From an uncultured Desulfovibrionaceae bacterium (GTDB lineage: Bacteria > Desulfobacterota > Desulfovibrionia > Desulfovibrionales > Desulfovibrionaceae), in contig CAYJHD010000001.1 of NCBI GenBank assembly GCA_964370015.1, positions 16,884 to 80,883 of the forward strand: a stretch of DNA of 64,000 nt, read 5' to 3'. The position numbers were made by a program, and so were the translations under genes. A model generated the notes under the pieces. The model saw only the letters and a list, made by a program, of their open reading frames with translations, did not search any database and had not been told where the DNA came from. How positions within the stretch are numbered: position 1 is the stretch's first letter; each line of letters begins with the position of its first letter. Below are positions 1 through 64,000 of the stretch, one piece after another.

Positions 1-794
1 TTATCTTTCTTAAGACTCGAAGGCTGAAATCCAAAAATTTCATACCAATCGTTGCCACACTCAGAAGCCAAAAGTTCTTGAATAAATGTAGCGTAGGAAA
101 CAGCCTGTAACATAGGTTTTGCTGTAATCGTGAAATCCTTTTTCAGCTCCATAATGCAAATAGTAGTTCCTCCACCTCGCCCTACCCTTGCTAAAATATC
201 AATTCCTCCGCCTGACCCTGCTGAGTATTTTAAATTTTTAGGATCTGACGCAGTAAAAGGCGTAGGCATTTGAAAACGGCAAATACCTGCAATTTTAACC
301 GGTTGAACACCGCATAACGCATCATTCTTTGACTTAGCATCAGTTTTTTCAAGTTCATCGAGTAAAAAAGATTCAAGCATATGCTCTTTTACACGTGGAA
401 ATTTTTCACAACTTTGAAAATGTTTCCTAAAGACTTTGGCTTCTTCGCTTAACCATAAAACTTTACCACGAGGAAAATCCTTTAGTGAGAAATATTTTTC
501 ATTTCCTTCGCTTTTAGTTACTTGCAAATAAATAGCATCATTTCCATAAACAATGTCTGCCACGTCTTGCCCACGAAATCTTAAATTAAAAGAATTCGCC
601 TTACCCTGCGCTTTCCCAACATTCATATACAAGTGCAAAGGAGCCCATTGATGAAAATTACTCTTTATTTTTTGCATTAGCCCAATATTTTCCTTAATTT
701 TTTGGGCATAATTAGCATACCGACCTTTCCATTCATCATTTTGCTGTAACCAGTTGCTTGCTACTTGCCATTGCTTGAAAAAATCAGAATTCAT
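1..794 (-). CDS. RecB/Cas4-like PD-(D/E)xK nuclease-domain protein, N-terminal 264 codons only (gene runs off the left edge)
   Basis: Absent from the ORF track. My own minus-strand translation from ATG 794-792 (GGAG at 804-801, directly after the upstream stop) stays open to base 1: MNSDFFKQWQ...HMLESFLLDELEK...GGIDILARVGRGGGTTICIMELKKDFTITAKPMLQAVSYATF. The order E / hhD / ExK / QxxxY matches RecB-family nuclease motifs. Confidence 0.6.
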   Translation of the reverse strand, partial: MNSDFFKQWQVASNWLQQNDEWKGRYANYAQKIKENIGLMQKIKSNFHQWAPLHLYMNVGKAQGKANSFNLRFRGQDVADIVYGNDAIYLQVTKSEGNEKYFSLKDFPRGKVLWLSEEAKVFRKHFQSCEKFPRVKEHMLESFLLDELEKTDAKSKNDALCGVQPVKIAGICRFQMPTPFTASDPKNLKYSAGSGGGIDILARVGRGGGTTICIMELKKDFTITAKPMLQAVSYATFIQELLASECGNDWYEIFGFQPSSLKKD

Positions 795-805
795 AATTCA
801 CTCCT

Positions 806-2065
806 TTATATTTCCATCCATTGACCATTAGCCACAGAAAACACAGTATCAAAGGTTGCCATATGCTCAGGCCAAGCTTCGCCATGCACCGGCACAAGCT
901 TAGCCCCTGTAAAGGCCGTAGCAATTTTTTGTAATATTTTCAAGGGGGCATGCCCACTCGTATGCATATGCTTAAAGCTACAAGGCGCTAAAAACTCTCT
1001 CTGAACTTTAGTACAATCCTGCTGCAGATATCCTCCCCACAAGGAAAAAATCCAGCTATCTTTTGACGTAGGAATAACGTTTTTTGCCGCAAAATCCCTA
1101 GCTAGAGAATCACGCACCACAATGACGCTTTTTTGCGCCTTAGCACTTTCCAAAGCCTCAGCGCCCAGAGCCACACGGTATTTTTTCAAATCTTCAATAT
1201 GCGGATCTTGCCCCATCCTTTTCAAATGGCGGAGCATACTTTTTGTGATAACCACGCGTAGATGCCCACCTTCCCAATGCGGCTGAGGAATACGCTCATG
1301 ATGCTGTAAAGTTCGTAAGGTGAGCATGGTGTATAAATCCACCACCAGCGTTCGCCCGCTTCGTTTACAAGCGCGGTATAAAGTCACCAATCTATCAATA
1401 TTACTAGAAGATGTGCTTATGAAAATGCGCCCTTGGCTTTCCGTAAATGCCTTCGCAAACTCATGCTCAAGCTCACTTTCCGTGGGAGTTGGCTTAGCGT
1501 GTACGCCTTGCTTTGGTAAATTAGTACCTTCCAGTAAAAGCACATCAGCCTTGGGAGGATGCGCCAAAAGATTTTCTGTTAAAAATGCCTTACGTCCATG
1601 CGCTCGAATATCTCCGGAATAAAAAAGGCTTTTTCCCTCCACCTCTATATGCAAAGCATAAGCATCAAAAGCCGAATGGTCCACCAGATACGGAGTAATG
1701 GTGAAAGGGCCTAAAGAAAAAGGGCGATTGTGTGAAAAATGCTTACATGGATGCTCTAAATGCTCTCCACCAGAAAGCAGAGAAAGACGCAGTAAGGCCT
1801 CCGTATCCTTACCACAATACACAGGCCACGTCTGCGGCAATTGTGATATCAAGCCACAATGATCCATATGCGCATGAGAAATAAACACCCCTGCCACAGG
1901 ACTATGCCTATCTAAAGATTCCGGCACTGGAGTGAGCACGCCGGAAGGAACATCCAAGGGACGTCCGGCATCCAGCAATATACGCTCCCCCGTGGAAGCC
2001 TTTACCTCTATGCACGAACCGCCAATGGTGTCCGCCCCCCTATGAATACATACTGAAACAGCCAT
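806..2065 (-). CDS. MBL-fold metallo-hydrolase of the beta-CASP nuclease type
   Basis: ORF track 806..2083; ATG 2065 preferred (AAGAGGAA 4 nt upstream). HxHxDH motif in ISHAHMDHCG, then VDHS, YSGD, LLLEGTN, and HTSGHA plus VPVHGE near the C-terminus. This is the layout of RNase J / CPSF73 / Artemis-type enzymes. Confidence 0.8.
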   Translation of the reverse strand: MAVSVCIHRGADTIGGSCIEVKASTGERILLDAGRPLDVPSGVLTPVPESLDRHSPVAGVFISHAHMDHCGLISQLPQTWPVYCGKDTEALLRLSLLSGGEHLEHPCKHFSHNRPFSLGPFTITPYLVDHSAFDAYALHIEVEGKSLFYSGDIRAHGRKAFLTENLLAHPPKADVLLLEGTNLPKQGVHAKPTPTESELEHEFAKAFTESQGRIFISTSSSNIDRLVTLYRACKRSGRTLVVDLYTMLTLRTLQHHERIPQPHWEGGHLRVVITKSMLRHLKRMGQDPHIEDLKKYRVALGAEALESAKAQKSVIVVRDSLARDFAAKNVIPTSKDSWIFSLWGGYLQQDCTKVQREFLAPCSFKHMHTSGHAPLKILQKIATAFTGAKLVPVHGEAWPEHMATFDTVFSVANGQWMEI

Positions 2066-2117
2066 ACATTCCTCTTTATACATGGTTAAAGAACACTTTT
2101 ACCTAAAGAAACATAGC

Positions 2118-2140
2118 ATCGTTTCAAAGTACGGAATGAT
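2118..2140. promoter_or_regulatory. Operator-like imperfect palindrome ATCGTTTC-N7-GGAATGAT, second copy of the WYL-gene operator
   Basis: 2117-2142 matches 8759-8784 at 22 of 26 positions in the same orientation. It lies 53-75 nt upstream of the beta-CASP ATG, in the divergent intergenic region. Confidence 0.45.
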
Positions 2141-2245
2141 AGCTAAAAAATTTATCTCCCTCCTCCTTAAAAATTGCTAAAAATCCTCTCCGTTCCGGCT
2201 TCTGGAATGACACCGTTATACAATTTTAAAAAAAGGAGTCATCCC

Positions 2246-2653
2246 ATGAAAATTTCCATGAAAAAAGCAATGTTGACAGCCCTGCTCTGCTTTATAAATA
2301 CACAAGCTCTAGCCCAAAGCCCCATGCAAGTACAAAAGACAAGTATGGCAGAAGTTAAAATTACCTCTTTACAAAATAACCTTGAAATCTATGCCATAAG
2401 TGTCAATAGGAATAATTGTATGCCCATACTTTCTTTGGATAGAGGGCAAGTTTTGAACTATGGAGATAGCTTCAACGCCATTGCCGTGGGAGAAAAAACC
2501 ACTAAAACCTATTTTTCCAATGAAGTAAGCAACGAAGCCCTGCACCAAATGAACCTCTTCATTAACATGGGTGTGAAGCAATATTGCACCGTCCTTGAAA
2601 TGACCATAGACAGCAGTGCTGGGCAATGGACTTTTTCTTGGGAAAACAAGTAA
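2246..2653 (+). CDS. Small secreted hypothetical protein
   Basis: ORF track 2174..2653; ATG 2246 preferred (AGGAG 2234-2238, 7 nt upstream). MKISMKKAMLTALLCFINTQALAQ looks like a Sec signal peptide. No recognisable domain. Confidence 0.55.
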   Translation: MKISMKKAMLTALLCFINTQALAQSPMQVQKTSMAEVKITSLQNNLEIYAISVNRNNCMPILSLDRGQVLNYGDSFNAIAVGEKTTKTYFSNEVSNEALHQMNLFINMGVKQYCTVLEMTIDSSAGQWTFSWENK

Positions 2654-2658
2654 AAAGC

Positions 2659-3873
2659 ATGAATAAAAATACACAACTGCTTTTCAAAGCCATACGTCAG
2701 GGGCGTCTTGAAAAAGTAAAAATTTTACTTATGAAAGACACAAATATAGAAGCGAGGCTTCCTAATGGATATACACCACTTCTTCATGCAATACGCTTTA
2801 AACAAGAAGAAATTGTTACTTTTTTACTTGGGAGCGATGCTTATATAGAAGCCAGAGAAAATCGTGAATATACCGCCCTGCTCTTGGCTGTAGAAAAAAA
2901 CATGCTCTCCATGGTGCAGTTGTTACTTGAACATGGCGCAGACGCTAATGCACGTAAATATTGTTATGACGGACACGATGAATGTGACCCAAGGCATTGG
3001 TCAGACTCTGCCCTCATCATAGCTGCAAAAAAGAATAATTACCCTATTGTTAAGCTTCTTTTGGAGCATGGGGCAGATGTGAATTTATGTGAAGAATGTG
3101 AGGCGGGAGCTGCTTTGCATTATACCAGTGATCCCCAGATAGTGCGTTTACTTATTGCTTATGGTGCTGATCTTGAAGCAGTGGCTGGCTGGCTTGGAAC
3201 GCCCTTAATGAGTGCTGCCTGTTGCCATAATTATGAAAAAGCAAAAATTCTTCTTGAGCACGGCGTAGATATCTATGCTGTGAATGGTGGAGAAGGAACT
3301 GCTGCTCATGTGGCAGCTAACAGTGGTTGCTTCTCTGTTCTTAAATTACTTTTGGATGCCCAGTATGACCCGCACTATGAAGTCTCACGTACCTTGAGCT
3401 TGCTATGGCATGGAAGTCTTGGCATTTCAGACAAGGACATTCATAAATTATTTAAATTACTATTAACATATGAATACAATGTAAATAAAAAATACAGAGG
3501 AACCCAGGATTTTATGAAGCTTTTGCATTGGCTTCCTCTAACGGTAGCAAAAGAAATTATTGCTTTAGGAGCTGATATTTATGCTGTAGACGATTATGGA
3601 AAAACAGCTTTTGGATATATAGCAAATCATAGCAGAGTAAAGAATGTAAAATATCTTTTTTCTTTAGGAATTAAGATGTCCAAAGCCGACGAAAAAAGCC
3701 TCTTTTTTTGCGTTGAACATGATCAGCTAGAGTTGCTACAAGTTTTTATAGAAAATGGTGCAAATATTCATGCTCTTAACGCGGAAGGTTGTAGCCTGGT
3801 GCAATACGCAAAAAAACTTGAACATGAAGAAATATATACTTATTTAGAAGAGCTTAAAATCTTAAAAGGTTAA
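2659..3873 (+). CDS. Ankyrin-repeat protein
   Basis: ORF track 2626..3873; ATG 2659 is the first Met after the upstream stop. Multiple ankyrin-type repeats, e.g. GYTPLLHAIRFKQEEIVTFLLGSDAYIEA, YTALLLAVEKNMLSMVQLLLEHGADANA, SALIIAAKKNNYPIVKLLLEHGADVN, GTPLMSAACCHNYEKAKILLEHGVDIYA. Confidence 0.85.
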   Translation: MNKNTQLLFKAIRQGRLEKVKILLMKDTNIEARLPNGYTPLLHAIRFKQEEIVTFLLGSDAYIEARENREYTALLLAVEKNMLSMVQLLLEHGADANARKYCYDGHDECDPRHWSDSALIIAAKKNNYPIVKLLLEHGADVNLCEECEAGAALHYTSDPQIVRLLIAYGADLEAVAGWLGTPLMSAACCHNYEKAKILLEHGVDIYAVNGGEGTAAHVAANSGCFSVLKLLLDAQYDPHYEVSRTLSLLWHGSLGISDKDIHKLFKLLLTYEYNVNKKYRGTQDFMKLLHWLPLTVAKEIIALGADIYAVDDYGKTAFGYIANHSRVKNVKYLFSLGIKMSKADEKSLFFCVEHDQLELLQVFIENGANIHALNAEGCSLVQYAKKLEHEEIYTYLEELKILKG

Positions 3874-3878
3874 ACAAA

Positions 3879-4133
3879 ATGAAGAAAATAGATTTTACTA
3901 CCGGAAGAAAAATTTCTTCACCTGATGTAAATATGACTTCCGCTGAGCAAACGCCAAGTGCTGAAGAATTTATCTTTGATGAAACTGACTTTGATTTGCC
4001 TGCCTTTCTTTCTCAACATACCTATGGCAATGAACAACCATTTCCACCTATTCAAAAATATCGTGGCCAAGTCTACGAAAAAAAGGCTTTTGCGGAAATG
4101 ATGCAGAAATATTTTAATAGGAATAAGGGGTGA
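3879..4133 (+). CDS. Hypothetical 84-aa protein
   Basis: ORF 5 nt after the ankyrin stop, same strand. No motif recognised and the RBS is weak. Confidence 0.35.
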   Translation: MKKIDFTTGRKISSPDVNMTSAEQTPSAEEFIFDETDFDLPAFLSQHTYGNEQPFPPIQKYRGQVYEKKAFAEMMQKYFNRNKG

Positions 4134-4229
4134 GTGAAATGAGTGCCCTTGTGTAGTTTCACATCATCCCATGAACAATTATATTGCTTTATTAATTGTT
4201 ACAAATAAGTCATCTAATTTTTAAGTCTC

Positions 4230-4266
4230 ATTTAATAACGTTTTATTTAATAATGTTTTATTTAAA
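4230..4266. repeat. 2.5 tandem copies of a 15-nt unit ATTTAATAAYGTTTT
   Basis: atttaataacgtttt / atttaataatgtttt / atttaaa read directly, in the convergent gap between 4133 and 4299. Confidence 0.6.
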
Positions 4267-4298
4267 CTGGGTGACATCACATGCACATAAGGCGTGGT

Positions 4299-6020
4299 TT
4301 ATTGGCGATGACTGCTTGCTAAAAGTTGGTGCATAGCTTCCCCATGCTGTTTAGCAAGGTTTTCATTCCAGACATTATTATTCTCTTCAGAAAGTTTAAA
4401 CATAAGTAATAATTTAATACTTTCGAGACTTTGCTCGTTTTTCAGTCTATCTTGTAGGCGTCCAAATTTTGTATTTATGGCATCATTACCTTGTGCAGAA
4501 TTGAAGCTAGCTGAAATCATAGCTAAGTTACCAAAGAAATGAACTTGGTCTCCAAATGAACCAGAAGATTGTGGATGCAAATGCTCAATGGAACGATTTT
4601 CCTTGAAAGAGTAATTTTTAATAGCTTTAAACTCATCTTTGTTAAATTTGAATTCATGCCTAGCAATATTTACCTTAATTGGCTCTTTTCCACTGCTCCA
4701 TTTTTTATCAACACATATTTCCCACAAAAGATAATCAAGCTTCCAAAACCAGTACCTTTCAATTTTTCCATAGCACATATCAACAAGTATTGGGAGGGGG
4801 CGATTATCAATTTCTTTAAGATGTTCGAGAGTTAAATCTCCTCCTTCTGACTTTTCATAAGCCTTCAGCACCCATTCTTGGCTTGCAAAAGAACTCACAC
4901 CAAGCATACTTTGATACTGTAATAATTTTCTTTTATTTATGTCTTCGTATTCTGATTCTTCACTATTGTCTTGTGATTTAAGATTAAAACCATTTTCTGT
5001 AATATAAATAATATTGCCATCTAACCATTTTCTGTACTTTTTCATTTTACTAATGAAATATTCTCCAAAAAAACACCTATTATCTATATTTTTTTTAAAA
5101 ATTTCTATAAGTTTATATTGATCCAAAGAAACCTTATCTCCTTTAAACAAAAAATCTGTATAAATTCTAAGAGCATGCAGGATAAAAGTAGACTCAGAAA
5201 CAATAGCTCGAGTTGTACTTTTTGGGCTTTTTTCAGTTGGCTCACTATACATGATATTTTCATCATCGCATTTTAATATATCTATAAAACTTTTTTTATC
5301 AGTGCATTGATTATTATTTTCAGAAATATTATCTTGAGAATATTTTTTTGAAAAATCTATAATCTTATTAAATTTAACTGCATGTTCTTGAAAATATTTC
5401 CCTTTTATAATGTCTTGAGGTTCTAACTGTCTTCCCGTAGCATTGATACGCTCAAAATGTCTATTTAGCTCATGAGGAGTATAGTTAGGATCAAGCTCTG
5501 AGCACAAAAATGTTGCTTGTGCTCGTACAAATGCAAAAAATTCACTTTTTTTGTTAATATTTTCAATAAAAGAATTAAAAGCATTAACAAACTTCCTAGT
5601 TTTCATATTTTTAATTTCATCAAATTTATTTTCAACAATATATTCTATATCTGTTGTGTCATGCTCTCTGCCTACATATTCCATTCGCAGTTCTTTATCA
5701 TTATTAAACAGAAAATCATCAAATTTTGGAGTTTCACCTTCCGCCAAGGCAGCAAAAAGAGTTAAAAATGTCAAACGTTGTTGCCCATCAACAATTTCCC
5801 AAACTTTCGCGTCTTCGCGCTTAACAATTGTTATTATACCTATATAGTAGGGGGTATCTTTCGCTTTTACCGACGCTTTATACAAATCGTCTAACAATTG
5901 ATTTATCTGCTTTTCATCCCATACAAAAAGACGTTGATAAATAGGAATACGATATCGTATACTCTTATTAATATCTTCAGACAATGACGCTATTGTATAT
6001 GAATTATTATTTTGGATCAT
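4299..6020 (-). CDS. DUF262 + DUF1524 (His-Me/HNH-like) protein, GmrSD/BrxU-like type IV restriction enzyme candidate
   Basis: N-terminal IPIYQRLFVWDEKQINQLLDDL and VDGQQRLTFLT (DUF262/ParB-like NTPase). C-terminal SIEHLHPQS ... GNLAMISASFNSAQGN (DUF1524-type nuclease). Very AT-rich coding sequence. Confidence 0.85.
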   Translation of the reverse strand: MIQNNNSYTIASLSEDINKSIRYRIPIYQRLFVWDEKQINQLLDDLYKASVKAKDTPYYIGIITIVKREDAKVWEIVDGQQRLTFLTLFAALAEGETPKFDDFLFNNDKELRMEYVGREHDTTDIEYIVENKFDEIKNMKTRKFVNAFNSFIENINKKSEFFAFVRAQATFLCSELDPNYTPHELNRHFERINATGRQLEPQDIIKGKYFQEHAVKFNKIIDFSKKYSQDNISENNNQCTDKKSFIDILKCDDENIMYSEPTEKSPKSTTRAIVSESTFILHALRIYTDFLFKGDKVSLDQYKLIEIFKKNIDNRCFFGEYFISKMKKYRKWLDGNIIYITENGFNLKSQDNSEESEYEDINKRKLLQYQSMLGVSSFASQEWVLKAYEKSEGGDLTLEHLKEIDNRPLPILVDMCYGKIERYWFWKLDYLLWEICVDKKWSSGKEPIKVNIARHEFKFNKDEFKAIKNYSFKENRSIEHLHPQSSGSFGDQVHFFGNLAMISASFNSAQGNDAINTKFGRLQDRLKNEQSLESIKLLLMFKLSEENNNVWNENLAKQHGEAMHQLLASSHRQ

Positions 6021-7335
6021 TTTTTGGCTCCAAATTTAATATTTTAGCATAATTTTCCACTGGTAAAATATGCTTATTAGGCAAGCATGTAAATAATTCG
6101 TGTAAACTCCTCAAGTAATTTTCTCGCACCCCCTCTGTATTTTCAGAAATATAACGATATTCCAATTTCAAACAGTGTACAAAGAGTACGCTTGGATTTG
6201 TAGAGGTATCAATAATTTGAACAAGATCTTGGAAAACATTTTGAGTATGAATAAAATCCTTCCGAACATAATTTTCATTACGTAATTCTGAAATTCTGTA
6301 AGCAATACAAAATAAAGCCTCAGAAAGATAATACTCACCAAATTTTAAATAAAATAAAAATGTAATAGCTTTAATAGCATTACAAAGAACACCATTACTA
6401 TGATTACGTAACTTTTTTTCTAGTTCTTTAATATCTTCAAAGTTTTCAAAAATATCTAATCTTAGCCTATGCTCATCAACAAATTCAAAAAAATCTATTC
6501 CACCATTAAAAATGGAATTATATTGCGTAAGAGTTGGTGCTACAGATATATTATCCATAATGCTATATTTTACAGAATAATGTTCAAATAGAAGGCGTCT
6601 TCCGTACTTATCTGGCTCAACATATGGCTTATCTTTGTAACTCCAATTACGCAATCTATACAGCATATAGTTAAGCAATTCTTCCTGTCTGTTTTCATCC
6701 ATTAAATTCCACTTACTCGCTATAAGACCAGATAAGTGATCAGGAACATAGCGTAAATGATGCGTTTTTAATAAATCATAGTCAGAAAGCTGCTTACCTG
6801 TTGCATTTGTAGCATTAAAAAATCTATACGCGAGATCTTCTGGCTCATCATTCGGAATAGTCACAAGGCAAACTTTAATTTCATCTAAAAAAAACTGTAA
6901 AACTTTGTCTTTTCCAAGAAACCACATTTCAATTGTTTTTAAAGCTCTAATAATATATCCTATATGCTCTTTTGATATATTTTCAGTTTCTGATATATCA
7001 CTTTGTAACAATGGTACACATTCATCCCCTTTCTCATTGCTAATGTAGATTAAAATTGAAAGAGTTATTAGTCTTTGTTGCCCATCAATAATGGAAAGTT
7101 CATCTTTTTCTCCCTGTTTTACAATAATAGTCCCCAGATGAAATGATGCGTTACTAGCATTTTTATGATTATAAATATCATCTAGCAAAGCAACAATATT
7201 TTCACTACGCCAACAATATCCTCGTTGATAGGCAGGAATACTAAGAGTTTTGAGAAGTAGCTTTTTTAATAATATGGTATCACAGGAAACTTGACTAGGA
7301 TTTGAGTTATTAGATAAAGAAATTTGATTTGACAT
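6007..7335 (-). CDS. DUF262 domain protein without recognisable nuclease domain
   Basis: ORF track 6007..7353; ATG 7335 preferred (GGAG 5 nt upstream). IPAYQRGYCWRSENIVALLDDI and IDGQQRLITLS. No HNH/DUF1524 motif seen downstream. 14-nt overlap with the next gene. Confidence 0.8.
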   Translation of the reverse strand: MSNQISLSNNSNPSQVSCDTILLKKLLLKTLSIPAYQRGYCWRSENIVALLDDIYNHKNASNASFHLGTIIVKQGEKDELSIIDGQQRLITLSILIYISNEKGDECVPLLQSDISETENISKEHIGYIIRALKTIEMWFLGKDKVLQFFLDEIKVCLVTIPNDEPEDLAYRFFNATNATGKQLSDYDLLKTHHLRYVPDHLSGLIASKWNLMDENRQEELLNYMLYRLRNWSYKDKPYVEPDKYGRRLLFEHYSVKYSIMDNISVAPTLTQYNSIFNGGIDFFEFVDEHRLRLDIFENFEDIKELEKKLRNHSNGVLCNAIKAITFLFYLKFGEYYLSEALFCIAYRISELRNENYVRKDFIHTQNVFQDLVQIIDTSTNPSVLFVHCLKLEYRYISENTEGVRENYLRSLHELFTCLPNKHILPVENYAKILNLEPKNDPK

Positions 7336-7367
7336 AGCCACTCCTAAAATCATAACAATAGAATGTA

Positions 7368-7661
7368 TTATCGTGGAAATTTTGGCCTATACAAAACGTC
7401 CGGTACTGTCAGCACCAAGCACATATTCACACCATCTCCATCCCAAGTAAGCCGCTCTCTGTGGCGTGCTTCCTCAAGTTCACGTTCCCTATGTGCTTTA
7501 CGCACGGCATCACTCAAGGACTCTACTCTAAGAGGATTTCTATAGGGGCAGGTCATAAAAGCTTCGTTTGAAACATATGCCCTTTGTTGTTTACGAAAAG
7601 CCTTATGTCCATTATTACCAGCGAGAAAAATCCCCATAAGGTTGCGCAATATTTTTAGCAC
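7368..7661 (-). CDS. Hypothetical 97-aa protein between the WYL regulator and the DUF262 genes
   Basis: GTG start at 7661 with a G-run immediately upstream. It lies 16 nt after the WYL gene stop. Arg/Glu-rich core RKAHRERELEEARHRER; no family recognised. Coding status unproven. Confidence 0.35.
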   Translation of the reverse strand: MLKILRNLMGIFLAGNNGHKAFRKQQRAYVSNEAFMTCPYRNPLRVESLSDAVRKAHRERELEEARHRERLTWDGDGVNMCLVLTVPDVLYRPKFPR

Positions 7662-7677
7662 AGTCCCCCCTTTTTCT

Positions 7678-8688
7678 TTAGTAGCTCTGTGCTAGCATAG
7701 TGACTTGTTTTTTCAGCTCATCCCGCAGCCAATGCGGTTCCAGCACCTTAGCTTTAGCCCCAAAGCTGAACACCCAAGACACAATTTCCGGTGGGCTTTG
7801 AGCGTCAAAATCTAACATCAACGAGCCATCATCTTGCACGGTCATACTTTGTCTATTGCTCCACACCCTATCGTAAATGTAGGCTGCCGTTTCTGCCGCA
7901 AAGAGGATGCGTACTCTAAAAGAATCCCCCTGCATAATGCCAAAGGGGCCTACCTTTGTACTCTCTTGAGCATAAGGCGGTTCTGAAATATGACTAGCAT
8001 CAAGCTCCGTCATCTGTACCTCTTGGCAACGTTGTAAATACAACGATAGTGCATTATCATATTTAGGTTGTGCAGGATGAGCCTCATCCACTTCCCAGCC
8101 ATGAAAAGAAAGACTCTCTCTAAAAGAAATAAGTCTCTTGGGCGCAAAGGCAAATGTTCTGGCAGGCTTGGAAGGGCTACGCTTATAGGTCACCATACAT
8201 ACTTTTTGCTTTTGCGTTGCTTGCAATAAGATGCTGTACTGCTTTTCATAAGACGCATAATCAATATAGCCCTTATGGAAGTTTTTGGCCGCTGCAGCAA
8301 AAGGAGAGAGCAAAGGAGACTCCGGTTTTTCTGCAGTTTGCGATGGGGCATCTCCTAAAAAAGCATTCATCCCTTTAGGCAGCATCTGCAAAAACAGATT
8401 CCGACAAAGATTGAGCTGCATAAGCTCCTTAACCCCAAGATTCAAATCGAGCATGGGCATGGGAGCAAAACGATGATAATGTTCCTTCCCCTTAACTAAA
8501 GGCGTATCCAGCTTGCCATATCCCGAAGCCTCTAATTGCAGTAAAAGACGTGATACTGTCTGCTTAGAGCATTCCAAAATGCGCGCTAGCTCCGTTAAAG
8601 ATGTATAGCTTTCCCCTTGCACCATGAAAAATGTGTACAGGGCTAAAAGCTTTTCACCGGGGCTTTTTTCAGATTTCTTCACTGGCAT
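7678..8688 (-). CDS. HTH-WYL-WCX transcriptional regulator (BrxR/CapW-like architecture)
   Basis: N-terminal wHTH SLTELARILECSKQTVSRLLLQLEASG. Central WYL-type segment VCMVTYKRSPSKPARTFAFAPKRLISFRESLSFHGW. C-terminal FRVRILFAAETAAYIYDRVW...GSLMLDF...WVFSFGAKAKVLEPHWLRDEL. RBS AGGAAGGA upstream of ATG 8688. Confidence 0.8.
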   Translation of the reverse strand: MPVKKSEKSPGEKLLALYTFFMVQGESYTSLTELARILECSKQTVSRLLLQLEASGYGKLDTPLVKGKEHYHRFAPMPMLDLNLGVKELMQLNLCRNLFLQMLPKGMNAFLGDAPSQTAEKPESPLLSPFAAAAKNFHKGYIDYASYEKQYSILLQATQKQKVCMVTYKRSPSKPARTFAFAPKRLISFRESLSFHGWEVDEAHPAQPKYDNALSLYLQRCQEVQMTELDASHISEPPYAQESTKVGPFGIMQGDSFRVRILFAAETAAYIYDRVWSNRQSMTVQDDGSLMLDFDAQSPPEIVSWVFSFGAKAKVLEPHWLRDELKKQVTMLAQSY

Positions 8689-8759
8689 ATTTTTTCCTTC
8701 CTATTGCATTACTAGGTAAAACCTTCTAATTTTTCGGCAGGGGTAAAATATATATAAAC

Positions 8760-8782
8760 ATCGTTCCAAAATACGGAACGAT
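8760..8782. promoter_or_regulatory. Perfect palindrome ATCGTTCC-N7-GGAACGAT, putative WYL-regulator operator
   Basis: Read directly. It lies 72-94 nt upstream of the WYL gene ATG and overlaps AT-rich promoter-like sequence (TATATATA). It is duplicated at 2117-2142. Confidence 0.5.
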
Positions 8783-8831
8783 AATGAAGAAAGTTCAACC
8801 GCTTTTTACTTAAGCTATCCTGAAAAACCAT

Positions 8832-8862
8832 AAAAGGCACTCCCATCACGAGAGTGCCTTTT
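8832..8862. terminator. Hairpin AAAAGGCACTC-N9-GAGTGCCTTTT with A/T runs on both sides
   Basis: Inverted repeat read directly, followed by TTTTGT on plus and by a T-run on minus. No gene ends immediately next to it, so its role is uncertain. Confidence 0.4.
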
Positions 8863-9082
8863 GTATGATTTCTTTTTTACTGAATAGCAAAAATGTATGG
8901 AAAAATTTATGTCATGCATCACGTAAAATTAACGTTTGGCATTCGTATGCTTTATTGCTAAAACATGACAAAAGTTGGAACTTGTGACATATTTATATTC
9001 TTTACACAAAACCTTAACAGTTCGAAAACGCATACTAAGCCCCTGTTCTCTTTCTTTAGTGAAAAACCAGAAATAAGAATGG

Positions 9083-9219
9083 GTGGCACAGAAGTGGCAC
9101 AACGACACTATGCCCTACGTGAGCATAAACGAAAAAATTTATCAAGAGCTTCACAACTCCCATTGATTCACGTCAGCTCACCTTATTTCATCTCCAAAAG
9201 TGGCACAGGAGTGGCACAA
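9083..9219. repeat. Two copies of GTGGCACAGRAGTGGCACAA (four GTGGCACA octamers)
   Basis: 9083-9102 and 9200-9219 differ at one base. They lie between the island and tRNA-Pro. Confidence 0.6.
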
Positions 9220-9230
9220 AACAGTACATA

Positions 9231-9267
9231 ACAGAAAAGGGACTTAAAGCAATTTGCTCTAAGTCCC
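9231..9267 (-). terminator. Rho-independent terminator downstream of tRNA-Pro
   Basis: Stem GGGACTTA (9239-9246) / TAAGTCCC (9260-9267), followed on the minus strand by TTTTCTGT. Confidence 0.55.
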
Positions 9268-9276
9268 TAAAATTTC

Positions 9277-9353
9277 TGGTCGGGATGAAAGGATTTGAAC
9301 CTTCGACCCCTTGAACCCCATTCAAGTGCGCTCCCAGGCTGCGCTACATCCCG
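9277..9353 (-). tRNA. tRNA-Pro, anticodon GGG, CCA encoded
   Basis: Manual cloverleaf: acceptor CGGGATG/CATCCCG, D stem GCGC/GCGC, anticodon stem CTTGA/TCAAG with loop ATGGGGT, T stem GAAGG/CCTTT, T loop TTCAAAT, discriminator A, CCA. 77 nt. Confidence 0.9.
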
Positions 9354-9690
9354 ACGAAGAAGAGTTTTAGGCTAGATGAGCCTTTCTGTCAACAGAAAAA
9401 AAACAAAAATTACATTTTTTTGTAAAACCCACGGAAAAAACTTATCCCTCAATAAAAATCAACTATAAAATCAAGCGAATACAAAACTTCACCTATATTA
9501 CTTCATTACGTTTTTATAAACGAAAAGGTTCATGAAGCAAGCAGTACTACCGTTTTCTATTAAATGTCCTAGCAGCATCAATACACATCTCCAGCACATA
9601 TTCTACTCTACTGTACTTATCTTATGCCCATGAGTTCTTGCGCAGCGCAATGCTTAGAGTCTTTGCATTCACTCCATCCCATTCGTATGA

Positions 9691-10629
9691 TTACAACAAA
9701 GAAAATTGCCTACGCATCACGCTATGGTTTGGACGTTGCGTGATAATGGCATCATCAGGTAACTGCCCCACCAGCAGCTGTGATGTAGGATCGTGCACAC
9801 GCACATTTCGCTTACCCCTTTCATCGCTGCTTAAAGCATAGCAATAAGAACAGCCATTGGCGCAAGAATTATACGTTCCAATTTCAATGCTTTCCACACA
9901 CTGACACTCAGGTCTTTGATGTTTATCGCGCGCAACATCTATGGAGCAACCCAGTATTTTCTCTATAATGTCTTTATCAATACAAGAAGAAGCTTGTACG
10001 CCATGGGCAGACAGGTCACTTTTTTCTGAGCACGTATGGAGTGTGAATCCGAACTCGCGCCCAATGGATGAAAAAGTTTCTGCAATGGCATTCATCATAT
10101 CATAAGAAACACTATACGCAGGTAATTTACCCAACCTATTTTGCATATTCTTATAAATATCCACAAAGCTTATGATACACCTATCGGTACATCCACTCAG
10201 ATGCCTTGCCATATATCTAAAGGCTTTTTCGTGATATTCCACAGTAAAAATACTATCCACCATGATGGGATCATAACGCCACACCATTCTATGCGCACCA
10301 AGTTGCTTACTCAGCTCTTGAAAAGCTTGTAAAAGTCGCACTTTATCGGGTAAATTTCTTTCTACGCTTTTATTATAGGGCGTTATGGTAAATTGAAAAT
10401 AATAAGGATAACCCAAACTATCTATGATGGGCAAGTATTGCAAAAAAGGAAGGGGATTTTTAGTCCAAAAAACAATGCAATCCACAGCTTCTCGCCGTAA
10501 ATCTACCCCATAATAACGCTGAGCATTATAAGGGTTTGGCACAAGAACATGACCTCTTTGCAAAGCATTTACAAACCACTGCCCATAATAGGACGGAATG
10601 TCCGTTCTTCTGCTGGCACTTAGTATCAT
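9691..10629 (-). CDS. DUF1848 family protein with C-terminal Cys cluster (possible Fe-S DNA-repair enzyme)
   Basis: N-terminus MILSASRRTDIPSYYGQWFVNALQRGHVLVPNPYN matches my memory of DUF1848. Cys cluster CQCVESIEIGTYNSCANGCSYCYA. Last gene of the umuDC-ogt-alkD operon. Confidence 0.7.
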   Translation of the reverse strand: MILSASRRTDIPSYYGQWFVNALQRGHVLVPNPYNAQRYYGVDLRREAVDCIVFWTKNPLPFLQYLPIIDSLGYPYYFQFTITPYNKSVERNLPDKVRLLQAFQELSKQLGAHRMVWRYDPIMVDSIFTVEYHEKAFRYMARHLSGCTDRCIISFVDIYKNMQNRLGKLPAYSVSYDMMNAIAETFSSIGREFGFTLHTCSEKSDLSAHGVQASSCIDKDIIEKILGCSIDVARDKHQRPECQCVESIEIGTYNSCANGCSYCYALSSDERGKRNVRVHDPTSQLLVGQLPDDAIITQRPNHSVMRRQFSLL

Positions 10630-10638
10630 AAATAGGTT

Positions 10639-11328
10639 CTATCTTCTCATGAGTTTAATACGTGCTTTGGTCTCAGCATCCACTTTTAACGATTCACGTA
10701 TTTTTTGTAACGATTTATTATACGTGAAATCGTCCAATCTATTTTTTTGCAAAAAAAGCAGAGTGCGTTCAGGAAAGGAGACAAAACACATGGACACAGC
10801 CCAAGCCACAGCCATTTTCACATAATAATCTTCATGTGTTATCTGATTAAACATCTCAAAAAGGCTCTCAAGGCACACCTCTTCTCTAAAGTACATCAAG
10901 CATAAAACCACAGCAAAGCGTATATCATAGGCCTGTGCAGATGCGGCATAAGGTTGCAAAAACTCCCAAAAAATTTCGGGATGTTTTTTTACTATTTTAA
11001 GCTCGGTGCAAAAAGAATCACACAAAGACCAATTGGTGATCTTAGGTACAAAAAAAGCCACATGAGGCAAAATAGTTTGCACATCCACCTTCATATTGCC
11101 AATGATAAGCCCTTTGAGCATGGTTTCTTCAAAGTAGATGTCGCTAGTATGATAAAGATATGCCTCTCCATCTTGCTTGGCAATGCGCTGCGCTATTTTG
11201 CGCAAAAGCGGTATGCGCACGCCCAACAGATTTTCACAGCCGGGAATGAGCGCCGCAGAAAATTTTTGATACTTGGGCTCAGCTAAAGCCAACAGTTCCT
11301 GACGTATGGTATTTTCTAAAGTATGCAT
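10639..11328 (-). CDS. DNA alkylation repair protein (AlkC/AlkD-like HEAT-repeat glycosylase family)
   Basis: 229 aa. LLALAEPKYQKFSAALIPGCENLLGVRIPLLRKIAQRIAK and a helical-repeat character typical of the DNA alkylation repair enzyme family. Confidence 0.75.
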   Translation of the reverse strand: MHTLENTIRQELLALAEPKYQKFSAALIPGCENLLGVRIPLLRKIAQRIAKQDGEAYLYHTSDIYFEETMLKGLIIGNMKVDVQTILPHVAFFVPKITNWSLCDSFCTELKIVKKHPEIFWEFLQPYAASAQAYDIRFAVVLCLMYFREEVCLESLFEMFNQITHEDYYVKMAVAWAVSMCFVSFPERTLLFLQKNRLDDFTYNKSLQKIRESLKVDAETKARIKLMRR

Positions 11329-11336
11329 ACAGCCCC

Positions 11337-11816
11337 CTACTTACAACGCGCTTCCAAAGTCAGTAAATACGCTTTCATTTCCACACCACTGGCATAGCCC
11401 ACCAATTTCCCGCTGGCCCCAATGACACGATGACAAGGCACAATAACACCTATGGGATTTTTATTATTGGCCATCCCCACGGCGCGACATGCTTTTTCAT
11501 TGCCAATGGCCACGGCTATATCTTTATAAGAGCGTGTTTCTCCATAGGGAATATCACATAGCGCCTTCCATACCTTTTGTTGGAACTCTGTTCCTTTACC
11601 GGCATAAGCAAAGGAAAAAACCTTCCTTTCTCCAGCAAAATACTCCAAAAGCTCAGCAAAGACAGCATCGGAAAAGGGGGATTTTTCTCCCATATCTTGC
11701 GTCTCTTGATCTTTTTGCAGAGTCTCTGACAATCTTTTAAAACGCGTTAGCACTTCACCTTCATAACACATTTCAAAAAAGCCAAACTCACAAAGATACA
11801 CAGCTCTTTTTTCCAT
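11337..11816 (-). CDS. ogt: Methylated-DNA--protein-cysteine methyltransferase
   Basis: Active-site PCHRV in IVPCHRVIGASGKLVGY, preceded by IPYGETRSYKDIA. Confidence 0.9.
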   Translation of the reverse strand: MEKRAVYLCEFGFFEMCYEGEVLTRFKRLSETLQKDQETQDMGEKSPFSDAVFAELLEYFAGERKVFSFAYAGKGTEFQQKVWKALCDIPYGETRSYKDIAVAIGNEKACRAVGMANNKNPIGVIVPCHRVIGASGKLVGYASGVEMKAYLLTLEARCK

Positions 11817-11825
11817 ACTATTCCT

Positions 11826-13217
11826 CTAACGACAAAAAGCTCTAGGGATGGCGTCCCAAGAGGTGGTAAATTTAGGAGAGCGGTATTTTTGCCGCATGCG
11901 CCAAGGTGCACTCACGCCTTCACTGGCCTCCACACCTTTTCCTAGGCCCTGCCCCGCGTATTGTAAGGTGTGCTGTCCATAGCGCGCGTTCACTCCATCC
12001 AGTGCTTGCATGAGCTTTTGAGCTCGCTTATTGGCCTGCTCTTGCCCTTGTGATGCCAGTGTTAGCAAAGACCCTTGCTGCGTATGGGCTGATCCTAAAT
12101 CAAAAAGCATAACTCCGGCCTTGGCGTAAATCACACCTTCTTTAAATAAAGCATCCAAGCCACGCATGGCCGTTTGTACCATGATTGTGGTATCATCTGT
12201 GGCATGGGCAAAACGCATTTGCAAGGTTTCATTATAAGGGTGTTCCCCTTCAATGCATCTATGCTTTGAGGCACGAATATGCACAGCCATGCCTCCCGCC
12301 AAAAGTTTTTCTCGGCGTAAGCGCTGCGCGGCATTGACAGTAAAGGTGGTCAGCGCCTCAGCAAGATGCCCCTTGGCATATACGCGTTCCCCAAAGGAGC
12401 GCGAAGAAACCAAGGTATGTCTATGGCTAGGGGCATTTTCTGCGTCAATGCAAGCTATTCCACGCAATTCCATGGCTGTGCGCAAGCCCGTCACCGTCAA
12501 TTTTTTTTGTATCCACGCATCGGGCATATTACGCAAAGCCAAGGCCGTATTCACACCCACCGCCGCAAGCTTTGCCGCTTGACGTCGCCCAATGCCCCAC
12601 ACTTCGCCCACGGGTATACGTGCCAGCAGAGCCTCTTGAGCCGCCGCTTCGACAGGGAATACATACACACCGTGCCCTGCTCCGTGCCCCATTGCTTTCT
12701 GCTGTTCTTTTTTTGCTAAGTGATTGGCAAGCTTAGCCAAGGTGCGCGTGGGGCCTATGCCCACCGACACCGCTATGCCCGTCCACTGCAAAACACGCTG
12801 ACGTATGAGCTGTGCAGCTTCTTGAGCTTGTTTTTGCAAGGGGCCTTCAAAGCGTAAAAAAGCTTCATCTATGGAATATTGCTCCATATGCGGTACCACG
12901 CCTTCCGTCACATCCATAACTCGCTGAGAGATATCACCATACAAAGTATAGTTGGAGGAAAACACCGCCACATTATGTCTTTTTAAAAAGGCACGCGCTT
13001 TAAATTCTGGTTCTGCCATGGGTATGCCTAAGGCTTTGGCCTCGGCGGAGCGCGCCACAATGCATCCATCATTATTGGAAAGCACCACTATGGGCCGCCC
13101 CTGTAAGTCCGGACGAAAAAGCCGCTCACAGGAAGCATAAAAATTATTGCAGTCCATGAGCCCCCAGAGCTGCCCTTGGCCCTGCTCACTGAGTAGCTTA
13201 GAGCTTATGGATGACAT
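11826..13217 (-). CDS. umuC: Y-family translesion DNA polymerase, UmuC-like
   Basis: MDCNNFYASCERLFRPDLQGRPIVVLSNNDGCIVARSAEAKALGI is near-identical in pattern to the E. coli UmuC N-terminus. The true start may be the internal Met at 13157. Confidence 0.9.
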   Translation of the reverse strand: MSSISSKLLSEQGQGQLWGLMDCNNFYASCERLFRPDLQGRPIVVLSNNDGCIVARSAEAKALGIPMAEPEFKARAFLKRHNVAVFSSNYTLYGDISQRVMDVTEGVVPHMEQYSIDEAFLRFEGPLQKQAQEAAQLIRQRVLQWTGIAVSVGIGPTRTLAKLANHLAKKEQQKAMGHGAGHGVYVFPVEAAAQEALLARIPVGEVWGIGRRQAAKLAAVGVNTALALRNMPDAWIQKKLTVTGLRTAMELRGIACIDAENAPSHRHTLVSSRSFGERVYAKGHLAEALTTFTVNAAQRLRREKLLAGGMAVHIRASKHRCIEGEHPYNETLQMRFAHATDDTTIMVQTAMRGLDALFKEGVIYAKAGVMLFDLGSAHTQQGSLLTLASQGQEQANKRAQKLMQALDGVNARYGQHTLQYAGQGLGKGVEASEGVSAPWRMRQKYRSPKFTTSWDAIPRAFCR

Positions 13218-13668
13218 AACTCACCACGCCCCATATGTGCACATGTTCGCGTTCGGTAATATCCACTTCGGGATAGTCGGGATTTTCCGGAAGTAGCCAC
13301 ACACGCCCTTGACGGCGCACCAAACGCTTGACCATAAGTTCTCCGTCCAATGCCGCTATGACCACGCGATTATGCCCGGCCTCCAGCGACCTATCAACAA
13401 TGAGCAAATCCCCATCATGAATGCCGGCATTGATCATGGATTGCCCCTCGGCACGCAAAAAAAACGTAGCCGCAGGATTACGCACCAAATGCGCATGCAA
13501 GTCCAACTTTTGCTCCACATAATCATCGGCCGGCGAAGGAAAGCCCGCCGCCACCGGTGTTAAATATAAGGGCAAACCTCGCTGCATGGATTCTTCTTCA
13601 CTACTCTGCCCCTCGAAGCGCAAACCATGTGCCAGCGGCAATGCATTTTCGTCAAAACAATTCTTCAT
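13198..13668 (-). CDS. umuD: UmuD-like S24 self-cleaving peptidase (Pol V accessory subunit)
   Basis: VAAGFPSPADDYVEQKLDLHAHLVRNPAATFFLRAEGQSMINAGIHDGDLLIVD ... VKRL gives the Ala-Gly site and the Ser/Lys dyad context, as in E. coli UmuD. Confidence 0.85.
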   Translation of the reverse strand: MKNCFDENALPLAHGLRFEGQSSEEESMQRGLPLYLTPVAAGFPSPADDYVEQKLDLHAHLVRNPAATFFLRAEGQSMINAGIHDGDLLIVDRSLEAGHNRVVIAALDGELMVKRLVRRQGRVWLLPENPDYPEVDITEREHVHIWGVVSYVIHKL

Positions 13669-13856
13669 GAGCGCACTATAAGCTTGATACCAAGGTGAGG
13701 CAAGGGCTTGAACACGAAGGAAGGACGATTCTCTAGATAGGCCATTTCAAAAAACTTTCTTTACGATACAACCGTATCTTTGAAAGAAGAGTTTGCCGCA
13801 CTGTGCTCTTGTAACCCGAATACAAGATTAAATTTTTTATATACTTTCATACATGC

Positions 13857-14004
13857 TAGATAGTATCGTCAAATTACGAATTTTAGCATTTTAGCAAGGA
13901 AAACAAGCAAGCTTTGAGGAAGTGTATATGGACATACACGACTGAAAAGCTTGCGAAGTCTGACGCTGATAAAAGCGAAAAGGCGTCTTTGGCGACACTA
14001 TCTA
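13857..14004. mobile_element. 148-bp MITE-like element with 17-bp terminal inverted repeats
   Basis: Left end TAGATAGTATCGTCAAA (13857-13873). The right end tttggcgacactatcta (13988-14004) reverse-complements to TAGATAGTGTCGCCAAA, a 15/17 match. No ORF inside. A solo copy of the end lies at 38141-38164. Confidence 0.45.
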
Positions 14005-14087
14005 AAATATCTCACATACTTCCCCTTTGCCTTTGGAAAGCTTTGTGCTAGAGTCTTGTTAGGTACATTTACCAATAAGGAAAAATC

Positions 14088-14654
14088 ATGACCACCACAT
14101 CGCATAGAGAAGAATATATAGCTGATATCATTGAACGAGAGCTGGAGATGTTTTTATCCACACAAAATGAGGGCGGCCCTGCCTCTTGCCAGCAAAACCC
14201 TGACATGTTTCGGCATTGGCGCTGGATGATATTTTCTGTGCTTTCCGATGCTTATATTGCGTCGTACTTGCAAGATTTGATGGATGCCAAAAGCGTGGGG
14301 CGCAATTTACTCATGGAAAAATACGCCCGCATGGACAATCTCATCCCTTGCGTTTCTCCCAATATGGAAAAAGTTCGTCGCATCACCGAAGTGGAAAGAA
14401 TATGGCTTACGCAATTGGCCGAAGAATTTCCTCTACAATTTGCGCAGCAAATGCAAAGATTTGATTTTTACTTTTCACCGGAAATAGAAACGCTTTCCGA
14501 AAAAACCTTGGACTGCTACCTTGAATGCATCGCTCATGCTCAAGCAGAAGGACGAAATTTGTGCAAAGAACGCTATGAAAATATGTATAGCCGCATGAAT
14601 TTACCAAGCGTGGCGGAAAAAGAACACTTGTTACGCGCAAAGCAGCAGGCTTAA
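14088..14654 (+). CDS. DUF4125-like protein
   Basis: IIERELEMFLSTQNEGGPASCQQNPDMFRHWRWMIFSVLSDAYIASYLQDL resembles DUF4125 as I remember it. It is paired with a DUF4037 gene, as is commonly seen. Confidence 0.55.
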   Translation: MTTTSHREEYIADIIERELEMFLSTQNEGGPASCQQNPDMFRHWRWMIFSVLSDAYIASYLQDLMDAKSVGRNLLMEKYARMDNLIPCVSPNMEKVRRITEVERIWLTQLAEEFPLQFAQQMQRFDFYFSPEIETLSEKTLDCYLECIAHAQAEGRNLCKERYENMYSRMNLPSVAEKEHLLRAKQQA

Positions 14655-14657
14655 ACC

Positions 14658-15635
14658 ATGCAAGGACTACGCTTAGCAAAACTCTTTTATGAAGACGTGG
14701 CGGCGCCCATTTTACAGCAAAAAATGGGCACTATCATGAACAATATGGCCATAGGACTGGTGGGTGAAGGCTCTGAATGCTTTGGTTTTGATGATATTCT
14801 TTCGCGTGACCATGACTTTGGAGCAGGATTTTGCCTCTGGGTACCGCATGAAAAAAAAGAAGCCTTCATGGAGCCTTTAGCAGCTGCTTTTGCAGCCTTA
14901 CCCAATACCTTCATGGGCTTTCCCGTACGCCTTAAACAAGAAGAAAATGCTCTGACGGGGCAACGATTGGGGCTCTTTTCCATAGAAGAGTTCTATCAAC
15001 GCTTTTGCAATATCCCTAGAGCACCGCAAAGCTGGCAAGAGTGGTATGTCATACCTGAACATTTTTTGGCAGTGGCCACCAATGGTGCTGTTTTCTTTGA
15101 CGCTTTGGGACAGTTCAGTACCGTGCGACAAGACTTGCTGGATTTCTATCCCGAAGATGTGCGCAAAAAGAAATTAGCCGCACGCCTCAGCGTCATGGCG
15201 CAAAGCGGACAATACAATTTACCCCGCCTTTTACAACGCAAGGACGGCGTGGGGGCACACCTTGCCTGCACGCGCTTTATGGAGTGCGCCATGGCTGCGT
15301 ATTTTCTTTTGCATAAACGCTATATGCCCTTTTATAAGTGGGCCCATAAAAGCCTTACCAAGCTTCCCCAAGGGCAAGAGTTTTCTGCTCAGCTACAAGA
15401 GCTTTTATGCTTTAATCTTATTGAAATGTGTCAGAATCCTTCAGAGCAACGAAATAATGAATTCATGGCATTGGTGGAGAATATCTGCTTGCGCTTTGTA
15501 CACCTTTTGAACGCACAAGAGCTTAGTTCCCTTGAAGAGCCGTGGCTCATGGCTCAAGCCGAGTATCTACAAAGTTCTATTACGCAAGATGCCATACGTA
15601 GCCTTCCCCTCTCGCATGGGGTGCACTATTCATAA
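14658..15635 (+). CDS. DUF4037 domain protein (nucleotidyltransferase-like)
   Basis: IGLVGEGSECFGFDDILSRDHDFGAGFCLWV matches the conserved N-terminal block of DUF4037. Confidence 0.6.
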   Translation: MQGLRLAKLFYEDVAAPILQQKMGTIMNNMAIGLVGEGSECFGFDDILSRDHDFGAGFCLWVPHEKKEAFMEPLAAAFAALPNTFMGFPVRLKQEENALTGQRLGLFSIEEFYQRFCNIPRAPQSWQEWYVIPEHFLAVATNGAVFFDALGQFSTVRQDLLDFYPEDVRKKKLAARLSVMAQSGQYNLPRLLQRKDGVGAHLACTRFMECAMAAYFLLHKRYMPFYKWAHKSLTKLPQGQEFSAQLQELLCFNLIEMCQNPSEQRNNEFMALVENICLRFVHLLNAQELSSLEEPWLMAQAEYLQSSITQDAIRSLPLSHGVHYS

Positions 15636-15999
15636 TTCGCTGAAAATGGGCAGCCGCTTGAAAAAGAATAATCTACGTAGTCAGACTCTTTTTTTGCTCC
15701 AGTCGAGTACCGTAAGAGTACACTTCTTTCGCAAAAAATTTCGTCTTCCTCGTATCTTATCCTTTTTGAACAGCCTGTTTTAGATAGGTGTTTGCATGTG
15801 CTGCACAAGACGTGCAACCACTTTTAAAATTGTTGAAAATAAAAACGTTCCTTCTCGTCTCATAAACATAACACAGTGAATCACTTGGATATTTAACGAA
15901 CACATCTTGACAAATCACAGGTAACATGTTTTTTAGCAACACGAAGTACCGCTTACTTTTTTGACAAAAAAATCATCTTCAACCTTGTTCAGAGGTCCC

Positions 16000-17322
16000 A
16001 TGCTCTATTTAGAATTTTTGTTTTTATTTTGTATGCTTTACCTAGGAAGCCGCTTCAGTGGTGTGGGCTTAGGTGCCCTTGCTGCTTTGGGCCTCATGGT
16101 GGAAGTCTTTATTTTCCGCATGCCTTTGGCAGAGCCCCCCGTGGCTGTTATGCTCATTATTCTTTCGGTGGTCACCTGTGCGGCTGTGTTGGAAGCTGCC
16201 GGCGGTTTAAAATTCATGCTGCAATTGGCAGAGCGTATTTTACGCAACAACCCCAAACGCATCACCATCTTAGGCCCTTTTACCACCTATTTCATCACCT
16301 TACTTTTGGGAACGGGGCACGCAGTGTATTCCATCATGCCCATCATTGGAGATGTGGCCTTAAAAAATAATATTCGCCCAGAACGCCCCATGGCCGCCGC
16401 TTCCGTGGCTTCGCAAATCGGCATTTGTGCAAGCCCCATTGCCGCTGTAACCGTATACTATTTAAGTCAATTAACCATGATTAACCCTAACATCAATTTG
16501 CTTAGCATTATTATGGTTACCATCCCTTCCACCTTTGTGGCTGTGTTGCTCATATCGCTATACAGCTTAAAGCGCGGCAAAGAATTGGCCGATGACCCCG
16601 ATTATCAGGAACGCCTTAAAGACCCAAAATGGCAAAAAATTCTTGCCAGCAAAGCCCCTTCTGCCGTGGAAGAGGAGCTTCCTCCCTCGGCTAAAACGTC
16701 TGTATTACTCTTCTTAGTGGCCCTCGTGACCATTATTTTTGTGGCCATGGTGCCTGAGGTGCGCACCATTGGCGAAGAGATTATTCCCATGGATAAAATC
16801 ATCCAAATGATGATGCTGGGCTTTGCAGGAATTATTCTTTTGGTTACCAGAACGAGTACCAGTAAGATTCCTGAAGGCGTGGTCTTTAAGTCCGGCATGG
16901 TGGCCACCATAGCCATTTTTGGTATTGCATGGATGAGCGACACCTTTTTCCAATACGCCATGCCCGTGTTTAAGGCTTCCATCACCGATATGGTGCATGA
17001 CTACCCCTGGACTTTTGCCTTGGCCCTTGCCGCCGTTTCTGTGGTGGTGAATTCTCAAGCGGCCACGGCGCGCATTATGCTACCGGTGGGGCTGGGACTT
17101 GGTTTACCGCCGGAAGTTCTCATTGGGCTTATTCCTGCCACCTATGCGTACTTTTTCTTCCCCGTATACCCTTCCGATGTGGCCACTTGTAACTTTGACC
17201 TCAGCGGCACCACCAAGGTGGGTAAATGGTATTTCAATCATAGCTTTATGATTCCGGGGCTCATAGGTATAAGCTCTGCTTGTACCGTGGGTTATATTTT
17301 GGCAAGTATTCTTATTTCGTAA
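16000..17322 (+). CDS. dcuB: Anaerobic C4-dicarboxylate transporter, DcuB-like
   Basis: ORF track 15961 (TTG); ATG 16000 preferred. AEPPVAVMLIILSVV, GGLKFMLQLAERILRNNPKRITILGPF and GTGHAVYSIMPIIGDVALKNNIRPERPMAAAS follow E. coli DcuB closely. Confidence 0.9.
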   Translation: MLYLEFLFLFCMLYLGSRFSGVGLGALAALGLMVEVFIFRMPLAEPPVAVMLIILSVVTCAAVLEAAGGLKFMLQLAERILRNNPKRITILGPFTTYFITLLLGTGHAVYSIMPIIGDVALKNNIRPERPMAAASVASQIGICASPIAAVTVYYLSQLTMINPNINLLSIIMVTIPSTFVAVLLISLYSLKRGKELADDPDYQERLKDPKWQKILASKAPSAVEEELPPSAKTSVLLFLVALVTIIFVAMVPEVRTIGEEIIPMDKIIQMMMLGFAGIILLVTRTSTSKIPEGVVFKSGMVATIAIFGIAWMSDTFFQYAMPVFKASITDMVHDYPWTFALALAAVSVVVNSQAATARIMLPVGLGLGLPPEVLIGLIPATYAYFFFPVYPSDVATCNFDLSGTTKVGKWYFNHSFMIPGLIGISSACTVGYILASILIS

Positions 17323-17360
17323 AATTATTCACGTAGCAACACATACCCCAAGGAGACTTT

Positions 17361-18764
17361 ATGGCCACACGCGTCGAACATGATTTTTTAGGTGAACTTG
17401 TTATCCCCAATGATGTGTATTATGGCGTACAAACCTATCGCGCCATTGAAAATTTCTACATCTCTCATAGCAAAATTAGTGATATTCCAGAATTCATCCG
17501 CGCTTTTGCCTATGTGAAAAAATCTGCCGCCATGGCCAATAAAGAATTTGGTTTATTGCCAGATGACGTATTCACCGCCATTTGTAGTGCTTGCGATGAA
17601 ATCATTGATGGTAAATTACACGATCAATTCCCCACAGATTGCCTGCAAGGCGGTGCCGGAACTTCTTGCAATATGAATGCCAACGAAGTTATCGCCAACA
17701 GAGCTTTGGAACTCATGGGCCATAAAAAGGGTGAATATCAATATTGCCACCCCAACAACCACGTAAACTGCTCTCAGTCCACCAACGATGCCTACCCCAC
17801 TGCTTTGCACCTTGCATTGCACGCCATGTTAAAGAGGCTCATCAATGCCATTCGTTATTTACACGATGGATTCATGCTTAAAGGTGAAGAATTTAGCGAT
17901 GTTGTAAAAATGGGCAGAACGCAATTGCAAGACGCCGTTCCCATGACCCTTGGCATGGAATTCACCGCCTATGCCACAACCTTGCAAGTGGAAGTGGGTC
18001 GCCTAGAGCATGCCGCCGCAAGCCTGCTAGAAGTAAATATGGGCGCCACAGCCATTGGCACCGGCATTTGCTCCCCCCAAGGTTATGCGCCTTTATGCAT
18101 TGAAAAATTAAGAGAAGTGAGCGGGCTTAATGTAAAATTATCCCCCAACCTCATCGAAGCCACATGGGACACGGGCGTGTATGTGCATGTGTCTGCAGCC
18201 ATCAAAAGCGCTGCTGTAAAAATTTCTAAAATCTGCAATGACTTAAGACTTCTTTCTTCGGGCCCTCGTTGCGGCCTCAATGAAATTAATTTACCCCAAT
18301 TGCAACCCGGCTCCTCCATCATGCCGGGCAAAGTGAATCCTGTCATACCCGAAGTGGTTAACCAGGTGTGCTTTGACGTCATGGGTAAAGACCTTACGGT
18401 TACCTTGGCCTCGGAAGCCGGCCAGTTGGAACTTAACGTCATGGAGCCCGTTATTGCGCACTGCCTCTTTGACGGCCTCAACCGCTTACGCCGCGCTGTG
18501 CGCACCTTGCAAGATAAATGCGTAGATGGCATCACCGCCAATAGAGAAGTTTGCCGCAATATGGTGGAAAACAGCATTGGCATTGTCACCGCGCTCAATC
18601 CGCACATTGGGTATGAAGCTTCTGCCTCCGTGGCTCGTGAAGCCCTCGAGAAAAATGCTTCTGTGTATGATCTTGTACTTGAGCGCAAACTCTTAAGTAA
18701 GGAAAAATTGGACGAGATTCTATCTCCAGAAGCCATGCTGCATCCCATAGAAGAGCACAAATAG
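17361..18764 (+). CDS. aspA: Aspartate ammonia-lyase
   Basis: [43 protein letters not shown] and signature [19 protein letters not shown]; collinear with E. coli AspA. Confidence 0.95.
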
Positions 18765-18770
18765 TATTAT

Positions 18771-18798
18771 TAGGCCCTTCACTCTTGTGAAGGGCCTA
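18771..18798 (+). terminator. Hairpin after aspA (TAGGCCCTTCAC-TCTT-GTGAAGGGCCTA)
   Basis: 12-bp perfect stem read directly, 7 nt after the aspA stop. There is no clean T-run, so terminator function is uncertain. Confidence 0.45.
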
Positions 18799-18876
18799 AG
18801 CTAATGAAATGTAAATAAGGCATTATTTTACAAATCACAGTGCGCCTAAATTTTATATTCAAAGATAGGCATACGC

Positions 18877-19021
18877 CGCAATGAAAGTTTTTTGGAAGGG
18901 CCTACCCAAAGGGCGCGCAGCGTTCCCGTTGGCGAGTTTGCGAGCCTTACGGGAATAGAGAGTGAAACGGGTCTGGGGCCAGCTTAGATGGGAGGCTTTT
19001 TTTCAAAAAAGGTTTCCCATC
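18877..19021. repeat. Composite intergenic repeat (family with 37119-37158 and 51137-51245)
   Basis: cgcaatgaaagttttttggaaggg (18877-18900), ggtctgggg (18970-18978) and an A/T-run hairpin (18988-19021) recur in inverted orientation at 51137-51210. This copy has about 69 extra nt (18901-18969). Confidence 0.5.
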
Positions 19022-19114
19022 AGTAGACTTTGTCAGCAGTCTGAATCGTATACATGCAAATTCTCTATAACACCATGTAAAAAAAGACTTTTCCAACATA
19101 CTATTAACTTCCCA

Positions 19115-19921
19115 CTAAAATCCGTAAATAATGCCCCCAAAGACGGAGTACGTCACCGGTTTATGCGTATCCACCATGGGACTATCTAGCACCTGTTCAC
19201 TTAAAAAACGCACACTGCCTCCAAGACTCACAGAAATATTTTCGGTGAAAGAATAATTCATGCGCAAGCCCACATAAGGCTCCACCGACATATTTGTAAT
19301 TTCATGCTTTTTTAAGCCACTCCGTACGGATTCTTTACCGCTCACGCCATAATAATAATCCACATATGCCGCACTAAAAACCTTGGCCCCCACAAAAGGT
19401 GTCAGCATGAGTGGCCCATACCGTAGCATATGGTCATATTCTAACGTGCCCACCACGCCGCCATGGGTGGCAAGCACATTGGTGGCCACCGAGGCACGCA
19501 CTTTACCCCCAAAAGGCATTTTCACCGTTGCCCCCACACCGGCAAGCAAAGAGCCATAACGATTTTCCAAATGTTCAAGGGCTTCATCATCGCTATTATG
19601 TGCGAAAAAGTTGGTGAAATCGTATTCTAAAAAGGCCCCCAAAGTGATATTTTGTGTGGGAGAAAATTGCACCCCACCTTGCGTACCGCGCACATAGAAA
19701 TATTTTCCATTGTAGGCAATGATGGGCGTGGGCGTCCAAGTGTCGTATTTTTTATATGGGCTAGACGTAAAAGCCCCCCCTGCCCCCAAAAGCCATGTGG
19801 GTTGCATGGGCCTTTGCGCCTTTGTGGCAGGATCTGCGGTGTTAGAGGAAGCCGCCAAAGCCACTCCCGCCATTATTATAAAGACCATACAAAAAACACT
19901 CATGGTACGCAGTAGTTTCAT
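19115..19921 (-). CDS. MipA/OmpV family outer-membrane protein
   Basis: Signal peptide MKLLRTMSVFCMVFIIMAGVALA. GAGGAFTSSPYKKYD ... PIIAYNGKYFYVRG. Beta-barrel-like alternating pattern ending in F. Confidence 0.7.
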   Translation of the reverse strand: MKLLRTMSVFCMVFIIMAGVALAASSNTADPATKAQRPMQPTWLLGAGGAFTSSPYKKYDTWTPTPIIAYNGKYFYVRGTQGGVQFSPTQNITLGAFLEYDFTNFFAHNSDDEALEHLENRYGSLLAGVGATVKMPFGGKVRASVATNVLATHGGVVGTLEYDHMLRYGPLMLTPFVGAKVFSAAYVDYYYGVSGKESVRSGLKKHEITNMSVEPYVGLRMNYSFTENISVSLGGSVRFLSEQVLDSPMVDTHKPVTYSVFGGIIYGF

Positions 19922-20127
19922 ACTCTCTCCTTGGTATATGCATGTATTTTAAAATAGTATCAGGCTACCATAGTACATTCACAAAATTTCATTTATAAAA
20001 CAAGCATCATAACACACATTTTATGATGTTTTTTTTTGAAGAGGCCATACTACTATTTGCACTTTTTCTTAACCCTGTATACAATACACCATAAATTATT
20101 CTACTTCTTTATGAAAAAGGACTTTGT

Positions 20128-21501
20128 ATGAACACATCTAGAGAACAATTGGCCTCGCGCCTTGGCTTTCTTTTGTTGTCTGCCGGCTGTGCCATTGGCC
20201 TTGGCAATGTTTGGCGCTTTCCCTTCGTTGCCGGACAATACGGCGGCGCAGTATTTTTGGTGACCTATCTTTTCTTCCTCTTCGCTGTGGGTTTGCCCAT
20301 TCTTATCATGGAATTTTCCATGGGACGCGCTGCACAAAAAAGCTGGGGACGCGCCTTTGATACTTTACAAAAGCCTGGCTCCCATTGGAGTAAACTAGGC
20401 TTCATTGGTGGCCTTGGGCCCTTCATTTTAATGATGTTTTATATTCCCGTGGCCAGTTGGTTGGTGGCCTATTGTTATCACACAGGCACTGGCGCATTGA
20501 GCTCCCTTAACCCTGAACAAGTGAAGGGCTTTTTTGGCTCCATGCTGGCAGATCCCATGACCATGTATGCATGGTCCATGCTGGTCATTGTGCTTGGTAT
20601 TGGCACATGTATGCTGGGTGTGCAAAAAGGTGTGGAACGCATAGTTAAGTTCCTCATGCTGGGCTTATTGGCGCTTTTACTGGTGCTGGCAGTGCATTCT
20701 CTTACCCTGCCCGGCGCCGCTGAAGGTATGCATTTTTACCTTGCGCCAGATTTTGCCAGAGCACAAAAAGCCGGTCTCTTGAACTTGCTTAATGATGCCA
20801 TGAACCAAGCTTTTTTCACCATCAGCGTGGGCATTGGCTCCATGATGATTTTTGGCTCTTATTTAAGCAAAGATCGCTCTCTCACCAGCGAAGCCTCGTA
20901 TATCATTGGCTTAGATACCTTTGTGGCCCTCATGGCCGGTGTTATCATTTTTCCCGCTTGCTTCACCTTCAATGTACAACCAGATTCCGGCCCAGACCTT
21001 ATCTTCATCACTCTGCCCAATATTTTTAACTCCATGGCTGGCGGCGAATTTTGGGGCTTGCTCTTCTTCATATTTATGGCTTGTGCGGCGTTAACCACAG
21101 TCATAGCCGTGTTTGAAGCCATCATTGCCTATTTTGTGGATGTGCATAATTTCTCTCGTAAAAAGAGTAATATCATCACCTTCATCGCCATTAGCATTGG
21201 AGTGTTGCCTTGCATCTTGGGCTTTAATGTGTGGGCTGGATTTGAACCTTTAGGAGAGGGCACCAATATACTTGTTTTGGAAGATTTTATCATCAGTCAA
21301 AACTTATTACCTTTGGGATCCTTGGCCTTACTTATTTTTTGTACTTCACGCTATGGCTGGGGGTATAAGAACTTTTTGCAAGAAACAAATACAGGAAAAG
21401 GTAGAAATTTCCCCACCTTTGTGCGCATATACCTCACGTATGTCTTACCACTCATTATCCTCTTTGTTTTTGCTCAAGGCTATATAAAGCTCTTTAAGTA
21501 A
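20128..21501 (+). CDS. Sodium-dependent transporter, NSS/SNF family
   Basis: REQLASRLGFLLLSAGCAIGLGNVWRFPFVAGQYGGAVFL is the canonical NSS TM1 block. Polytopic membrane protein. Confidence 0.9.
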   Translation: MNTSREQLASRLGFLLLSAGCAIGLGNVWRFPFVAGQYGGAVFLVTYLFFLFAVGLPILIMEFSMGRAAQKSWGRAFDTLQKPGSHWSKLGFIGGLGPFILMMFYIPVASWLVAYCYHTGTGALSSLNPEQVKGFFGSMLADPMTMYAWSMLVIVLGIGTCMLGVQKGVERIVKFLMLGLLALLLVLAVHSLTLPGAAEGMHFYLAPDFARAQKAGLLNLLNDAMNQAFFTISVGIGSMMIFGSYLSKDRSLTSEASYIIGLDTFVALMAGVIIFPACFTFNVQPDSGPDLIFITLPNIFNSMAGGEFWGLLFFIFMACAALTTVIAVFEAIIAYFVDVHNFSRKKSNIITFIAISIGVLPCILGFNVWAGFEPLGEGTNILVLEDFIISQNLLPLGSLALLIFCTSRYGWGYKNFLQETNTGKGRNFPTFVRIYLTYVLPLIILFVFAQGYIKLFK

Positions 21502-21521
21502 CAACAAAAATCCATAGAAAA

Positions 21522-21559
21522 GACTCCACACGGTTTATGGCCATGTGGAGTCTTTTTTT
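21522..21559 (+). terminator. Rho-independent terminator after the NSS transporter gene
   Basis: Stem GACTCCACA (21522-21530) / TGTGGAGTC (21544-21552) followed by TTTTTTT. Confidence 0.7.
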
Positions 21560-21578
21560 ATGTATATTGATTGCGCAA

Positions 21579-22427
21579 CTATGAGCCCATATTTTCCAAT
21601 GTCAGCTCGCTGTCATAACAATTTAAGGCAATGCCAAGGGGGGTAATCAACAAAGGATTGTAGGGCTTAATCACTTTTTTGCCCGTTTCTTTGGCCACAA
21701 TATGCTCCATGCCCGTAAGGCAGCATGTGCCACCCACAAGGTATATGCTATCCACATCAAAACCTTGAATTTCATTACGCACAATGAAGGCCATTTTTTC
21801 AATGACAGGACGCACTATGGGCAATAACTGACCATGGTTTTTTTCATCTCTTTTCATCTCTTCAGCTTCAGACACGGTAATACTGCGATTGCCAGAAATA
21901 ACCAAAGAAACATGCGTGCCGCCTGTGGGTTCATCGGCCGTATGAATAACCTTACCATCTTTGAAAATAGATAAACCTGTGGTGCCGCCGCCAATGTCCA
22001 CAATGACACCGTTGGAAATTTGCAATACGGCGTTGGCCGCCGTGGGTTCATCAAGGGTTCCCGTCACTTCAAGGCCAGCAGCTTCCACCACATAGCGATG
22101 CGTTGTACATGTACGAGCGTCGGTTCCCGGAGGCACGGCAATGGCGGCATTTTGTAATTTACAACCAAGACTCTCTTCCACCTCAGCCACCAAACGCCTT
22201 ACCACATCCACAGCGCCAGCATAATCCACCACAAGCCCATCACGAACCACATGAGCAAATTCCATGGCGCAAGCCAATGGTTTTTTTTGTTCATCCAGCA
22301 CCACAACCACCACAAAGGCGGTGCCAAGGTCCACACCCACATAAAGTTTTGCCTTGGGATCTTCTGGTTTACGTGGATTTTTTATACATTTTTCCAAATC
22401 TTGTAAGAGCGCTTGTGCTGATGCCAT
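21579..22427 (-). CDS. EutJ-like actin/Hsp70-fold ATPase
   Basis: ORF track extends to 22580; ATG 22427 (MASAQALLQDLEK) gives the usual length of about 280 aa. LYVGVDLGTAFVVVVVLDE, VDIGGGTTGLSIF and YLVGGTCCLTG are phosphate-1, phosphate-2 and adenosine motifs. Confidence 0.7.
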   Translation of the reverse strand: MASAQALLQDLEKCIKNPRKPEDPKAKLYVGVDLGTAFVVVVVLDEQKKPLACAMEFAHVVRDGLVVDYAGAVDVVRRLVAEVEESLGCKLQNAAIAVPPGTDARTCTTHRYVVEAAGLEVTGTLDEPTAANAVLQISNGVIVDIGGGTTGLSIFKDGKVIHTADEPTGGTHVSLVISGNRSITVSEAEEMKRDEKNHGQLLPIVRPVIEKMAFIVRNEIQGFDVDSIYLVGGTCCLTGMEHIVAKETGKKVIKPYNPLLITPLGIALNCYDSELTLENMGS

Positions 22428-22967
22428 ATATAATCCTTTTTGAAATAACTTTGCCCTGTTGTATACAGAGTTAACGCAAAAGGCAATGCTCAAAGCCAAG
22501 CAATGAAAGCTCCCAGCACAGTTGAACAAAATAGCACATCTCAAATAGTTTTCACCAAGGCTCTTACTTAACTTCCACACCTCTTTCCGCGAATACGTTT
22601 ATTATGAAGTTGATACCACAATCTTTATGCCCATGAATCGTATTTCTGTGCATGCTGCAAAGACTTTCCATCCAGTCATTGCATGTTTTATTTTTTTTAA
22701 TGAGTTCATTGCCATGAGAATTTTACGACTTATATTATGAATGGGTTTGCCTAGTATGGAGTTCTTCTCATCCATACGGATTACGTTATTTCCGCACAGA
22801 AGCAACTTTATTGAAACAGAAACCCCCTAACCATATTAGCGCAAACCCTTCCGCGCTCATTCGCAAACCCTAGCCCAAACATCAAAGCCGTGCACGACGT
22901 TTCTTATCTATATATTCAAGTAGTAAAAAATAGATCCTTACTCGTGCTCGTTCATTAAGAGGCGCAT

Positions 22968-24620
22968 ATGGCATATCCGGATAGCATGCTCCCTTCCTTA
23001 CATAAATTGGCACAAACACGCTCACATAGACTACACCACAAATACCCAGAACTCTCCCTTGAAAACAAAAACAGTCTCTTACAGAATTTCCATCCAGATT
23101 TTAATCCACGCATTAAACGCCCTTTGGCTGTGGGCATTAATTCCGGAGAAATAGTAGCCCAAGAAGTGGCTAACCTATTGGAAAGCCCTTCTCAAATAAC
23201 ACCATACGCGCAGGAATTATCTTTACAAAAAGCCCATTACACTACCGATATACTCATCATTGGCAGTGGTGGTGCTGGGCTTTCCGCTGCTTTGTGGCTC
23301 AAAAAGAATACATCATTACAAGTAATGATGTGCACTAAGCTGCGTACCCTAGATTCTAACACCGTCATGGCCGAAGGGGGAATTTCTGCCGCCACAGCCA
23401 GCAATGACAATCCTGCCATCCATTTTGTGGACACCATGGTGGGTGGGCGCTTTTGCAATGACCCAGACCTAGTGGAGACCATGGTCAGTCAAGGCCCCAT
23501 TATCATTCATTGGCTTGCTTCCTTAGGTGTATATTTTGATAGACGCCAAGACGGAGAATTTTTTACCCATCGCCCCGGAGGGCATTCACGCACTCGCTCT
23601 CACTCCATTCACGACATCACTGGTTTGGAAATAACGCGCATTCTTGCCGATGAAGCGCGTAATTGTGGACTACAGACACTGGAATTTTGTCCGGCTGTGG
23701 AGCTTTTACTGGACGAACATGGCGATTGCTCCGGAGCTATTTTACAAAATCTCGACACTAAGCAATATTATGTGGTGCATGCCAAAGCCGTCATCATGGC
23801 CAGCGGCGGCATGGGTCGCTTACATCCTCTGGGCTTCCCCACATCTAATTTTTACGGCGCCACTGCTGATGGACTGGTCTTAGGCTACAGAGCCGGTGCA
23901 AAAATTATTCATATGGACTCAGTACAATATCATCCCACAGGTACCGCATGGCCCAATCATTTATTGGGACTACTTATTTCCGAAGCTGTGCGTGCTCAAG
24001 GCGCCCAATTACTCAACTCCCACGGGGATATGTTCATAGGCAACCTCGAAACTCGTGACACTTTAGCCGCTGCCATCATTCAAGAAAGCTTTGGTAAACA
24101 AAAACATACCCTTACTCCCACAGGGAACCGCGGTGTATGGCTAGACACACCACTTATAGATTTACAGCAAGGACAAGGCACATTTGCCAGAAGGTTTGCC
24201 AGTATTCACAAGCGTTTTTTAGCCTGTGGTATAGACCCTGCTAAGGAGCCGATTTTAGTTTATCCCACGCAACACTATCAAAACGGGGGACTTGCCATCA
24301 CTCCACAGGCACAAACTTCGGTACCTTATCTTTACGCGGCAGGTGAAGTTGCTGGTGGCATACACGGGAAAAACCGCCTCGGCGGCAATGCTCTCTTAGA
24401 TATCTTCGTCTTTGGGCATGAAGCGGCTAAACAGGCCGCTACGCACGCACAAGAAAGACCCCACCCCACTACGCACAACCTTGACCATGTTTATGCATAC
24501 GAACAAGCCTTAACCAAACTATCCACGCATTGTGCACAAAGAGCACCTCTAATTTTGCCTGACTACCGTTTTGAAAAAGCTTTCGTCCTACCAAACTCTC
24601 CACGCACCCATGAGCACTAA
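22968..24620 (+). CDS. FAD-binding flavoprotein of the fumarate reductase/succinate dehydrogenase/L-aspartate oxidase superfamily
   Basis: ILIIGSGGAGLSAALWL dinucleotide fold starts near residue 95. AEGGISAA, VIMASGGMG and RLGGNALLDIFVFG are typical of the family. The N-terminal extension is unusual. Confidence 0.8.
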   Translation: MAYPDSMLPSLHKLAQTRSHRLHHKYPELSLENKNSLLQNFHPDFNPRIKRPLAVGINSGEIVAQEVANLLESPSQITPYAQELSLQKAHYTTDILIIGSGGAGLSAALWLKKNTSLQVMMCTKLRTLDSNTVMAEGGISAATASNDNPAIHFVDTMVGGRFCNDPDLVETMVSQGPIIIHWLASLGVYFDRRQDGEFFTHRPGGHSRTRSHSIHDITGLEITRILADEARNCGLQTLEFCPAVELLLDEHGDCSGAILQNLDTKQYYVVHAKAVIMASGGMGRLHPLGFPTSNFYGATADGLVLGYRAGAKIIHMDSVQYHPTGTAWPNHLLGLLISEAVRAQGAQLLNSHGDMFIGNLETRDTLAAAIIQESFGKQKHTLTPTGNRGVWLDTPLIDLQQGQGTFARRFASIHKRFLACGIDPAKEPILVYPTQHYQNGGLAITPQAQTSVPYLYAAGEVAGGIHGKNRLGGNALLDIFVFGHEAAKQAATHAQERPHPTTHNLDHVYAYEQALTKLSTHCAQRAPLILPDYRFEKAFVLPNSPRTHEH

Positions 24621-25326
24621 TATGGATATATCACAACAAAATACGCATACACTCTATATTATGGGTAACGCCTATACCGTTCCTGCCGGATTTACCATCA
24701 TGACCAGCATGGAGTATGCTGGCTTTCAACTTACACGCGGGTGCGGCTGTCGCGGTGCTGTCTGTGGAGCTTGTGCTGTAATATATCGAGTGGGCATAGA
24801 AAAACACTGGCATGTGGGATTGGCCTGTCAAACCCTCACGCAAGATCACATGAACTTTCTTTTTCTTCCTCACCATCAAGGGAAACAACCTATCTATCAA
24901 GCTCATACAAGTCCATGTACCGCTGAATTTATTGAAACTCTTTATCCTCAGCTATCACAATGCATCCATTGCAATACCTGCACAAAGTCCTGCCCCATGA
25001 ACCTTAAAGTTCTAGGGTATATCACTGCACTTCGACAAAATGACTTTGAGAAAGTGCGTAAACTTTCCATGGAATGTATACTTTGTGGCATATGCGCCAT
25101 GCGTTGCCCACGTGAAATATCCCCTTTTGCCATGGCTCTTATGGCGCGGCGCCTCTACACTATTAAAACCCTACAGCACACCAAAAATTTTACTCAAGGA
25201 CTCAACCAAGCCCAACAAAACCATTGGCAGCCTAAAATTAGTGCATTCAAAAACATGAACAAACAAGAACTCATTAATCAATATCAGCTCTTTCAAGCCA
25301 CTAAAGGCGCTGGGGTAAATGAATAA
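24610..25326 (+). CDS. SdhB/FrdB-like iron-sulfur protein
   Basis: ORF track 24571; ATG 24610 overlaps the upstream stop region. GCGCRGAVCGACAV (2Fe-2S-like), CIHCNTCTKSCP and CILCGICAMRCP (Cys clusters). Confidence 0.75.
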   Translation: MSTNMDISQQNTHTLYIMGNAYTVPAGFTIMTSMEYAGFQLTRGCGCRGAVCGACAVIYRVGIEKHWHVGLACQTLTQDHMNFLFLPHHQGKQPIYQAHTSPCTAEFIETLYPQLSQCIHCNTCTKSCPMNLKVLGYITALRQNDFEKVRKLSMECILCGICAMRCPREISPFAMALMARRLYTIKTLQHTKNFTQGLNQAQQNHWQPKISAFKNMNKQELINQYQLFQATKGAGVNE

Positions 25327-25753
25327 TATGAAAATATATAACAGCCCACTGTAAACAATCGATTTGAGACAGGCTTTTCAAAAATAGTAAGATGTTAGAA
25401 AGTGAAAAGGAGCACAATATACGTTACTTTAGAGACGCATAAACAGTTTGGCGCAGATTGCTGTTTTCAGCAATCTGATAATGGAGAGCTTCCTTTGGCT
25501 AGACACCACAAACAAGCGCAAATCACGCAACAGCTTCACCATGAGAGCTTGACATACGCTTCACCATGTTTAGTTTATTTGTACCGAGTATATTCTATTA
25601 CGGGCATCTCCTCTATTGTAGCCTCGCAATTCGCGGGTTTTGCTTCTTGCTCCTCTATCAATAGCCTCACATAGTTTATATACACATACGTGTACTCTTC
25701 AGTTTTGTGAAATATGTCTTCGACTCCTAAGTGTGTGAAAAGAGGATTTCATT

Positions 25754-26566
25754 ATGGCTTGTATAGTATTACACAGACCCACCCCAGGAGAAGTTGTCTT
25801 TATAGAACCTAAAAAAGACGATACTTTTGCCTTGAATTTTGATTCCGATGAAGCCCAAATAGAACGTCACGAACAAGACCTTGTACTTACCTTTGATCAT
25901 GACGCACAGCTATCCGGCATTGTAATGACAAATTTTTATCAAACTTATACCCTTGACTCCATGCCAGAAAATATTTTCGACTTTATTCTTGCAAAAATGA
26001 ATGACAGCAGCATCTGTGATATGTTCTATGAAGAAAACCCTGTACAATTTTTTTTCCCACCAACATTTGAATTTCATGAAAAAAAATTTTCGTCATTTGA
26101 GCATTGCGAGGAAAATGTATTTTTACACACAAACACCCCCCGCAATCAAAATTTTGAGAGCAGTTTTGCTCATATTTCACAGAACAGTGAAAGCAACACT
26201 ATCGATCAAGTTTACTTTACGGATATTATTATTGAAAATGTGCTTGCCATGGAGGGTGAAGAAGGTATAGACATTTTACTAGCAAGTGTTGACAGCTTGC
26301 CTCAAGTAAAAAGTCTTCTAGAACAAGGCACTTTTGAAAATATCAACACTGCAGAGCTTATAGTTCTTGCAGATAACATCGGCGGTACTACCGTGAACGA
26401 GGTTCTCACAAATCTTAACCTCGTTAGAAATGGTACGGAATTAAAGCAAGGAGAAGGTAGCACATGGACAGACACACTACACTCCAATGTAGTCGGCTAC
26501 CAAGCCTACACCAATAGTCAGGACATTACCATTTTAATAAAATCTAATCTGCTCATACACAGCTAG
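25754..26566 (+). CDS. Acidic hypothetical protein, no signal peptide
   Basis: 270-aa ORF followed by a strong terminator. N-terminal VVFIEPKKDDTFALNFDSDEAQIERHEQDLVLTFDHDAQLSGIVMTNFY is reminiscent of repeat-flanking modules in secreted RTX-type proteins (weak). Confidence 0.5.
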   Translation: MACIVLHRPTPGEVVFIEPKKDDTFALNFDSDEAQIERHEQDLVLTFDHDAQLSGIVMTNFYQTYTLDSMPENIFDFILAKMNDSSICDMFYEENPVQFFFPPTFEFHEKKFSSFEHCEENVFLHTNTPRNQNFESSFAHISQNSESNTIDQVYFTDIIIENVLAMEGEEGIDILLASVDSLPQVKSLLEQGTFENINTAELIVLADNIGGTTVNEVLTNLNLVRNGTELKQGEGSTWTDTLHSNVVGYQAYTNSQDITILIKSNLLIHS

Positions 26567-26586
26567 TCCTCACCTTGCTTTTCCCT

Positions 26587-26626
26587 AAGCCCTCACAGAC
26601 TTGACCCTTGTGAGGGCTTTTTTTTG
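26587..26626 (+). terminator. Rho-independent terminator
   Basis: Stem AAGCCCTCACA (26587-26597) / TGTGAGGGCTT (26609-26619) followed by a T-run to 26626. Confidence 0.75.
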
Positions 26627-26875
26627 CTGTCACCATACTCTCTCTAGAATTCTTCATTTGTACAATGAATTCTACATGGAGACAGCTCTTTAGCACCATG
26701 AGAACTTATATTCATACTTCAAGAAATTTTGTAGGAAGAAAATCAAATGCAGCGCGTGTAATTTGTTTTATGCGAATTCATACAAATAATGCACAAAACA
26801 AAGACCCCTTAGTAAAGTACAGGAAGGTACATACATACTAAGAGGTCCCATAAGGCCCAGAGGAGTAAGGCTTTT

Positions 26876-27430
<555 letters not shown>

Positions 27431-27649
27431 TTAACTAAAACTAAACTGTTAAAATATTATAAATTTTTGCGTATAAAATTTTAAACTTTATATTGACTTT
27501 AAAATTCATTTTCTTTAATTTTCTCTAAACGCATGTCTGTTCATTTTTATCCCCCTCACTCCCAAGGGCACGATAAACAGATACTGAGCAGACAATATAT
27601 TGAATTGTAGTAGATACATACAACTAACCTTTCACATTGAGGACGTACC

Positions 27650-29095
27650 ATGAAAAAAAAACTCATGACCCTTATCTTAGCCGCAGGGCTTATCACCACA
27701 TGCGCCTTTGAAGCCAAAGCCATTGATTTCAAAGCATCTGGTGAATGGTTCTTTGGTTTTGGCGTTTCTGATTCTACGTTAGTTAAAGATTCCACAGGCT
27801 CTGATCAGTTTAAGGCTGAGCAACGCTTACGTTTACAAATTGAAGCCATTGCTTCTGAAAGCCTTTCCGGTACCGTACAATTTGAAATTGGCGAAACCGT
27901 TTGGGGACAATCTGCTGAAGGCGGCGCCCTTGGTACCGACGGCAAAGTTGTTACTGTGCGCCAAGCCTATATTGACTGGTTTGTGCCCAATACCGAATTG
28001 CAATTCCGCATGGGCTTACAAGCCTTGGCCCTTCCCAACGTGGCCGGTGGCGCTGCCATTTTAGATGATCAAGTGGCTGCCGTTGTTGCCAATTACGCTT
28101 TCAATGAAAATGTGAGCTTAACTGCCGCTTGGTTGCGTCCTTACAACGACAACTACGGCAATGATGGTAACGGTGACAGCACAAACTACCTTGACAACAT
28201 GGATATGTTCTTGTTGAGCTTGCCCGTGGCCTATGACAATTTCACCATCAATCCATGGATTGCCTATGGCGTCATTGGACGTAATGCTGTTCATTCCGGA
28301 CCTGACGGCGATCCAGATTTCGAATTTGGTGCAAAAGATGTGATGCCTGTGGGCTTTGGTGGCGGCGCAGCCAATGAGCACGCCTATGCAACCTTATGGT
28401 ATGCAGGCTTACCCATGACTTATGCCATGGACAATTGGAATTTTGAGCTGGATCTTAACTACGGATCTGCTCATGGTTTCAACGATTATACTACTGCCAC
28501 AGGCGTTAAAGCCGATGCCTATCGCCAAGGTTTTGTCATTAAAGCTTTAGCAGAATACTCCATGGATTGGGGTACTCCCGGCGTCTTTGCTTGGTACGGT
28601 TCCGGCGATGATGGCAACGCCAAAGACGGCTCTGAGCGCATGCCCACCATTGCAGCATCTTCCAACTTCACAAGCTTCATGCAAGATGGCCCCAATGGAT
28701 ATTCCTTATCCGACGGCTCAGGCCTCATGCTCTCGTATAGCGGCACTTGGGGTCTTGGCGTGCAAGTTCGCGACATGTCCTTTGTGGAAGACTTAAGTCA
28801 CACCTTGCGTATCACCTATTGGGGCGGCACAAACAGCACTGATATGATTAAGCACATTGGCAATCCCAAAGGCTGGCGTGAAGAAGGCGGCATGTACCTT
28901 ACCCACAACGACTCCTTGGTGGAAATCAACTTTGATAGCACCTATCAAATTTATGAAAACCTCCAAGCTGTGGTGGAACTGGGCTACATATTCAACGGTA
29001 TTGACACTGACGAGTGGAACGATAACACCGCCGGTGCCACCATCGATGGACAAAACGGCTGGAAAGCTGCTCTTCTCATGATGTACAGCTTCTAA
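27650..29095 (+). CDS. Outer-membrane porin (Desulfovibrio homotrimeric-porin-like)
   Basis: Signal peptide MKKKLMTLILAAGLITTCAFEAKA. Beta-strand-rich, aromatic-rich sequence ending in MMYSF. The family call is from memory. Confidence 0.75.
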   Translation: MKKKLMTLILAAGLITTCAFEAKAIDFKASGEWFFGFGVSDSTLVKDSTGSDQFKAEQRLRLQIEAIASESLSGTVQFEIGETVWGQSAEGGALGTDGKVVTVRQAYIDWFVPNTELQFRMGLQALALPNVAGGAAILDDQVAAVVANYAFNENVSLTAAWLRPYNDNYGNDGNGDSTNYLDNMDMFLLSLPVAYDNFTINPWIAYGVIGRNAVHSGPDGDPDFEFGAKDVMPVGFGGGAANEHAYATLWYAGLPMTYAMDNWNFELDLNYGSAHGFNDYTTATGVKADAYRQGFVIKALAEYSMDWGTPGVFAWYGSGDDGNAKDGSERMPTIAASSNFTSFMQDGPNGYSLSDGSGLMLSYSGTWGLGVQVRDMSFVEDLSHTLRITYWGGTNSTDMIKHIGNPKGWREEGGMYLTHNDSLVEINFDSTYQIYENLQAVVELGYIFNGIDTDEWNDNTAGATIDGQNGWKAALLMMYSF

Positions 29096-29178
29096 GAAAA
29101 AAGAAGGGGCTTTAGTTGCGTTACATATAACGAAACCCACATGACGCAACTAAAGCCTTCAAAAACTTACTATATCTA

Positions 29179-29961
29179 TTACCCTATGCACAAAGAAGTC
29201 ATCTTTCCCATCTGCACACTACCTGCCCACCAAGCATATGGGCTTTGTGTTTGCGCAATTTCTGCTTGCAGCTGCATCAAAGAACGTTCTTCAGCGAGAC
29301 AATCTAATTTATTAAGCACAACTTTGCGCGCACATGATGTAGGGCAATCTTTAAAAAGACCTTTTTCGTGATGAGCCAAACAAAGCAAGTGGCTCAACTG
29401 AACATTCGCCCCCATGGGAACTTGCACCATGTGCGAAAAGAGCTCCGCCCTATGAACACGCTCCTCTGAGAGCACCGTGTCCACAACGTCAAGCCCCATG
29501 ACACCAAAGCATACATCGGCACTTTGTGGTATAACAGGTTCGTGTAAGGCTGGAGCTTTTAAAGCTTTACGAGCCGCTCCATCTGCTTCACACAAAATAA
29601 CATCGGCAAAGCCGGCATTGGCCCATGACTTCATGGCGTCAATGTGCTCGGTGGCTAAGCCCACAAGCTTCGAGCTCTTAGCATCTATATATGCCCCCAC
29701 CGCCACCACAGAATGTTGTTCCAAAGTCTTTTTTAAGACAGCATACATGTCGGCGCATGGGCTTTCCAGCACAAGGGGTATGGTGGTATCCACAAAGGTT
29801 TTTGTGGAAGTAACCACAAGCACACGCCTTCCCTCGCTGGCATAGGCTTGCGCCATGGCAGTAATAAGGGAGGTTTTCCCCCCTGCACCCACCACGGCAA
29901 TGAGCTTACATCCGCCGTCCAAAGATGGTAAAAGAGCTTGAATGCCCATATGATGCAACAT
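29179..29961 (-). CDS. yqeC: YqeC-type selenium-dependent hydroxylase accessory protein (P-loop)
   Basis: ORF track extends to 30093 and would overlap yqeB by 128 nt. ATG 29961 lies 4 nt after the yqeB stop. P-loop IAVVGAGGKTSLITAMA. Confidence 0.75.
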   Translation of the reverse strand: MLHHMGIQALLPSLDGGCKLIAVVGAGGKTSLITAMAQAYASEGRRVLVVTSTKTFVDTTIPLVLESPCADMYAVLKKTLEQHSVVAVGAYIDAKSSKLVGLATEHIDAMKSWANAGFADVILCEADGAARKALKAPALHEPVIPQSADVCFGVMGLDVVDTVLSEERVHRAELFSHMVQVPMGANVQLSHLLCLAHHEKGLFKDCPTSCARKVVLNKLDCLAEERSLMQLQAEIAQTQSPYAWWAGSVQMGKMTSLCIG

Positions 29962-29965
29962 AAAA

Positions 29966-30808
29966 TTAGCTCTTCTTATGGCCTTGCTGTAGCATAAAGT
30001 GCATAATGGCTTCCAGCACACCGCCACCAATGGACAATCCCTTATCAGAAACTTCGTCGCAATAGTCAATATCACAACGAGGATCCACATCACCCAGCTT
30101 GGTACGGTATTTCACAGGAGTGTTATCGCGTAAAAGACCACGAATGACGCCGGTAAAATTGGCATGAAAGGGCTTTCCATTGACCTGCCCAAGCTCTGCA
30201 CCTTCTTGTATCACCTCACCAATATGACATTGTGTGGTGAAAATGCCCTCTTCATGAGCCCAATGTACACGCTCCACACTGAAACCCTTCACAGGCGCAG
30301 GTGCACCGGTATTGGGTATGGCTGAGCCTTGGCGTATGACCCTGCCTAAATAATGCCCACGCATGGTTTCCACCACAGCATGCACGTCAGCCGTGGCATC
30401 TTGCCCTGCTGTAAAGCCTGGTCCAAGACCAATGACAAAGCGGGCCATGCCTTTATGTGTACCTATATTTTTCTTGGCCAAAATGGCATCCACCAGAACA
30501 TCGGCTTGCAACTGCGCAAGACAACTTCCTTCTGGATCCACCATGAGGGGAAGCGCGCCCTTATCCCATACGGCTTGCATCTGAGAGGGCTCAGTCACAA
30601 GCTCTACATGGATTCCTTCCACCGTACTACTGCCGCCATACACCGCCTCAGAAAAAGACACCGTCCTGCGCACAGCCAGTGGGCTTGGGGTTTCTAAAAA
30701 AACAATTCTTGTCAGCCCTGCACGGTACAAGCGCAAAGCCACACCGCTGGCTAAATCTCCTGCGCCGCGAAGCACAATTAAAGGCAAAGTTACATCTCGC
30801 ATTTTCAT
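29966..30808 (-). CDS. yqeB: YqeB-type selenium-dependent molybdenum hydroxylase system protein (XdhC-Rossmann-like)
   Basis: VLRGAGDLASGVALRLYRAGL near the N-terminus, about 280 aa. ATGA overlap with mocA upstream. Same neighbours as in the E. coli yqeB-yqeC-ygfJ locus. Confidence 0.75.
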   Translation of the reverse strand: MKMRDVTLPLIVLRGAGDLASGVALRLYRAGLTRIVFLETPSPLAVRRTVSFSEAVYGGSSTVEGIHVELVTEPSQMQAVWDKGALPLMVDPEGSCLAQLQADVLVDAILAKKNIGTHKGMARFVIGLGPGFTAGQDATADVHAVVETMRGHYLGRVIRQGSAIPNTGAPAPVKGFSVERVHWAHEEGIFTTQCHIGEVIQEGAELGQVNGKPFHANFTGVIRGLLRDNTPVKYRTKLGDVDPRCDIDYCDEVSDKGLSIGGGVLEAIMHFMLQQGHKKS

Positions 30809-31437
30809 TCTTCCCTAACGTACTTGGCGTACATTTCAGGTGTATCAATGTCCACAAAAGGAGCGTCCTCATCCATGGTCACAAAACGCTTTTCAAACAA
30901 AGTATTTTGCAATAAGGGGCGCGCACCGGTATCACCACATAATTCCAACACCCGTGCAAACTCCACCGAAGGAATAATTACGGGATTTCCCTTTTGTCCA
31001 TCGCCGGCACGCTGAGGAATCACCCAAGATGTGGGCGCCATGCGCGACTGCTCTACCAAGGTGTCAATAATATTTGGGGTCACAAAGGGCTGATCACCAA
31101 GAAGCACCATGGCGCCGCTCAGCGCAGGCAAAGCATGCATAACCACATGCTGCACGCCCACTTTTAGCGACTCTGACTGACCTAGCTCACACAAAGGATT
31201 ATATAAAACAATGCATCCATCCAAATTCAATTCAGAAATATACGACGCGTGTGAAGAAGTTGAAGCTCGCTCTGCCTCAGGGAAAACCACAATGACCTCA
31301 CGCAAGCAAGAAGCCAAAGCAGCATCAATCACATGCTGTAACATGGGCTTATTATGAATTTTAAGAGCCAATTTATTGCAGCCCATGCGCTTTGAAGCAC
31401 CACTGGCTAAAATTATTCCGCTTACTGTGGAACTCAT
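30805..31437 (-). CDS. mocA: Molybdenum cofactor cytidylyltransferase (MocA/YgfJ-like nucleotidyltransferase)
   Basis: ORF track extends to 31491; ATG 31437 gives MSSTVSGIILASGASKRMGCNKLAL, the MobA/MocA N-terminal nucleotide-binding block. Confidence 0.8.
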   Translation of the reverse strand: MSSTVSGIILASGASKRMGCNKLALKIHNKPMLQHVIDAALASCLREVIVVFPEAERASTSSHASYISELNLDGCIVLYNPLCELGQSESLKVGVQHVVMHALPALSGAMVLLGDQPFVTPNIIDTLVEQSRMAPTSWVIPQRAGDGQKGNPVIIPSVEFARVLELCGDTGARPLLQNTLFEKRFVTMDEDAPFVDIDTPEMYAKYVREE

Positions 31438-32021
31438 GGCGAACCTTTCCCCTCTATTTGCCTCACACCTATAAGTGTCAAAACATGCCACCCTTCATGG
31501 GCACAAGACAAATCTAGTAAAATATCCATACACATACTTCTCGCACATGCTTATTGCGAGGCACTGTAATGCAATTTTATGGGAATGTAAAAACAAGCTT
31601 TAATCTACAAAAAAGTATTTTTTCATAATCTATATTACTTTTTTCAAAATAAAATACACAAGAGAATTTATTATTTTAGCCATATTTCAACACATTATAC
31701 TTTTTCTACCCATGTGAAAAATGGATTTAGCAAGAAATTACCAGCTGGGGCTAGACATATTTTTGTATACCATGTAATTTTAACATGTGAACCATAAGTT
31801 TCGAATGGTGAAACTACTGGGCACGGTGATTTTCTCATACATATGCTGAAAAAATGCTACTTCATGAGGTTTCCAAAAAGACTCAAAAAATGTACCAAGC
31901 GTACTGATAATTTTTGACCTAGCTCTTGGCACCCTCTTAAGTATATTTGGTATGTATGCGCATTGTATACATTTCGGACAAAAAAGTATTCGTTCACGAT
32001 TTAACAGCAAAGGGTACAATT

Positions 32022-33353
32022 ATGAGTCATTCTCCTGCATCTGCTCCAACCTCAAGCAGTCATTTTTTGAAGTTTTTGATTTTAAGCTTCATTGGGGTTC
32101 TGGTTTTCTTCATTCCTGTTTATGAGGGAAAGATTCCTCTTGTACTCATCATCGGTTATGTGCGCGGCCTCATAGGAACTGGCATAGAAGGCTTTTCTGG
32201 CTCTCTCATCATTGCGCTCACCATTTTCTTGCTCATAAGCTGTCTTACCAAAAACGCTTTTGCACAAAAATACTTTGAAGGCATAGGCATGGTTCGCCGC
32301 TGTCTTTTCACCATAAGTTCCCTCATTGCCCTGCTGGTTTTGACTGGCGCAGACTTGGCTTTCATTCAGCACCCAAAAATTGGGGGCAATGTATTAAAAA
32401 TGGCCGGTATAGTGTTTTTAACCATTTTCATTGCAGGTAGTTTGGTTTCCTTTATCATTCGCTCAGGTATTGTGGAATTTTTATCCACCCTCACAGAACC
32501 CATCATGCGTCCTGTTTTTAAACTGCCAGGTCGCGCCGCAGTGGACATGCTCTCTTCCTTTGTGGCTTCGGCAGCTGTGGGCGTCTACTTTACTAGCCTT
32601 TATTATGAGAAAAAAGCCTATACTCAAAGGCAAGCATGTGCTGTGGTGACCAACTTCAGCGTTATCAGCCTCGGCTATATTGGTGTTTTGGCAAGTCTTG
32701 CTGGCCTCACTGCCATGTATGACACCTTTATCATCACTTCCTTTATCATTGTATTCATCATGGGTGCCATCATGGTGCGCATCCCCCCCATTTCCCTTAT
32801 TCCTGACACCTGCATTGACGGCAGTGAAGCTGCGTATCTTCCTGAAAAGATGACCTTCAACGAGCGCTTTACCCACGCAGTAAGCGAAGGTGTTAAGCGC
32901 GGTAAAGACTTCACCATTAAAGATTTTTTTGATAATATTCTCACCAGTTTTAAATTTGCCCACCAAACCATTTGCGTGCTTGTGGCCATTGCCACCACGG
33001 TATTAACCCTTGTATACTACACCAATGTCTTTAAATATTTAGGTGTGCCCTTTGCACCCATTTTAAAGTTCTTGGGTATTCCCAATGCAGAAATCATTGC
33101 CCCTTCTGTGCTCATCGGCATTGTGGAAGTCACCTTACCTACTTTATTGTTGGTAGGCTCAGGCATTGCGCAAGAGGCGTATTTCTTCATCGTGCTCTTA
33201 TCCATTGTACAAATTATTTTCTTCACCGAGTGCGGTACAGCCATTCTCGGTAGTAAAGTTCCCCTTTCACCCTTTAAACTTATTCTTATCTTCCTTGTGC
33301 GAACAGCCATTGCCATTCCCCTTGTGGCCGCGGCAACGCATATTATTTTTTAG
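32022..33353 (+). CDS. YjiH-type membrane protein (nucleoside-recognition GATE domain), paralog 1
   Basis: ORF track 31947; ATG 32022 preferred. Polytopic. IVEFLSTLTEPIMRPVFKLPGRAAVDMLSSFVASAAVGVYFT is shared almost verbatim with 39547-40896. Confidence 0.7.
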   Translation: MSHSPASAPTSSSHFLKFLILSFIGVLVFFIPVYEGKIPLVLIIGYVRGLIGTGIEGFSGSLIIALTIFLLISCLTKNAFAQKYFEGIGMVRRCLFTISSLIALLVLTGADLAFIQHPKIGGNVLKMAGIVFLTIFIAGSLVSFIIRSGIVEFLSTLTEPIMRPVFKLPGRAAVDMLSSFVASAAVGVYFTSLYYEKKAYTQRQACAVVTNFSVISLGYIGVLASLAGLTAMYDTFIITSFIIVFIMGAIMVRIPPISLIPDTCIDGSEAAYLPEKMTFNERFTHAVSEGVKRGKDFTIKDFFDNILTSFKFAHQTICVLVAIATTVLTLVYYTNVFKYLGVPFAPILKFLGIPNAEIIAPSVLIGIVEVTLPTLLLVGSGIAQEAYFFIVLLSIVQIIFFTECGTAILGSKVPLSPFKLILIFLVRTAIAIPLVAAATHIIF

Positions 33354-33463
33354 GCACTAGCAGGAAAAATAGGCTCGCATCATAGGAAGTACAAAAGATA
33401 CTAAAACTAAGACAAATTTCTTATTTTTAGTATGGATACGCTTTACATAACTTTCAGCAGAAT

Positions 33464-33503
33464 GCCTTACCATAAATAGCTTCATAAGCACTTATGGTAA
33501 GGC
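33464..33503 (+). promoter_or_regulatory. 12-bp perfect hairpin in the leader of the first Mo-hydroxylase operon
   Basis: GCCTTACCATAA (33464-33475) / TTATGGTAAGGC (33492-33503), ending 6 nt before RBS AAAGGAGGG and GTG 33523. No T-run. Confidence 0.35.
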
Positions 33504-33522
33504 GAAAAATAAAGGAGGGAGC

Positions 33523-35775
33523 GTGCGCCACATCGGTCACTCTTATCCCATTCACGATGCCCCATCCAAAGCCGCAGGTACAGCCTGTTATGCAGGCGAT
33601 ATGGTTTTACCTCGCATGCTGCACATGGCCATACTCTTTAGCCCCATTGCCCACGGCAGGGTAAAGCATCTCGATTGCTCCAAAGCCTTAGCTCTAGAAG
33701 GCGTGGTAGAAATTTTGCACTGCTTTAACGCAGAGCATAACACCTATAATCGCTACCAAACCCAGCTGGGCCAAAGCCTTGTACAAAACGAACGCGTGTT
33801 CAACGAACATGTTCGCTTTGTGGGCGACCGCATAGCCGGCGTTGTGGCGAAAACAGCAGACATTGCACGCCGCGCTGTGGACCTCATTGAAGTGGAGTAC
33901 GAACAATACCCCCATTCCCTCAGCATACAAGACAGCCTCACCGGTATTATTAACGATGTGCATGAGCAAGGTGCCGTCTATCCTGCGCTTCCCTTCGAAG
34001 CCGGTAGCAAGTGCCAAGATGAAGATCTCATCACTGTCACCAGTCAAAGCAAGCTTGGTCGCATCAATCATATTTGCATGGAGCCCCACGCTTGTGTGGC
34101 CCATTATGATCCCTTGAAAGGCAGCCTCACCGTATATTCTCCAAGCCAGGCTGTTTTTGGCATTCGCACCCTCTTGGCGCAGATGTTTGATATGGATTTT
34201 GCCTCTGTGCGCGTGGTAAAAACCACCATGGGCGGTTCCTTTGGCGGAAAGCAAGAATGGATATTGGAACCGGCGACAGCTTTAGCCTCGCGCGCTGTGG
34301 GACAACCCGTAAAATTGGTCTACACACGCGAGCAATGCATCATCTCCACCATTTGTCGCTCTCCCATCGACGCCACCATGCATATTGACTATAAGCCCGA
34401 TGGACGCATAGCCAATATCTTTTGCGATGCTTCTTTGGACGCCGGCGCATATGTGGGCAATTCCGTAAACTATGCCAACACCTTGGGCACTAAATTTACC
34501 AAACTATATCAATGTCAGCACATACATTATGTGGGCCGAGCCGTCATCACCAATACCAGCGTGAGCGGTGCCTTTCGCGGGTGGACAAGTCCCGAGGCTG
34601 CGCTCATCATAGAGTACAATCTTGACCTTGCCGCCAAACGCCTTGGCATGGATCGCGTGGATATACGTCTTTGCAATACCCACAATGCCCATGACCACGA
34701 TGTTAAAGGCATGAGCGTGGGGAACTTGCAAGCCAAAGAAGCTTTGCAAAGGGGCAGAGAGCTTTTCCACTGGGATGCACGTCAGAAAGAGGTGGCAGAC
34801 TTCAACGCCAAGAACACACGCTTTAAACGCGGCCTTGGCGTGGCTCTAGGCGGACATGTTTCCGGTTTTTACCCTGTGAAAACAGACTTTGGGCGCGTGG
34901 ATATTACCTTAAACGAAAGTGGTTCTGTGAGCTGTAATATCACCCTACACGACCATGGTTGTGGCACGGTGACGGCTTTTTCCATGGTTGTGGCTGAGGC
35001 CATGGGGCTGGAGCTCAAAGACGTGCACATGGGCGAAGGTGATACCAGCGTGACCCCCTTTGACATCGGGTGTTTTTCCAGCCGCACCATGTATGTGCTG
35101 GGAAGAGCCGCCTATGAAGCAGCCATGGGCTTACGCCAACGCATGAAGGAGTATTTTTCTACCTTAACCAAGGTGCCTGTGGAAGATGTGGACATGGAGG
35201 GAAAAACCATTTTCTCCAAAACCCAACCGGAATTGCACTTCACCTTTACGCAATTGGTGGAACAGTGCCAACAAGTGCTTAAATGTCATCCTTTTTATAG
35301 TTATGAACACATTCCCACCACCAATGACTTGGTGGGCGGTGCTCATTTTGCCCTTTTGGAAGTGGATACCTACACCTGCTTTGCTAAGGTGCTGGATTAT
35401 GTGGCCGTGCATGATGTGGGTCAAGCCATCAACAGAGAGATGTGCGTGGCACAAATTCAAGGGGCCGTCACCATGGCCATGGGCGCCGTGCTCTACGAAC
35501 ATGTGGGCATGAATTCGCAAGGCGTCCCCAAGGGCAGCTTGAAAGACTATCATGTGGTCAATGCCTTTGAAGCCCCCAATGTGCAGGTGGAGCTCATAGA
35601 GATGGGCACATCTCATGGGCCGTACAATGCTAAATCCATTGGCGAAGCAGCCATCGTACCTGCGGCGTCGGCCTTTTTAAGCGCCATCAATGATGCCTTG
35701 GATACCGAGCTTGGCACCATTCCCCTCATTCCCGATACCCTTGCCCAACATTTGATTACTTTAGGGAGAGTCTAA
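33523..35775 (+). CDS. Xanthine dehydrogenase family molybdopterin-binding subunit, set 1
   Basis: 750 aa. KAAGTACYAGDM N-terminus, GGSFGGK, SGAFRGW and C-terminal YNAKSIGEAAIVPAASA (conserved catalytic Glu context). Confidence 0.9.
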   Translation: MRHIGHSYPIHDAPSKAAGTACYAGDMVLPRMLHMAILFSPIAHGRVKHLDCSKALALEGVVEILHCFNAEHNTYNRYQTQLGQSLVQNERVFNEHVRFVGDRIAGVVAKTADIARRAVDLIEVEYEQYPHSLSIQDSLTGIINDVHEQGAVYPALPFEAGSKCQDEDLITVTSQSKLGRINHICMEPHACVAHYDPLKGSLTVYSPSQAVFGIRTLLAQMFDMDFASVRVVKTTMGGSFGGKQEWILEPATALASRAVGQPVKLVYTREQCIISTICRSPIDATMHIDYKPDGRIANIFCDASLDAGAYVGNSVNYANTLGTKFTKLYQCQHIHYVGRAVITNTSVSGAFRGWTSPEAALIIEYNLDLAAKRLGMDRVDIRLCNTHNAHDHDVKGMSVGNLQAKEALQRGRELFHWDARQKEVADFNAKNTRFKRGLGVALGGHVSGFYPVKTDFGRVDITLNESGSVSCNITLHDHGCGTVTAFSMVVAEAMGLELKDVHMGEGDTSVTPFDIGCFSSRTMYVLGRAAYEAAMGLRQRMKEYFSTLTKVPVEDVDMEGKTIFSKTQPELHFTFTQLVEQCQQVLKCHPFYSYEHIPTTNDLVGGAHFALLEVDTYTCFAKVLDYVAVHDVGQAINREMCVAQIQGAVTMAMGAVLYEHVGMNSQGVPKGSLKDYHVVNAFEAPNVQVELIEMGTSHGPYNAKSIGEAAIVPAASAFLSAINDALDTELGTIPLIPDTLAQHLITLGRV

Positions 35776-36266
35776 TGCAACTTCATTTCACCTTAAATAA
35801 CAAGGCTGTGAGCCTAGACGTCCCTGATTCCAAACGCCTCATTGATATTTTACGCGATGATTTTTTACTCACAGGCACCAAGGAAGGTTGCGGCGAAGGC
35901 GAGTGCGGCGCGTGCACCGTCATCATGAATGGTGAAGCCGTACATGCCTGTCTTGTGCTGGCCTGCCAAATGGAGCAAGCAAACATACTTACCATTGAAG
36001 GCCTTTCACCCAAGGCGCATCTAGGGCAACTTTCCACCATTCAGCAAAACTTTGTGGATGAAATAGCCATACAATGCGGCTTTTGCACTTCGGGTATGAT
36101 CATGACCGCCGAGGCTCTTTTGCGTGAAAATCCCGATCCTAGCCAAGAAGAAATTCGCACAGCCCTTTCGGGAAATATCTGTCGCTGTTCCGGCTATACG
36201 CAAATACTTTCCGCCGTGGATAAAACCGCCAAGGACTATCAAGACCTAAACAAGGGAGAAAAGTAA
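35775..36266 (+). CDS. (2Fe-2S)-binding subunit, set 1
   Basis: GCGEGECGACTV, CGFCTSGM, CRCSGY. TAATG overlap with the Mo subunit. Confidence 0.92.
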   Translation: MQLHFTLNNKAVSLDVPDSKRLIDILRDDFLLTGTKEGCGEGECGACTVIMNGEAVHACLVLACQMEQANILTIEGLSPKAHLGQLSTIQQNFVDEIAIQCGFCTSGMIMTAEALLRENPDPSQEEIRTALSGNICRCSGYTQILSAVDKTAKDYQDLNKGEK

Positions 36267-36267
36267 T

Positions 36268-37098
36268 ATGCACTCCTTTCGTCCCAGCACCTTGCAAGAG
36301 GTACCGCAAGTTCTTGCAAACATGACAGAACAAAGCAAAATTTTAGCGGGTGGTACAGACCTTATCATCAATTTATGTAAGGATGTGCATCCCGACCAAC
36401 TCTGCTATTTTGGTCATATTCCTGAATTACAAGGTGTTAGCCAAACAGATACGCATATCCAATTGGGTGCCTACACCACCATGCGCACTTTAGAAAAAGA
36501 CCCCATCATTCAGCAGCACTTGCCTGCGGTGGTTGATGCCGCCGCCGATGTGGGCTCTTGGCAAATTGCCAACAAAGCCACCATTGGGGGGAATATAGCC
36601 AATGCCTCTCCGGCGGCAGATTTACTGCCTGTGCTGTGCATGTTCAAAGCCACGGCTCATATTATGGGGCCACAAGGCACACGCCAACTACCCGTGGAAG
36701 ACATCATGCAGTCCTCCAGAAAAACCTGCTTGGCACACAATGAGCTCATCACCGCCTTCAGCATGCCCAAACCCAATTTTATGTCGGCCTTTTATAAGAT
36801 GGGCTCACGTAAAAAAGTGACCATTTCTCGCTTTGGCATTGCGCTGGGGTGCACCATGTCTGGCAAAGTTGTGGAACAAGCGCATATATATGTGGGTGCC
36901 ATCGCCCCCAAGGCCGTGCATTTGGCGGTGGCAGAGGAGTTTTTACAAGGAAAAGAACTTACAGAAGAAAATATTTTGCAAGCCGGTCTTCTCCTTTCGG
37001 AGCATATTAAGAACACCACGGGCCGCATATATAAAGGCTTTGCCGCCAAAGGGGTCATGTGTGATGCTTTTAGTCGGCTGTTGCCACGATTAACGTAA
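36268..37098 (+). CDS. FAD-binding (CO dehydrogenase flavoprotein-like) subunit, set 1
   Basis: LAGGTDLIINL, ATIGGNIANASPAADL; 276 aa. Confidence 0.88.
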   Translation: MHSFRPSTLQEVPQVLANMTEQSKILAGGTDLIINLCKDVHPDQLCYFGHIPELQGVSQTDTHIQLGAYTTMRTLEKDPIIQQHLPAVVDAAADVGSWQIANKATIGGNIANASPAADLLPVLCMFKATAHIMGPQGTRQLPVEDIMQSSRKTCLAHNELITAFSMPKPNFMSAFYKMGSRKKVTISRFGIALGCTMSGKVVEQAHIYVGAIAPKAVHLAVAEEFLQGKELTEENILQAGLLLSEHIKNTTGRIYKGFAAKGVMCDAFSRLLPRLT

Positions 37099-37103
37099 CA
37101 GGG

Positions 37104-37193
37104 CGTTAATAATATTTTCTGGGAGAAAACCTTTTCTGAAGAAAAGGTTTTCTCCCAGCATATTCTAGCATCACGAATAGTACGTTAATAATA
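37104..37193. repeat. REP/MITE-like hairpin element flanked by an 11-bp direct repeat
   Basis: 18-bp perfect stem CTGGGAGAAAACCTTTTC (37119-37136) / GAAAAGGTTTTCTCCCAG (37141-37158). CGTTAATAATA occurs at 37104-37114 and 37183-37193. Confidence 0.55.
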
Positions 37194-37202
37194 CTCAAAA
37201 AA

Positions 37203-38099
37203 TTATTTCTTTTTCGCGCCGCTATTACTCCAAATAATACCACCAATGATAAGCGCGCCGCTCACCGCATGTACAAAGCTCATGCCTTCCCCCAAAACCA
37301 CATAGGCCTGCAAGCCTGCCCATAAAGGTAAAGTAAAGTAAATACTTGCGCATACGGAAGCTCCGGCCTTACTCAAAGCTACGTTCCACGCCCACCAAGG
37401 TATTATGGAGCTACACACCGCAGAAAAAACAATGCAGAACATCACGGTGGCATTCCAATGGAACACGGCATAGCTTTGTTGCACTTCCCACACGGCACTG
37501 GGAATAAGCATTATGGTGGCTAGAAAAGTCATCCATAGCATAATAGTACCGCTGGAAAGCCCCTTGGGAGGATTTTTAATGACAATACTATACACAGCAA
37601 AGCCCAGGGTGGCGCATACCATGATGATATCCCCCTTGGTGAATTGCAAATGCCATAAACTCCCAAGCTGTCCACCGCTCACCAGATACAAAGCCCCGAG
37701 CAAAGCTAAGCCGCACCCACCCCAACGATGCAAAGAATGTTTTTCACCGCGTAAGGCGTCCAAAATGACAATGAATACGGGTGTGGTCACAGAAAGAAGA
37801 GAGAGGTTCAGTGCCGATGTGCTCTGCGCGGCAAAATAACTCAGCGGTGCAAATGCCGCCACGCCCACCAATGCTCCCAAGGTCATGTGCGGCAAAAAAG
37901 CCTTGGTTAAGGCCCATTCTCGGCGCGCTTGAGGCACCAACACAAAACATAGTAAGAGCAAAGCCAGTAAAGCTCGCGCGGCTCCCAGCGTTAAGGGAGA
38001 AATTTCCCCCACGGCGATGCGCGCCACAATGAGCGATCCTGCCCAAAATATGGTGGCTGTTAAGGCACATATCGCGCCCAAAAGAAGTTGTTTATTCAC
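37203..38099 (-). CDS. DMT superfamily (EamA-like) transporter
   Basis: 298 aa, about 10 TM segments, two-fold internal EamA-like repeat. Confidence 0.8.
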   Translation of the reverse strand: MNKQLLLGAICALTATIFWAGSLIVARIAVGEISPLTLGAARALLALLLLCFVLVPQARREWALTKAFLPHMTLGALVGVAAFAPLSYFAAQSTSALNLSLLSVTTPVFIVILDALRGEKHSLHRWGGCGLALLGALYLVSGGQLGSLWHLQFTKGDIIMVCATLGFAVYSIVIKNPPKGLSSGTIMLWMTFLATIMLIPSAVWEVQQSYAVFHWNATVMFCIVFSAVCSSIIPWWAWNVALSKAGASVCASIYFTLPLWAGLQAYVVLGEGMSFVHAVSGALIIGGIIWSNSGAKKK

Positions 38100-38137
38100 A
38101 GTTTCTTCCCTCTCTTTTATTCCATATGCGCATTATC

Positions 38138-39379
38138 TTAGCTAGATAGTGTCGTCAAATTGCGGAGAAATTCCATGGTAACCTTGGCGGCTATATGTAA
38201 ATCTTGAGGGCATACACTTTCGCGCGGATTATGGCTGATGCCATCTTTACAGCGCACAAAAAGCATGGACACAGGGCACATATGCGCCATCTCTTGCGCA
38301 TCATGCCCAGCCCCGCTGGCTAAATACGTCACGGGCACATTCACACGCTCCATGGCTTTTTTCCACTGATCTTGCAAATTCTCATCACAAGGGGTAGACG
38401 GCACAAGATGCTTTTGCACTAGGGTAAAAGTGGTGCTGTTTTCTGCACAAAAGCTTGCAAGGTCACTCTTAAATTTTTCCATGATGCGGCGTATTTTTTC
38501 TTCATGCGGACTTCGAATATCCACTGAAAAAATCACCCTTTGAGCAATGACATTGGGCGCCCCTGGTTGAGCATGTATATACCCCACCGTGGCCACCACA
38601 TCTTCTTCGGCGCGCACGTCTTGCAAAAGTTTTACCATGGCTTGGCTTGCCGTGAGCATGGGGTCTTGGCGCAAAGCCATGGGGACAGTGCCAGCATGGC
38701 CTGCCATGCCTTCGATACTTACTTCATATAAGCCCAAACTTTGTATGGACGTCACTATGCCCACGGGCAATTGCGCCTTATCAAGCACGGGACCTTGCTC
38801 TATGTGCACCTCCACATAAGCATCCGTGGGCTTGGCTTGCATATGCTTGGCTTGCTCTAGATCTAGACCATATGCCTGCAAAGCTTGCTCAAGGCTTATG
38901 CCATCTTCATCTTGACTTAACCACAAGGAAGGCTCGCAACGTCCATTGAAGGCTCTGCTACCAAGGTAATCCGTATGAAAACGCACCCCTTCTTCATCGG
39001 CAAAGGCCACCACCGAAACATTACAAAAAAGTTGATTTTGGCCAATAAGCTCACCCACACAAAAAATAGCTAAAATAATACCCAAGGCACCATCATATTT
39101 TCCGCCACTTTTTACTGAGTCTTGATGCGACCCCATAACAATATTTTTTGCTTTAATATCATACACATAACGGCCAACAACATTACCAATGGCGTCCATT
39201 TCCACCTGCAAGCCGGCCTCTTCCATGAGCTGCTGTATATATAAAGAAGCCGCTTTATGCTCCTTGGTGAAGGGCAAACGCGTGACCCCCTCAGCAGAAG
39301 TAGAAAAAAAACTCAGTTTTTCTAAACAAGTGAAAATTTTCCCACCAAAATGTATATTTTTGCTGCTTTTGTCGCCCAT
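38138..39379 (-). CDS. M20 Zn-dependent amidohydrolase, allantoate amidohydrolase / N-carbamoyl-amino-acid hydrolase (AllC/AmaB) family, paralog 1
   Basis: EGVTRLPFTKEHKAASLYIQQLMEEAGLQVEMDAIGNVVGRY, MGSHQDSVKSGGKYDGALGI, AFADEEG, ASGAGHDA. The last 8 codons lie in a copy of the MITE end. Confidence 0.85.
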   Translation of the reverse strand: MGDKSSKNIHFGGKIFTCLEKLSFFSTSAEGVTRLPFTKEHKAASLYIQQLMEEAGLQVEMDAIGNVVGRYVYDIKAKNIVMGSHQDSVKSGGKYDGALGIILAIFCVGELIGQNQLFCNVSVVAFADEEGVRFHTDYLGSRAFNGRCEPSLWLSQDEDGISLEQALQAYGLDLEQAKHMQAKPTDAYVEVHIEQGPVLDKAQLPVGIVTSIQSLGLYEVSIEGMAGHAGTVPMALRQDPMLTASQAMVKLLQDVRAEEDVVATVGYIHAQPGAPNVIAQRVIFSVDIRSPHEEKIRRIMEKFKSDLASFCAENSTTFTLVQKHLVPSTPCDENLQDQWKKAMERVNVPVTYLASGAGHDAQEMAHMCPVSMLFVRCKDGISHNPRESVCPQDLHIAAKVTMEFLRNLTTLSS

Positions 39380-39393
39380 TTTCCTCTACCTTC

Positions 39394-39422
39394 TTGACAA
39401 AACATATTTATTACCTTACTAA
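39394..39422 (+). promoter_or_regulatory. Candidate sigma-70-type promoter for the second YjiH/hydroxylase operon
   Basis: TTGACA (39394-39399), 17-nt spacer, TACTAA (39417-39422). Pattern match only. Confidence 0.3.
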
Positions 39423-39546
39423 GAGAGAAACATATCAAAAATGAAACTACCATTTTACGATGTGAAACTCAATCTCTATTAGGAGCCAGCTCGCAACAAC
39501 AAAGACGAGACGCATTTCATCATTTAACACGTTAACGGAGTCCACA

Positions 39547-40896
39547 ATGACAGCAATTCCACAGCCAAACTGTACACCACAAACTTCGCAAGGAAGTATC
39601 CCCAAATTTATACTACTTAGTATTATAGGGTTATTTATTTTCTTTGTACCTGTAAGTGAAGGTCGCGTTCCATTAGTTATGCTAGTGACGTTTATTAAAG
39701 ACACCTTAAAAAATGCTAACTTGCTTCCCTACCTTGCTTTGGGCATCAGCGCATCCCTCATGGTGACGCTTTTCCTTGGCAAAGTGATGAAAATTCCTTT
39801 CTTTAAACGTCACCATAAAGGTGATACTGCATTCCGTATTTCTTTTTACGTGGCAGGACTTATCCTTAGCGTTATGATTTTAACCAAGCAAGCTCCAGCC
39901 TTTATTTTAGACCCCGAAGTGGGCGGTTTAGCTTTATATCTTTCTGCTGTTATTTTCTTAACTGTATCTTTGGCCGGGTGGCTTGTTTCCATCATCTTAA
40001 ATTCCGGCATCGTGGAATTCATGGCCGTTATTTTAGAACCCATCATGCGCCCTGCATTTAAGCTCCCCGGCGACTCCGCTGTGGACGCCATGTCTGCCTT
40101 TGTATCTTCTTCCGCTGTGGGTGTATACATCGCTGACCAACACTACCTTGATGGTAGATATACCCGCAAAGAAGCCTATGGTGTTGTGACCAACTTCTGC
40201 GTCATGAGCGTAGGTTACATGGGCGTTATTTCCGGCATTGGCAATGTATCTCAATATTTTACTGAAATTGTGCTCACCATTTTTGCTTCTGTTTTCATCA
40301 TTACAGCCATTATGATGCGCCTGCCTCCCATTGCCACCCTTCCCGGTATTTACAATGACGGTAGCACCCAAACTCCTGAGCAAAGAAAGCCTGTAAAGCG
40401 CGCAAATCGCTTTAAGGATGCCGTGGACATTGCTGTACAACAATCTGCACATTTTAACATTCCTTCTTTTGGTAAGAGCTTCATTTCCGCCATCTTCTTT
40501 GGGCAAAAAATTGTGGGCTTCTTAATGTGTATCGTTGTGTTAGCCATGGCTACCTACTACTACACACCTGTGTTCACCATCATCGGTCAGCCCATGGCAC
40601 CAGTACTAGACTTCTTTGGAATTCCTGATGCTGCCAAAATTGGCGCTGCCACCCTTATTGGTTTCATCGACGTAACCTTGCCTGCCATTGCTGTTTCTGA
40701 TCCTAGCATTGCACCCATGGCAGCTTTCTTCATCGTCGCTTTGTCCGCCGTACAAGTTATCTCTGTATCTGAAGCCGCCATCGCCATGGTGGAAGCTCAC
40801 TTCATGGTACGCGTATGGCACTTATTAGTTATTTTTGTATTGCGTACAGCCATTGCCATTCCTGTGGTAGCTGCATCCGCACACTTCTTTTTTTAA
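39547..40896 (+). CDS. YjiH-type membrane protein, paralog 2
   Basis: IVEFMAVILEPIMRPAFKLPGDSAVDAMSAFVSSSAVGVYIA and an overall TM pattern parallel to 32022-33353. Confidence 0.7.
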   Translation: MTAIPQPNCTPQTSQGSIPKFILLSIIGLFIFFVPVSEGRVPLVMLVTFIKDTLKNANLLPYLALGISASLMVTLFLGKVMKIPFFKRHHKGDTAFRISFYVAGLILSVMILTKQAPAFILDPEVGGLALYLSAVIFLTVSLAGWLVSIILNSGIVEFMAVILEPIMRPAFKLPGDSAVDAMSAFVSSSAVGVYIADQHYLDGRYTRKEAYGVVTNFCVMSVGYMGVISGIGNVSQYFTEIVLTIFASVFIITAIMMRLPPIATLPGIYNDGSTQTPEQRKPVKRANRFKDAVDIAVQQSAHFNIPSFGKSFISAIFFGQKIVGFLMCIVVLAMATYYYTPVFTIIGQPMAPVLDFFGIPDAAKIGAATLIGFIDVTLPAIAVSDPSIAPMAAFFIVALSAVQVISVSEAAIAMVEAHFMVRVWHLLVIFVLRTAIAIPVVAASAHFFF

Positions 40897-40957
40897 AACA
40901 TTCTTCCATGAGTAATGGTAGAGCCCATACACATCCCTGCGGTAAGGAGATTTAGCC

Positions 40958-41830
40958 GTGAAACAAAGTAAAGCACAAGAATTCATCTGTCCCACCACAT
41001 TACAAGAAGCCGTGGAGGCTTTTGCCAAAGTTCAAGGCAAAGCCCTCTACTTAGCCGGTGCCACCGATGTTTTCGCCGAAAACAGCCAAGCAGATGCCTT
41101 CATTGATGTTACCCAAATTGGTTTAAACTATATGGAAGAGCGTGGTTCTGTCATCGCCATTGGCGCTGCCACCACCTTCAGTGACATCATAGCTTCCCCT
41201 CTTATGCAAGAAAAATGCACCGTTCTTTATGACGCTGCCAAGGTTCTTGCCGATAAAACCATTCGCAACGTGGCCACTTTTGCTGGCAACCTTGCTTCTG
41301 CTTTGCCCTCTGGCGATGCCATCCCCACCGTATATGTGACCCAAGCAGAACTTGTGCTCGTAAGCCCTGAAGGCGAACGTCGCGTTAAGGGTGAAGACTT
41401 TTTCACTGGCCCTCGCCAAACCGTGCTCAAACAAGGCGAACTCATTAAAGAAATACTTGTGCCAGCTTGTTGCGCTGCCCATAACAACGGAACTGCTTTT
41501 GAAAAAATTGCCAGAAACTCCGTTGATATTGCCGTGGCCAATGCCGGTGCCTATGTGGCCGTTAATGAAAAGCAAGAAGTCACCGACATTTGCCTCGCCC
41601 TTGGTGCTGTGGGCCCTACCGTTATGCGTGCTAAAAATGTGGAAGCCGCCCTTCAAGGCGCAGTGCTCACAGAAGAAGCTGTCAGCGCAGCCGTGGAAAA
41701 ACTGCCCGCAGACATTGCTCCCATTGACAATGTGCGCAGTACTGCCACCTATCGCCATGATGTAAGTAAGGTGCTTGCACAACGCGCCATCATGCGTGCC
41801 TACGATCAAGCCCTGAATAAAAAAGCATAA
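40958..41830 (+). CDS. FAD-binding subunit, set 2
   Basis: GTG start with RBS TAAGGAGA. LAGATDVFAEN, ATFAGNLASALPSGD; 290 aa. Confidence 0.88.
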   Translation: MKQSKAQEFICPTTLQEAVEAFAKVQGKALYLAGATDVFAENSQADAFIDVTQIGLNYMEERGSVIAIGAATTFSDIIASPLMQEKCTVLYDAAKVLADKTIRNVATFAGNLASALPSGDAIPTVYVTQAELVLVSPEGERRVKGEDFFTGPRQTVLKQGELIKEILVPACCAAHNNGTAFEKIARNSVDIAVANAGAYVAVNEKQEVTDICLALGAVGPTVMRAKNVEAALQGAVLTEEAVSAAVEKLPADIAPIDNVRSTATYRHDVSKVLAQRAIMRAYDQALNKKA

Positions 41831-41853
41831 GCGTTCGTTAAAAAGGATAAGAC

Positions 41854-42330
41854 ATGAAATACCCCATTACACTTTGTATCAATGGCATAGAAAGAGAAGC
41901 CCTTGTGAGCGCCGGCACCACATTAACCTCCCTCTTACGCGATGAATTTCGCTTAACCGGTGGCAAGATTGGCTGCGACGATGGCGATTGCGGCGCTTGC
42001 ACAGTTATTGTGGATGGAAAGGCTGTAAAGTCTTGCATCTACCCCGCAGTACGCGCCAATGGTAAAAATGTTACCACCATCGAAGGCGTGGCTGTGAACG
42101 GTGTTCTGCATCCCCTCCAAGAAAAGTTTGTGGAATTTGCCTCCATCCAATGCGGTTATTGTTCTCCCGGTTTCATCATGGCCGCCAAAGCCATGCTTGA
42201 CGCCAACCCCAATCCCACCGAAGAAGAAGCAAAAGATTGTATTTCTGGTAACATCTGCCGCTGTACTGGTTATGTGAAGCCTGTACAAGCCATCATGGCA
42301 GCAGCACAAGAAATGAAGAAGGGGAACTAA
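41854..42330 (+). CDS. (2Fe-2S)-binding subunit, set 2
   Basis: GCDDGDCGACTV, CGYCSPGF, CRCTGY. Confidence 0.92.
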   Translation: MKYPITLCINGIEREALVSAGTTLTSLLRDEFRLTGGKIGCDDGDCGACTVIVDGKAVKSCIYPAVRANGKNVTTIEGVAVNGVLHPLQEKFVEFASIQCGYCSPGFIMAAKAMLDANPNPTEEEAKDCISGNICRCTGYVKPVQAIMAAAQEMKKGN

Positions 42331-42332
42331 TC

Positions 42333-44621
42333 ATGAGCACCTACAAAGTATTAGGAAAATCCTTAGAAAGAAGCGACGCACGCAATAAAGTCACCGGCGC
42401 CGCCGAATACACCACCGACATGCACATCCCCGGCATGACCATTGCCAAAGCTGTGCGTTGCCCTTATGCCCATGCCAAAATCATTTCCATGAACAAAGCA
42501 GAAGTGGAAGCTTTGCCCGGCGTTATTCGCGTTGTCACATGGGAAGACTTACCAAGAAAGCGTTACTGCACCGCCGGTTATCCCAAGGAAACCATCCCCG
42601 GTGTGGCCAAGGGTGTGGATCCTGAATTCCTCTTTGACAAATACATTTTAGATCAAGAGCTGCATTATGAAGGCGAAATTGCCGCCGTGGTAGTGGCAGA
42701 AAATGAAGATATTGCCGAAGCTGCTGCGCTCAAACTCAACATTGAATACGAAGAGCTTCCCTTTGTCACAGAAATCGACGACGCTCTTGCCCCCGATGCA
42801 CCCTTTGTGCATGGTGGCTCCAGAAAGAACGTCATCGATGCTGAAATGAGCAAAGGCGATGTGGAAGAAGGCTTTAAGCAAGCTGACCACATCTTTGAAG
42901 ACACATATTTCATGCATCCACAACAGCATGTATGTATGGAGCCTTGCTGCACCATTGCTAAGGAAGATCCTTCCGGTCGTATCACCGTATGGTCCACCAC
43001 ACAGGTGCCCTACCACACCAGAAGAAATATCGCCGAAACCTTAGATATTCCCATTAGCAAAATCCGTGTTATCAAGCCCACCCTTGGCGGCGGTTTTGGC
43101 GAAAGACAAATGGTCATCAATGAAATCCTCTTGGTTGCCATCACTCGTTTCATCAAGCGTCCCGTGAAGATGATCATGACACGTCAAGAAAACTTGGCCT
43201 ATGTGTCCTTCCGTCACGAAGCCCGCATTAGCCTTAAGACCGGCGTGAAAAATGACGGCTCCATTGTGGCTTACCAAATGAAGGTACAATCCAATGCCGG
43301 TGCGTACACAGGTCACAGCCCCTATGTGACCAAGGCCATGGCCACCAAGCTTCCTTATCGCATTCCCAATGTGCAATTTAACGCTGAGATTGTGTTCACC
43401 AACCGTGCAGAAGGCGGCGCCTTCCGTGGTTATGGTAACCCACAAATGGCCTTTGCCCGCGAAACACATTTGGACCGCATTGCCGAAGCTTTGAATTTGG
43501 ATCCGGTGGCATTCCGCCGCTTAAACGTGGTGCGCGTGGGTGAAGCCAACCCCGTGGCTCTAAAATCCCCGTGGATTTTGCAAAGTAATGGTTTAGAAGA
43601 GTGCCTTGACAAGGGCATGGAAGCCATTGGTTGGGATAAGCCCCTGCCTTCCGCCACCCCAGGTAAGCTCTATGGTCGCGGTCTTTCTTGTTCCTTGCAC
43701 GTGACAGGCACCTCAGCGGAACCGGACTTCTCCTCTGCGCAAGTGAAGGTCAACGAAGACGGCACCGTGATTTTGCTCATCGGTTCCCCAGACTTGGGTC
43801 AAGGTTCCGACACAGCTCACTCCATGATTTGCGCCGAAACCCTTGGCGTGCGTTATGAAGATATTTACTGCTACTCTGCCGATACCGACGTGACTTCCTT
43901 CGACATGGGTTCTTACGCATCGCGTCAAACCTATGTGGCAGGTAATGCCGTGTATCTTGCTGCGCAAAAAGCCAAAGAAAAGCTCATCCGTTTTGGTAGC
44001 GAAAAGACTGGCTTAAAGCGCGGTCACTTGAATATTAAGGAAGGCTGGCTTGTGCGTGTGGAAAATGAAGAGCGCATCATGCCTTTGGCTGAAGTGGCTT
44101 ACTATGGTCTCTATCAAGCTCCAGACCCAGAGTTCATCGACGAAACCGCTTCTTATTCTGCCCTCAACTGCCCACCGGCCTTTGGTGCAGACTTCTGCGA
44201 ACTTGAAGTGGACGAAGCCACCGGCGCTGTGAACATTCTTCACTTTGTGGCCGCCCATGACACCGGTACCGCCGTGAACCCTGCCCTCATCGAAGGTCAG
44301 ATTGAAGGTTGTATCTCTCAAGGCATAGGTCAAACCTTCATGGAAGATATGATCTACAACAGCCGTGGCAAACTCATGAACGACACATTCAAAGATTACA
44401 AAGTGCCCCGCGCCAATGACATGCCCCCCATCACTTCCATCATTGTGGAAGCTTATGAGCCTTCCGGCCCCTTTGGTGCCAAGAGTGTGGGCGAAATGGC
44501 TGTGGCACCCGTGCCTGGTGCCATTGTAAACGCTTTGTACCAAGCCACAGGCGTACGTTTCACACATTTGCCCATTTCCAAGGGCGATATTTTACAAGCG
44601 CTTAAAGACAAGAAGGCATAA
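42333..44621 (+). CDS. Xanthine dehydrogenase family molybdopterin-binding subunit, set 2
   Basis: 762 aa. KVTGAAEYTTDM, GGGFGER, GGAFRGYG, FGAKSVGEMAVAPVPGA. Confidence 0.9.
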   Translation: MSTYKVLGKSLERSDARNKVTGAAEYTTDMHIPGMTIAKAVRCPYAHAKIISMNKAEVEALPGVIRVVTWEDLPRKRYCTAGYPKETIPGVAKGVDPEFLFDKYILDQELHYEGEIAAVVVAENEDIAEAAALKLNIEYEELPFVTEIDDALAPDAPFVHGGSRKNVIDAEMSKGDVEEGFKQADHIFEDTYFMHPQQHVCMEPCCTIAKEDPSGRITVWSTTQVPYHTRRNIAETLDIPISKIRVIKPTLGGGFGERQMVINEILLVAITRFIKRPVKMIMTRQENLAYVSFRHEARISLKTGVKNDGSIVAYQMKVQSNAGAYTGHSPYVTKAMATKLPYRIPNVQFNAEIVFTNRAEGGAFRGYGNPQMAFARETHLDRIAEALNLDPVAFRRLNVVRVGEANPVALKSPWILQSNGLEECLDKGMEAIGWDKPLPSATPGKLYGRGLSCSLHVTGTSAEPDFSSAQVKVNEDGTVILLIGSPDLGQGSDTAHSMICAETLGVRYEDIYCYSADTDVTSFDMGSYASRQTYVAGNAVYLAAQKAKEKLIRFGSEKTGLKRGHLNIKEGWLVRVENEERIMPLAEVAYYGLYQAPDPEFIDETASYSALNCPPAFGADFCELEVDEATGAVNILHFVAAHDTGTAVNPALIEGQIEGCISQGIGQTFMEDMIYNSRGKLMNDTFKDYKVPRANDMPPITSIIVEAYEPSGPFGAKSVGEMAVAPVPGAIVNALYQATGVRFTHLPISKGDILQALKDKKA

Positions 44622-44635
44622 TAAAAGGAAATTTT

Positions 44636-46978
44636 ATGACCACATACGCACCAGAAACCTTTATAGTTGGGAAAAACCAAAGCAAGCATGATGCCCTGCT
44701 CAAAGCAACAGGGCAAATGCAATATACCGGAGATATGACCTTCCCCGATATGTTGCATTGTAAAGTGCTGCGCAGTCCCCACGCCCATGCCCTTGTGAAG
44801 AGCATTGACGTTTCCGAGGCTCTTGCCATGGAAGGCGTTGTTGATGTTATCACACATGACGATTGTCCTAAAATTTTAAGCATGCACCAATTTCTGCACG
44901 TGCCAGAAATCATGTACTATGACAGCTACATTTTAGAAAATCATGCCCGTCACGTGGGTGACCGCATAGCCGCCGTGGCCGCGGAAAGCGAAGAAATTGC
45001 CTTGGCAGCTTTGAAAAAAATCAAGGTGGAATATGAAATTCTCCCTTGCGCTGTGACACCAGAGCAAGCCCTTGCCGAAAATGCTCCGCAAATTCACCAT
45101 GAAGCTCGTCGCGGCGATAAGCCCGTGGAGTTCAATGGTAGCAATATCCTTGAAACCAAGGACGTAAGCATTGGTGATACGGATAAATGCTTTGCAGAGT
45201 CCGACACCATCATTGAGCGTACCTACAAAACTTCTCGTCCAAACCCAGCCATGCTTGAGCGCACTTGCGTCATAGCCAAGAAGCGTTTGGACGGACGCAT
45301 TGATATGTGGGCCACATCCCAAGGTATTCATGCCATGCGCATGAACGTTTCCCATTCCTTGGGCGTGCCCGTGAGCAAAATCAATTGCAACAGAATGTAC
45401 CTTGGCGGTGCCTTTGGTGCGCACATCCACACTGGCTTCATTGAAAACATCGCCGCTCTGCTCACCATGCGTACCGGTCGCCCTGTGCGCTGCGAAAAGA
45501 GCCGTGAAGAAATCTTCATGTCTTGTGGACGTCACCCCATGATTCTTAAGCTTCGTGTGGGCTTCTTAAAAGACGGCACCATGAAGGCTTTCCACGTGGA
45601 CGTCACCGACGACACCGGCGGCTATGCTTTCTCCGGTAGCTCCAAGCTTTCTTTATCTTGTGGCTTTTCCATGTCCATGTACAAGTCTGAAAGCTTGCGC
45701 ATGACGGGTCGCTCCATTTACACCAACACGCCTCCCATGTCTGCCATGCGCGGCGCGGGTAACCCCCAAGCCAACTGGGCCGTGGAAAGCTTCATGAACG
45801 AAGCGGCCAAAGAGCTGAACATCGACCCCATTGCCTTGCGCATGAAGAACAACCTTGGCGTGGGCGATATCTTCTACGGTCAAGGCCCAGATGTGCGCGC
45901 ACGCATTCAAAGCTGTGGAACTCCGGAGCTTTTAGCCGTGGGCGCAGCCAAAATTGGCTGGGAAGAGCGCAAAAAAATCAACCGCACACCGTATCCTGAT
46001 AAGCCATGGATTAAGCGCGGCATTGGTTTTGCTCGTGGTTTCCACACCTCAGGTTGCGGTTCTGAAAAGCCCAACCGCTACATCATCGACCATAGCGCAT
46101 GCTTCTTGAAAATGAACGAAGACGGCACAGCTCAGCTCATGAACTCTTGTGCTGACCTTGGCACAGGCGTGCTTTCTGCACACCAAGCCATTGTTGCCGA
46201 AACATTGGGTATCAGCTTTGACCAAGTCATTGTGAACCTTGGCGACACCGACACCACACCTTTTGACGGTCCCACCCACGCCAGCCGTGGTTTGTATGGT
46301 TCCGGTCAAGCTGTGCATGCCGCCGCCAAGAAAATCCGCGTGAAGCTTTTGGAATGGGCCGCTCGTTTCCTTTCTTGCGGTACAGAAGACATTGAGCTTC
46401 GCAACAATCAGGCTTATTTCCATAATGATCCTAGCCGTTGCGTTTCCATTGCAGACATTGTATCCACCGCGCACTTCAGCGGTTGGGGCACAGCCACTGC
46501 AGAAGCTGCGGTTCGTCCCAATTGTTGTCCTCCTCACTTCGTGGTTATCTTCATCGAAGCCGATGTGGACACCCACACAGGTAAAGTGGACGTGGTTCGC
46601 GCCATCAGTGGCGTGGATACCGGCACTCCCATCAACCTGCTCAACGTGGAAGGACAAATGGAAGGCGGTATGCATATGGGCCTTGGTTTTGCGCTCATGG
46701 AAGACGCGCTCATTGACCCAGAAAATGGCCACTTGCTCAATGCAAACTTTGCCGACTATAAAATGTTGACCATGCAAGACATGCCACGTGTGGAAAAGTT
46801 CTTAGCCAATATCTATGAACCTTCCGGCCCCTTTGGTGCCAAGGCCATTGGCGAAGGCGTAACCAACCCCATTGCCGCCGCCGTGGCCGACGCCATTGAC
46901 GACGCTGTGGGTGTACGCATTCGTGATTTGCCCTGCTCGCCAGAAAAAATCCTTAAAGCACTAAACGTTCTTGCATAA
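44636..46978 (+). CDS. Xanthine dehydrogenase family molybdopterin-binding subunit, set 3
   Basis: 780 aa. KATGQMQYTGDM, GGAFGAH, MSAMRGAGNPQ, FGAKAIGEGVTNPIAAA. Confidence 0.9.
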   Translation: MTTYAPETFIVGKNQSKHDALLKATGQMQYTGDMTFPDMLHCKVLRSPHAHALVKSIDVSEALAMEGVVDVITHDDCPKILSMHQFLHVPEIMYYDSYILENHARHVGDRIAAVAAESEEIALAALKKIKVEYEILPCAVTPEQALAENAPQIHHEARRGDKPVEFNGSNILETKDVSIGDTDKCFAESDTIIERTYKTSRPNPAMLERTCVIAKKRLDGRIDMWATSQGIHAMRMNVSHSLGVPVSKINCNRMYLGGAFGAHIHTGFIENIAALLTMRTGRPVRCEKSREEIFMSCGRHPMILKLRVGFLKDGTMKAFHVDVTDDTGGYAFSGSSKLSLSCGFSMSMYKSESLRMTGRSIYTNTPPMSAMRGAGNPQANWAVESFMNEAAKELNIDPIALRMKNNLGVGDIFYGQGPDVRARIQSCGTPELLAVGAAKIGWEERKKINRTPYPDKPWIKRGIGFARGFHTSGCGSEKPNRYIIDHSACFLKMNEDGTAQLMNSCADLGTGVLSAHQAIVAETLGISFDQVIVNLGDTDTTPFDGPTHASRGLYGSGQAVHAAAKKIRVKLLEWAARFLSCGTEDIELRNNQAYFHNDPSRCVSIADIVSTAHFSGWGTATAEAAVRPNCCPPHFVVIFIEADVDTHTGKVDVVRAISGVDTGTPINLLNVEGQMEGGMHMGLGFALMEDALIDPENGHLLNANFADYKMLTMQDMPRVEKFLANIYEPSGPFGAKAIGEGVTNPIAAAVADAIDDAVGVRIRDLPCSPEKILKALNVLA

Positions 46979-47841
46979 TGGAGTTTGGTATGCATTCCCT
47001 AGAGTTTTATACCCCAAATACAGTAGAAGAAGCCTGCACGCTCTTACAAGAGCTGGGCTCCAAAGCCACCGTTCTTGCCGGCGGTACCGACGTTGTCATG
47101 CGTCACAACAAAGGCATTGTGGCTTATGAAAAAATGGTGAGCATTGCCAAGCTTGATGCTTTACGCGGCATCACAGAAAAAGACGGCGCCTTGTGCATTG
47201 GTGCATTAACAACCCATGCGCAAGTGGCAGAAAATGCCCTTGTGAAAGAGCATTTCCCTGCTCTGGCCCATGCTTGCTTACAAGTGGGCTCCGCACTCAT
47301 TCGTAATCGCGGCACCGTGGGCGGCAATATTTGTAATGCTTCCCCCGTGGCAGATTCCGTATGTGCACTCATGGCCTTAAACGCCACCTTCTGCCTACAA
47401 AGTGTCAACGGCACACGCCAAGTGGCCGTGGCGGACTTTTTCACAGGTCCCGGTCAATGCGTACGCAAGGCAGATGAATTGCTCACCTGCATATGCATTC
47501 CTTTGGCCAAGCAAGAACAATGTTTCTCCAAGCTTGGTCCCAGAAAAAATGCCGACATTGCTGTGGTGAACATGGCCTTTGCCTTTGAAATGCAAAGCGG
47601 CGTTGTGGCACAAGCCAAGGTGGCCTTTGGTGCTGTGGCTCCCACCGTCATTCGCATCAGCCAAGCTGAACAGCTCATGAATGGTAAAAAGCCTGCCGAA
47701 CTAGACCTTGACGCCATCGCCCAAGCATGCGAAGCCGGTGTACGCCCCATCAGCGACTGGCGCGGTAGTAAAGAATACCGTACAAAAACGGCTTACTTCC
47801 TCGTGCGTGATGCCTTGGAAGCCTTGATAAAAAAATTATAG
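46978..47841 (+). CDS. FAD-binding subunit, set 3
   Basis: TAATG overlap with the set 3 Mo subunit. LAGGTDVVMRH, GTVGGNICNASPVADS. Confidence 0.88.
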   Translation: MEFGMHSLEFYTPNTVEEACTLLQELGSKATVLAGGTDVVMRHNKGIVAYEKMVSIAKLDALRGITEKDGALCIGALTTHAQVAENALVKEHFPALAHACLQVGSALIRNRGTVGGNICNASPVADSVCALMALNATFCLQSVNGTRQVAVADFFTGPGQCVRKADELLTCICIPLAKQEQCFSKLGPRKNADIAVVNMAFAFEMQSGVVAQAKVAFGAVAPTVIRISQAEQLMNGKKPAELDLDAIAQACEAGVRPISDWRGSKEYRTKTAYFLVRDALEALIKKL

Positions 47842-47851
47842 GAACATTGTC

Positions 47852-48394
47852 ATGGAAAAACAGATTACCTTTACCCTTAACGGAAAATCAGTGAATGCCA
47901 CAGTGCCCACCCATTGGACGCTTATGCAATTTTTGCGTGAAGGCCTTGGGCTCACCGGCACCAAGTGTTCCTGCGCAGAAGGCGAATGTGGCACATGCAC
48001 CGTCATTTATGATGGTAAAGCCGTGACGTCTTGCCTTGTGATGGCCGCTGAAATTGACGGGCATAGCGTGGAAACCATTGAAGGCCTTTCCCAAGGTCTT
48101 TCCACCATTGAAGCTTTGCATCCCTTACAAAAGGCTTTCATTGCCAAGGGTGCCATTCAATGCGGTTTTTGCACACCTGGCATGATTATGGCTGCCAAGG
48201 CCTTGCTTGATGAAAATCCAACCCCCACCGAAGACGACATCAAACAAGCTCTGTACGGTAACCTTTGCCGTTGCACAGGCTATGAAAAAATTCTTGATGC
48301 CGTGCTCAGCGTTGTGAATAAAGAAGAGTTTACCATTGACGACAGCGTGTGGCGCGTAGCTGCCAATGCCGAAGGGCATGGCTGTAAGCAATAA
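47852..48394 (+). CDS. (2Fe-2S)-binding subunit, set 3
   Basis: SCAEGECGTCTV, CGFCTPGM, CRCTGY. C-terminal extension of about 20 aa. Confidence 0.9.
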   Translation: MEKQITFTLNGKSVNATVPTHWTLMQFLREGLGLTGTKCSCAEGECGTCTVIYDGKAVTSCLVMAAEIDGHSVETIEGLSQGLSTIEALHPLQKAFIAKGAIQCGFCTPGMIMAAKALLDENPTPTEDDIKQALYGNLCRCTGYEKILDAVLSVVNKEEFTIDDSVWRVAANAEGHGCKQ

Positions 48395-48483
48395 TCACTC
48401 TGCGCGCCGTATGTTCATACATAAGACATGCGGCGCGCACTATTTTTACCCTTTTGACATTTTTTAAAAGAGACGGGATTTCC

Positions 48484-49860
48484 ATGACAGCGGATTTACT
48501 AATAACTCATGTACATATTGCCACAGCACGCGACACAGTAAAAGGCAGTGTCGCCGTAAAAGACGGGAAAATTTGCGCCATTTTGGCTGAAAATCAAATG
48601 ATTGAAGCCAAAGAAATTGTGGATGGAAAAGGCCACTATCTTATCCCCGGCGGTGTGGACCCCCATGTACATATACGCTATCCCGGATCTGCTCACCGTG
48701 AAACCTTTTCCACCGGCACCAAGGCCGCTGCAGCCGGCGGAAGCACCACCATCATTGAACATCCCATTTCTTCGCCGCCGCAATACTCTCCGGAAATTTT
48801 GCTCAAACGCGTGGAAGCTGCTGCGCCTCAAGCCGTGGTGGACTATGCCTTTTTGGGAGCCGCCGGTGGTGAGTTTCCCGAAGAAATTGAGCGCATTGGC
48901 AAGGCCGGCATTGTGGGATACAAAACTTTTCTCCACGCCGCTCCCGAAGGACGCGATAAAGAATTTCAAGGCCTTACCAGCAAAAACACCTTTGAGCTTC
49001 AAGAAGCCGTGCGCCGCATAGCCAAAACAGGCCTGCTGGCCGCCGCTCACACCGAAGACAATGACCTTGTGGCCGGTACCATTGCCAACTTACGCAAAGA
49101 AGGCAAAGTGCACCCCACCGCACACTGCTTATCTCGTCCGCCTTTGGCAGAAGTGCTGGCCGTGCAAAAACTCCTTGCCCTTGCCAAAGAAGAAGGCGCG
49201 CGCGTGTACCTTGTGCATATCTCCACTCCCGAAGCCGTGGCCCTAGCCAAACAAGCCAAGGCTGAGGGCATGGAAGTGTATGTGGAAACCTGTCCGCATT
49301 ATTTGCACATGAATGCAGGAGCCCTTGAAGCCCATGGCGCCTATGCCAAATGTAATCCGGCCTTACGCGAGCAAGAGCTTGTGGATGGCCTATGGGAATA
49401 TGTGCTTGATGGCACCATTGATGTCATCGCCAGTGACCATGCCCCCTACACTGTGGAAGAAAAAGAAGCCAATCCCGACGATATTTTCAAGGCTCCTGCC
49501 GGTTTCCCCGGCATTGAAACACGCATTCCTTTCATCATGAAGGATGTGCAAGAGGGTAAAATCACCTTAAATCGCGCCGTGGCTTTGCTGTGCACCAATC
49601 CTGCACGTATTTATGGCCTTGAAGGCAAGGGCGACATTGCTCTTGGATACGATGCTGATCTTGTACTGTTGGATCCATACGAAGCCACCACGCTGGACCA
49701 CAAAAATATGTTCACCATGGCCAAAGACATTTGCGCCTTCCAAGATGGTTTAGCTGTGAGCGGCATGCCAAAAATGACTTGGGTTCGCGGCACCTTGGTT
49801 TTTGACCATGGAACCGTTGTGGGTGAAGAAGGTCATGGCCAGTGGCTTAAAAAAGCCTAA
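48484..49860 (+). CDS. Cyclic amidohydrolase (allantoinase / dihydropyrimidinase / hydantoinase family)
   Basis: ORF track 48454; ATG 48484 preferred. PGGVDPHVHIRYPGSAHRETFSTGTKAAAAGGSTTIIEHP, later VHIS and SDHAP. The PG...E.F.TGT.AAA.GG.TT..E.P block looks closest to allantoinase. Confidence 0.85.
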   Translation: MTADLLITHVHIATARDTVKGSVAVKDGKICAILAENQMIEAKEIVDGKGHYLIPGGVDPHVHIRYPGSAHRETFSTGTKAAAAGGSTTIIEHPISSPPQYSPEILLKRVEAAAPQAVVDYAFLGAAGGEFPEEIERIGKAGIVGYKTFLHAAPEGRDKEFQGLTSKNTFELQEAVRRIAKTGLLAAAHTEDNDLVAGTIANLRKEGKVHPTAHCLSRPPLAEVLAVQKLLALAKEEGARVYLVHISTPEAVALAKQAKAEGMEVYVETCPHYLHMNAGALEAHGAYAKCNPALREQELVDGLWEYVLDGTIDVIASDHAPYTVEEKEANPDDIFKAPAGFPGIETRIPFIMKDVQEGKITLNRAVALLCTNPARIYGLEGKGDIALGYDADLVLLDPYEATTLDHKNMFTMAKDICAFQDGLAVSGMPKMTWVRGTLVFDHGTVVGEEGHGQWLKKA

Positions 49861-49935
49861 CAGGCTATCCAAAAAGCAAGTTACGTTGTCAGTGTAAAAA
49901 AGCCAAAGAGCTTATGTAGCATCAAGGAGAATTTC

Positions 49936-51126
49936 ATGGCAAAGATTAATGCAGAACGTCTTATGCAAAGCATACGTGAACAGGGAGCCATTGGTTGGCA
50001 AGAAGCTGGTCTTTTTAGAGAAGGTTTCACCGAAAACTTTTTTGCCGTACGCGATTACGTGCAAAAAGACCTTGAAGCCCACGGCATAGCCACGCGCATA
50101 GACTCTTTGGGCAATCTTTTTGGTATTGTTCCCGGTAAAAATCCTGAGTCCATCATCTTAAGCGGCTCTCATTTAGACTCTGTGAAAGCCGGTGGCATTT
50201 TGGACGGTGCCTATGGCGTCATGGCTGCGGTGGAAATTGCCAAATGCCTCAAAGAGCAAAATATCACCTTGGAGCATAGCTTTGAAGTGGTGGGTTTCAA
50301 TGCCGAAGAAGGCAGCGACCTTGGCGGTAGCTTTGGTAGCCGCGCCTTTAGCGGTATGATGAAAGAATATCCCCCCCAAGACGTGCTGGCCAAATATAAG
50401 CTCACCGAAAAAGATATTGATGATGCCAAAGGGCAATTGCAAAAGTATGCGGCCTTTTTGGAATTACACATAGAGCAAGGCATTGTCTTACACGAAAATA
50501 GCATTGCGCTGGGCGTGCCCACTGCCATTGCCGGCATTACGCGCTACAGCTGCAAAGTATTTGGTCGTAGCAATCACTCTGGCACAACACCCATGCAAAT
50601 GCGCAAAGATGCCCTCTTTGAAACCATGCAAGCCATGACTGCTTGGATGGAATATATGCGCAAAGAAGAAACCATGGTGTGCAATATTGGCTATATGAAT
50701 GTGAAACCGGGGCATATTTGCGTGGTTCCCGAAGAGGTGGAATTCACCGTGGAAATGCGCGCCATTGACCATAAAGACATTGAACGCGGCGCGGCCTATT
50801 TGGAAGAATGCTTCCAAAACATGCCCACCTGCACTGCCAGTGTCTCCTTACAAATAGACAAGCCTTCTGCTGCCCTGCACGAAGGCCTTGCCCAAAGCAT
50901 TTATGAAACGGGTCTTAGCCAAGGCTATTCCATCCAAAAGATGATCAGCGGTGCCTCACATGATGCCAGCCCCATTTCTTATGTGATGCCCACGGCCATG
51001 ATATTTGTGCCCAGTGTGGATGGTATAAGTCACGCACCGGAAGAGTTTACCAGTGAGCAAGACCTTATCATGGGTACGCAATTGCTCATGGATAGCTTGC
51101 TCAGTATGGATAAGCAAGCATTGTAA
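49936..51126 (+). CDS. M20 Zn-dependent amidohydrolase, AllC/AmaB family, paralog 2
   Basis: INAERLMQSIREQGAIG, IDSLGNLFGIVPG, SGSHLDSVKAGGILDGAYGV, FNAEEGS, ISGASHDA. Confidence 0.85.
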   Translation: MAKINAERLMQSIREQGAIGWQEAGLFREGFTENFFAVRDYVQKDLEAHGIATRIDSLGNLFGIVPGKNPESIILSGSHLDSVKAGGILDGAYGVMAAVEIAKCLKEQNITLEHSFEVVGFNAEEGSDLGGSFGSRAFSGMMKEYPPQDVLAKYKLTEKDIDDAKGQLQKYAAFLELHIEQGIVLHENSIALGVPTAIAGITRYSCKVFGRSNHSGTTPMQMRKDALFETMQAMTAWMEYMRKEETMVCNIGYMNVKPGHICVVPEEVEFTVEMRAIDHKDIERGAAYLEECFQNMPTCTASVSLQIDKPSAALHEGLAQSIYETGLSQGYSIQKMISGASHDASPISYVMPTAMIFVPSVDGISHAPEEFTSEQDLIMGTQLLMDSLLSMDKQAL

Positions 51127-51136
51127 GGAAAATATA

Positions 51137-51245
51137 CTGGGTGAAAACCTTTTCTGAAGAAAAGGTTCTTCCCCCAGACCCCCTTTCCAAAAAACTTTCA
51201 TTGCGACAAAATCTTATCTTTAACAAATAAGATTTTGTCGCAATG
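51137..51245. repeat. Composite intergenic repeat: hairpin-family copy plus a 19-bp perfect inverted repeat
   Basis: CTGGGTGAAAACCTTTTC-TGAA-GAAAAGGTTCTTCCCCCAG (51137-51177). The reverse complement of 51181-51207 is gtcgcaatgaaagttttttggaaaggg, which matches 18875-18900. CATTGCGACAAAATCTTAT (51199-51217) / ATAAGATTTTGTCGCAATG (51227-51245). Confidence 0.55.
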
Positions 51246-51366
51246 AAATAGTATAAAATATACACTTATGGAATGATTTTTTGTTAAAAAATCTTTTATT
51301 ATGCAATCTAAGGCCTCCACGCATTGTGCGGGGCCTTTTGTTTTATATATGATTACAGCGTGGTTT

Positions 51367-52131
51367 TTACGAAGTAGCAGTTTCTTTATAACCAAACAAC
51401 GTGGAAACTTCATGCGCTGCTTGTAATAAATCCTGAATATTTTGCTGCGTATCGCCTTCAGACAGACGAAATTCCGGCCCAACAATGCTTAAAGAGCCCA
51501 TCACTGATGCCGTATGGTTAAACAAAGGAGCTGAAATGGCATAAACACCTTTATCCAACTGCCCCACGGAAATTAAATAACCATCTTTACGTCCTTGGGC
51601 TCGCCATAGCTCCATATCAGCAGGAGGCTGCGTATGAAAAGAATGCGCTTGCACTTCAATGACTTCTTGCAGCTCTTTATCATCAAGAAAGGACGTTATG
51701 ATACGGCCCGTGGCCCCCAAAAAGGGATGCACATATTGCCCCACACTGGAGGCTATTTTCACCATATGATTGCTTTCCACATGCTCAAGACATACAGCTC
51801 TAAAATTTTCATATTGCACAAGCACGACACTTTCGCCACATGCACGCACAAGATGCTGCATAAAGGGTAAAGCTTCACGCTTAAGTCTATTTTGCTCGGT
51901 AAGCCATGCGGCAAAATGGTACATCTCTGCACCAAGCACATATCTTCCATTGGGGGTTACACTTAAAAAACCTTCTGTTTTTAAGGTGTGTACCATGCGA
52001 AAGACAGTGCTTTTATTCAATTGCACCTGCGAGGACAATTCCATCAGCGACCATTCTGTCTTATTGGCTGTAAAGCATTTTAAGATGCTCAACGCGCGCA
52101 CCACAGATTGCACAGAATGACTACTATCCAT
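51367..52131 (-). CDS. IclR family transcriptional regulator
   Basis: ORF track extends to 52182; ATG 52131 (GGGAGAA just upstream). VQSVVRALSILKCF ... WSLMELSSQVQLNKSTVFRMVHTLKTEGFL (wHTH), then an IclR-type effector domain (ISAPLFNHTASVMGSLSIVGP). Confidence 0.85.
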   Translation of the reverse strand: MDSSHSVQSVVRALSILKCFTANKTEWSLMELSSQVQLNKSTVFRMVHTLKTEGFLSVTPNGRYVLGAEMYHFAAWLTEQNRLKREALPFMQHLVRACGESVVLVQYENFRAVCLEHVESNHMVKIASSVGQYVHPFLGATGRIITSFLDDKELQEVIEVQAHSFHTQPPADMELWRAQGRKDGYLISVGQLDKGVYAISAPLFNHTASVMGSLSIVGPEFRLSEGDTQQNIQDLLQAAHEVSTLFGYKETATS

Positions 52132-52401
52132 ATATTCTCCCATATTCCATATGAACTCAAACCTAAATACATGTAGGTACATCTTAACGATATGATAAAA
52201 AGCTATGTGCTACTCTATCCTCGCGCGAAGGCACCCGCAAAGCATAAATACACCAAGTGCGACGCATTGTACACAAACATAATAAGGTTCTGATACAGTC
52301 AAGGAGAAAAACCAAGCAAAGCTCTACACTGTTAAATATAAAGATTTTTTCTATGGTAAAGTAAAAACATACACTCTGATATACATTATATCATTACTTT
52401 T

Positions 52402-53100
52402 TTAATATATCATTCTCTTGGTCATGCCACCATCAACAATTATGTTGGCTCCATTTATAAAATCATTTTCAGGATTTGCTAAAAACAAACAAACATTTGA
52501 AATATCACGTGGTTTACCCACTCTATTTGAAGGATGTATGGTGTGATCGCGTTCCTCAAGTTCTTTCCAAGCACCTGTATATATATGGCCAGGACTTATG
52601 GCATTTACTGTTATATGTGTTCCTCTTAAAGACACACACAAGGAATTTGTGAGCGATACCATGCCGCCCTTACTCATCCCATATAATTCCCAATCTTCCA
52701 TGTTTTGATGCCATCTTGTGGAAGATATATTTATTATCCGACCATAGTTTTCGCCTTGATTAAGCTGTATGAATTCTTTAGCACACAAAAACGCACCGCG
52801 CAGATTTGTATCCATAACACTATTATAATCTTCGAGGCTTACTTCTGTTATACGTTTTACAAAAACAGATACGGCTCCATTGTTAATTAAAATGTGGGCT
52901 TTAGTATATTTTTCTTTTATATATCGAAAGGCTTTTTCAATGGATTTTGGGTCTGCGAGATTTGTTTCAAAAAAATCTATACCTTTTTCTTGCGCTGGCT
53001 TAACATCTAAAACAATAACTGTATGACCTTCTTTAAGAAACCTTTGTGCCATATCTTTGCCTAATCCCTGCGCACCGCCAGTGACAATACATATTTTCAT
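52402..53100 (-). CDS. SDR family oxidoreductase
   Basis: MKICIVTGGAQGLGKDMA (TGxxxGxG), NNGA, YGMSKGG (YxxxK). AT-rich. Confidence 0.88.
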   Translation of the reverse strand: MKICIVTGGAQGLGKDMAQRFLKEGHTVIVLDVKPAQEKGIDFFETNLADPKSIEKAFRYIKEKYTKAHILINNGAVSVFVKRITEVSLEDYNSVMDTNLRGAFLCAKEFIQLNQGENYGRIINISSTRWHQNMEDWELYGMSKGGMVSLTNSLCVSLRGTHITVNAISPGHIYTGAWKELEERDHTIHPSNRVGKPRDISNVCLFLANPENDFINGANIIVDGGMTKRMIY

Positions 53101-53281
53101 GATAAAACCTCTATATACTAATTTATTTCATAAATTATCATTTCAGAGTGTTAAACATTACACATGCAATATAAAAGCATGTACATTATTTTACTTTTTT
53201 TAATACAAATACGCTCATTTAGCATACACTGCGCCATGGGCTCTAAGATCGCCATGCCAAAAGCATCAATTAAAATCTCGT

Positions 53282-54274
53282 TTAAAGTACAGTAATGCAG
53301 GCAGTTTCGTAAGCTTCAATACGCACCTCACCGCCAATGGGAAAAGTAAAGAAAGGAGTAGTATGCCCAAAGTCAGCACCTCCTATGACGGGAATATGGT
53401 CGAGCTCTGGCTTGTTTTTTATAAGGGATATCCACTTTTCTTTAAACATATTACTTTCTTTTTCTGCTCGTCCCAAAACAATACCTTTTACAGCCGCAAA
53501 GCTCGGTAAATGTATGAGAGATTGTAAATCTCTATCAAAGTTAAAAAGAAAGTCTTTCCCTGTAAGAGCATCATCCTCAAGAAAAAGGACTTTGTTTTCT
53601 ATGCTTGGCATATACTCTGTACCTTGTAAAAGATTCAATGTACAAAGATTGCCGCCTACAATACTTCCTTGAGCTGTACCTTTGTTTATGACAAACATGC
53701 CATCATTATCATAAAAAATTCTGTTTTCTTGATCTTTATACCAAGCATCATTACTCCATTGTGAGGAGCTTGTGAGAGGAATAGGACTTTGCTGAAAGAA
53801 TATTTTTTCAAAATACTCTATGGTATAATCTAAGCCGTGAAGCATTCCGAAAGAGGAAAAATGCGGCCCTGAGTATGTAACAAGCCCTGTTTTGGCATGA
53901 ATAGCATTGGACAAAGCCGTTATATCTGAAAAGCCGCAAAAAATTTTAGGATTTTCTCTTATAAGGTCATAATCCAAGTATTCCAAAAGCTGATTTGCAT
54001 TATAACCACCCAAGGTCGTCAATATGGCTTTAACTTGTGAGTCTTTAAAGGCCTCATGAATATCATGAACCCTATGAGCAATACTGCCATTATTATAATA
54101 AAGATTATTTTCTTCAGCATACTGACTAAAGGTCACTTTAAGGCCAAGTTCTGACAATCTTTGCATGGCTAAGGCCCTGACATGAGTATCGATTAAACTC
54201 AAACTGCGCGATGGAGCAACGACTCTTACTTCATGGCCATGTTGTAACGGGAGGGGAGGCAAATTGGGTATCAT
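53282..54274 (-). CDS. S66 family LD-carboxypeptidase (LdcA/MccF-like)
   Basis: VRVVAPSRSL, GGYNANQLL, CGFSDITAL (nucleophile Ser), FLEDD, DFGHTTP. Confidence 0.85.
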   Translation of the reverse strand: MIPNLPPLPLQHGHEVRVVAPSRSLSLIDTHVRALAMQRLSELGLKVTFSQYAEENNLYYNNGSIAHRVHDIHEAFKDSQVKAILTTLGGYNANQLLEYLDYDLIRENPKIFCGFSDITALSNAIHAKTGLVTYSGPHFSSFGMLHGLDYTIEYFEKIFFQQSPIPLTSSSQWSNDAWYKDQENRIFYDNDGMFVINKGTAQGSIVGGNLCTLNLLQGTEYMPSIENKVLFLEDDALTGKDFLFNFDRDLQSLIHLPSFAAVKGIVLGRAEKESNMFKEKWISLIKNKPELDHIPVIGGADFGHTTPFFTFPIGGEVRIEAYETACITVL

Positions 54275-54533
54275 GACCTTACCTTCTTAAAGTTTCAATG
54301 CCTACAGTTAACACTATTTGACATATCAAAATATGCGTTTTCACAACTCAAAGTACAGTTTTTATAAACTATATTCATTTATGACACGTAAACTAATTCA
54401 TGAGAATACTCTTTAAAATTGTACATATAATTGCTAAAAAAAGAGCTTGCACGAACTACAACCTCCTTTTATAGATAAAATATTTACACAAAATCATGGA
54501 ATATTATTTATCTTGCACTCAAAAACTATTCAA

Positions 54534-55982
54534 CTATCCAGTGGCACTTCGTGATGGGTCTATACTTTTGGCAAGGACATTTTCTATTTGCTGCGCCATG
54601 TCATCTTTAAACATAAGTGTATTACGCTGGGAGTGCGTTTGAGAAGAACCAGCTGTATCATTTGCTGAAGACTTTGTTTTTTCAGATGATGCATTTTTAC
54701 CGTTTTGCTTTTGTTCATTCAAAATACTATCAACCACTTGCCCAAGAAGAGCACCAGTAACCATGGCCTTTTCTTCAGCAATACGTATGATAGAATCTTG
54801 ATTATCTTTAATCTCTACAGAACTTTGCTTTCCGGACATTTGTATACTACTAAAATATGCTGTAGTAATATTGACCGTATTTTCTCCATAGCCACCTTCT
54901 AGAGTCGCTTCCTTTATTTGGTCTAGAGAAATAGTATTATCTCCATCACCTACGACAATATCACCTCTAAAAACGCCAGAACCAATGGAAATTTCATTAT
55001 CTCCATTGCCAACTGTTATGGAGTTAGTGCTATTTTCTGAATCACTTAAGAGTGTGAGAATGGAAATTATATTATCCCCTTCTCCGCCATCAATGGTAAA
55101 ACTACTGGCCGTAAGCGAACCTATTTGAATATTATCGTTACCGTCCCCGCCATGGAGGGTAAGATTTGCAGCTTGCAATGTGCCTATGCTAATACTATCG
55201 TCACCATCTCCGGCACTTATGTCAAGATCACCATGAACCCTAAGACTATGGCTCTCTATGGTGTCATCACCTTCACCAAGGTCGATAGTGAGCTCATCAA
55301 AAACAGTATCGCCAAAAATAATCTCATCATCTCCGGCTCCGGCACTAATGGTGGCAGATTTACTCAGTTGAAATATGACATCATCCCCACCACCGGCGTT
55401 CACGTATGTACCATTGCGATTAATAATGTAATCCTTACCTTCTGTGCCGGTGAGAGGGTCAAAACTACCTCTTTCAGAAGCTATGCGATTACCGTCTTTG
55501 TCATAAGTAACGCGAAGCATATCCGTAACAACAGTTACAGTGCCATCCTCACCTTCGGTTACCCTAAAATTACCATCATTGATAAAGGGTAAAGCAAGTG
55601 TAATACCGCTAGGTAAAGTGAGTTCATTGGCGTCAGGATTGATGGAGAGTTTTCCCCCTGCCAAAGTAGAACCTGCCTCTGCATTCACAAAGGAAATTTT
55701 TGTGCTCACAGCATCCGCAAGGGTTTCCCCCATGGGCCCATTGGAAGTAGTTCGTTTCAATTTATCCGTATTTCGTGCAAGAGCACTTTGTGCTTCCTCT
55801 CCCCATAGACCAACTCTTGAACCTGTATATGCTGTCCCTGAGCTGGCATTTTCAAGAAAATCAAAGCCAAAGCCACTGGATGCACCTGCGCCACCTAAAG
55901 CTTTTGAAGATGCCTGTGTGGAGGGCAAAAAACTTGTCTGATTAGATACACTTGTAACAGTACTCATTATGAGATCCTCCAA
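54534..55982 (-). CDS. Acidic repeat protein with about 10 G-(D/E)-G-D-(D/N)-x-I units, no signal peptide (possible non-Sec secreted, Ca-binding beta-solenoid)
   Basis: AGGGDDVIF, AGAGDDEIIF, LGEGDDTIE, AGDGDDSISI, GGDGNDNIQI, GGEGDNIISI, VGNGDNEISI, VGDGDNTISL and GGYGENTVNI, spaced about 17-22 aa apart. Ser/Thr-rich N- and C-termini. Confidence 0.6.
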   Translation of the reverse strand: MEDLIMSTVTSVSNQTSFLPSTQASSKALGGAGASSGFGFDFLENASSGTAYTGSRVGLWGEEAQSALARNTDKLKRTTSNGPMGETLADAVSTKISFVNAEAGSTLAGGKLSINPDANELTLPSGITLALPFINDGNFRVTEGEDGTVTVVTDMLRVTYDKDGNRIASERGSFDPLTGTEGKDYIINRNGTYVNAGGGDDVIFQLSKSATISAGAGDDEIIFGDTVFDELTIDLGEGDDTIESHSLRVHGDLDISAGDGDDSISIGTLQAANLTLHGGDGNDNIQIGSLTASSFTIDGGEGDNIISILTLLSDSENSTNSITVGNGDNEISIGSGVFRGDIVVGDGDNTISLDQIKEATLEGGYGENTVNITTAYFSSIQMSGKQSSVEIKDNQDSIIRIAEEKAMVTGALLGQVVDSILNEQKQNGKNASSEKTKSSANDTAGSSQTHSQRNTLMFKDDMAQQIENVLAKSIDPSRSATG

Positions 55983-56118
55983 ACCTTACATAAATACAAA
56001 CCCGTTTGGTACGTAAGGAAAAAATTACCGATGAAAGCTATCTCGTTAATTTCATGCAAAATTCACTCCAGATTTACAGGAAAATGAAGCTGAATATTTG
56101 GACGGTTTATCACTGAAA

Positions 56119-56154
56119 CGAAAAAAGGAGACTGTATATAACTACAATCTCCTT
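56119..56154 (-). terminator. Rho-independent terminator after the 197-aa membrane protein gene
   Basis: Minus strand AAGGAGATTGTA-loop-TACAGTCTCCTT followed by TTTTTTCG. Stem arms at 56125-56136 and 56143-56154, with one mismatch. Confidence 0.6.
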
Positions 56155-56343
56155 CATATGTTCCACATTAAACCTGACAACACTATGAATAGTGCCATAA
56201 CTATGTGAATAACACCCAAAATAGAGGTTAACCATGCTTACGCTCTGACGTTTTGAATGAGGCAAGAAAAGTAAAAGAAATTTCACGCTCCACGATAAAT
56301 TGCGTGAAAACTTTTTGTCATTAAAAGCCCAAAAGCATACACT

Positions 56344-56937
56344 CTAGTCTTCTTTTTCATCAACAAGTTGCATTTGTTTGCTGGCCCCTACAGCACCTAA
56401 AAGGCAAGCCACCACCACACAAACTATGGTTGTCCCCTGCGAAAATTCAGATTCCACGGAGATGTGATAAGCAAAACCACCATAGCAACCGAGAATATAG
56501 CACCAAAAAATACCATAACCCAAGAGCCGCAAAGGCTTTGAAAGCGTTCCAATAGAAACAAGAATAAAACGGAATACCTGCCACATAATAAAAGTTAGCG
56601 CCACTAAAGTTACCAGATTAGCAGCCAAAAGCATCAGTCCGTCCATAAAGTGCCGATAGACCTCATGCCACAAAAAGACCATGATAAGCCAAGCCGGCAA
56701 CAAGGCAGGAATGTTTTTTAGTATGGAGAAGATACTATGTAAAACAAATTCTACAGCATGTGAGCCGTCACCAGAACTTACACTTGTTTCCTGACTTTTT
56801 GCGTATTCGTATGCCTTATAATTTTGCCTATCACGCTCTTCCTGTTCTTTTCTGTATAATTCGTTAACTTTGTACTCAGCTTCGCTTTCAGTAAATGAAC
56901 TTTCTATGGCATCTTTTATTTGGCCTTCAGTGGGCAT
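56344..56937 (-). CDS. Hypothetical membrane protein (charged N-terminus, about 4 TM)
   Basis: 197-aa ORF. N-terminal EAEYKVNELYRKEQEERDRQNYKAYEYAKSQ, then hydrophobic segments. No family recognised. Confidence 0.5.
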   Translation of the reverse strand: MPTEGQIKDAIESSFTESEAEYKVNELYRKEQEERDRQNYKAYEYAKSQETSVSSGDGSHAVEFVLHSIFSILKNIPALLPAWLIMVFLWHEVYRHFMDGLMLLAANLVTLVALTFIMWQVFRFILVSIGTLSKPLRLLGYGIFWCYILGCYGGFAYHISVESEFSQGTTIVCVVVACLLGAVGASKQMQLVDEKED

Positions 56938-57033
56938 TGGACACCTCCCGCAAATATCAAATAGTAGTTTTAGACAAAATACTTTTTAAAATATATAAGC
57001 ACCGCCTCATAAAAGACGGTGCCCATAACTTGC

Positions 57034-57645
57034 TTATTTCTTCCTGAATAATACTTGAGCCGCGGGCACAGGGGCATTGTCTGTGGGGCTCTTTATGCGT
57101 AGTTCGAAGCCACAATCTTTACGAACACCACCGGAAGCAGCTAAACGCCTATCCACACGTGTAGCATATTTAAATTCCACAAGATGCACACCTGGTTCTA
57201 ACTCAACATTACCAACTATGGTGCCTGTGTCTTCATAACCTTTGATAATTTCTTTATCATTTACAAATATGACTCCATAATTATCATACCCCTTTGTGTT
57301 CATCATAAGTACATAATAGCCTTTCTTTTCTGCCACAATATAGGCCTGGCCTTGCCAGCCAATACTTTTATTCTTTATGGGAAACCCTAAGGATTTTTCA
57401 TAGTCATTGACCATGGCGCCAGAACCTTGAGCCTTGAAGCTCCCCATGGACGCCGGAGGAAAAGTTGTCACATTCTCACCTCTGGAAAAAGCATAAATAT
57501 TGGCCACCCAGCCTGATTCCAAATCACTGAGTTTAATCTCGCCGAATTTTTCTTCCATTTGTGGCACTTCGGAGGCATTCACAGGCACTATGGCAGCAAT
57601 CACAAAGAGTGCAGTCAACATACATCCAAAAATTTTCTTTAACAT
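57034..57645 (-). CDS. Secreted protein, possibly PA14-like beta-barrel
   Basis: ATG 57645 (GGAG upstream). Signal peptide MLKKIFGCMLTALFVIAAIVPVNAS. IGWQGQAYIVAEKKGYYVLMM ... VIFVNDKEII ... VELEPGVHLVEFKY ... GFELRIKSP resembles the PA14 pattern (weak, from memory). Confidence 0.5.
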   Translation of the reverse strand: MLKKIFGCMLTALFVIAAIVPVNASEVPQMEEKFGEIKLSDLESGWVANIYAFSRGENVTTFPPASMGSFKAQGSGAMVNDYEKSLGFPIKNKSIGWQGQAYIVAEKKGYYVLMMNTKGYDNYGVIFVNDKEIIKGYEDTGTIVGNVELEPGVHLVEFKYATRVDRRLAASGGVRKDCGFELRIKSPTDNAPVPAAQVLFRKK

Positions 57646-57712
57646 ATCATTCTCCATTTATACTTTTTAGTTACCTACTCCATCGACAAAAGAGCCTTTG
57701 CCGCTCCCCATC

Positions 57713-60700
57713 CTACTTTTCTATTATGGAATACGTGCGCGAACCATCCTTGTGGAAGAAGATAACACGTAAACGAATTTTAGCATTACCAATACTGCCA
57801 TTATCCTGCATAACAAGATCTAATGTCACTGGACTGGACACATCCACACTGAAAGCCGCATCATTGACATTGAGCGCTTTACCGTCTTGCATCACAGCCA
57901 AAACGCCAATCGCCTTGGTCTTAACACTTTGAGTCTTCCAAGAAGCATTGCTACCACCTAGACTCTCCACACGCACACCCACCAAGGGGCTTTTGCCATG
58001 GGCTAATACGCGTATGTTCGAATCTGGTTTACTATCGGAGGTAAAAGCAGTAAGGCTCATACTATCCGTAGTTATGGGCACAATGACAGCCTTGCCTGGC
58101 TTTTTGGGCGCGGGAGCTGTAGGTTGCGCTCCAGTGATAGCAATGGGTGCAGTTTTAACTTCAGCTTGCACCGGCTTAACTTCTGCCTGGACAGGAGTTT
58201 CAGCTTTAGCCTCGGCTTTAGCGGGAGCCGCAGTCTCTGGCTTATCTTCAGATTTAGTTTCAGGTTTAGCTTCAGACTTAGTTCCAGCTTTAACATCGGG
58301 CTTAGTTTCAGCTTTAGCTTCAACTTGGACAGGCATCTGTGTTTTAGCTTCGGCGGAAGCCGCGGCTTTGGTCAATTGATTCAAATGTCCAGTATGTGCA
58401 GTCACAGAGGTTTTACTCTTTTTCATGCCATCCCACATGGCTTTTTGAACCTTATCTTCGGCGCTCCTCCACTGTAGCATGGGCTTTACAGGTGCAAATT
58501 GCCCCAATTGCCACATGCCATCGGGCAACTGTTTGGGGTCTATCATGGAGCTAAAACGCTTATACGTGTCTTTATTCATGGTGGCTTCAGAAGTGCGCAC
58601 CATAAAATGCATTTTTCCAGCTTCAGCTTGCTGCAGAAGATAGATTTCCTTTTCATTGGGGAAAAATTCCCATTCAAAGGTCTGTGTAGCACCAGGTTTG
58701 ATATTTTCTGAAGTAACCTTTGTGACCCAAGGCAACCAACCCTGCCCCTTTGCATCTTCAAAGAACATCATAAATTTCGTGGGCTTTACAGCTTGTTTTG
58801 CAGTATTTTGCACTATTGCCTGCACACGCAATTGCACTGTGCCCTTTTCCGTTTTAAACACTTCATAAGAGCCGCCTGTAACGTGTAACAAGTCCAGTAC
58901 GGCATTGCTGACTGTTTGAGCAGCCACAGTACGTAAAGTGGCTTTTTTGCCATTGGCAAGTTCTTTTTCACGGTCAGGGAAACGTTGTCTAAGTTCACCC
59001 CTTTGAGTGGCACTGAGCTTTCCTACCATGCCTTGCAGTATAAAGTTATTATCTTTTTTCACAAAAAATAGATTATTGTCATTCATTTCCAGCATAAGCA
59101 TTTGGGGAGTAAGAATATGCAGATTGCTTTTTTCAAGCTTACGTGGAGTAATTTCCAATGTCCCCACAGTGAACGTACCCTTTTCCGACACAGATTTAGC
59201 AATGCTCTCGGCTTGTGCAGTGTATTTTTGCTCATCGAAAAGCTCATTATGAATCTGCTCTTCTAAACCGCTGGCTCTATCTTGCAGATTTTTCCACGAA
59301 ACAAGATTGGGCACATTGATGAATTCTAAAAATTTCTTGCCATTTTTACTGCGCAAGGTTTCCACCATGAACATAAGTTCTTGGCGTGGTTCATCGAGCT
59401 TATAACCAGATAAGAGCTGCATCCATGCTTCAGCCAACATAGTGCCATTTTTTTCAAAGTAACGCTTATCAGTGCTGGGCGGCACTATAAGCTTGTACGA
59501 ATTATTAAAAGGTACAAAAAGCGCATAGGTATTGGTCGTGGCTGTAGGGAGCGTTGCCAACACACACTGTTCTTTGCCATCAAGAAAGGCAAAAGTAGCC
59601 TTCTTCCACGCTTCAATGTCCCAAATGGGAGTTACATACTTAGAAGATGGTGTGCCTGTTTTTACACTGTTCCTAAAGCTACTTTGTATAGAATGCAATG
59701 GCGCTAATTTTGCGCGTAATGAACCTCTCAACTCATCCTGTATTGCAAGAAAAACAGTAAGTATATCTATGGAAGATTCAATATATTTCTCAGCCAAGGG
59801 AGCATTTTTTTCCGTAATGGCTTTCACAATATTGGCACTGACTTCCTGCATTTTTTTCTGCATTTCGGCCAAAACTTTTTGTTTGCGAGCTTCCTCCTTG
59901 GCTATTTCTTCTTCTATGACTTTGGCGCGTGTGGCCACGTCTGCGTGCCAGTTTTCAGGACGCTTTAAAGAAGTTGCATTGGAGGCATAACGTACGATTT
60001 TCCACGCGTCTTTTTCTGTTTTACGCACTAAGAGCAAGTGCTGATTCGGCAAACTCACAATGGCTTCCAGTGGTTGTACTGCCATGGACGAAATTTTTGC
60101 AAAACCGTCCTTCAGAGGGGTCTTTTTCTGCCATTTGCCCGTGCTCACTTGCTCTAAAAAAGCTTTTACGTCGGCATTACTCTTGGCATTGACGGCCATG
60201 GCCTGAGCTGTGTTTTCAAGGTTGCCATTATCACGCAAAAAAGAGGGTAGGTCGATATACTGCTCAAAAACTTTAGGGTCATTGGCAGTGTAAGCCTTTT
60301 GTAAGGCAGTGAACACGACTTGAACGGAATCATTCAAAGCAAATTGTACTTCATACTTTTTGACAAGGTCAGCCAGCTTAGCATCCCAATCTTTGGGACG
60401 AATTAACTCTCCTACGGTATTAATTCGAGCTAATTTCCACGGCTCATCCCCCTTTTTTCTTTCAAAAAAATAAAAAGTTTCTTTACCTCTTCTCTGCATC
60501 ACCACTTCTAATTCGTCCACAAAAAAACTATCTACATCTTTTAAGCTAAATGTTGATGTTCCATTACGAATTCCATCGAGAAATTTTTCTACGTCTTCAT
60601 TGTTTTTACCATATTTGGCCATGGCAATAGCCGTTTTATTTATGTCTCCATCATCGCGAATCACCATGGGCAAGGCAAGGTATTTCTCAAATACTTCTGG

Positions 60701-62092
60701 CGAGTTATTCACTATAGCTTTATTAAGTTCAGCTATAATATTTTCTATTTCCTTCGTCCATTTAGCTTCGTTGGCTACTTGCGTTTGAGCTTTGATATAA
60801 AGTTCTGAAAACTTTTTAGCTAAAGTAATCATGTATTCTTCAAGGGATACAGTTACAATAGTATTATCTTTTTCAAATGGATAATATGTTACACGAGCAT
60901 AATTCTTCCCGAACTTGAAAGGGTCGTACTGCGCAAGAGCACTTCCCTTACCAATCCACTTATCACCTTCTTTTAAAAGAATGGTATAGAAAAATGAACT
61001 TCCAGCATCATTCGTGTCAAAATTTATCCATTTTGTATAAGAATTTTTATAGGCATCTACAGTTGATCTTCCTTCTGTAGGAACATATTGCTTTAAAAGC
61101 ATAGTATTATCATTTTTCCATACAACTTCTACCGTAGCCATGGTAGCATAGTGTTGTAAAAAAATACCGAATGAAACTGACTCTTCAATGCCTTTCATTG
61201 TACTATCTATGAACTTCTGTGCCTCTTTTTCAAGTTTTATATTTTCATATATTCCTAAAGAGACTAAGTTCCAAAATGCCTTAGAATTATATTCAGCTTT
61301 TGTATTTACATGATACATATTAAAATATCGAGGACCTGACATTTCATATGTTGTTTTGGCAACTTCTGGCCATTTTTTTTCATTGGCAAAGGTTTGAAGT
61401 TGCTTTAATTGCGGTCCCATTTCTTGCAAATACAGTTCTGCCCCCTTTTTGCGCGCAGCAATTCTTGCCAGCATATCTTCCTCCACCTTGCGAGCAGCTT
61501 CAGCTCTGTCCATGGCAGCTTTTTTATTACCGGCAAGGCTTACGATACGCCATTTCTTATCAATGAACGCAAGACCAAGCACGCCTTCTTGCCCATCAGG
61601 CATGGTGGCCACAGCGGCAATAATGCCCTCTTGTTTACCTTCACCCATATCACCATAAGTAAGCTTGCTCAGCACATTGGGATCAAAGGGTAGCGTGGAG
61701 CTTTTGTATTTGCGGCAATAATTAGCAAAATCCCCCGAGGCAACCGTATTCGTGATGGTCTTAAGCAAGGCATCCATCATGAAATAAGATTGAGTGGCAC
61801 GGTCAGCATTAAGCCGACGAACCTGCTTAAAAGCATCGCCCTTCACAAAGAGATCTTTAAGCCACGCATAGCTGGGGTTTTCATGGTCGCCTCTGTATAC
61901 TTCAGCAAGTCGTACCCAATATTCCTTGGGCACACGCTCCATAAAGGCCACATGGTCATTATTTTCAATGGCTGTAATGAGAGCTTTGACGCCTTCTTCC
62001 GGCTTTTCGCCGCCCATACCCAAAAAGCCCGTGCTCAGCGTGAGCGTTATACCCACAATGACAAAAGATAAGATTTTTTGCACCATACGCAT
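57713..62092 (-). CDS. 1459-aa secreted modular protein with tandem modules of about 140 aa, a Lys/Glu/Ala/Pro linker and a 130-aa C-terminal domain shared with the upstream gene
   Basis: AAGGAG 8 nt upstream of ATG 62092. Signal-like MRMVQKILSFVIVGITLTLSTGFLG. Repeated helix motif xxAIxxNDxxxFExYIDLP. C-terminus KKPGKAVIVPITTD...FFHKDGSRTYSIIEK. Confidence 0.7.
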   Translation of the reverse strand: MRMVQKILSFVIVGITLTLSTGFLGMGGEKPEEGVKALITAIENNDHVAFMERVPKEYWVRLAEVYRGDHENPSYAWLKDLFVKGDAFKQVRRLNADRATQSYFMMDALLKTITNTVASGDFANYCRKYKSSTLPFDPNVLSKLTYGDMGEGKQEGIIAAVATMPDGQEGVLGLAFIDKKWRIVSLAGNKKAAMDRAEAARKVEEDMLARIAARKKGAELYLQEMGPQLKQLQTFANEKKWPEVAKTTYEMSGPRYFNMYHVNTKAEYNSKAFWNLVSLGIYENIKLEKEAQKFIDSTMKGIEESVSFGIFLQHYATMATVEVVWKNDNTMLLKQYVPTEGRSTVDAYKNSYTKWINFDTNDAGSSFFYTILLKEGDKWIGKGSALAQYDPFKFGKNYARVTYYPFEKDNTIVTVSLEEYMITLAKKFSELYIKAQTQVANEAKWTKEIENIIAELNKAIVNNSPEVFEKYLALPMVIRDDGDINKTAIAMAKYGKNNEDVEKFLDGIRNGTSTFSLKDVDSFFVDELEVVMQRRGKETFYFFERKKGDEPWKLARINTVGELIRPKDWDAKLADLVKKYEVQFALNDSVQVVFTALQKAYTANDPKVFEQYIDLPSFLRDNGNLENTAQAMAVNAKSNADVKAFLEQVSTGKWQKKTPLKDGFAKISSMAVQPLEAIVSLPNQHLLLVRKTEKDAWKIVRYASNATSLKRPENWHADVATRAKVIEEEIAKEEARKQKVLAEMQKKMQEVSANIVKAITEKNAPLAEKYIESSIDILTVFLAIQDELRGSLRAKLAPLHSIQSSFRNSVKTGTPSSKYVTPIWDIEAWKKATFAFLDGKEQCVLATLPTATTNTYALFVPFNNSYKLIVPPSTDKRYFEKNGTMLAEAWMQLLSGYKLDEPRQELMFMVETLRSKNGKKFLEFINVPNLVSWKNLQDRASGLEEQIHNELFDEQKYTAQAESIAKSVSEKGTFTVGTLEITPRKLEKSNLHILTPQMLMLEMNDNNLFFVKKDNNFILQGMVGKLSATQRGELRQRFPDREKELANGKKATLRTVAAQTVSNAVLDLLHVTGGSYEVFKTEKGTVQLRVQAIVQNTAKQAVKPTKFMMFFEDAKGQGWLPWVTKVTSENIKPGATQTFEWEFFPNEKEIYLLQQAEAGKMHFMVRTSEATMNKDTYKRFSSMIDPKQLPDGMWQLGQFAPVKPMLQWRSAEDKVQKAMWDGMKKSKTSVTAHTGHLNQLTKAAASAEAKTQMPVQVEAKAETKPDVKAGTKSEAKPETKSEDKPETAAPAKAEAKAETPVQAEVKPVQAEVKTAPIAITGAQPTAPAPKKPGKAVIVPITTDSMSLTAFTSDSKPDSNIRVLAHGKSPLVGVRVESLGGSNASWKTQSVKTKAIGVLAVMQDGKALNVNDAAFSVDVSSPVTLDLVMQDNGSIGNAKIRLRVIFFHKDGSRTYSIIEK
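58120..58340 (-). repeat. Low-complexity coding repeats (AKAETKPDVKAGTKSEAKPETKSEDKPETAAPAKAEAKAETPVQAEVKPVQAEVK)
   Basis: Degenerate short DNA repeats (tttagcttcag / tttagtttcag units) read directly. They encode the linker in front of the C-terminal domain. Confidence 0.6.
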
Positions 62093-62118
62093 GGAAGAAC
62101 TCCTTACTGGGGTTTAGA

Positions 62119-63975
62119 TTATCGCTCTATAAGCGAATAATTTCTTGAACCATCTTTATGATAAAACACGACGCGTAAGCGAGTTTTAGCGTCTTGCAAA
62201 GCACCATTATCTTGAACACACAGAGTGAGAGGCGTTTCGTTGGAAATATCAAGTGTAAAAGATGCGTCACTAGCATTAACAACCTTGCCGTCTTGCTGCA
62301 CAGCCAGCACCCCTAAAGCTGTAGTTTTCACATCTTTAGTCTTCCATGAGGCTTGCACCCCTCCCATGCTTTCGAAACGTACACCCGTAAGTGGGCTAGG
62401 GTTTAAAGCAAGCACCTGTACACAAGAGTCAGGCTTTTGATCTGGCGTAAAAGCTGTGAAGCTCATAATATCAGTCGTTGTGGATACAATGAAACCCTTA
62501 CCCGGTTTTTTGAGAGCAGGTGCTTCTAAAGTTTTTGTTTTTGACACTGCAAGCGATGAAGAAGTAAAACCTTTATCAGCTACAATAGGAGCAACCTTTT
62601 CAGTAGTGCCAGAAGAAACTTTATCTATCTTAAACTTCTCAGCAGCTTTGGCTTTGTCCATAGGGCTTGCATCTGTGAGCCTGACTTTTTTTCCTGAGAG
62701 CAAAAAAGCCATTAAACTTTCTTTACTTTTTGCAAATTCTTTTGCTTTTTCCCATCTTTCTTCGCTGAAATTAAAATCAAGAGTTCTCCACCCTTCCCAA
62801 TTTCCCAAATATGTTGGCGGAAATTTTTCTTTAAAATACATTGTCTTTTCAAGTTTAGGAATGCTATTTTGAGCAAGTGGTTTTGCCCATGGGCTTTTAC
62901 AATGAGAATATTCCACAGAGAGAGCTTTCGCTTGAGGCAAGTTCTGATCTCCACTCACACCCAAGGCAAGCATTTCTATCAATGGCAAAACAAGGTCACA
63001 TGTTCTTCCTCTAAAACCAGATGTATTATATTTATCCGCATAAAAAGAACGTGCCTTTTTAATATCTTGAGGCAATATCTTTCCAGTATACAGTGGTTGT
63101 GCCAAGATTCCTTGTGCAATATGCTTATTATCCAAATTGCTTGTCGCAATATACCAAAGAATAGTTGCGCCAAGAAACACATCATCTTGAGATTTACCTT
63201 CTTTAAATAAAGACTCTGCCTTCCAAGTGAGTGCTGTGGTATAGTTTTTTACCATATCAGCCAGCTTCGCATTTTCATCCATGGCAAATTCAATATTGTG
63301 CAAACGACCAAGCCTTTCCACAGCATCAGAACTACCAAGTTTCGCCGCACGGGTAAGTAAATCTACTTCACGCGCCTTATCATCTCCGCCATTATTAGGA
63401 AGCAAAGTTAAACGTATAAGAGCCTTTGGGTCGCCCATGCGAGCAGCTGTGAGTATAGCTTCAAACCCTTCAATGGGCTTACGAAAACCCTGATCGAAAG
63501 CAATAATATTTCCATACGTTAGCATTGCTGGTAAATATTTTAGCTGTACGGCTTTCGCTAGATTATACATGGCAGAACTACGTAATAACTCTTGACTCTT
63601 TTTATTTTTTTCCAAAGGATATTTTTTTAAGTAGTCCAATGCCACCTGATACATATACGGAGGATAATCACTTATCGCACTTGTAATATGCATATCAAAG
63701 TATCCAAGTGTAAAAAGTTTTTTCTCACTGTCATTATAAATCATGAAAGATAATTCTTTCATGATATTATTTTTTCTCAACGATTCATATTCACTTGATT
63801 TTAAAAATTTTTTCTTATTTTCACTATACTTCTTTATAAGTATTTTTTCTTCATCAGTAGGCGTATACCTATATAAATCATAAACTTTAGTATTTAAAAC
63901 ACCTGAATCTACTTTGTTAGTAACACTCATAGCCAACCACAACGGCGCTGAAATACCCAATTTTTCATTGTTCAT
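62119..63975 (-). CDS. 618-aa protein with Sel1-like repeats and the shared 130-aa C-terminal domain
   Basis: AARMGDPKALIRLTLL and RAAKLGSSDAVERLGRLH are Sel1/TPR-like. C-terminus KKPGKGFIVSTTTD...FYHKDGSRNYSLIER. The stop lies 26 nt before the 1459-aa gene start. Confidence 0.65.
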   Translation of the reverse strand: MNNEKLGISAPLWLAMSVTNKVDSGVLNTKVYDLYRYTPTDEEKILIKKYSENKKKFLKSSEYESLRKNNIMKELSFMIYNDSEKKLFTLGYFDMHITSAISDYPPYMYQVALDYLKKYPLEKNKKSQELLRSSAMYNLAKAVQLKYLPAMLTYGNIIAFDQGFRKPIEGFEAILTAARMGDPKALIRLTLLPNNGGDDKAREVDLLTRAAKLGSSDAVERLGRLHNIEFAMDENAKLADMVKNYTTALTWKAESLFKEGKSQDDVFLGATILWYIATSNLDNKHIAQGILAQPLYTGKILPQDIKKARSFYADKYNTSGFRGRTCDLVLPLIEMLALGVSGDQNLPQAKALSVEYSHCKSPWAKPLAQNSIPKLEKTMYFKEKFPPTYLGNWEGWRTLDFNFSEERWEKAKEFAKSKESLMAFLLSGKKVRLTDASPMDKAKAAEKFKIDKVSSGTTEKVAPIVADKGFTSSSLAVSKTKTLEAPALKKPGKGFIVSTTTDIMSFTAFTPDQKPDSCVQVLALNPSPLTGVRFESMGGVQASWKTKDVKTTALGVLAVQQDGKVVNASDASFTLDISNETPLTLCVQDNGALQDAKTRLRVVFYHKDGSRNYSLIER

Positions 63976-64000
63976 AAACTCAGCATTAAGTTTAAGTAAG

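Follow-up and report, generated by a model that had tools for sequence, protein, structure and literature searches.

TgvAB, described in Vibrio cholerae in 2024, is a two-protein GmrSD-family type IV restriction system (PMC11411939; bioRxiv 10.1101/2024.04.05.588314). In Vibrio chanodichtyis (locus L018), the corresponding pair is embedded in a type I R-M locus in the order hsdM-hsdS-(DUF262 + DUF7834)-(DUF262 + DUF1524)-hsdR, with an 8-bp overlap between the two inner genes. V. cholerae tgvAB shows the same arrangement (PMC11411939; bioRxiv 10.1101/2024.04.05.588314), and H571 and N602 are residues that were mutated in V. cholerae TgvB (PMC11411939). Co-localisation of BrxR-family regulators with type IV enzymes has also been documented (PMC9122601). 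Sensing of ssDNA is reported for DriD, CapW and PafBC (PMC10853764, PMC11662680, PMC11804915), and is thus also employed by a defence regulator, CapW (PMC11662680).

Here, we compare these systems with positions 1-9276 of a 64,000-nucleotide stretch of DNA from an uncultured Desulfovibrionaceae bacterium (the window). According to gene calls and domain searches, this part of the window is a mosaic accessory stretch, rich in nucleases and composed of three independent units. The argument draws on what was observed or computed: which domains the proteins contain, which catalytic residues are conserved, how the genes are linked, how cassettes have been exchanged, and base composition. The features, including the adjacent tRNA gene, are:

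1-794, minus strand: gene 1, a PD-(D/E)xK-motif protein cut at the window edge (first 264 of 322 codons)
806-2083, minus strand: beta-CASP metallo-beta-lactamase-fold hydrolase (MBL gene), with an alternative start at 2065 (second ATG)
2174-2653, plus strand: orf159, 159 aa, with a signal-peptide-like N-terminus; forms part of the resident flank together with the ankyrin gene
2626-3873, plus strand: ankyrin-repeat protein (Ank_2, 1.7e-48); conserved right flank of the variable cargo slot, transcribed towards the cargo
3879-4133, plus strand: 84-aa ORF with no family assignment
4299-6020, minus strand: TgvB-like GmrSD-family protein with a DUF262 NTPase/sensor domain and a DUF1524 His-Me finger nuclease domain (Pfam, PADLOC, alignment)
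6007-7335, minus strand: TgvA-like protein with DUF262 and DUF7834, without a nuclease domain (Pfam, BLASTP)
7368-7661, minus strand: orf97, a 97-aa orphan ORF (sequence search, GC, comparison with locus L174)
7678-8688, minus strand: wHTH-WYL-WCX transcription regulator, first gene of unit A (Pfam, PADLOC, AlphaFold, Foldseek)
8760-8782, no strand: perfect inverted repeat ATCGTTCC-N7-GGAACGAT, 72 bp upstream of the regulator start codon
9277-9353, minus strand: tRNA-Pro(GGG), its 3' end facing the regulator

An earlier note on this DNA had placed its features at or very near the positions that gene calls and domain searches now give. Its description of an accessory, nuclease-rich stretch, in which a WYL regulator precedes a type IV restriction module that shares its strand, agrees with our results and with published associations (PMC9122601). 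It had recognised no housekeeping gene left of tRNA-Pro, and searches of Pfam, NCBIfam and PADLOC found no housekeeping family in 1-9276.

The three transcription units differ in orientation. Unit A runs on the minus strand from 8688 down to 4299 and comprises the regulator, the 97-codon ORF and two overlapping, translationally coupled DUF262 genes, with 16 bp separating the regulator from orf97 and about 32 bp separating orf97 from the TgvA-like gene. Unit B consists of the ankyrin gene and a small secreted-looking ORF, which are resident flank genes. The three ORFs first taken as an ankyrin trio are all present, and ankyrin repeats occur in the middle gene alone. Neither of the other two has a family match in Pfam, NCBIfam or PADLOC, nor, for the 84-aa ORF, in PHROGs. 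Unit C is formed by gene 1 and the MBL gene. GC content is heterogeneous, from 0.30 in the TgvA-like and 0.31 in the TgvB-like gene to 0.37 in gene 1, 0.45 in the regulator and 0.46 in the MBL gene, and most of the block falls below the window mean of 0.44. We consider it likely that 1-9276 combines a regulated restriction operon (unit A), an ankyrin flank (unit B) and a nuclease pair (unit C).

The regulator of unit A matches WCX (3.9e-17) and, weakly, several HTH models in Pfam, as well as the PADLOC WYL model (5e-17). It had been read as BrxR-like. A profile search against the PDB returned DriD (2.6e-12) and PafC (1.9e-7), and a Foldseek search with the AlphaFold model (pLDDT 84) returned DriD (3.5e-15), PafBC (9e-12), BrxR (2e-7) and CapW (5e-7). 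By both searches, DriD is its nearest solved relative, rather than BrxR or CapW. On the model of DriD, CapW and PafBC, the regulator would probably sense ssDNA arising from infection or DNA damage and alter transcription of the operon, its ligand and sign of regulation both being putative. The inverted repeat at 8760-8782 may serve as the operator; its conservation in relatives is weak, and a terminator-like hairpin (8832-8862) lies just upstream of it. A DNA-repair cluster (DUF1848, AlkD-like, ogt, umuDC) is located immediately across tRNA-Pro. Together with DriD as the nearest relative, this makes a damage-response role of the regulator possible.

In unit C, the MBL gene is the upstream partner of gene 1, from which it is separated by 11 bp. 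Its product matches Lactamase_B_2 (9e-16), the RNase J beta-CASP subfamily (8e-18) and, weakly, RMMBL, and its PDB matches are RNase J (4e-16) and EF2904 (1e-12). Residues D38, H70-x-H72-x-D74-H75, H136, D158, E185, H378 and H400 are invariant among 39 family members. The part of gene 1 beyond the window edge was recovered, as the earlier note had proposed, and the full-length product (P0121, 322 aa) has no match in Pfam, NCBIfam, PADLOC or PHROGs. Its AlphaFold model (pLDDT 93) gives weak Foldseek matches, mostly to PD-(D/E)xK proteins (McrC, FokI, AddB, Exo5 and phage PD-(D/E)XK proteins). E137, E141, D199, E216 and K218 are invariant among 58 homologues, and Q230 and Y234 nearly so. Hence, the PD-(D/E)xK motifs of the protein labelled 'RecB-like' are conserved, and the label itself goes no further than these motifs and weak fold matches.

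Of 92 loci, 57 have the MBL gene no more than 600 bp from a gene-1 homologue, and 65 have the two near each other. Both gene orders occur, and the pair recurs in dozens of loci without the rest of the region. Its commonest immediate neighbour is a WYL/WCX regulator (6 of 35 loci, a raw count). Some copies adjoin a Type ISP enzyme, type I R-M genes or integrases, and three lie on IMG/VR contigs; the wider neighbourhoods hold mostly ordinary genes. Unit C carries no defence annotation in PADLOC, PHROGs or, for gene 1, Pfam. The PADLOC search that had been suggested gave no match for the pair, and because of this unit C is treated as a candidate defence module. Most likely, it is a conserved two-nuclease module, an accessory nuclease pair of defence type or serving conflict that involves mobile genetic elements. 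In its putative activity, a PD-(D/E)xK endonuclease and a beta-CASP exo- or endonuclease would degrade nucleic acid together.

Beta-CASP enzymes of the SNM1/Artemis type process damaged DNA. One alternative is that the regulator, like the beta-CASP/PD-(D/E)xK pair, belongs to a DNA-damage response resembling the DriD/PafBC regulons, in which the nucleases process damaged DNA and have no anti-phage function. DriD and PafBC as nearest solved relatives, WYL regulators as the pair's commonest neighbour and the alkylation-repair and translesion genes across the tRNA fit such a role, as do base-excision genes near some homologues (an adenine glycosylase at L084, HhH-GPD at two loci). We nevertheless regard it as unlikely, since a type IV restriction cassette follows the regulator here, and Mrr or PDDEXK cargo or type I-E cas genes follow its orthologues. 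Moreover, with 76 clusters among 5.8 billion, the gene-1 family is rare, and its spread over phyla is patchy. It occurs in varying places, with type I R-M and Type ISP neighbours, integrases and viral contigs among them. Defence regulators also make use of ssDNA sensing, as CapW illustrates (PMC11662680).

The two DUF262 proteins of unit A, which the earlier note counted in a combination that it could place in no named system, match the TgvAB architecture and are homologous to the Vibrio pair embedded in a type I R-M locus. For the TgvB-like protein, the DUF262 half of the original DUF262 + DUF1524 assignment is clear (GmrSD_N, 1.6e-31), and GmrSD_C (5.6e-4) scores 20.2 bits, below the curated Pfam cut-off of 23. 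The N-terminal part also matches the PADLOC models HEC-06, SspE and mREase_IV. The TgvA-like protein (P0001 in its annotated form, 442 aa) had been called DUF262-only; it contains GmrSD_N (6e-30) but also DUF7834 (6e-13), so that 'only' is not quite right. Its gene likely starts at 7335, with AGGAG ahead of the start, in an ORF open to 7353, and shares a 14-bp overlap with the TgvB-like gene, both frames being intact. The QR, DGQQR and FxxxN motifs are invariant.

BLASTP links the window pair to the L018 pair at 9e-25 (TgvA-like) and 8e-14 with only 27-31% identity, and the catalytic H/N/N are aligned: H480, N498 and N507 correspond to H571, N593 and N602 of the Vibrio orthologue. The TgvB-like protein is 49% identical to TgvB of locus L177, and the closest TgvAB pair, 50-53% identical, sits on a contig stretch with 32.5% GC. 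An adjacent TgvA-TgvB pair was found in 30 of 80 genome loci, across phyla, where the other genes of the region are absent; none of these 30 sampled loci contains a regulator resembling that of the window. Judged by architecture and homology, the two DUF262 genes are a TgvAB-type pair. By homology, both proteins would work together as a type IV restriction enzyme that depends on DNA modification. Their DUF262 domains would bind nucleotide, hydrolyse it and detect hypermodified DNA, the presumed target, which the TgvB nuclease (H480, N498, N507) would then cleave.

The window TgvA lacks an N-terminal domain of about 130 aa that is present in its closest homologues (442 versus about 570 aa), and this loss could alter or abolish function. 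With the GmrSD_C score under the cut-off and a relic ORF as a recombination scar at the junction (see below), the cassette might be read as decaying or inactive. This is very unlikely in our judgement, given two uninterrupted frames that overlap in the manner of functional tgvAB, and the conservation of every DUF262 motif and of the His-Me catalytic residues. Furthermore, the Vibrio TgvA orthologue (470 aa; DUF7834 at 3.6e-42) likewise lacks the N-terminal domain, which makes the short version an ordinary variant.

The position of the TgvAB-type pair behind the regulator can be understood from related loci. The 97-aa ORF, earlier counted as a component of the system, matches itself alone among 1.84 billion representatives. 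Its residues 75-94 match residues 27-46 of a 220-aa gene that follows the regulator in locus L174, that is, the 5' part of the cargo there, and GC drops from 0.44 to 0.30 at the junction between orf97 and the cassette, near 7370. Hence, orf97 is a relic and not a system component, and probably represents an intergenic leader plus the 5' stub of a cargo gene displaced by the TgvAB cassette. In L174, the regulator (62% identical) and the 220-aa gene are followed by Mrr_cat, convergent with an ankyrin gene whose product is 58% identical to that of the window; an ORF at the position of orf159 beside it is 40% identical. L175 contains the regulator, a stub, PDDEXK_4, a WCX fragment and Mrr. L173 contains ankyrin genes (43% identity), SNF2, TgvA, TgvB and the regulator, and adjoins type I-E cas genes, an integrase and a relaxase. 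The 84-aa ORF has no homologue in L173-L177. Relatives thus retain the regulator and ankyrin flanks around Mrr or PDDEXK cargo. The low-GC TgvAB cassette would have replaced an older cargo gene directly after its first codons, and would thereby have inherited the regulator-controlled promoter and leader. On this reading, the WYL-controlled slot holds a recently swapped-in TgvAB-type copy.

A single integrative island at the 3' end of tRNA-Pro, with its genes forming one new multi-component defence system, is likewise very unlikely: the tRNA 3' end points toward a block without housekeeping families and mostly below the mean GC, and an integrase and att repeat could lie beyond the window with the left end, but the block has three differently oriented units of uneven GC, no integrase or second copy of the tRNA 3' end occurs within the window, each module is found elsewhere without the others, and the regulator and ankyrin genes of relatives flank other cargo on contigs on which no tRNA gene was found. 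A terminator-like hairpin (9238-9268) follows the tRNA. The tRNA-island mechanism suggested in the earlier note has no direct backing from the window. Its full combination is not borne out as one system, as the DUF262 pair and the MBL/gene-1 pair each recur alone. The comparison of relatives at tRNA-Pro that it envisaged met regulator-bearing contigs with no tRNA gene found. Rather than a single new multi-gene system, a reading that is unsupported, the region is a slot with a swapped-in TgvAB-type copy next to a separate, widely conserved nuclease pair.

Compared with TgvAB of V. cholerae VPI-2 (VC1767/VC1766), the window likewise has an upstream DUF262 gene without a nuclease domain, whose DUF7834 C-terminal domain is that of the Vibrio type I R-M-embedded orthologue, and an overlapping downstream gene with DUF262 and a DUF1524 His-Me nuclease. 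DGQQR occurs in both proteins, and the catalytic H and N align with residues essential in TgvB. In contrast to TgvAB, the window pair lies outside hsdS-hsdR, follows a WYL regulator and a relic leader, overlaps by 14 instead of 8 bp and is divergent in sequence. Single-chain GmrSD enzymes (Eco94GmrSD, BrxU, SspE, PADLOC HEC-05/HEC-06) share the DUF262-linker-DUF1524 layout of the TgvB-like protein but act alone, whereas the window encodes a second, nuclease-less DUF262 protein from an overlapping upstream gene, the two-protein layout of TgvAB, which needs both of its proteins.

The regulator resembles BrxR/CapW in its three-domain wHTH-WYL-WCX architecture, its same-strand position upstream of defence genes and, here and in relatives, its association with type IV restriction and CRISPR-Cas; profile and fold searches place it closer to DriD and PafBC. 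DriD, the ssDNA-sensing WYL activator of Caulobacter crescentus, is the best profile and structural match across WYL and WCX, but controls DNA-damage response genes, whereas the window regulator stands at the head of a restriction cassette, with Mrr, PDDEXK and cas genes beside its orthologues. The MBL protein has complete MBL motifs 1-4 and beta-CASP motifs A-C, like RNase J, CPSF73, SNM1/Artemis and Cas14 of type VII CRISPR, but at about 425 aa lacks the RNase J C-terminal domain. Neither it nor the gene 1 product has a PADLOC model. No helicase, protease or Cas protein accompanies the MBL protein, in which it differs from beta-CASP nucleases and from MBL-containing systems of defence such as HamMAB; its partner is a PD-(D/E)xK-motif protein of roughly 330 aa.

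All features that the earlier note had listed were found in 1-9353 by ORF listing, translation, Pfam, PADLOC, NCBIfam, ARAGORN and Rfam, and they are arranged as follows:

9277-9353, minus strand: tRNA-Pro(GGG), called by ARAGORN and Rfam, its 3' end towards the block
7678-8688, minus strand: regulator gene with WCX, HTH and WYL matches (Pfam, PADLOC)
7368-7661, minus strand: 97-aa ORF (orf97)
6007-7335, or to 7353, minus strand: TgvA-like gene with GmrSD_N and DUF7834 (Pfam)
4299-6020, minus strand: TgvB-like gene with GmrSD_N, and GmrSD_C below threshold (Pfam)
2174-2653, 2626-3873 and 3879-4133, plus strand: trio of genes from the ORF listing
806-2083, alternative start 2065, minus strand: Lactamase_B_2 protein, RNase J-type beta-CASP (MBL gene)
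1-794, minus strand: gene 1, cut by the window edge

The regulator, orf97 and the two DUF262 genes form a tightly packed run. What had been described as an ankyrin trio is so only in its middle gene, which carries ankyrin repeats; the two outer ORFs are devoid of them (Pfam). Family matches in Pfam, PADLOC and NCBIfam were absent for gene 1, for the 159-aa, 84-aa and 97-aa ORFs and for an 88-aa ORF at 8965-9231. The GC content of the block is uneven, with 0.30-0.31 in the DUF262 genes, 0.37 in gene 1, 0.38 in the ankyrin gene, 0.45 in the regulator and 0.46 in the MBL gene, the window mean being 0.44. Other low-GC patches (25001-28000, 39001-40000 and 51001-55000; 0.36-0.39 versus 0.44 for the window) may represent further acquired segments. 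Five consecutive minus-strand ORFs of 482, 197, 207, 1459 and 618 aa occupy 54534-63975 at a GC of 0.35-0.46 and have no Pfam match at E up to 1e-4.

The proposal that the block is an island inserted at tRNA-Pro found no direct support within the window. Integrase families are absent from 1-9276 (Pfam, PADLOC, NCBIfam), and the expected direct repeat is missing, as the tRNA 3' end (TGGTCGGGATGAAAGG...), taken as 25 nt or 16 nt with up to three mismatches, has no second copy in the 64 kb; the far boundary of such an island may fall left of the window. Likewise, the contigs of relatives with the regulator (56-62% identical) yielded no tRNA genes. Between the upstream region of the regulator and tRNA-Pro, the 20-nt sequence GTGGCACARRAGTGGCACAA occurs twice (9083-9102 and 9200-9219, 117 bp apart; 0.04 matches expected by chance). 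Each copy contains two TGGCAC units resembling the sigma-54 -24 element, and the 88-aa ORF that encloses both copies is probably spurious.

The earlier note could not place the full combination of genes in a named defence system. For the two DUF262 genes, domains, gene order, overlap, motifs and the alignment of catalytic residues now point to TgvAB, reported in 2024 from the Vibrio cholerae island VPI-2 (PMC11411939; bioRxiv 10.1101/2024.04.05.588314). In V. cholerae, TgvA has a DUF262 domain only, TgvB combines DUF262 with a DUF1524 His-Me nuclease, and the two ORFs overlap by 8 bp (PMC11411939). Both proteins are required, as are the DGQQR motif of each and H571 and N602 of TgvB (PMC11411939), and the targets are phages with glucosylated hydroxymethylcytosine (PMC11411939; bioRxiv 10.1101/2024.04.05.588314). 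In the window, the TgvA-like gene (6007-7335) lies upstream of the TgvB-like gene (4299-6020) on one strand with a 14-bp overlap. The TgvA-like protein matches GmrSD_N at 6e-30 without a GmrSD_C match, and the TgvB-like protein matches GmrSD_N at 1.6e-31 and GmrSD_C at 20.2 bits, which is under the 23-bit cut-off (Pfam). Q43-R44, D90-G-Q-Q-R94 and F179...N183 are invariant in the TgvA alignment, and both window proteins retain the QR, DGQQR and FxxxN motifs. Moreover, the catalytic residues coincide when the TgvB-like protein is aligned with the Vibrio orthologue: H480 with H571, N498 with N593 and N507 with N602. A single-sequence PDB search with the TgvB-like protein gave no match.

Searching with the 6007-7353 protein retrieved several hundred relatives, nearly all annotated as DUF262+DUF7834. 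In 30 of 80 loci, spread over many phyla, such a gene has a DUF262+DUF1524 gene immediately downstream in the same orientation (genome scan and phmmer), usually with overlapping ORFs. One of the retrieved loci, L018 from Vibrio chanodichtyis, reads hsdM, hsdS, a 470-aa DUF262+DUF7834 gene, a 663-aa DUF262+DUF1524 gene (8-bp overlap) and hsdR, the same five-gene layout as the V. cholerae operon. Since this layout places the DUF262+DUF7834 gene as TgvA, DUF7834 corresponds to the TgvA C-terminal domain; it scores 3.6e-42 in the L018 orthologue and 6e-13 in the TgvA-like protein (Pfam), and the literature searched makes no mention of it. The window proteins match the L018 pair at 9e-25 (TgvA-like) and 8e-14 (TgvB-like). 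Judged by these sequence features, the DUF262 pair is a TgvAB-type type IV restriction system and thus of a known kind.

Hsd genes are absent from 1-9276 (Pfam, PADLOC, NCBIfam), and only 7 of the 30 sampled TgvAB pairs have detectable hsd neighbours; tgvAB alone has been reported to be ~17 times commoner than the five-gene type I R-M operon (PMC11411939). None of the 30 pairs has an upstream WYL regulator detectable with the window regulator as query. The nearest TgvAB pair (50-53% identity) resides in a part of its contig with 32.5% GC, where its neighbours are bpMoxR/VWA genes, a large helicase and another WCX gene. Most close TgvA homologues (P0002-P0092; columns 1-200 of the homologue alignment A1) carry a ~130-aa N-terminal domain for which Pfam has no model, and at least two unrelated versions of this domain are visible in the alignment.

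The regulator gene precedes the restriction cassette in the same orientation. It matches WCX (3.9e-17) and HTH models in Pfam and WYL in PADLOC (5e-17), and its predicted structure (pLDDT 84) comprises a wHTH at the N-terminus, a WYL beta-barrel and a WCX domain. Foldseek returned a probability of 1.0 for BrxR, CapW, DriD and PafBC, ranked as DriD (3.5e-15), PafBC (~1e-11), BrxR (2e-7) and CapW (5e-7). A single-sequence PDB search found no match. A profile of 43 homologues found DriD (2.6e-12; PDB 8TP8, 7TZV and 9PFQ) and then PafC, and neither BrxR nor CapW even at E up to 10. The regulator is thus a member of the superfamily, but because profile and fold searches put DriD and PafBC/PafC ahead, the term BrxR-like holds for architecture and position but not for the subfamily. 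DriD, CapW and PafBC sense single-stranded DNA (PMC10853764, PMC11662680, PMC11804915), and by analogy single-stranded DNA is most likely the input of this regulator too. Regulators of the BrxR family are known to occur alongside type IV enzymes and CRISPR-Cas (PMC9122601). One candidate operator is a perfect inverted repeat (8760-8782), which lies 72 bp ahead of the regulator start codon and is only weakly conserved in relatives. A promoter scan gave 34 sites versus 31 expected and was uninformative.

Loci of uncultured genomes (L173-L176) hold the nearest homologues of the regulator, with 56-62% identity. In L174, the regulator is followed by a 220-aa gene and Mrr_cat, convergent with an ankyrin gene (58% identical to that of the window) and an ORF 40% identical to the 159-aa ORF at 2174-2653. 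L175 has the order SpoU methylase, regulator, short stub, PDDEXK_4, WCX fragment and Mrr_cat, and L176 has a SpoU methylase, the regulator and small ORFs. In L173 (1-20999), two ankyrin genes, SNF2, a TgvAB-like pair and a 574-aa gene lie on one side of the regulator, and on the other side a type I-E cas operon is followed by an integrase, a NikA-like gene and a relaxase; this locus is a defence island on a probably mobilisable element. Across these loci, the regulator and the ankyrin gene are thus conserved as flanks, and the restriction cargo that they enclose differs.

This arrangement also bears on orf97, for which a search of 1.84 billion representatives found no homologue but itself. Its C-terminal 20 residues correspond to residues 27-46 of the 220-aa gene of L174, and GC falls from 0.44 to 0.30 near 7370. 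On these three grounds we read orf97 as a relic, the scar of a cassette replacement. The incoming cassette would have displaced the old cargo just past its first codons, so that the regulator, promoter and leader were kept. We also considered orf97 as a detached TgvA N-terminal domain and rejected this, since orf97 has no homologues and its conserved part matches the 5' end of another gene. The conserved stub that directly precedes the TgvA-like gene contains a terminator-like hairpin (7400-7418, minus strand), in a stretch conserved in L174; the hairpin could act as an attenuator between regulator and cargo. The full combination of the earlier note separates into parts: the ankyrin genes are bystanders, orf97 is a relic and the MBL gene with gene 1 is a separate module.

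In the MBL protein, D38, H70-A-H72-M-D74-H75, H136 and D158 (motifs 1-4) and E185 (LEGTN), H378 (SGHA) and H400 (VHGE), which correspond to beta-CASP motifs A-C, are invariant in 39 family members. Together with matches to RNase J structures (4e-16, PDB) and to an RNase J subfamily (NCBIfam), this complete set upholds the initial assignment, and by its motifs the protein is truly of the beta-CASP type. At full length, gene 1 encodes 322 aa (source record P0121), 58 codons of which fall outside the window, and it belongs to a small family (76 clusters at E up to 0.001), no member of which has a Pfam domain; gene 1 itself has neither a Pfam nor a PHROG match. Among 58 aligned members E137, E141, D199, E216 and K218 are fully conserved, and Q230 and Y234 almost fully, which is the PD-(D/E)xK plus QxxxY pattern of RecB/Cas4-type nucleases. 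The AlphaFold model is confident (pLDDT 93, pTM 0.92). Its Foldseek matches are all weak (best E 0.075 in PDB and 0.0075 in BFVD; TM-scores up to 0.26) and are enriched for PD-(D/E)xK proteins, namely McrC, FokI, AddB, Exo5 and HamA in PDB, with PD-(D/E)XK and UL24 proteins in BFVD, and a family profile against PDB gave only noise. The motifs thus agree with the label RecB-like given to gene 1, but it is plausible and short of proof because the fold matches are weak and the PDB profile search found no match.

Of 92 loci that gene-1 homologues retrieved, 65 have an MBL homologue nearby. In 57 of these the distance is at most 600 bp, and in 53 of the 57 both genes are on the same strand; loci without the MBL gene are mostly truncated contigs. 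Both gene orders occur, and linkage that spans phyla while gene order varies argues for a functional pair. Counting the two nearest genes per side in 35 loci, WYL (6) and WCX (5) are the most frequent neighbour families, ahead of YAcAr/SLOG (4), type I methylase (3), STAND NTPase (3) and DnaB (3); further away are mostly ordinary genes, four integrases and some R-M genes. One pair adjoins a Type ISP restriction enzyme, three are on IMG/VR contigs, and solitary gene-1 homologues are flanked by type I R-M genes. In a metagenomic locus (L150, 2814-5804), the partner MBL carries an AAA ATPase domain fused to its C-terminus, for a total of 997 aa. Phascolarctobacterium loci (L086-L089, L136) contain, in this order, gene 1, a 97-aa ORF, the MBL gene and a WYL regulator beside DnaB and AAA_14/DUF4143 genes; by phmmer, this ORF and WYL gene have no detectable relationship to those in the window.

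A function in the DNA-damage response, served by the regulator and the MBL/gene-1 pair, is still a rival reading, because a repair cluster (9691-13668; DUF1848, an AlkD-like alkylation repair gene, ogt, umuC and umuD) lies just right of the tRNA and the regulator is DriD-like. Given its neighbours across genomes, we regard the MBL/gene-1 module as accessory and associated with conflict systems, and we infer a role in defence. Neither gene matched a PADLOC 2.0.0 model, and no published description of the pair was found; for named defence systems that join beta-CASP/MBL to such a partner, the literature searched gives only Cas14 (type VII CRISPR) and HamMAB. The pair might be the part of the region that is new. 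It is conceivable, though we lean against it, that it constitutes a previously undescribed two-nuclease anti-phage/anti-plasmid system, under ssDNA-sensing WYL control in many genomes, with the gene-1 family as a new nuclease family lacking a close solved structure. The pair would lend itself readily to cloning and phage challenge, being a small, clean and widely distributed two-gene module that has intact conserved catalytic motifs and a confident structure model but lacks annotation.

In this region a TgvAB-type system lies apart from a type I R-M operon and probably under a WYL regulator, which is a new regulatory and genomic setting. The junction scar suggests how defence cargo is swapped and can serve as a concrete model of regulated slots within defence hotspots. 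Compared with known systems, the MBL/gene-1 pair differs in architecture from Cas14 and HamMAB. The regulator has the wHTH-WYL-WCX architecture in common with BrxR and CapW, whereas its nearest solved relative is DriD. Unlike V. cholerae TgvAB, the window pair is not embedded among hsd genes, has a WYL regulator upstream and overlaps by 14 rather than 8 bp. In contrast to its closest homologues, the TgvA-like protein is devoid of the ~130-aa N-terminal domain, a feature that it shares with Vibrio TgvA.

Follow-up and report, generated by a model that had tools for sequence, protein, structure and literature searches.

Two genes at the start of a stretch of DNA from an uncultured Desulfovibrionaceae bacterium raise the question of what a metallo-beta-lactamase (MBL) nuclease and a protein outside any named family could be doing together in one operon. 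The initial annotation of this stretch (64,000 nucleotides, hereafter the window) had proposed an undescribed two-gene nuclease module, made of a beta-CASP MBL hydrolase and a translationally coupled RecB/Cas4-type protein and preceded by a copy of a WYL operator. The features on which our analysis turns are collected in Table 1.

Table 1. Cassette genes, presumed regulator and candidate operators in the window.
Feature	Position	Strand	Evidence or remark
Gene 2, predicted PD-(D/E)xK nuclease of an unnamed family, codons 1-264 of 322	1..794	(-)	Translation; cut by the window edge
Intergenic spacer with ribosome-binding site	795..805	(-)	11 nt; AGGAG at 805-801, 6 nt before the gene 2 ATG; direct reading
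Gene 1, RNase-J-like beta-CASP MBL nuclease, 419 aa	806..2065	(-)	ORF, Pfam, structure model
Operator-like palindrome ATCATTCCGTACTTTGAAACGAT = ATCATTCC-N7-GAAACGAT	2118..2140	(.)	53 nt ahead of the MBL start
Possible second, weaker operator CCGTTCC-N7-GGAATGA	2190..2210	(.)	Same divergent intergenic region
wHTH-WYL-WCX transcription regulator, presumed cassette controller	7678..8688	(-)	Pfam WCX 4e-17 and HTH; PADLOC WYL 5e-17
Perfect 8-N7-8 palindrome ATCGTTCCGTATTTTGGAACGAT, presumed autoregulation site	8760..8782	(.)	72 nt upstream of the regulator gene

The open reading frame of gene 1 extends over 806..2083 of the minus strand (425 aa), the ATG at 2083 being an alternative upstream start; the ATG at 2065, directly after AAGAGGAA, is the better one and yields a product of 419 aa (P0077 in our protein collection) that ends at the TAA 808-806. 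The HAHMDH, HTSGHA and VPVHGE blocks on which the initial annotation relied are indeed all there, without variation in 30 homologues, the invariant residues being H64, H66, D68, H69, H130, D152, E179, H368, S370, G371, H372, A373 and H394. Pfam recognised Lactamase_B_2 at 9e-16 and, weakly, RMMBL and RNase_J_b_CASP, and a sequence search of the PDB led to RNase J, on which the AF2 model (pLDDT 93.7) was superposed in full by Foldseek (TM 0.72-0.78, E about 1e-25); PDB 2az4, the uncharacterised structural-genomics protein EF2904, was matched within this TM range as well. Foldseek and the invariant residues together reveal an MBL domain into which a beta-CASP domain is inserted, with motifs 1-4, A, B and C, so that gene 1 has all the metal-binding motifs in common with EF2904 and with RNase J, the bacterial and archaeal beta-CASP 5'-3' exo/endoribonuclease, whose 5'-phosphate pocket motif HxSGHA it also keeps. 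The top matches in both sequence and structure are all RNases (RNase J, CPSF73 and aCPSF), and by Foldseek SNM1 and Artemis are structurally more distant from the protein than RNase J is.

Gene 1 is nevertheless not a housekeeping RNase J. It is about 19% identical to this enzyme, its scores fall far under the cut-offs of the family models (64 bits against 400 for TIGR00649, 48 bits against 820 for NF047419), and it has no RNase J C-terminal dimerisation domain, the chain stopping at 419 aa, right behind the last MBL strand, as against 540-560 aa (about 555 aa); in addition, it has an accessory distribution, is coupled in an operon to a PD-(D/E)xK gene and is under putative WYL control. The ligase-associated DNA-damage-response exonuclease set, also of beta-CASP type, was rejected because the 11 NCBIfam matches of the MBL listed up to E = 1 do not include its model and because neither an ATP-dependent ligase nor an Lhr helicase occurs among 251 cassette neighbours or in the window. 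An Apyc1-type cyclic-nucleotide phosphodiesterase (PF23023/NF041851) was discarded on a match limited to residues 114-187 that scored 26 bits, the cut-off being 400; unlike Apyc1, an MBL of about 250 aa that lacks the insert, gene 1 carries the beta-CASP domain. Searched against PADLOC-DB 2.0.0, the MBL retrieved only PtuB, at E = 0.055.

The ORF list of the window misses gene 2 because this gene runs off the window start, but its beginning can be read directly, just as the initial annotation had it: the gene 1 stop is followed by the AGGAG ribosome-binding site and by an ATG at 794-792. The complete product was recovered as P0001 (322 aa), 100% identical to the 264 codons inside the window. 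Conserved in 29 homologues are E137, E141, G196-G-I-D199-I-L201, E216-x-K218 and Q230-xxx-Y234, which bears out the motif series E, GGIDIL, ExK and QxxxY noticed before; E137, E141, D199, E216 and K218 are invariant in the family, and so are Q230 and Y234 of the RecB-like QxxxY element. The AF2 model (pLDDT 91.4) displays the order alpha-beta-beta-beta-alpha-beta (H136-148, E163-165, E200-204, E211-217, H226-243, E266-275), in which the glutamate falls on helix 1, D199 at the start of strand 2, ExK on strand 3 and QxxxY on the next helix, that is, in the placement of a nuclease active site. Because of these invariant motifs and this confident model, the gene 2 product is predicted to be a PD-(D/E)xK nuclease. 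No Pfam, NCBIfam, PADLOC or PHROG family matched it and a profile search of the PDB returned nothing relevant, while its Foldseek neighbours, all weak, are without exception PD-(D/E)xK nucleases (McrC, PaqCI, AddB, FokI and Exo5; best values E = 0.058 for McrC and E = 0.013 for a phage PD-(D/E)xK protein). The label 'RecB/Cas4-type' is therefore retained at the level of motif order only: the predicted core and the E, D, ExK, QxxxY order are those of RecB-family, Cas4 and McrC-type nucleases, whereas significant homology, a helicase or McrB partner and the four-cysteine Fe-S cluster of the Cas4/AddB type are missing, with no conserved cysteines in the invariant or near-invariant columns. Cas4 was rejected on the lack of both this cluster and a CRISPR context. 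The N-terminal domain of about 130 aa is specific to the family and its fold was not matched to a known one.

The 11-nt spacer carrying AGGAG is predicted to couple the translation of both genes, which in related loci frequently overlap by 4 nt. The MBL and gene 2 homologues are adjacent on one strand in 50 of 80 loci, and lie within 3.5 kb of each other in 55 of the 63 loci with enough flank; the loci carrying the pair span Bacteroidota, Desulfobacterota, Bacillota, Omnitrophota, Actinomycetota and Spirochaetota. Two independent gene fusions join the MBL to a partner, one with the gene 2 family (L038) and another with a different partner family (P0167/P0190). The MBL-partner pairing is real, and none of the three observations named beforehand as fatal to the proposal was made: the pair is not a known housekeeping operon, it does recur outside this genome, and in the gene 2 model the motifs fall where a PD-(D/E)xK active site would have them.

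The module is nonetheless broader than the pair first proposed. The gene 2 family comprises 834 clusters at 50% identity and the MBL family is much larger, its search having retrieved over 3,400 proteins at E <= 1e-10, some of which may be beta-CASP enzymes that do not belong to the cassette family. Only 3-4 of 80 metagenomic MBL loci carry the gene 2 family; elsewhere the MBL pairs with other orphan families of the same motif order, in the largest of which E..D..ExK..QxxxY is invariant (Q200 and Y204), and the D..ExK motif is enriched in MBL-adjacent ORFs (27/79 versus 11/185, p = 1.5e-8). Even the closest MBL relative, at 65% identity, carries the other partner family. The catalytic cores of the gene 2 family and of the alternative families align in register, but the profile alignment lacks significance (hhalign E = 0.012, probability 4%) and we claim no common descent for them beyond the superfamily. 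The alternative partners found no PADLOC match, or PDC-S11 weakly at 1e-7. The proposal of an undescribed two-gene module stands insofar as the pair corresponds to no known housekeeping set and gene 2 to no family, whereas the conserved unit is an MBL with an interchangeable PD-(D/E)xK partner, often accompanied by a WYL regulator. A full-text search of the literature, of incomplete coverage and hence no proof of absence, found no description of the gene pair.

In 23 of 80 loci the cassette has a WYL regulator as a neighbour, as it also does in L081, L086, L094, L171 and L177. In the window its gene and the nuclease operon are 5.5 kb apart with other genes between, and the protein shares 40% identity, along its entire length, with the L081 regulator, whose gene overlaps the MBL start. 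The initial annotation had seen a copy of the WYL operator ahead of the MBL operon, and our comparison agrees: the 23-nt palindromes upstream of the MBL and regulator genes differ by 3 mismatches, two matches were obtained in 0 of 100 shuffles, and a degenerate pattern with one mismatch allowed finds 3 sites versus 0.14 expected. The right arm of the MBL-proximal palindrome includes a TTGAAA (-35-like) hexamer. With a wHTH-WYL-WCX protein and a shared predicted inverted-repeat operator at both promoters, the locus would qualify as a WYL locus of the BrxR/CapW-like type. The operator sequence of the window is not conserved in the other cassette loci examined. A GAAACGATG half-site lies upstream of the L094 regulator, perhaps by chance.

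Several known systems resemble parts of this arrangement. Shedu consists of a single gene, sduA, encoding a DUF4263 PD-(D/E)xK nuclease whose N-terminal sensor domains vary. Like the predicted gene 2 product, it is a nuclease-only PD-(D/E)xK effector, lacking a methyltransferase, with an N-terminal part that differs among versions, yet gene 2 has neither DUF4263 nor a PADLOC Shedu match, and in the cassette a beta-CASP partner is obligatory. BrxR-BREX and CapW-CBASS also place a wHTH-WYL-WCX regulator next to effectors, with inverted repeats at its own and at a second promoter (R-BOX1 and R-BOX2 of BrxR, with arms of 10-11 bp and a spacer of 5 bp; PMC9122601); in contrast, the cassette effectors are unrelated to theirs and the window regulator is distant from the operon. 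As neither protein matches a PADLOC system model, the known defence systems were rejected, and so was classical type II restriction-modification, with one N6_Mtase among the 251 neighbours. A phage gene was likewise dismissed, since the pair occurs on only 3 of 2.9 million IMG/VR viral contigs and the nuclease has no PHROG.

We give about an even chance to the reading that this is an undescribed, mobile, WYL-controlled dual-nuclease cassette, most likely directed against invading DNA such as phages, plasmids and other mobile elements. We infer the defence role from the two folds with their intact active sites, the coupling, the co-occurrence, the fusions and the partner swapping, along with the WYL neighbours, the shared predicted operator and the genomic contexts. 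In the window, the locus forms an island of patchy GC that is flanked by tRNA-Pro and holds a GmrSD-like restriction gene pair; in L174, a Type ISP restriction enzyme is encoded 2 kb from the cassette. Genes of JetD, MADS, Mza and Iet are scattered among the immediate neighbours, Type I neighbours are found too, and the mobile element of L081 and the helicase island of L171, described below, weigh on the same side. In 22 Bacteroidales loci the MBL is followed by a metallophosphoesterase that is a near full-length match (E = 5e-64) to the PADLOC candidate PDC-S10, catalogued as a single-gene candidate; the two nucleases appear in no PADLOC model, and 19 of 251 immediate neighbours match PDC-S10, which was not seen in the window. 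On the other side of the balance, PADLOC lacks a match and defence neighbours are few: besides WYL and PDC-S10, a raw share of roughly 6-7% of the 251 immediate neighbours matches defence models. The cassette was seen with neither a methyltransferase nor any other partner for self-protection, so that the defence reading does not explain self/non-self discrimination.

If the cassette does serve defence, we propose the following course of events. In the unstressed cell, a wHTH-WYL-WCX dimer would sit on the 8-N7-8 palindromes that precede its own gene and the MBL operon, keeping the expression of both low, until ssDNA or damage arising in infection released or activated it, as in CapW, BrxR, PafBC and DriD. 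Translational coupling would then deliver the two nucleases in a fixed ratio, and they probably act as a complex, because natural fusions exist. The PD-(D/E)xK subunit, with its family-specific N-terminal domain, could select and cut the target and leave 5'-phosphate ends, onto which the beta-CASP MBL may load through its 5'-monophosphate pocket (HTSGHA) to degrade 5'->3'; different PD-(D/E)xK partners on one MBL might in this way confer different target specificities.

In the main rival reading, the same proteins could instead form a DNA-damage-response pair, in which the WYL protein senses ssDNA and induces a structure-specific PD-(D/E)xK endonuclease together with a 5'->3' beta-CASP exonuclease, both processing blocked, cross-linked or protein-capped DNA ends in analogy to XPF-ERCC1 with SNM1A/Pso2, or to Artemis; we hold this to be rather unlikely. 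Beta-CASP enzymes do include the DNA-repair nucleases SNM1 and Artemis, although the structure of our MBL lies nearer to RNase J. Repair-type contexts, which count against the defence reading, comprise RecC/RecB in L083-L085 (downstream of the cassette in L083), DprA and DNA_pol3_alpha fragments, in Sedimentibacter Tag glycosylase with AP endonuclease, and the RtcA/RtcB/Hen1 genes of L177. In favour of repair, a UmuDC-Ogt-AlkD-DUF1848 cluster also lies in the window, just across the tRNA; however, the palindrome operator was not found at this UmuDC/Ogt cluster. The WYL regulators PafBC, DriD and SiwR are described as damage-response activators that bind ssDNA, and WYL proteins also run pure DNA-damage regulons, a further point against defence. 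The metallophosphoesterase companion could clean 3' ends, but it is a defence-island candidate, and repair accords poorly with a patchy accessory distribution, with the exchange of partners between close MBL relatives and with the presence of the cassette in mobile elements and restriction-rich islands. XPF-ERCC1 and SNM1A, which pair a PD-(D/E)xK-fold endonuclease with a beta-CASP 5'-3' exonuclease in interstrand cross-link unhooking, offer a working analogy in which homology does not go beyond the fold class. It is quite doubtful that the cassette is a bacterial counterpart of their logic, that is, an ssDNA-sensing, WYL-induced, horizontally mobile and SOS-independent route of cross-link or adduct processing, undescribed in bacteria, where an interchangeable lesion- or structure-specific PD-(D/E)xK protein would incise and a shared 5'-phosphate-dependent beta-CASP exonuclease would digest past the lesion.

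In structure, the MBL comes closest to RNases, so that its substrate may be DNA or RNA, a point against the defence reading; together with the conserved 5'-phosphate pocket, this speaks for an RNA-directed module, either a stress or abortive-infection RNase pair or a part of RNA damage and repair metabolism. In L177 the cassette is followed by the RNA-repair genes RtcA, RtcB and Hen1, an RtcB occurs among the surveyed neighbours, and genes of the NYN/OST-HTH RNase type are found close to the cassette in L083 and L169. We regard an RNA-directed function as improbable, given that these RNA-repair neighbours are single instances, that the partner has a motif set typical of DNA nucleases (RecB-like QxxxY) and DNA enzymes as its weak structural neighbours, and that ssDNA is the WYL signal in every studied case. 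Finally, we find it very improbable that the cassette serves the life cycle of an integrative or mobilisable element or competition between elements, by host DNA processing or exclusion of rivals, rather than host immunity, for although it sits in L081 inside an element with integrase, Mob_Pre, Toprim primase and AlpA, in L171-L173 in an island with a DnaB-like helicase and variable neighbours, in L177 beside a transposase and in the window in a tRNA-flanked island, and the pair does reach three IMG/VR contigs, those contigs are very few, many loci have no mobile-element genes within 8 kb, and this idea overlaps operationally with defence.

To our knowledge, the RNase-J-like beta-CASP fold is known in immunity only from Cas14 of type VII CRISPR and from the MBL accessories of Avs2 and HamMAB. 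If the defence reading were confirmed, a widespread module would be added to the bacterial immune repertoire, several orphan families would acquire names and functions, and the single-gene candidate PDC-S10 would be placed in a larger system. If repair were true instead, the cassette would represent a new WYL-controlled, SOS-independent route of damage processing. The architecture of the cassette is unusually clean for studying how an effector is re-targeted by the exchange of its partner subunit, and the predicted WYL operator pair of the window constitutes a directly testable regulatory circuit under either reading.

The beta-CASP metallo-beta-lactamase (MBL) gene and the gene behind it are translationally coupled, and the layout proposed in the initial annotation, in which the MBL stop is followed by GGAG and by the ATG (794) of an overlooked second gene, agrees with the sequence and with the proteins P0077 (MBL) and P0001 (second gene). 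The complete product of the second gene was obtained as P0001, encoded on a 106,482-bp contig at NCBI; it has 322 aa and is 100% identical across the 264 residues encoded in the window. ORF lists that skip frames running off the ends would drop such a gene, which accounts for its omission from the ORF track.

Features of the nuclease operon, its putative operators and neighbouring genes in the window
Feature	Position	Strand	Remarks
MBL ORF	2083 to 806	-	open frame in sequence
MBL start	ATG at 2065	-	419 aa; RBS AAGAGGAA; recorded product P0077
MBL stop	TAA at 808-806	-	sequence
RBS of second gene	AGGAG 805-801	-	then 6 bases; sequence
Second gene	ATG at 794, open to base 1	-	264 codons; sequence
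Putative operator, palindrome with three changes	2118-2140		ATCATTCC-GTACTTT-GAAACGAT; 53 nt upstream of MBL start
Weaker third putative operator	2190-2210		same divergent intergenic region as 2118-2140
Small signal-peptide protein	~2243-2653	+	divergent from MBL operon
Ankyrin-repeat protein, 415 aa	2626-3873	+	divergent from MBL operon
DUF262/GmrSD-type genes, overlapping	4299-6020 and 6007-7353	-	directly downstream of WYL regulator
wHTH-WYL-WCX regulator	7678-8688		
Putative operator, perfect palindrome	8760-8782		ATCGTTCC-GTATTTT-GGAACGAT; 72 bases upstream of WYL regulator gene
tRNA-Pro(ggg)	9277-9353	-	nuclease locus just beyond tRNA
UmuD (S24 peptidase), UmuC, Ogt, AlkD-like alkylation repair protein, DUF1848	9691-13668	-	
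Two adjoining large secreted proteins	57713-62092 and 62119-63975	-	

The MBL matched Lactamase_B_2 (9e-16) and, weakly, the RMMBL and RNase J beta-CASP families of Pfam, as well as the NCBIfam RNase J family (8e-18), with 64 bits vs a cut-off of 400; in the PDB, sequence matches were RNase J proteins and EF2904 (2az4), which is uncharacterised. HTSGHA and VPVHGE, the C-terminal blocks previously read as beta-CASP motifs, do align with HVSGHA and LPVHGE of RNase J, and the structural comparison suggested in the initial annotation revealed an RNase J fold over the whole length of the AlphaFold model (pLDDT 93.7, from an alignment of 30 homologues), which superposes on RNase J structures and 2az4 with TM 0.72-0.78 and E ~1e-25. 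The metal ligands and beta-CASP motifs (H64, H66, D68, H69, H130, D152, E179, H368 and H394) are invariant in the family. Whereas fold and HxSGH/VPVHGE-type motifs are common to both, the C-terminal domain occurs in RNase J only. Therefore, the MBL belongs to a family of its own among RNase-J-like beta-CASP enzymes; this missing domain, together with the sub-threshold score, rules out an RNase J orthologue. The HxSGH segment of RNase J forms the 5'-monophosphate pocket and drives 5'->3' exonuclease action, and its strict conservation predicts a 5'-P-dependent exonuclease.

The second protein found no family match in Pfam, NCBIfam, PADLOC or PHROG. A word-indexed search yielded 76 homologues. 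When 1.84 billion cluster representatives were searched with a profile, 834 scored at E <= 1e-3, of which 498 reached E <= 1e-30; the family is thus discrete and moderately sized, and some of its members carry ~200 additional N-terminal residues. The E / GGIDIL / ExK / QxxxY order noticed at first reading is invariant across 29 diverse members (E137, E141, P165, F174, GGIDIL with D199, R203, E216, K218, Q230, Y234). In the AlphaFold model (pLDDT 91.4, pTM 0.91) these residues fall on a canonical PD-(D/E)xK scaffold: helix 136-148 carries the glutamates, D199 is located at the start of strand 200-204, E216-x-K218 at the end of strand 211-217, and Q230/Y234 lie in the following helix. Foldseek returned no significant neighbour in PDB or BFVD; the weak top matches were mostly PD-(D/E)xK enzymes (McrC, PaqCI, the AddB nuclease domain, FokI, Exo5, UL24), phage proteins of this class among them. 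The N-terminal region, unassigned at first reading, likewise matched nothing; it spans ~130 residues, which form a beta sheet and two long helices in the model. Cas4 was ruled out because the family lacks the conserved cysteine cluster.

Conservation of the pairing was surveyed with the partner family (homologues of the second gene), taking one genome per species, which gave 80 loci from at least six phyla. An MBL homologue directly adjoins on the same strand in 50 of them, downstream of the partner in 41 and upstream, as in the window, in 9, frequently with a 4-nt overlap, and lies within 3.5 kb in 14 more; where both flanks reach at least 1.4 kb, it is present in 55 of 63. The pair also occurs on three IMG/VR contigs. 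Locus L038 encodes partner and MBL as a single 714-aa ORF, and the proteins P0167 and P0190 join a different PD-(D/E)xK domain to the MBL N-terminus, two independent fusions that argue for physical cooperation. The pairing is thus conserved across genomes.

The conserved unit is nonetheless broader than this pair. The MBL family is much larger than the partner family: of 8,000 candidates scored, 3,487 proteins reached E <= 1e-10. The partner family appears in only 3-4 of 80 metagenomic loci chosen by MBL; most of these have a different gene of ~300-390 aa, usually with a 4-nt overlap with the MBL start. The largest alternative family (35 non-redundant sequences) shows the same motif order (invariant E121, D146, E148, D163, E178, K180, Q200, Y204), and smaller ones also carry D..E[LA]K, with or without Q..Y. 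None has a Pfam family. The D..ExK pattern was found in 27/79 MBL-adjoining ORFs vs 11/185 other ORFs of the same loci (Fisher p = 1.5e-8). Profile comparison placed the catalytic cores in register, the alignment not being significant, and we therefore claim relatedness at superfamily level only. Given that the other partner family follows the nearest relative of the window MBL (65% identity), and that locus L088 holds both, partners are exchanged over short evolutionary distances.

The operator copy reported ahead of the MBL operon is supported as a putative site: within the 64 kb the palindrome matches at two sites only, a number that no shuffled sequence reached in 100 trials. The arrangement of these sites, predicted from sequence, resembles the two R-boxes of BrxR (PMC9122601). 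No copy of the palindrome was found ahead of the UmuDC/Ogt cluster. WYL genes flank the cassette in 23/80 loci, and also in L086, L094, L171 and L177; in L081, the regulator gene overlaps the MBL start and its product is 40% identical over the full length to that of the window. Thus, the ancestral unit was probably WYL-MBL-partner, and in the window, where 5.5 kb with the GmrSD-like pair, the ankyrin protein and small ORFs intervene, regulator and nuclease operon thus probably became separated with the operator retained at both promoters. In L094 (~3900-3960), the 9-mer GAAACGATG, upstream of a related WYL regulator preceding an MBL-partner pair, equals the right arm of the window MBL operator, which may reflect half-site conservation or chance.

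GC around the window locus is patchy (29-47%). A 20-nt direct repeat, GTGGCACAG[A/G]AGTGGCACAA, lies just 3' of tRNA-Pro(ggg) (9083-9102 and 9200-9219) and may represent the edge of, or an att remnant from, an island comprising WYL, GmrSD-like pair, ankyrin gene and nuclease operon; the DNA-damage gene run lies across the tRNA. The DUF262/GmrSD-type genes (GC only 29%), one with DUF7834 and the other with a GmrSD_C/HNH-like end, match HEC-06, Orf5 and SspE N-terminal models of PADLOC; they probably make up a type IV restriction-like pair controlled by the cassette's WYL regulator. Ankyrin-repeat genes also adjoin the cassette in two unrelated loci. The two large secreted proteins are tandem paralogues, sharing a near-identical C-terminal block of ~130 aa (KKPGK..IV..TTD.MS.TAFT.D.KPDS…RLRV.F.HKDGSR.YS.IE.).

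In the 80 loci, 251 genes lie no more than two positions from the cassette; Metallophos (18), WYL/WCX (13), DNA_pol3_alpha fragments (5), sigma-70 (4) and DprA (3) recur among them. In Bacteroidales, a ~198-aa metallophosphoesterase follows the MBL, matching the PADLOC defence candidate PDC-S10 near full length (E = 5e-64; 19 PDC-S10 matches among neighbours), and there are scattered further defence hits, to JetD, mad2/3, MzaA, IetA, a Type I methyltransferase and various PDC candidates. Individual contexts are mixed and include an element with integrase, Mob, primase and AlpA (L081), a variably flanked island with a DnaB-like helicase (Phascolarctobacterium), a Type ISP restriction enzyme at 2 kb (L174), downstream RecC/RecB (L083), and Tag, AP endonuclease, Macro and ADP-ribosylglycohydrolase (Sedimentibacter). 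The last gene immediately follows the MBL in L169 (Sedimentibacter sp. MB31-C6, 12247-13200) and one further locus, with Macro-domain and NYN/OST-HTH genes nearby, the latter also near the L083 cassette. In L177, RtcA, RtcB and Hen1 RNA-repair genes (10121-14025) lie a few kb downstream of a cassette in the order nuclease-WYL-MBL, past a transposase. Proteins of ~170 aa between nuclease and MBL, or just ahead, in Prevotella-type loci (L063 9039-9551, L064 1285-1797, L072 9058-9579, L069 10212-10712, L026 45-566) match the first half of DNA_pol3_alpha (PF07733) only and might be a decoy or sensor.

PADLOC 2.0.0 covers neither protein, and Pfam and NCBIfam contain none of the partner families. 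Full-text searches of a literature of incomplete coverage, which is no proof of novelty, turned up no account of the pairing. Accessory modules that combine nucleases with WYL regulation are already familiar as a kind. Since the components also belong to known fold classes, we rate the cassette as a well-supported candidate system, not as categorically new.

Both nuclease folds are intact in the models. The two coupled genes co-occur strongly across phyla and are fused in places, their partners are exchanged, WYL and PDC-S10 genes recur beside them and, in the window, regulator and operon have a putative operator in common. An anti-invader role, to which we give even chances, is favoured by the defence-island companions and by the character of the cassette, which is accessory and mobile and recombines fast. 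The main rival is damage-induced repair, since regulons devoted purely to DNA damage are also under WYL control and a number of the neighbouring genes act in repair; we consider it rather unlikely. An RNA-directed role, suggested by the resemblance of the MBL to RNase J, is improbable, and the remaining probability falls to a role serving a mobile element. In an anti-invader cassette, the WYL protein would respond to ssDNA and thereby control the operon, the PD-(D/E)xK subunit would make the first cut leaving 5'-phosphate ends from which the beta-CASP enzyme would degrade onward, and the variable partner would set specificity.

What the first reader, a model, noticed from the sequence alone, without database searches (positions are those of the whole stretch)
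2117..2142. Same 26-nt operator-like sequence upstream of both the WYL-regulator operon and the beta-CASP/nuclease operon
Site A (2117-2142, catcgtttcaaagtacggaatgatag) and site B (8759-8784, catcgttccaaaatacggaacgataa) are identical at 22 of 26 positions by my count, in the same orientation relative to the downstream minus-strand genes. Site A lies 53-75 nt upstream of ATG 2065 and site B 72-94 nt upstream of ATG 8688. Site B is a perfect palindrome, ATCGTTCC-N7-GGAACGAT. I saw no third copy in the window. BrxR-type WYL regulators are known to bind inverted repeats in their own promoters. A duplicated site 6.6 kb away therefore suggests that one regulator controls both nuclease modules, linking them functionally. 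Site A sits in a divergent intergenic region, so it could also act on the secreted-protein/ankyrin operon.
Basis: seen in the sequence. Interest (0 to 1): 0.75.

Follow-up and report, generated by a model that had tools for sequence, protein, structure and literature searches.

The report
Shared WYL-regulator box upstream of two operons
The repeated 23-26 bp palindrome is real and is very probably the DNA-binding box of the neighbouring WYL-domain regulator, tying a restriction-like operon, a nuclease-like operon and probably an ankyrin operon into one small regulon; this is an ordinary kind of arrangement, but for an uncharacterised regulator family.

Summary
Sites A (2117-2142) and B (8759-8784) match at 22/26 positions and are the only strong copies in 64 kb.

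The same box, ATCGTTCC-N7-GGAAYGAT, lies within 300 nt upstream of homologous WYL genes in 42 of 83 loci from many phyla. It was absent from 76 MBL loci that lack this WYL family. In other genomes it also precedes MBL-containing operons, and in some the WYL gene directly precedes the MBL gene.

There are two corrections. First, a weaker third box, A2 (2189-2211), faces the secreted-protein/ankyrin operon. Second, the regulator resembles the activator DriD more than BrxR. Its modelled fold matches DriD best, its box has DriD's half-N7-half geometry, and in 66 of 89 family sites a -10-like hexamer sits exactly 7 nt beyond the box with no -35. Sites B and A2 follow this rule. Site A does not: it has TGcTATGTT 2 nt after the box.

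Co-regulation is therefore likely. Whether the regulator activates or represses is unresolved, though activation is favoured for B and A2. I class this as a new member of a known kind. No binding or expression was tested.

The parts
8760..8782 (-). It is the predicted binding site of the WYL regulator at the promoter of its own operon.
   Evidence: It scores 29.0 bits with the matrix built from other genomes, the top hit in the window. By the family orientation rule it points toward the WYL gene.
8747..8752 (-). Candidate -10 hexamer TATATT, exactly 7 nt beyond box B on the gene strand.
   Evidence: Read from the sequence. The same N7 spacing is seen in 66 of 89 family sites. This is inferred; no transcription start was mapped.
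2118..2140 (-).
   Evidence: It scores 21.6 bits, second in the window. It is 20/23 identical to the box upstream of the orthologous MBL gene in L006.
2110..2118 (-). TGcTATGTT, an extended -10-like element that starts at the last base of box A (hexamer 2 nt after the box). No -10-like hexamer is present at the family-typical N7 position.
   Evidence: The ortholog L006 has TGaTATGTC at the same place. This is inferred.
2189..2211 (+). Box A2: a weaker third box, TCCGTTCCGGCTTCTGGAATGAC, oriented toward the plus-strand secreted-protein/ankyrin operon.
   Evidence: It scores 15.2 bits, third in the window, with the next hit at 8.4. The maxima of shuffled windows average 10.5 and reach 19.1, so the score alone is not significant. 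Its place 48 nt from box A and its N7 -10 give it weight.
2219..2224 (+). Candidate -10 hexamer TACAAT, 7 nt beyond box A2. It is followed by the ribosome-binding site AAGGAG (2233-2238) and ATG 2246.
   Evidence: Read from the sequence, together with the family N7 rule.
7681..8688 (-). Regulator gene, 336 aa: winged HTH, helical linker, WYL domain, WCX domain.
   Evidence: Pfam WCX at 3.9e-17 plus weak HTH hits. PADLOC WYL at 5e-17. Model pLDDT 81.5. Foldseek gives DriD 3.5e-15, PafBC 1e-11, CapW 4e-7 and BrxR 6e-7. The recognition-helix motif CSKQTVxRL is nearly invariant in the family.
7368..7661 (-). Small 97-aa ORF (GTG start, GGGGGG upstream) that fills the gap between the regulator gene and the next gene.
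   Evidence: Its function is unknown and it may not be a real gene.
6007..7353 (-). DUF262 (GmrSD_N) plus DUF7834 protein, 448 aa.
   Evidence: Pfam. PADLOC HEC-06, Orf5 and SspE-type N-terminal hits.
4299..6020 (-). GmrSD-family protein (GmrSD_N plus a weak GmrSD_C match), 573 aa. It is a likely type IV restriction-like effector.
806..2065 (-). MBL / beta-CASP (RNase J-like) hydrolase, 419 aa. It is the first gene of the operon behind box A.
   Evidence: Pfam Lactamase_B_2 at 9e-16. NCBIfam RNase J family, below its cut-off. PDB RNase J at 4.5e-16.
1..794 (-). Gene downstream of the MBL gene, with 264 aa visible before the window edge cuts it. It carries a PD-(D/E)xK-like motif (GIDIL...IMELK) seen by eye.
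   Evidence: No hit in Pfam, NCBIfam, PADLOC or the PDB sequences. It is not similar to the gene in the same position in L006.
2246..4133 (+). Secreted-protein gene (2246-2653), ankyrin-repeat gene (2626-3873) and an 84-aa ORF (3879-4133). This is a possible third target, through box A2.
   Evidence: Regulation is inferred from box A2 only.
8832..8862 (-). Strong intrinsic terminator that insulates the WYL promoter from the upstream tRNA-Pro gene and its operon.
   Evidence: and (-21.1 kcal/mol, z = -6.0).

Best explanation
Boxes A, B and probably A2 are binding sites for a dimer of the wHTH-WYL-WCX regulator encoded at 7681-8688. Through them one ligand-sensing regulator co-controls three units:
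- its own operon (regulator, a small ORF and two GmrSD-family proteins);
- the MBL/beta-CASP operon 6.6 kb away;
- probably the divergent secreted-protein/ankyrin operon.

The regulator belongs to an uncharacterised subfamily whose recognition helix (CSKQTVxRL) and box (ATCGTTCC-N7-GGAAYGAT) are conserved together across phyla.

The most likely mode is DriD-like activation, which I put at about 55-60%. In that mode, ligand-bound protein sits where a -35 element would be, exactly 7 bp upstream of the -10, and recruits RNA polymerase to promoters that lack a -35. The ligand would probably be single-stranded DNA, as for DriD, PafBC and CapW. Boxes B and A2 fit this geometry.

Box A lies 5 bp closer to an extended -10-like element, so at the MBL promoter the same protein may act differently, possibly as a repressor.

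Shown: the sequence, its conservation, its co-occurrence with the regulator gene, and its spacing to -10-like hexamers. Inferred: binding, ligand, sign of regulation and transcription starts.
For: 1. Only three box-like sites exist in 64 kb, and all lie in the two promoter regions.
2. In 42 of 83 non-redundant loci with a homologous WYL gene, a box scoring at least 16 bits lies within 300 nt upstream of that gene. Only 20 such boxes occur in the other 1.10 Mb, several of them before neighbouring operons. Shuffled sequence gives 3 per 1.13 Mb.
3. As a negative control, 80 metagenomic loci chosen by the MBL protein carry boxes only where this WYL gene is present (L093, L153). There are none in the 76 loci that lack this WYL family.
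4. The WYL-MBL link recurs. The WYL gene directly precedes the MBL gene in L003/L090, L007, L093 and L098. A box precedes operons that contain an MBL gene in L006 (a related Desulfovibrionaceae genome whose WYL gene, on another contig, has its own box), in L042 and in L153.
5. A fixed geometry holds. In 66 of 89 sites a -10-like hexamer lies exactly 7 nt beyond the better-conserved half, against 2.5 expected, and the box occupies the -35 position. B (TATATT) and A2 (TACAAT) obey this rule.
6. The same geometry is documented for DriD. Its site is ATACGAC-N7-GTCGTAT, at a fixed distance from the -10 in promoters without a -35. I read that distance as 7-8 nt from the didA promoter sequences in the paper's methods, where the engineered -35 was placed inside the site's spacer (PMC13004042).
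7. The modelled regulator matches DriD best (Foldseek 3.5e-15, against about 1e-6 for CapW and BrxR).
8. The box orientation rule assigns A to the MBL operon, A2 to the ankyrin operon and B to the WYL operon.
9. A cultured-isolate plasmid (Desulfosarcina sp. BuS5) shows AAA ATPase <- TATAAT-N7-box / WYL ->.
Against: - No binding or expression data exist.
- The source genome could not be scanned outside the 64-kb window, so the genome-wide frequency of the box is unknown.
- The family sites were first found with a matrix seeded from the window and its relatives, so their resemblance to A and B is partly by construction. Their enrichment, spacing and spacer consensus are not.
- The loci were retrieved through the recognition-helix peptide, so the sample is biased toward proteins expected to share a box.
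- Box A lacks the family-typical -10 at N7 (TTCTTT).
- Most close Desulfovibrionaceae relatives keep only the promoter-proximal half-site.
- L001 has only a half box upstream of its WYL gene, and L002 has none in the 90 nt available.
- Most MBL homologs (76 of 80) are not associated with this regulator.
- In many divergent loci the regulator's own promoter (TTGnTT-N18-TATCGT) has its -10 inside the box. That is a repressor geometry, so the sign may differ between promoters.
Confidence: 0.75

Rival explanations
1. The boxes and the regulator are the same, but the protein is a BrxR/CapW-type repressor. Unliganded dimers occupy the boxes, block RNA polymerase at all target promoters, and leave on ligand binding.
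For: - The characterised defence-island WYL proteins of the BrxR and CapW types are repressors, and BrxR of pEFER has two boxes in one island (PMC9122601; PMC9122588).
- The boxes overlap core promoter positions.
- Box A abuts an extended -10-like TGcTATGTT, a position where a bound protein should hinder polymerase.
- In many family loci the regulator's own -10 (TATCGT) lies inside the box, as with CapW palindromes that overlap the -10.
Against: - A strict N7 spacing in 66 of 89 sites, and the absence of any -35 or TGn at most of these promoters, is typical of activator-dependent promoters, not of operators.
- The fold and the half-N7-half box match DriD, not BrxR, whose repeats are 10-11 bp with a 5-bp spacer.
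Confidence: 0.3
2. Only box B is functional, as autoregulation. Box A is a decaying relic of an ancestral WYL-MBL promoter or of a recombination event, and it no longer controls the MBL operon.
For: - WYL-MBL is a single gene string in other genomes, so the window arrangement is derived.
- Box A lacks the canonical N7 -10, and each of its halves carries a mismatch.
Against: - Box A still scores 21.6 bits, above every one of 30 shuffled windows, while its flanks have diverged.
- The orthologous MBL promoter in L006 keeps a 20/23-identical box plus the same TGnTATGT in an otherwise unalignable intergenic region.
- Its orientation fits the family rule.
Confidence: 0.1
3. The palindromes act at the RNA level, as hairpins or an intrinsic terminator, or they are bound by an unrelated transcription factor.
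For: - Box B is flagged as terminator-like on the minus strand.
- It folds at -12.5 kcal/mol with z = -4.4.
Against: - Box A does not fold (-4.5 kcal/mol, z = -0.9).
- Family sites are often imperfect palindromes, conserved in sequence rather than in pairing.
- A far stronger terminator already lies upstream at 8832-8862.
- The box tracks the presence of the WYL gene.
Confidence: 0.04

Closest known systems
DriD of Caulobacter crescentus (WYL activator; PMC9186387, PMC10853764, PMC13004042)
   Same: - Domain order is wHTH, helical linker, WYL, WCX, in about 330 aa.
- It is the best structural match to the model.
- Its site is pseudo-palindromic with a 7-bp spacer (ATACGAC-N7-GTCGTAT).
- The site sits where a -35 would be, at a fixed distance from the -10, which I read as about 7 bp.
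- Several promoters are controlled, including a nuclease gene (bapE) and an operon divergent from driD.
   Different: - Sequence identity is only about 15-18% and the half-site differs (TCGTTCC against TACGAC).
- The targets here are restriction-like and MBL genes in a low-GC island, not chromosomal DNA-damage genes.
- Activation and single-stranded DNA sensing are untested here.
- Box A departs from the fixed spacing.
BrxR of E. fergusonii pEFER, with R-BOX1 and R-BOX2 (PMC9122601), and BrxR of Acinetobacter
   Same: - It is a WYL regulator in a defence island.
- It has two related boxes in front of two transcription units.
- It is associated with a GmrSD-family enzyme (BrxU, stated from my own knowledge).
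- It binds inverted repeats as a dimer.
   Different: - BrxR boxes are 10-11 bp repeats with a 5-bp spacer, lying downstream of the -10, and BrxR is a repressor.
- Foldseek similarity is weaker (6e-7 to 1e-4), and no sequence-level hit was found.
- The two boxes here are 6.6 kb apart, with an unrelated operon between them.
CapW (CBASS-associated WYL repressor; PMC9122588, PMC11662680)
   Same: - It has the wHTH-WYL-WCX architecture.
- It binds a 19-24 bp palindrome at the promoter shared with a divergent operon.
- It senses single-stranded DNA.
   Different: - CapW palindromes overlap the -10 and the protein represses.
- There is no CBASS system here.
- Structural similarity is lower than to DriD.
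DdaA of Moraxellaceae (WYL activator of DNA-damage and anti-phage genes; PMC12392091)
   Same: It is a DriD-related WYL activator. Its palindromic motif marks a variable regulon that includes restriction-modification, Zorya and CRISPR-Cas operons.
   Different: - The motif is CGWCA-N5-TGWCG.
- DdaA is a global, SOS-replacing regulator, whereas here only a local island-level regulon is seen.

Membership tests
wHTH-WYL-WCX transcription factors (superfamily) | N-terminal winged helix-turn-helix domain | tested here: met
   Weak Pfam HTH hits at residues 21-59. The model shows three helices plus a beta-hairpin at residues 10-72. Foldseek aligns the full length to DriD, CapW and BrxR.
wHTH-WYL-WCX transcription factors (superfamily) | WYL domain followed by a WCX dimerisation domain | tested here: met
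   Pfam WCX PF25583 at 3.9e-17. PADLOC WYL at 5.3e-17. PF13280 (WYL) is recorded for many homologs. The family profile hits the DriD and PafC C-terminal domains.
wHTH-WYL-WCX transcription factors (superfamily) | Palindromic binding site in or near its own promoter | tested here: met
   Box B lies 72-94 nt upstream of the start codon. The same box lies upstream of 42 of 83 homologs. Binding itself was not tested.
DriD-like WYL activators | Helical (three-helix-bundle) linker between the wHTH and WYL domains, in a protein of about 330 aa | tested here: inconclusive
   The model has helices 86-102 and 144-160, but residues 112-139 have pLDDT below 50. The best Foldseek hits are full-length DriD, with TM only 0.43.
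DriD-like WYL activators | Half-site, 7-bp spacer, half-site box | tested here: met
   The box here is ATCGTTCC-N7-GGAACGAT. DriD's is ATACGAC-N7-GTCGTAT.
DriD-like WYL activators | Box at the -35 position, at a fixed distance from the -10, in promoters lacking a -35 | tested here: met
   66 of 89 family sites have a -10-like hexamer at exactly N7. This holds for boxes B and A2 but not for box A. The -10 elements are predicted, not mapped.
DriD-like WYL activators | Activates transcription when bound to single-stranded DNA | not testable with these tools
   This needs in vitro transcription, reporter assays and ligand-binding assays.
BrxR family (defence-island repressors) | 10-11 bp inverted repeats separated by 5 bp, placed between the -10 and the gene | tested here: not met
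   The box here is 8-N7-8 and lies upstream of the predicted -10.
BrxR family (defence-island repressors) | Detectable sequence or close structural similarity to BrxR | tested here: inconclusive
   There is no sequence hit. Foldseek gives 6e-7 (7qfz) and 3e-5 (7t8k), weaker than for DriD and PafBC.
BrxR family (defence-island repressors) | Co-location with phage-defence genes | tested here: met
   Two GmrSD-family genes lie in the same operon. The L001 homolog sits next to a GmrSD pair and a type I-E CRISPR-Cas locus.
Intrinsic terminator | Stable GC-rich hairpin followed by a U-run, conserved as structure | tested here: not met
   Only box B folds (-12.5 kcal/mol); box A does not. Family sites conserve sequence, not pairing.

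The most novel reading that the evidence does not exclude
The box and regulator define a widespread, undescribed DriD-like activator family, found in Desulfobacterota, Syntrophia, Bacteroidota, Succinivibrionaceae and other groups. Its strictly spaced box-N7-(-10) promoters switch on a mobile stress or defence regulon. That regulon is built around a CDC48-like double-AAA ATPase, ClpP-like proteases, MBL/beta-CASP hydrolases and restriction-like enzymes. In this Desulfovibrionaceae genome the same signal would also induce a secreted-protein/ankyrin operon, coupling host-interaction genes to DNA-damage or phage sensing.
Probability: 0.3. Interest if true: 0.6.

Novelty: new member of a known kind. 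Interest (0 to 1): 0.5.

Why it matters
The work gives a concrete, testable regulon for an uncharacterised WYL subfamily: a 23-bp box, a spacing rule and three candidate promoters in one island. It shows that physically separate modules in an island can be wired to one sensor.

The conserved pairing of box and recognition helix lets the targets of this family be predicted in hundreds of uncultured anaerobes. Recurrent targets include a double-AAA ATPase and MBL-containing cassettes that PADLOC 2.0 does not list, which makes them candidates for new stress or defence systems.

It also cautions against reading every defence-island WYL protein as a BrxR-type repressor.

Tried and rejected
- **Exact look-up of the window's own WYL protein** returned no contig, so the source genome could not be scanned beyond the window.
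- **Standard sigma-70 scans** of both promoter regions gave nothing above chance. The promoters lack a -35.
- **Inverted-repeat search** upstream of the distant AAA-WYL-MBL loci gave no shared palindrome. The link emerged only with a half-site matrix.
- **A viral-contig scan with the MBL protein and a phage-record search with the WYL protein** both found nothing.
- **A single-sequence PDB search with the WYL protein** found nothing. The family profile hit only WCX regions.
- **A sigma-54 promoter reading of TGGAAC/TGGCAC** was considered by eye and dropped, because no GC element lies at the required spacing.
- **A recent segmental duplication of the promoter** was rejected because the flanks are dissimilar.
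- **The RNA hairpin or terminator reading** was rejected.
- **Homology between the gene downstream of the MBL gene here and the one in L006/L007** was not found. The partner gene is variable.
- **A full-text search for the motif together with WYL** found nothing relevant.

Full report
**1. Observation**

Site A (2117-2142) and site B (8759-8784) agree at 22 of 26 positions. The 23-nt cores (2118-2140 and 8760-8782) agree at 20 of 23. B is a perfect ATCGTTCC-N7-GGAACGAT palindrome, and each half of A carries one mismatch.

A search for ATCGTTYC-N7-GGAAYGAT with up to two mismatches finds only these two places in 64 kb, against 0.05 expected. Outside the core the two regions are no more alike than AT-rich DNA in general: 23/60 upstream and 12/60 downstream. 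What is conserved is therefore the box, not a recently copied promoter.

**2. Gene context**

On the minus strand, box B is followed by:
- a 336-aa HTH-WYL-WCX protein (7681-8688);
- a 97-aa ORF (7368-7661);
- a DUF262/DUF7834 protein (6007-7353);
- a GmrSD-family protein (4299-6020).

Box A is followed by an MBL/beta-CASP, RNase J-like protein. Its start is ATG 2065, with a good ribosome-binding site, and it has 419 aa. Next comes a gene cut by the window edge that matches no family and carries only a PD-(D/E)xK-like motif.

Between the two minus-strand units, on the plus strand, lie a secreted-protein gene (ATG 2246), an ankyrin-repeat gene and an 84-aa ORF.

A strong terminator (8832-8862) and a tRNA-Pro gene (9277-9353) lie just upstream of box B. 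GC content falls to 31-38% over 2-8 kb. This looks like an acquired island.

The nearest relatives are uncultured Desulfovibrionaceae.

**3. The box belongs to the WYL family**

Close relatives carry the same box:
- L006 has one upstream of a 65%-identical MBL gene, and a second in front of the next gene.
- L009 (same genome as L006) and L008 have one in front of a SpoU-methylase/WYL operon.

A genome-collection scan with an alignment of the regulator family returned 80 loci from many phyla. A half-site matrix found ATCGTTCC-N7-GGAAYGAT-type boxes in most of them.

In 42 of 83 non-redundant loci a box of at least 16 bits lies within 300 nt upstream of the WYL gene. The positions cluster at 44-54 and at 104-116 nt from the start codon. 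Only 20 further boxes occur in the remaining 1.10 Mb, and shuffled sequence gives 3 per 1.13 Mb.

Several of those further boxes precede neighbouring operons: a double-AAA ATPase, a ClpP-like protease and a DUF2779 protein.

A matrix built only from 37 sites of other genomes ranks the window as follows:

| Position | Score (bits) |
|---|---|
| 8760 (box B) | 29.0 |
| 2118 (box A) | 21.6 |
| 2189 (box A2) | 15.2 |
| next best hit | 8.4 |

Across 30 shuffled windows, the maximum score averaged 10.5 and reached 19.1 at most.

Two caveats apply. The family sites were discovered with a matrix seeded from the window's clade. The loci were also retrieved through the recognition-helix peptide CSKQTVxRL, so the sample is biased toward proteins likely to share a box. 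The enrichment next to WYL genes, the shared spacer consensus (CCATATTRCGG) and the spacing rule described below do not follow from that construction.

**4. The link to the MBL module**

MBL homologs at 53-54% identity lie immediately after a homolog of this WYL gene, with overlapping stop and start codons. The conserved gene string there is AAA ATPase, WYL, MBL and an unknown gene (L003-5, L007).

I then sampled 80 metagenomic loci through the MBL protein alone.
- Only four contain this WYL family. In three of them the WYL gene sits directly upstream of the MBL gene.
- Boxes of at least 14 bits occur only in WYL-containing loci (L093, L153). There are none in the other 76 loci.

In L153 a strong box lies between the WYL gene and a divergent operon containing an MBL gene. 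In L042 a second box precedes an operon that runs ClpP, AAA, a 156-aa gene, MBL and two further ORFs.

So the MBL module is a mobile unit that has repeatedly been placed under this regulator. The window and L006 are two cases in which this is done through a separate box rather than by co-transcription.

**5. What kind of regulator it is**

An AlphaFold model built on the family alignment has mean pLDDT 81.5. Foldseek matches, in order:

| Structure | E-value |
|---|---|
| DriD | 3.5e-15 |
| PafBC | about 1e-11 |
| CapW | 4e-7 |
| BrxR | 6e-7 to 1e-4 |

Sequence searches reach only the WCX domains of DriD and PafC.

DriD binds ATACGAC-N7-GTCGTAT. Its site lies where a -35 element would be, at a fixed distance from the -10, in promoters that have no -35. 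I read that distance as 7-8 nt from the didA promoter sequences in the methods, where the authors engineered the 'optimised -35' inside the site's spacer (PMC13004042).

I tested this geometry on the family. In 66 of 89 sites a -10-like hexamer lies exactly 7 nt beyond the better-conserved GGAACGAT end, against 2.5 expected. No other offset comes close. At a 14-bit threshold the figure is 68 of 91. The position where a -35 would lie falls inside the box and reads CGYAAT, which is not -35-like.

A plasmid of the cultured Desulfosarcina sp. BuS5 shows the same arrangement in front of its AAA ATPase gene.

By contrast, BrxR boxes are 10-11 bp repeats with a 5-bp spacer downstream of the -10, and CapW palindromes overlap the -10.

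**6. The window's three boxes under this rule**

The rule also gives an orientation: the target gene lies on the GGAACGAT side.
- **Box B** points to the WYL operon and has TATATT at N7 (8752-8747).
- **Box A2** (2189-2211) points to the plus-strand secreted-protein/ankyrin operon. It has TACAAT at N7 (2219-2224), followed by AAGGAG and ATG 2246.
- **Box A** points to the MBL operon but has TTCTTT at N7. Instead TGcTATGTT begins at the last base of the box. The orthologous L006 promoter has TGaTATGTC at the same place, in an intergenic region that is otherwise unalignable.

Thus B and A2 look like DriD-type activated promoters. At the MBL promoter the box sits about half a helical turn closer to an extended -10-like element, so the outcome there cannot be predicted and may be repression.

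In many divergent family loci the regulator's own promoter reads TTGnTT-N18-TATCGT, with its -10 inside the box. This suggests autorepression combined with activation of the divergent gene.

The sign of regulation therefore remains open. I favour activation for B and A2, at roughly 55-60%.

**7. Rivals**

- An RNA hairpin or terminator is excluded. Only box B folds (-12.5 kcal/mol); box A does not (-4.5 kcal/mol, z = -0.9).
- A relic box A is unlikely, given its score and its conservation in L006.
- A different binding protein is unlikely, given how closely the box tracks the WYL gene.

**8. Novelty**

The following are already known:
- WYL regulators with palindromic boxes;
- two boxes in one defence island (BrxR R-BOX1 and R-BOX2);
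- WYL activators with multi-operon regulons that include defence systems (DriD, DdaA).

No paper in the searchable library pairs this motif with WYL.

The finding is therefore a new member of a known kind: a well-supported but untested regulon for an uncharacterised, widely distributed DriD-like subfamily. It adds a third box and an ankyrin operon as a possible target.

Noticed in passing
L003 4488-9981; L007 6723-12169; L090, L093, L098: A conserved gene string runs double-AAA (CDC48-like) ATPase, WYL, MBL/beta-CASP, then an unknown gene of about 300 aa. In L007 it sits between integrases and mobilisation genes. Neither the MBL protein nor the unknown partner hits PADLOC 2.0 at E below about 1e-7. 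This is a candidate undescribed stress or defence cassette.
   Followed up: partly
L010-L089 (for example L028, L034, L043, L069); L170 4657-8002: The most frequent neighbour of this WYL family is a roughly 740-aa double-AAA ATPase, usually divergent from the WYL gene with the box between them. In L042 a ClpP-like protease precedes the ATPase. By recollection, this parallels the link between the WYL regulators PafBC and the proteasome/AAA system.
   Followed up: partly
window 9277-9353 (-) and 1-8860: A tRNA-Pro(GGG) gene and a strong terminator lie directly upstream of the WYL operon. GC content drops to 31-38% over 2-8 kb, against 44-52% elsewhere. This is probably a genomic island at a tRNA site; its left end lies beyond the window.
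   Followed up: no
window 9691-11328 (-): A DUF1848 protein hits the PADLOC model 'RTasDUF1848' (DRT-associated) at 6e-45. It lies next to a DNA-alkylation-repair-family protein, just beyond the tRNA gene. No box is nearby.
   Followed up: no
L001 4640-18441: In a related genome, the 56%-identical WYL gene sits between a DUF262/GmrSD pair plus a 574-aa unknown gene and a type I-E CRISPR-Cas operon (starting with cas3). Only one half of the box (ATCGTTCCA, at about 9856) remains upstream of that WYL gene.
   Followed up: partly
L033, L036, L039, L040, L052, L055, L059, L062, L066, L067 (about 110 nt upstream of the WYL gene): In this class of loci the box is followed, about 19 nt later, by a well-conserved TTTACA-N17-TAATGT/TATAGT promoter. 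The spacer of that promoter contains an extra half-site (CACGAT) 4 nt before the -10. This suggests a second, half-site-based control of the regulator's own promoter.
   Followed up: no
L002 3115-4801; L001 1-1588; window 2246-4133: Ankyrin-repeat genes, with a small secreted or unknown protein, flank the WYL islands in three related Desulfovibrionaceae genomes. They are either conserved flanking genes of an integration hotspot or part of the cargo.
   Followed up: no
L008 3424-3855: A 143-aa ORF is 61% identical to the C-terminal (WCX) part of the window's regulator. It lies downstream of a PDDEXK_4 gene in the same locus as a full-length WYL gene, and looks like a remnant of a second regulator copy.
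   Followed up: no
L095 about 400-669; L103 about 1360-1631: In two termite-type metagenome contigs the closest MBL homologs (57-59% identity) are preceded by a reading frame encoding an HTH-like peptide (...IAEECDVSEKSILRYIETLR...) instead of the full WYL protein.
   Followed up: no
L009/L010 4871-4893: A further good box (ATCGTTCCATGATTTGGAGTGAT, 19-22 bits) lies about 240 nt upstream of a 166-aa gene of unknown family and near a sigma-54 activator gene. It has no -10-like hexamer at N7.
   Followed up: no
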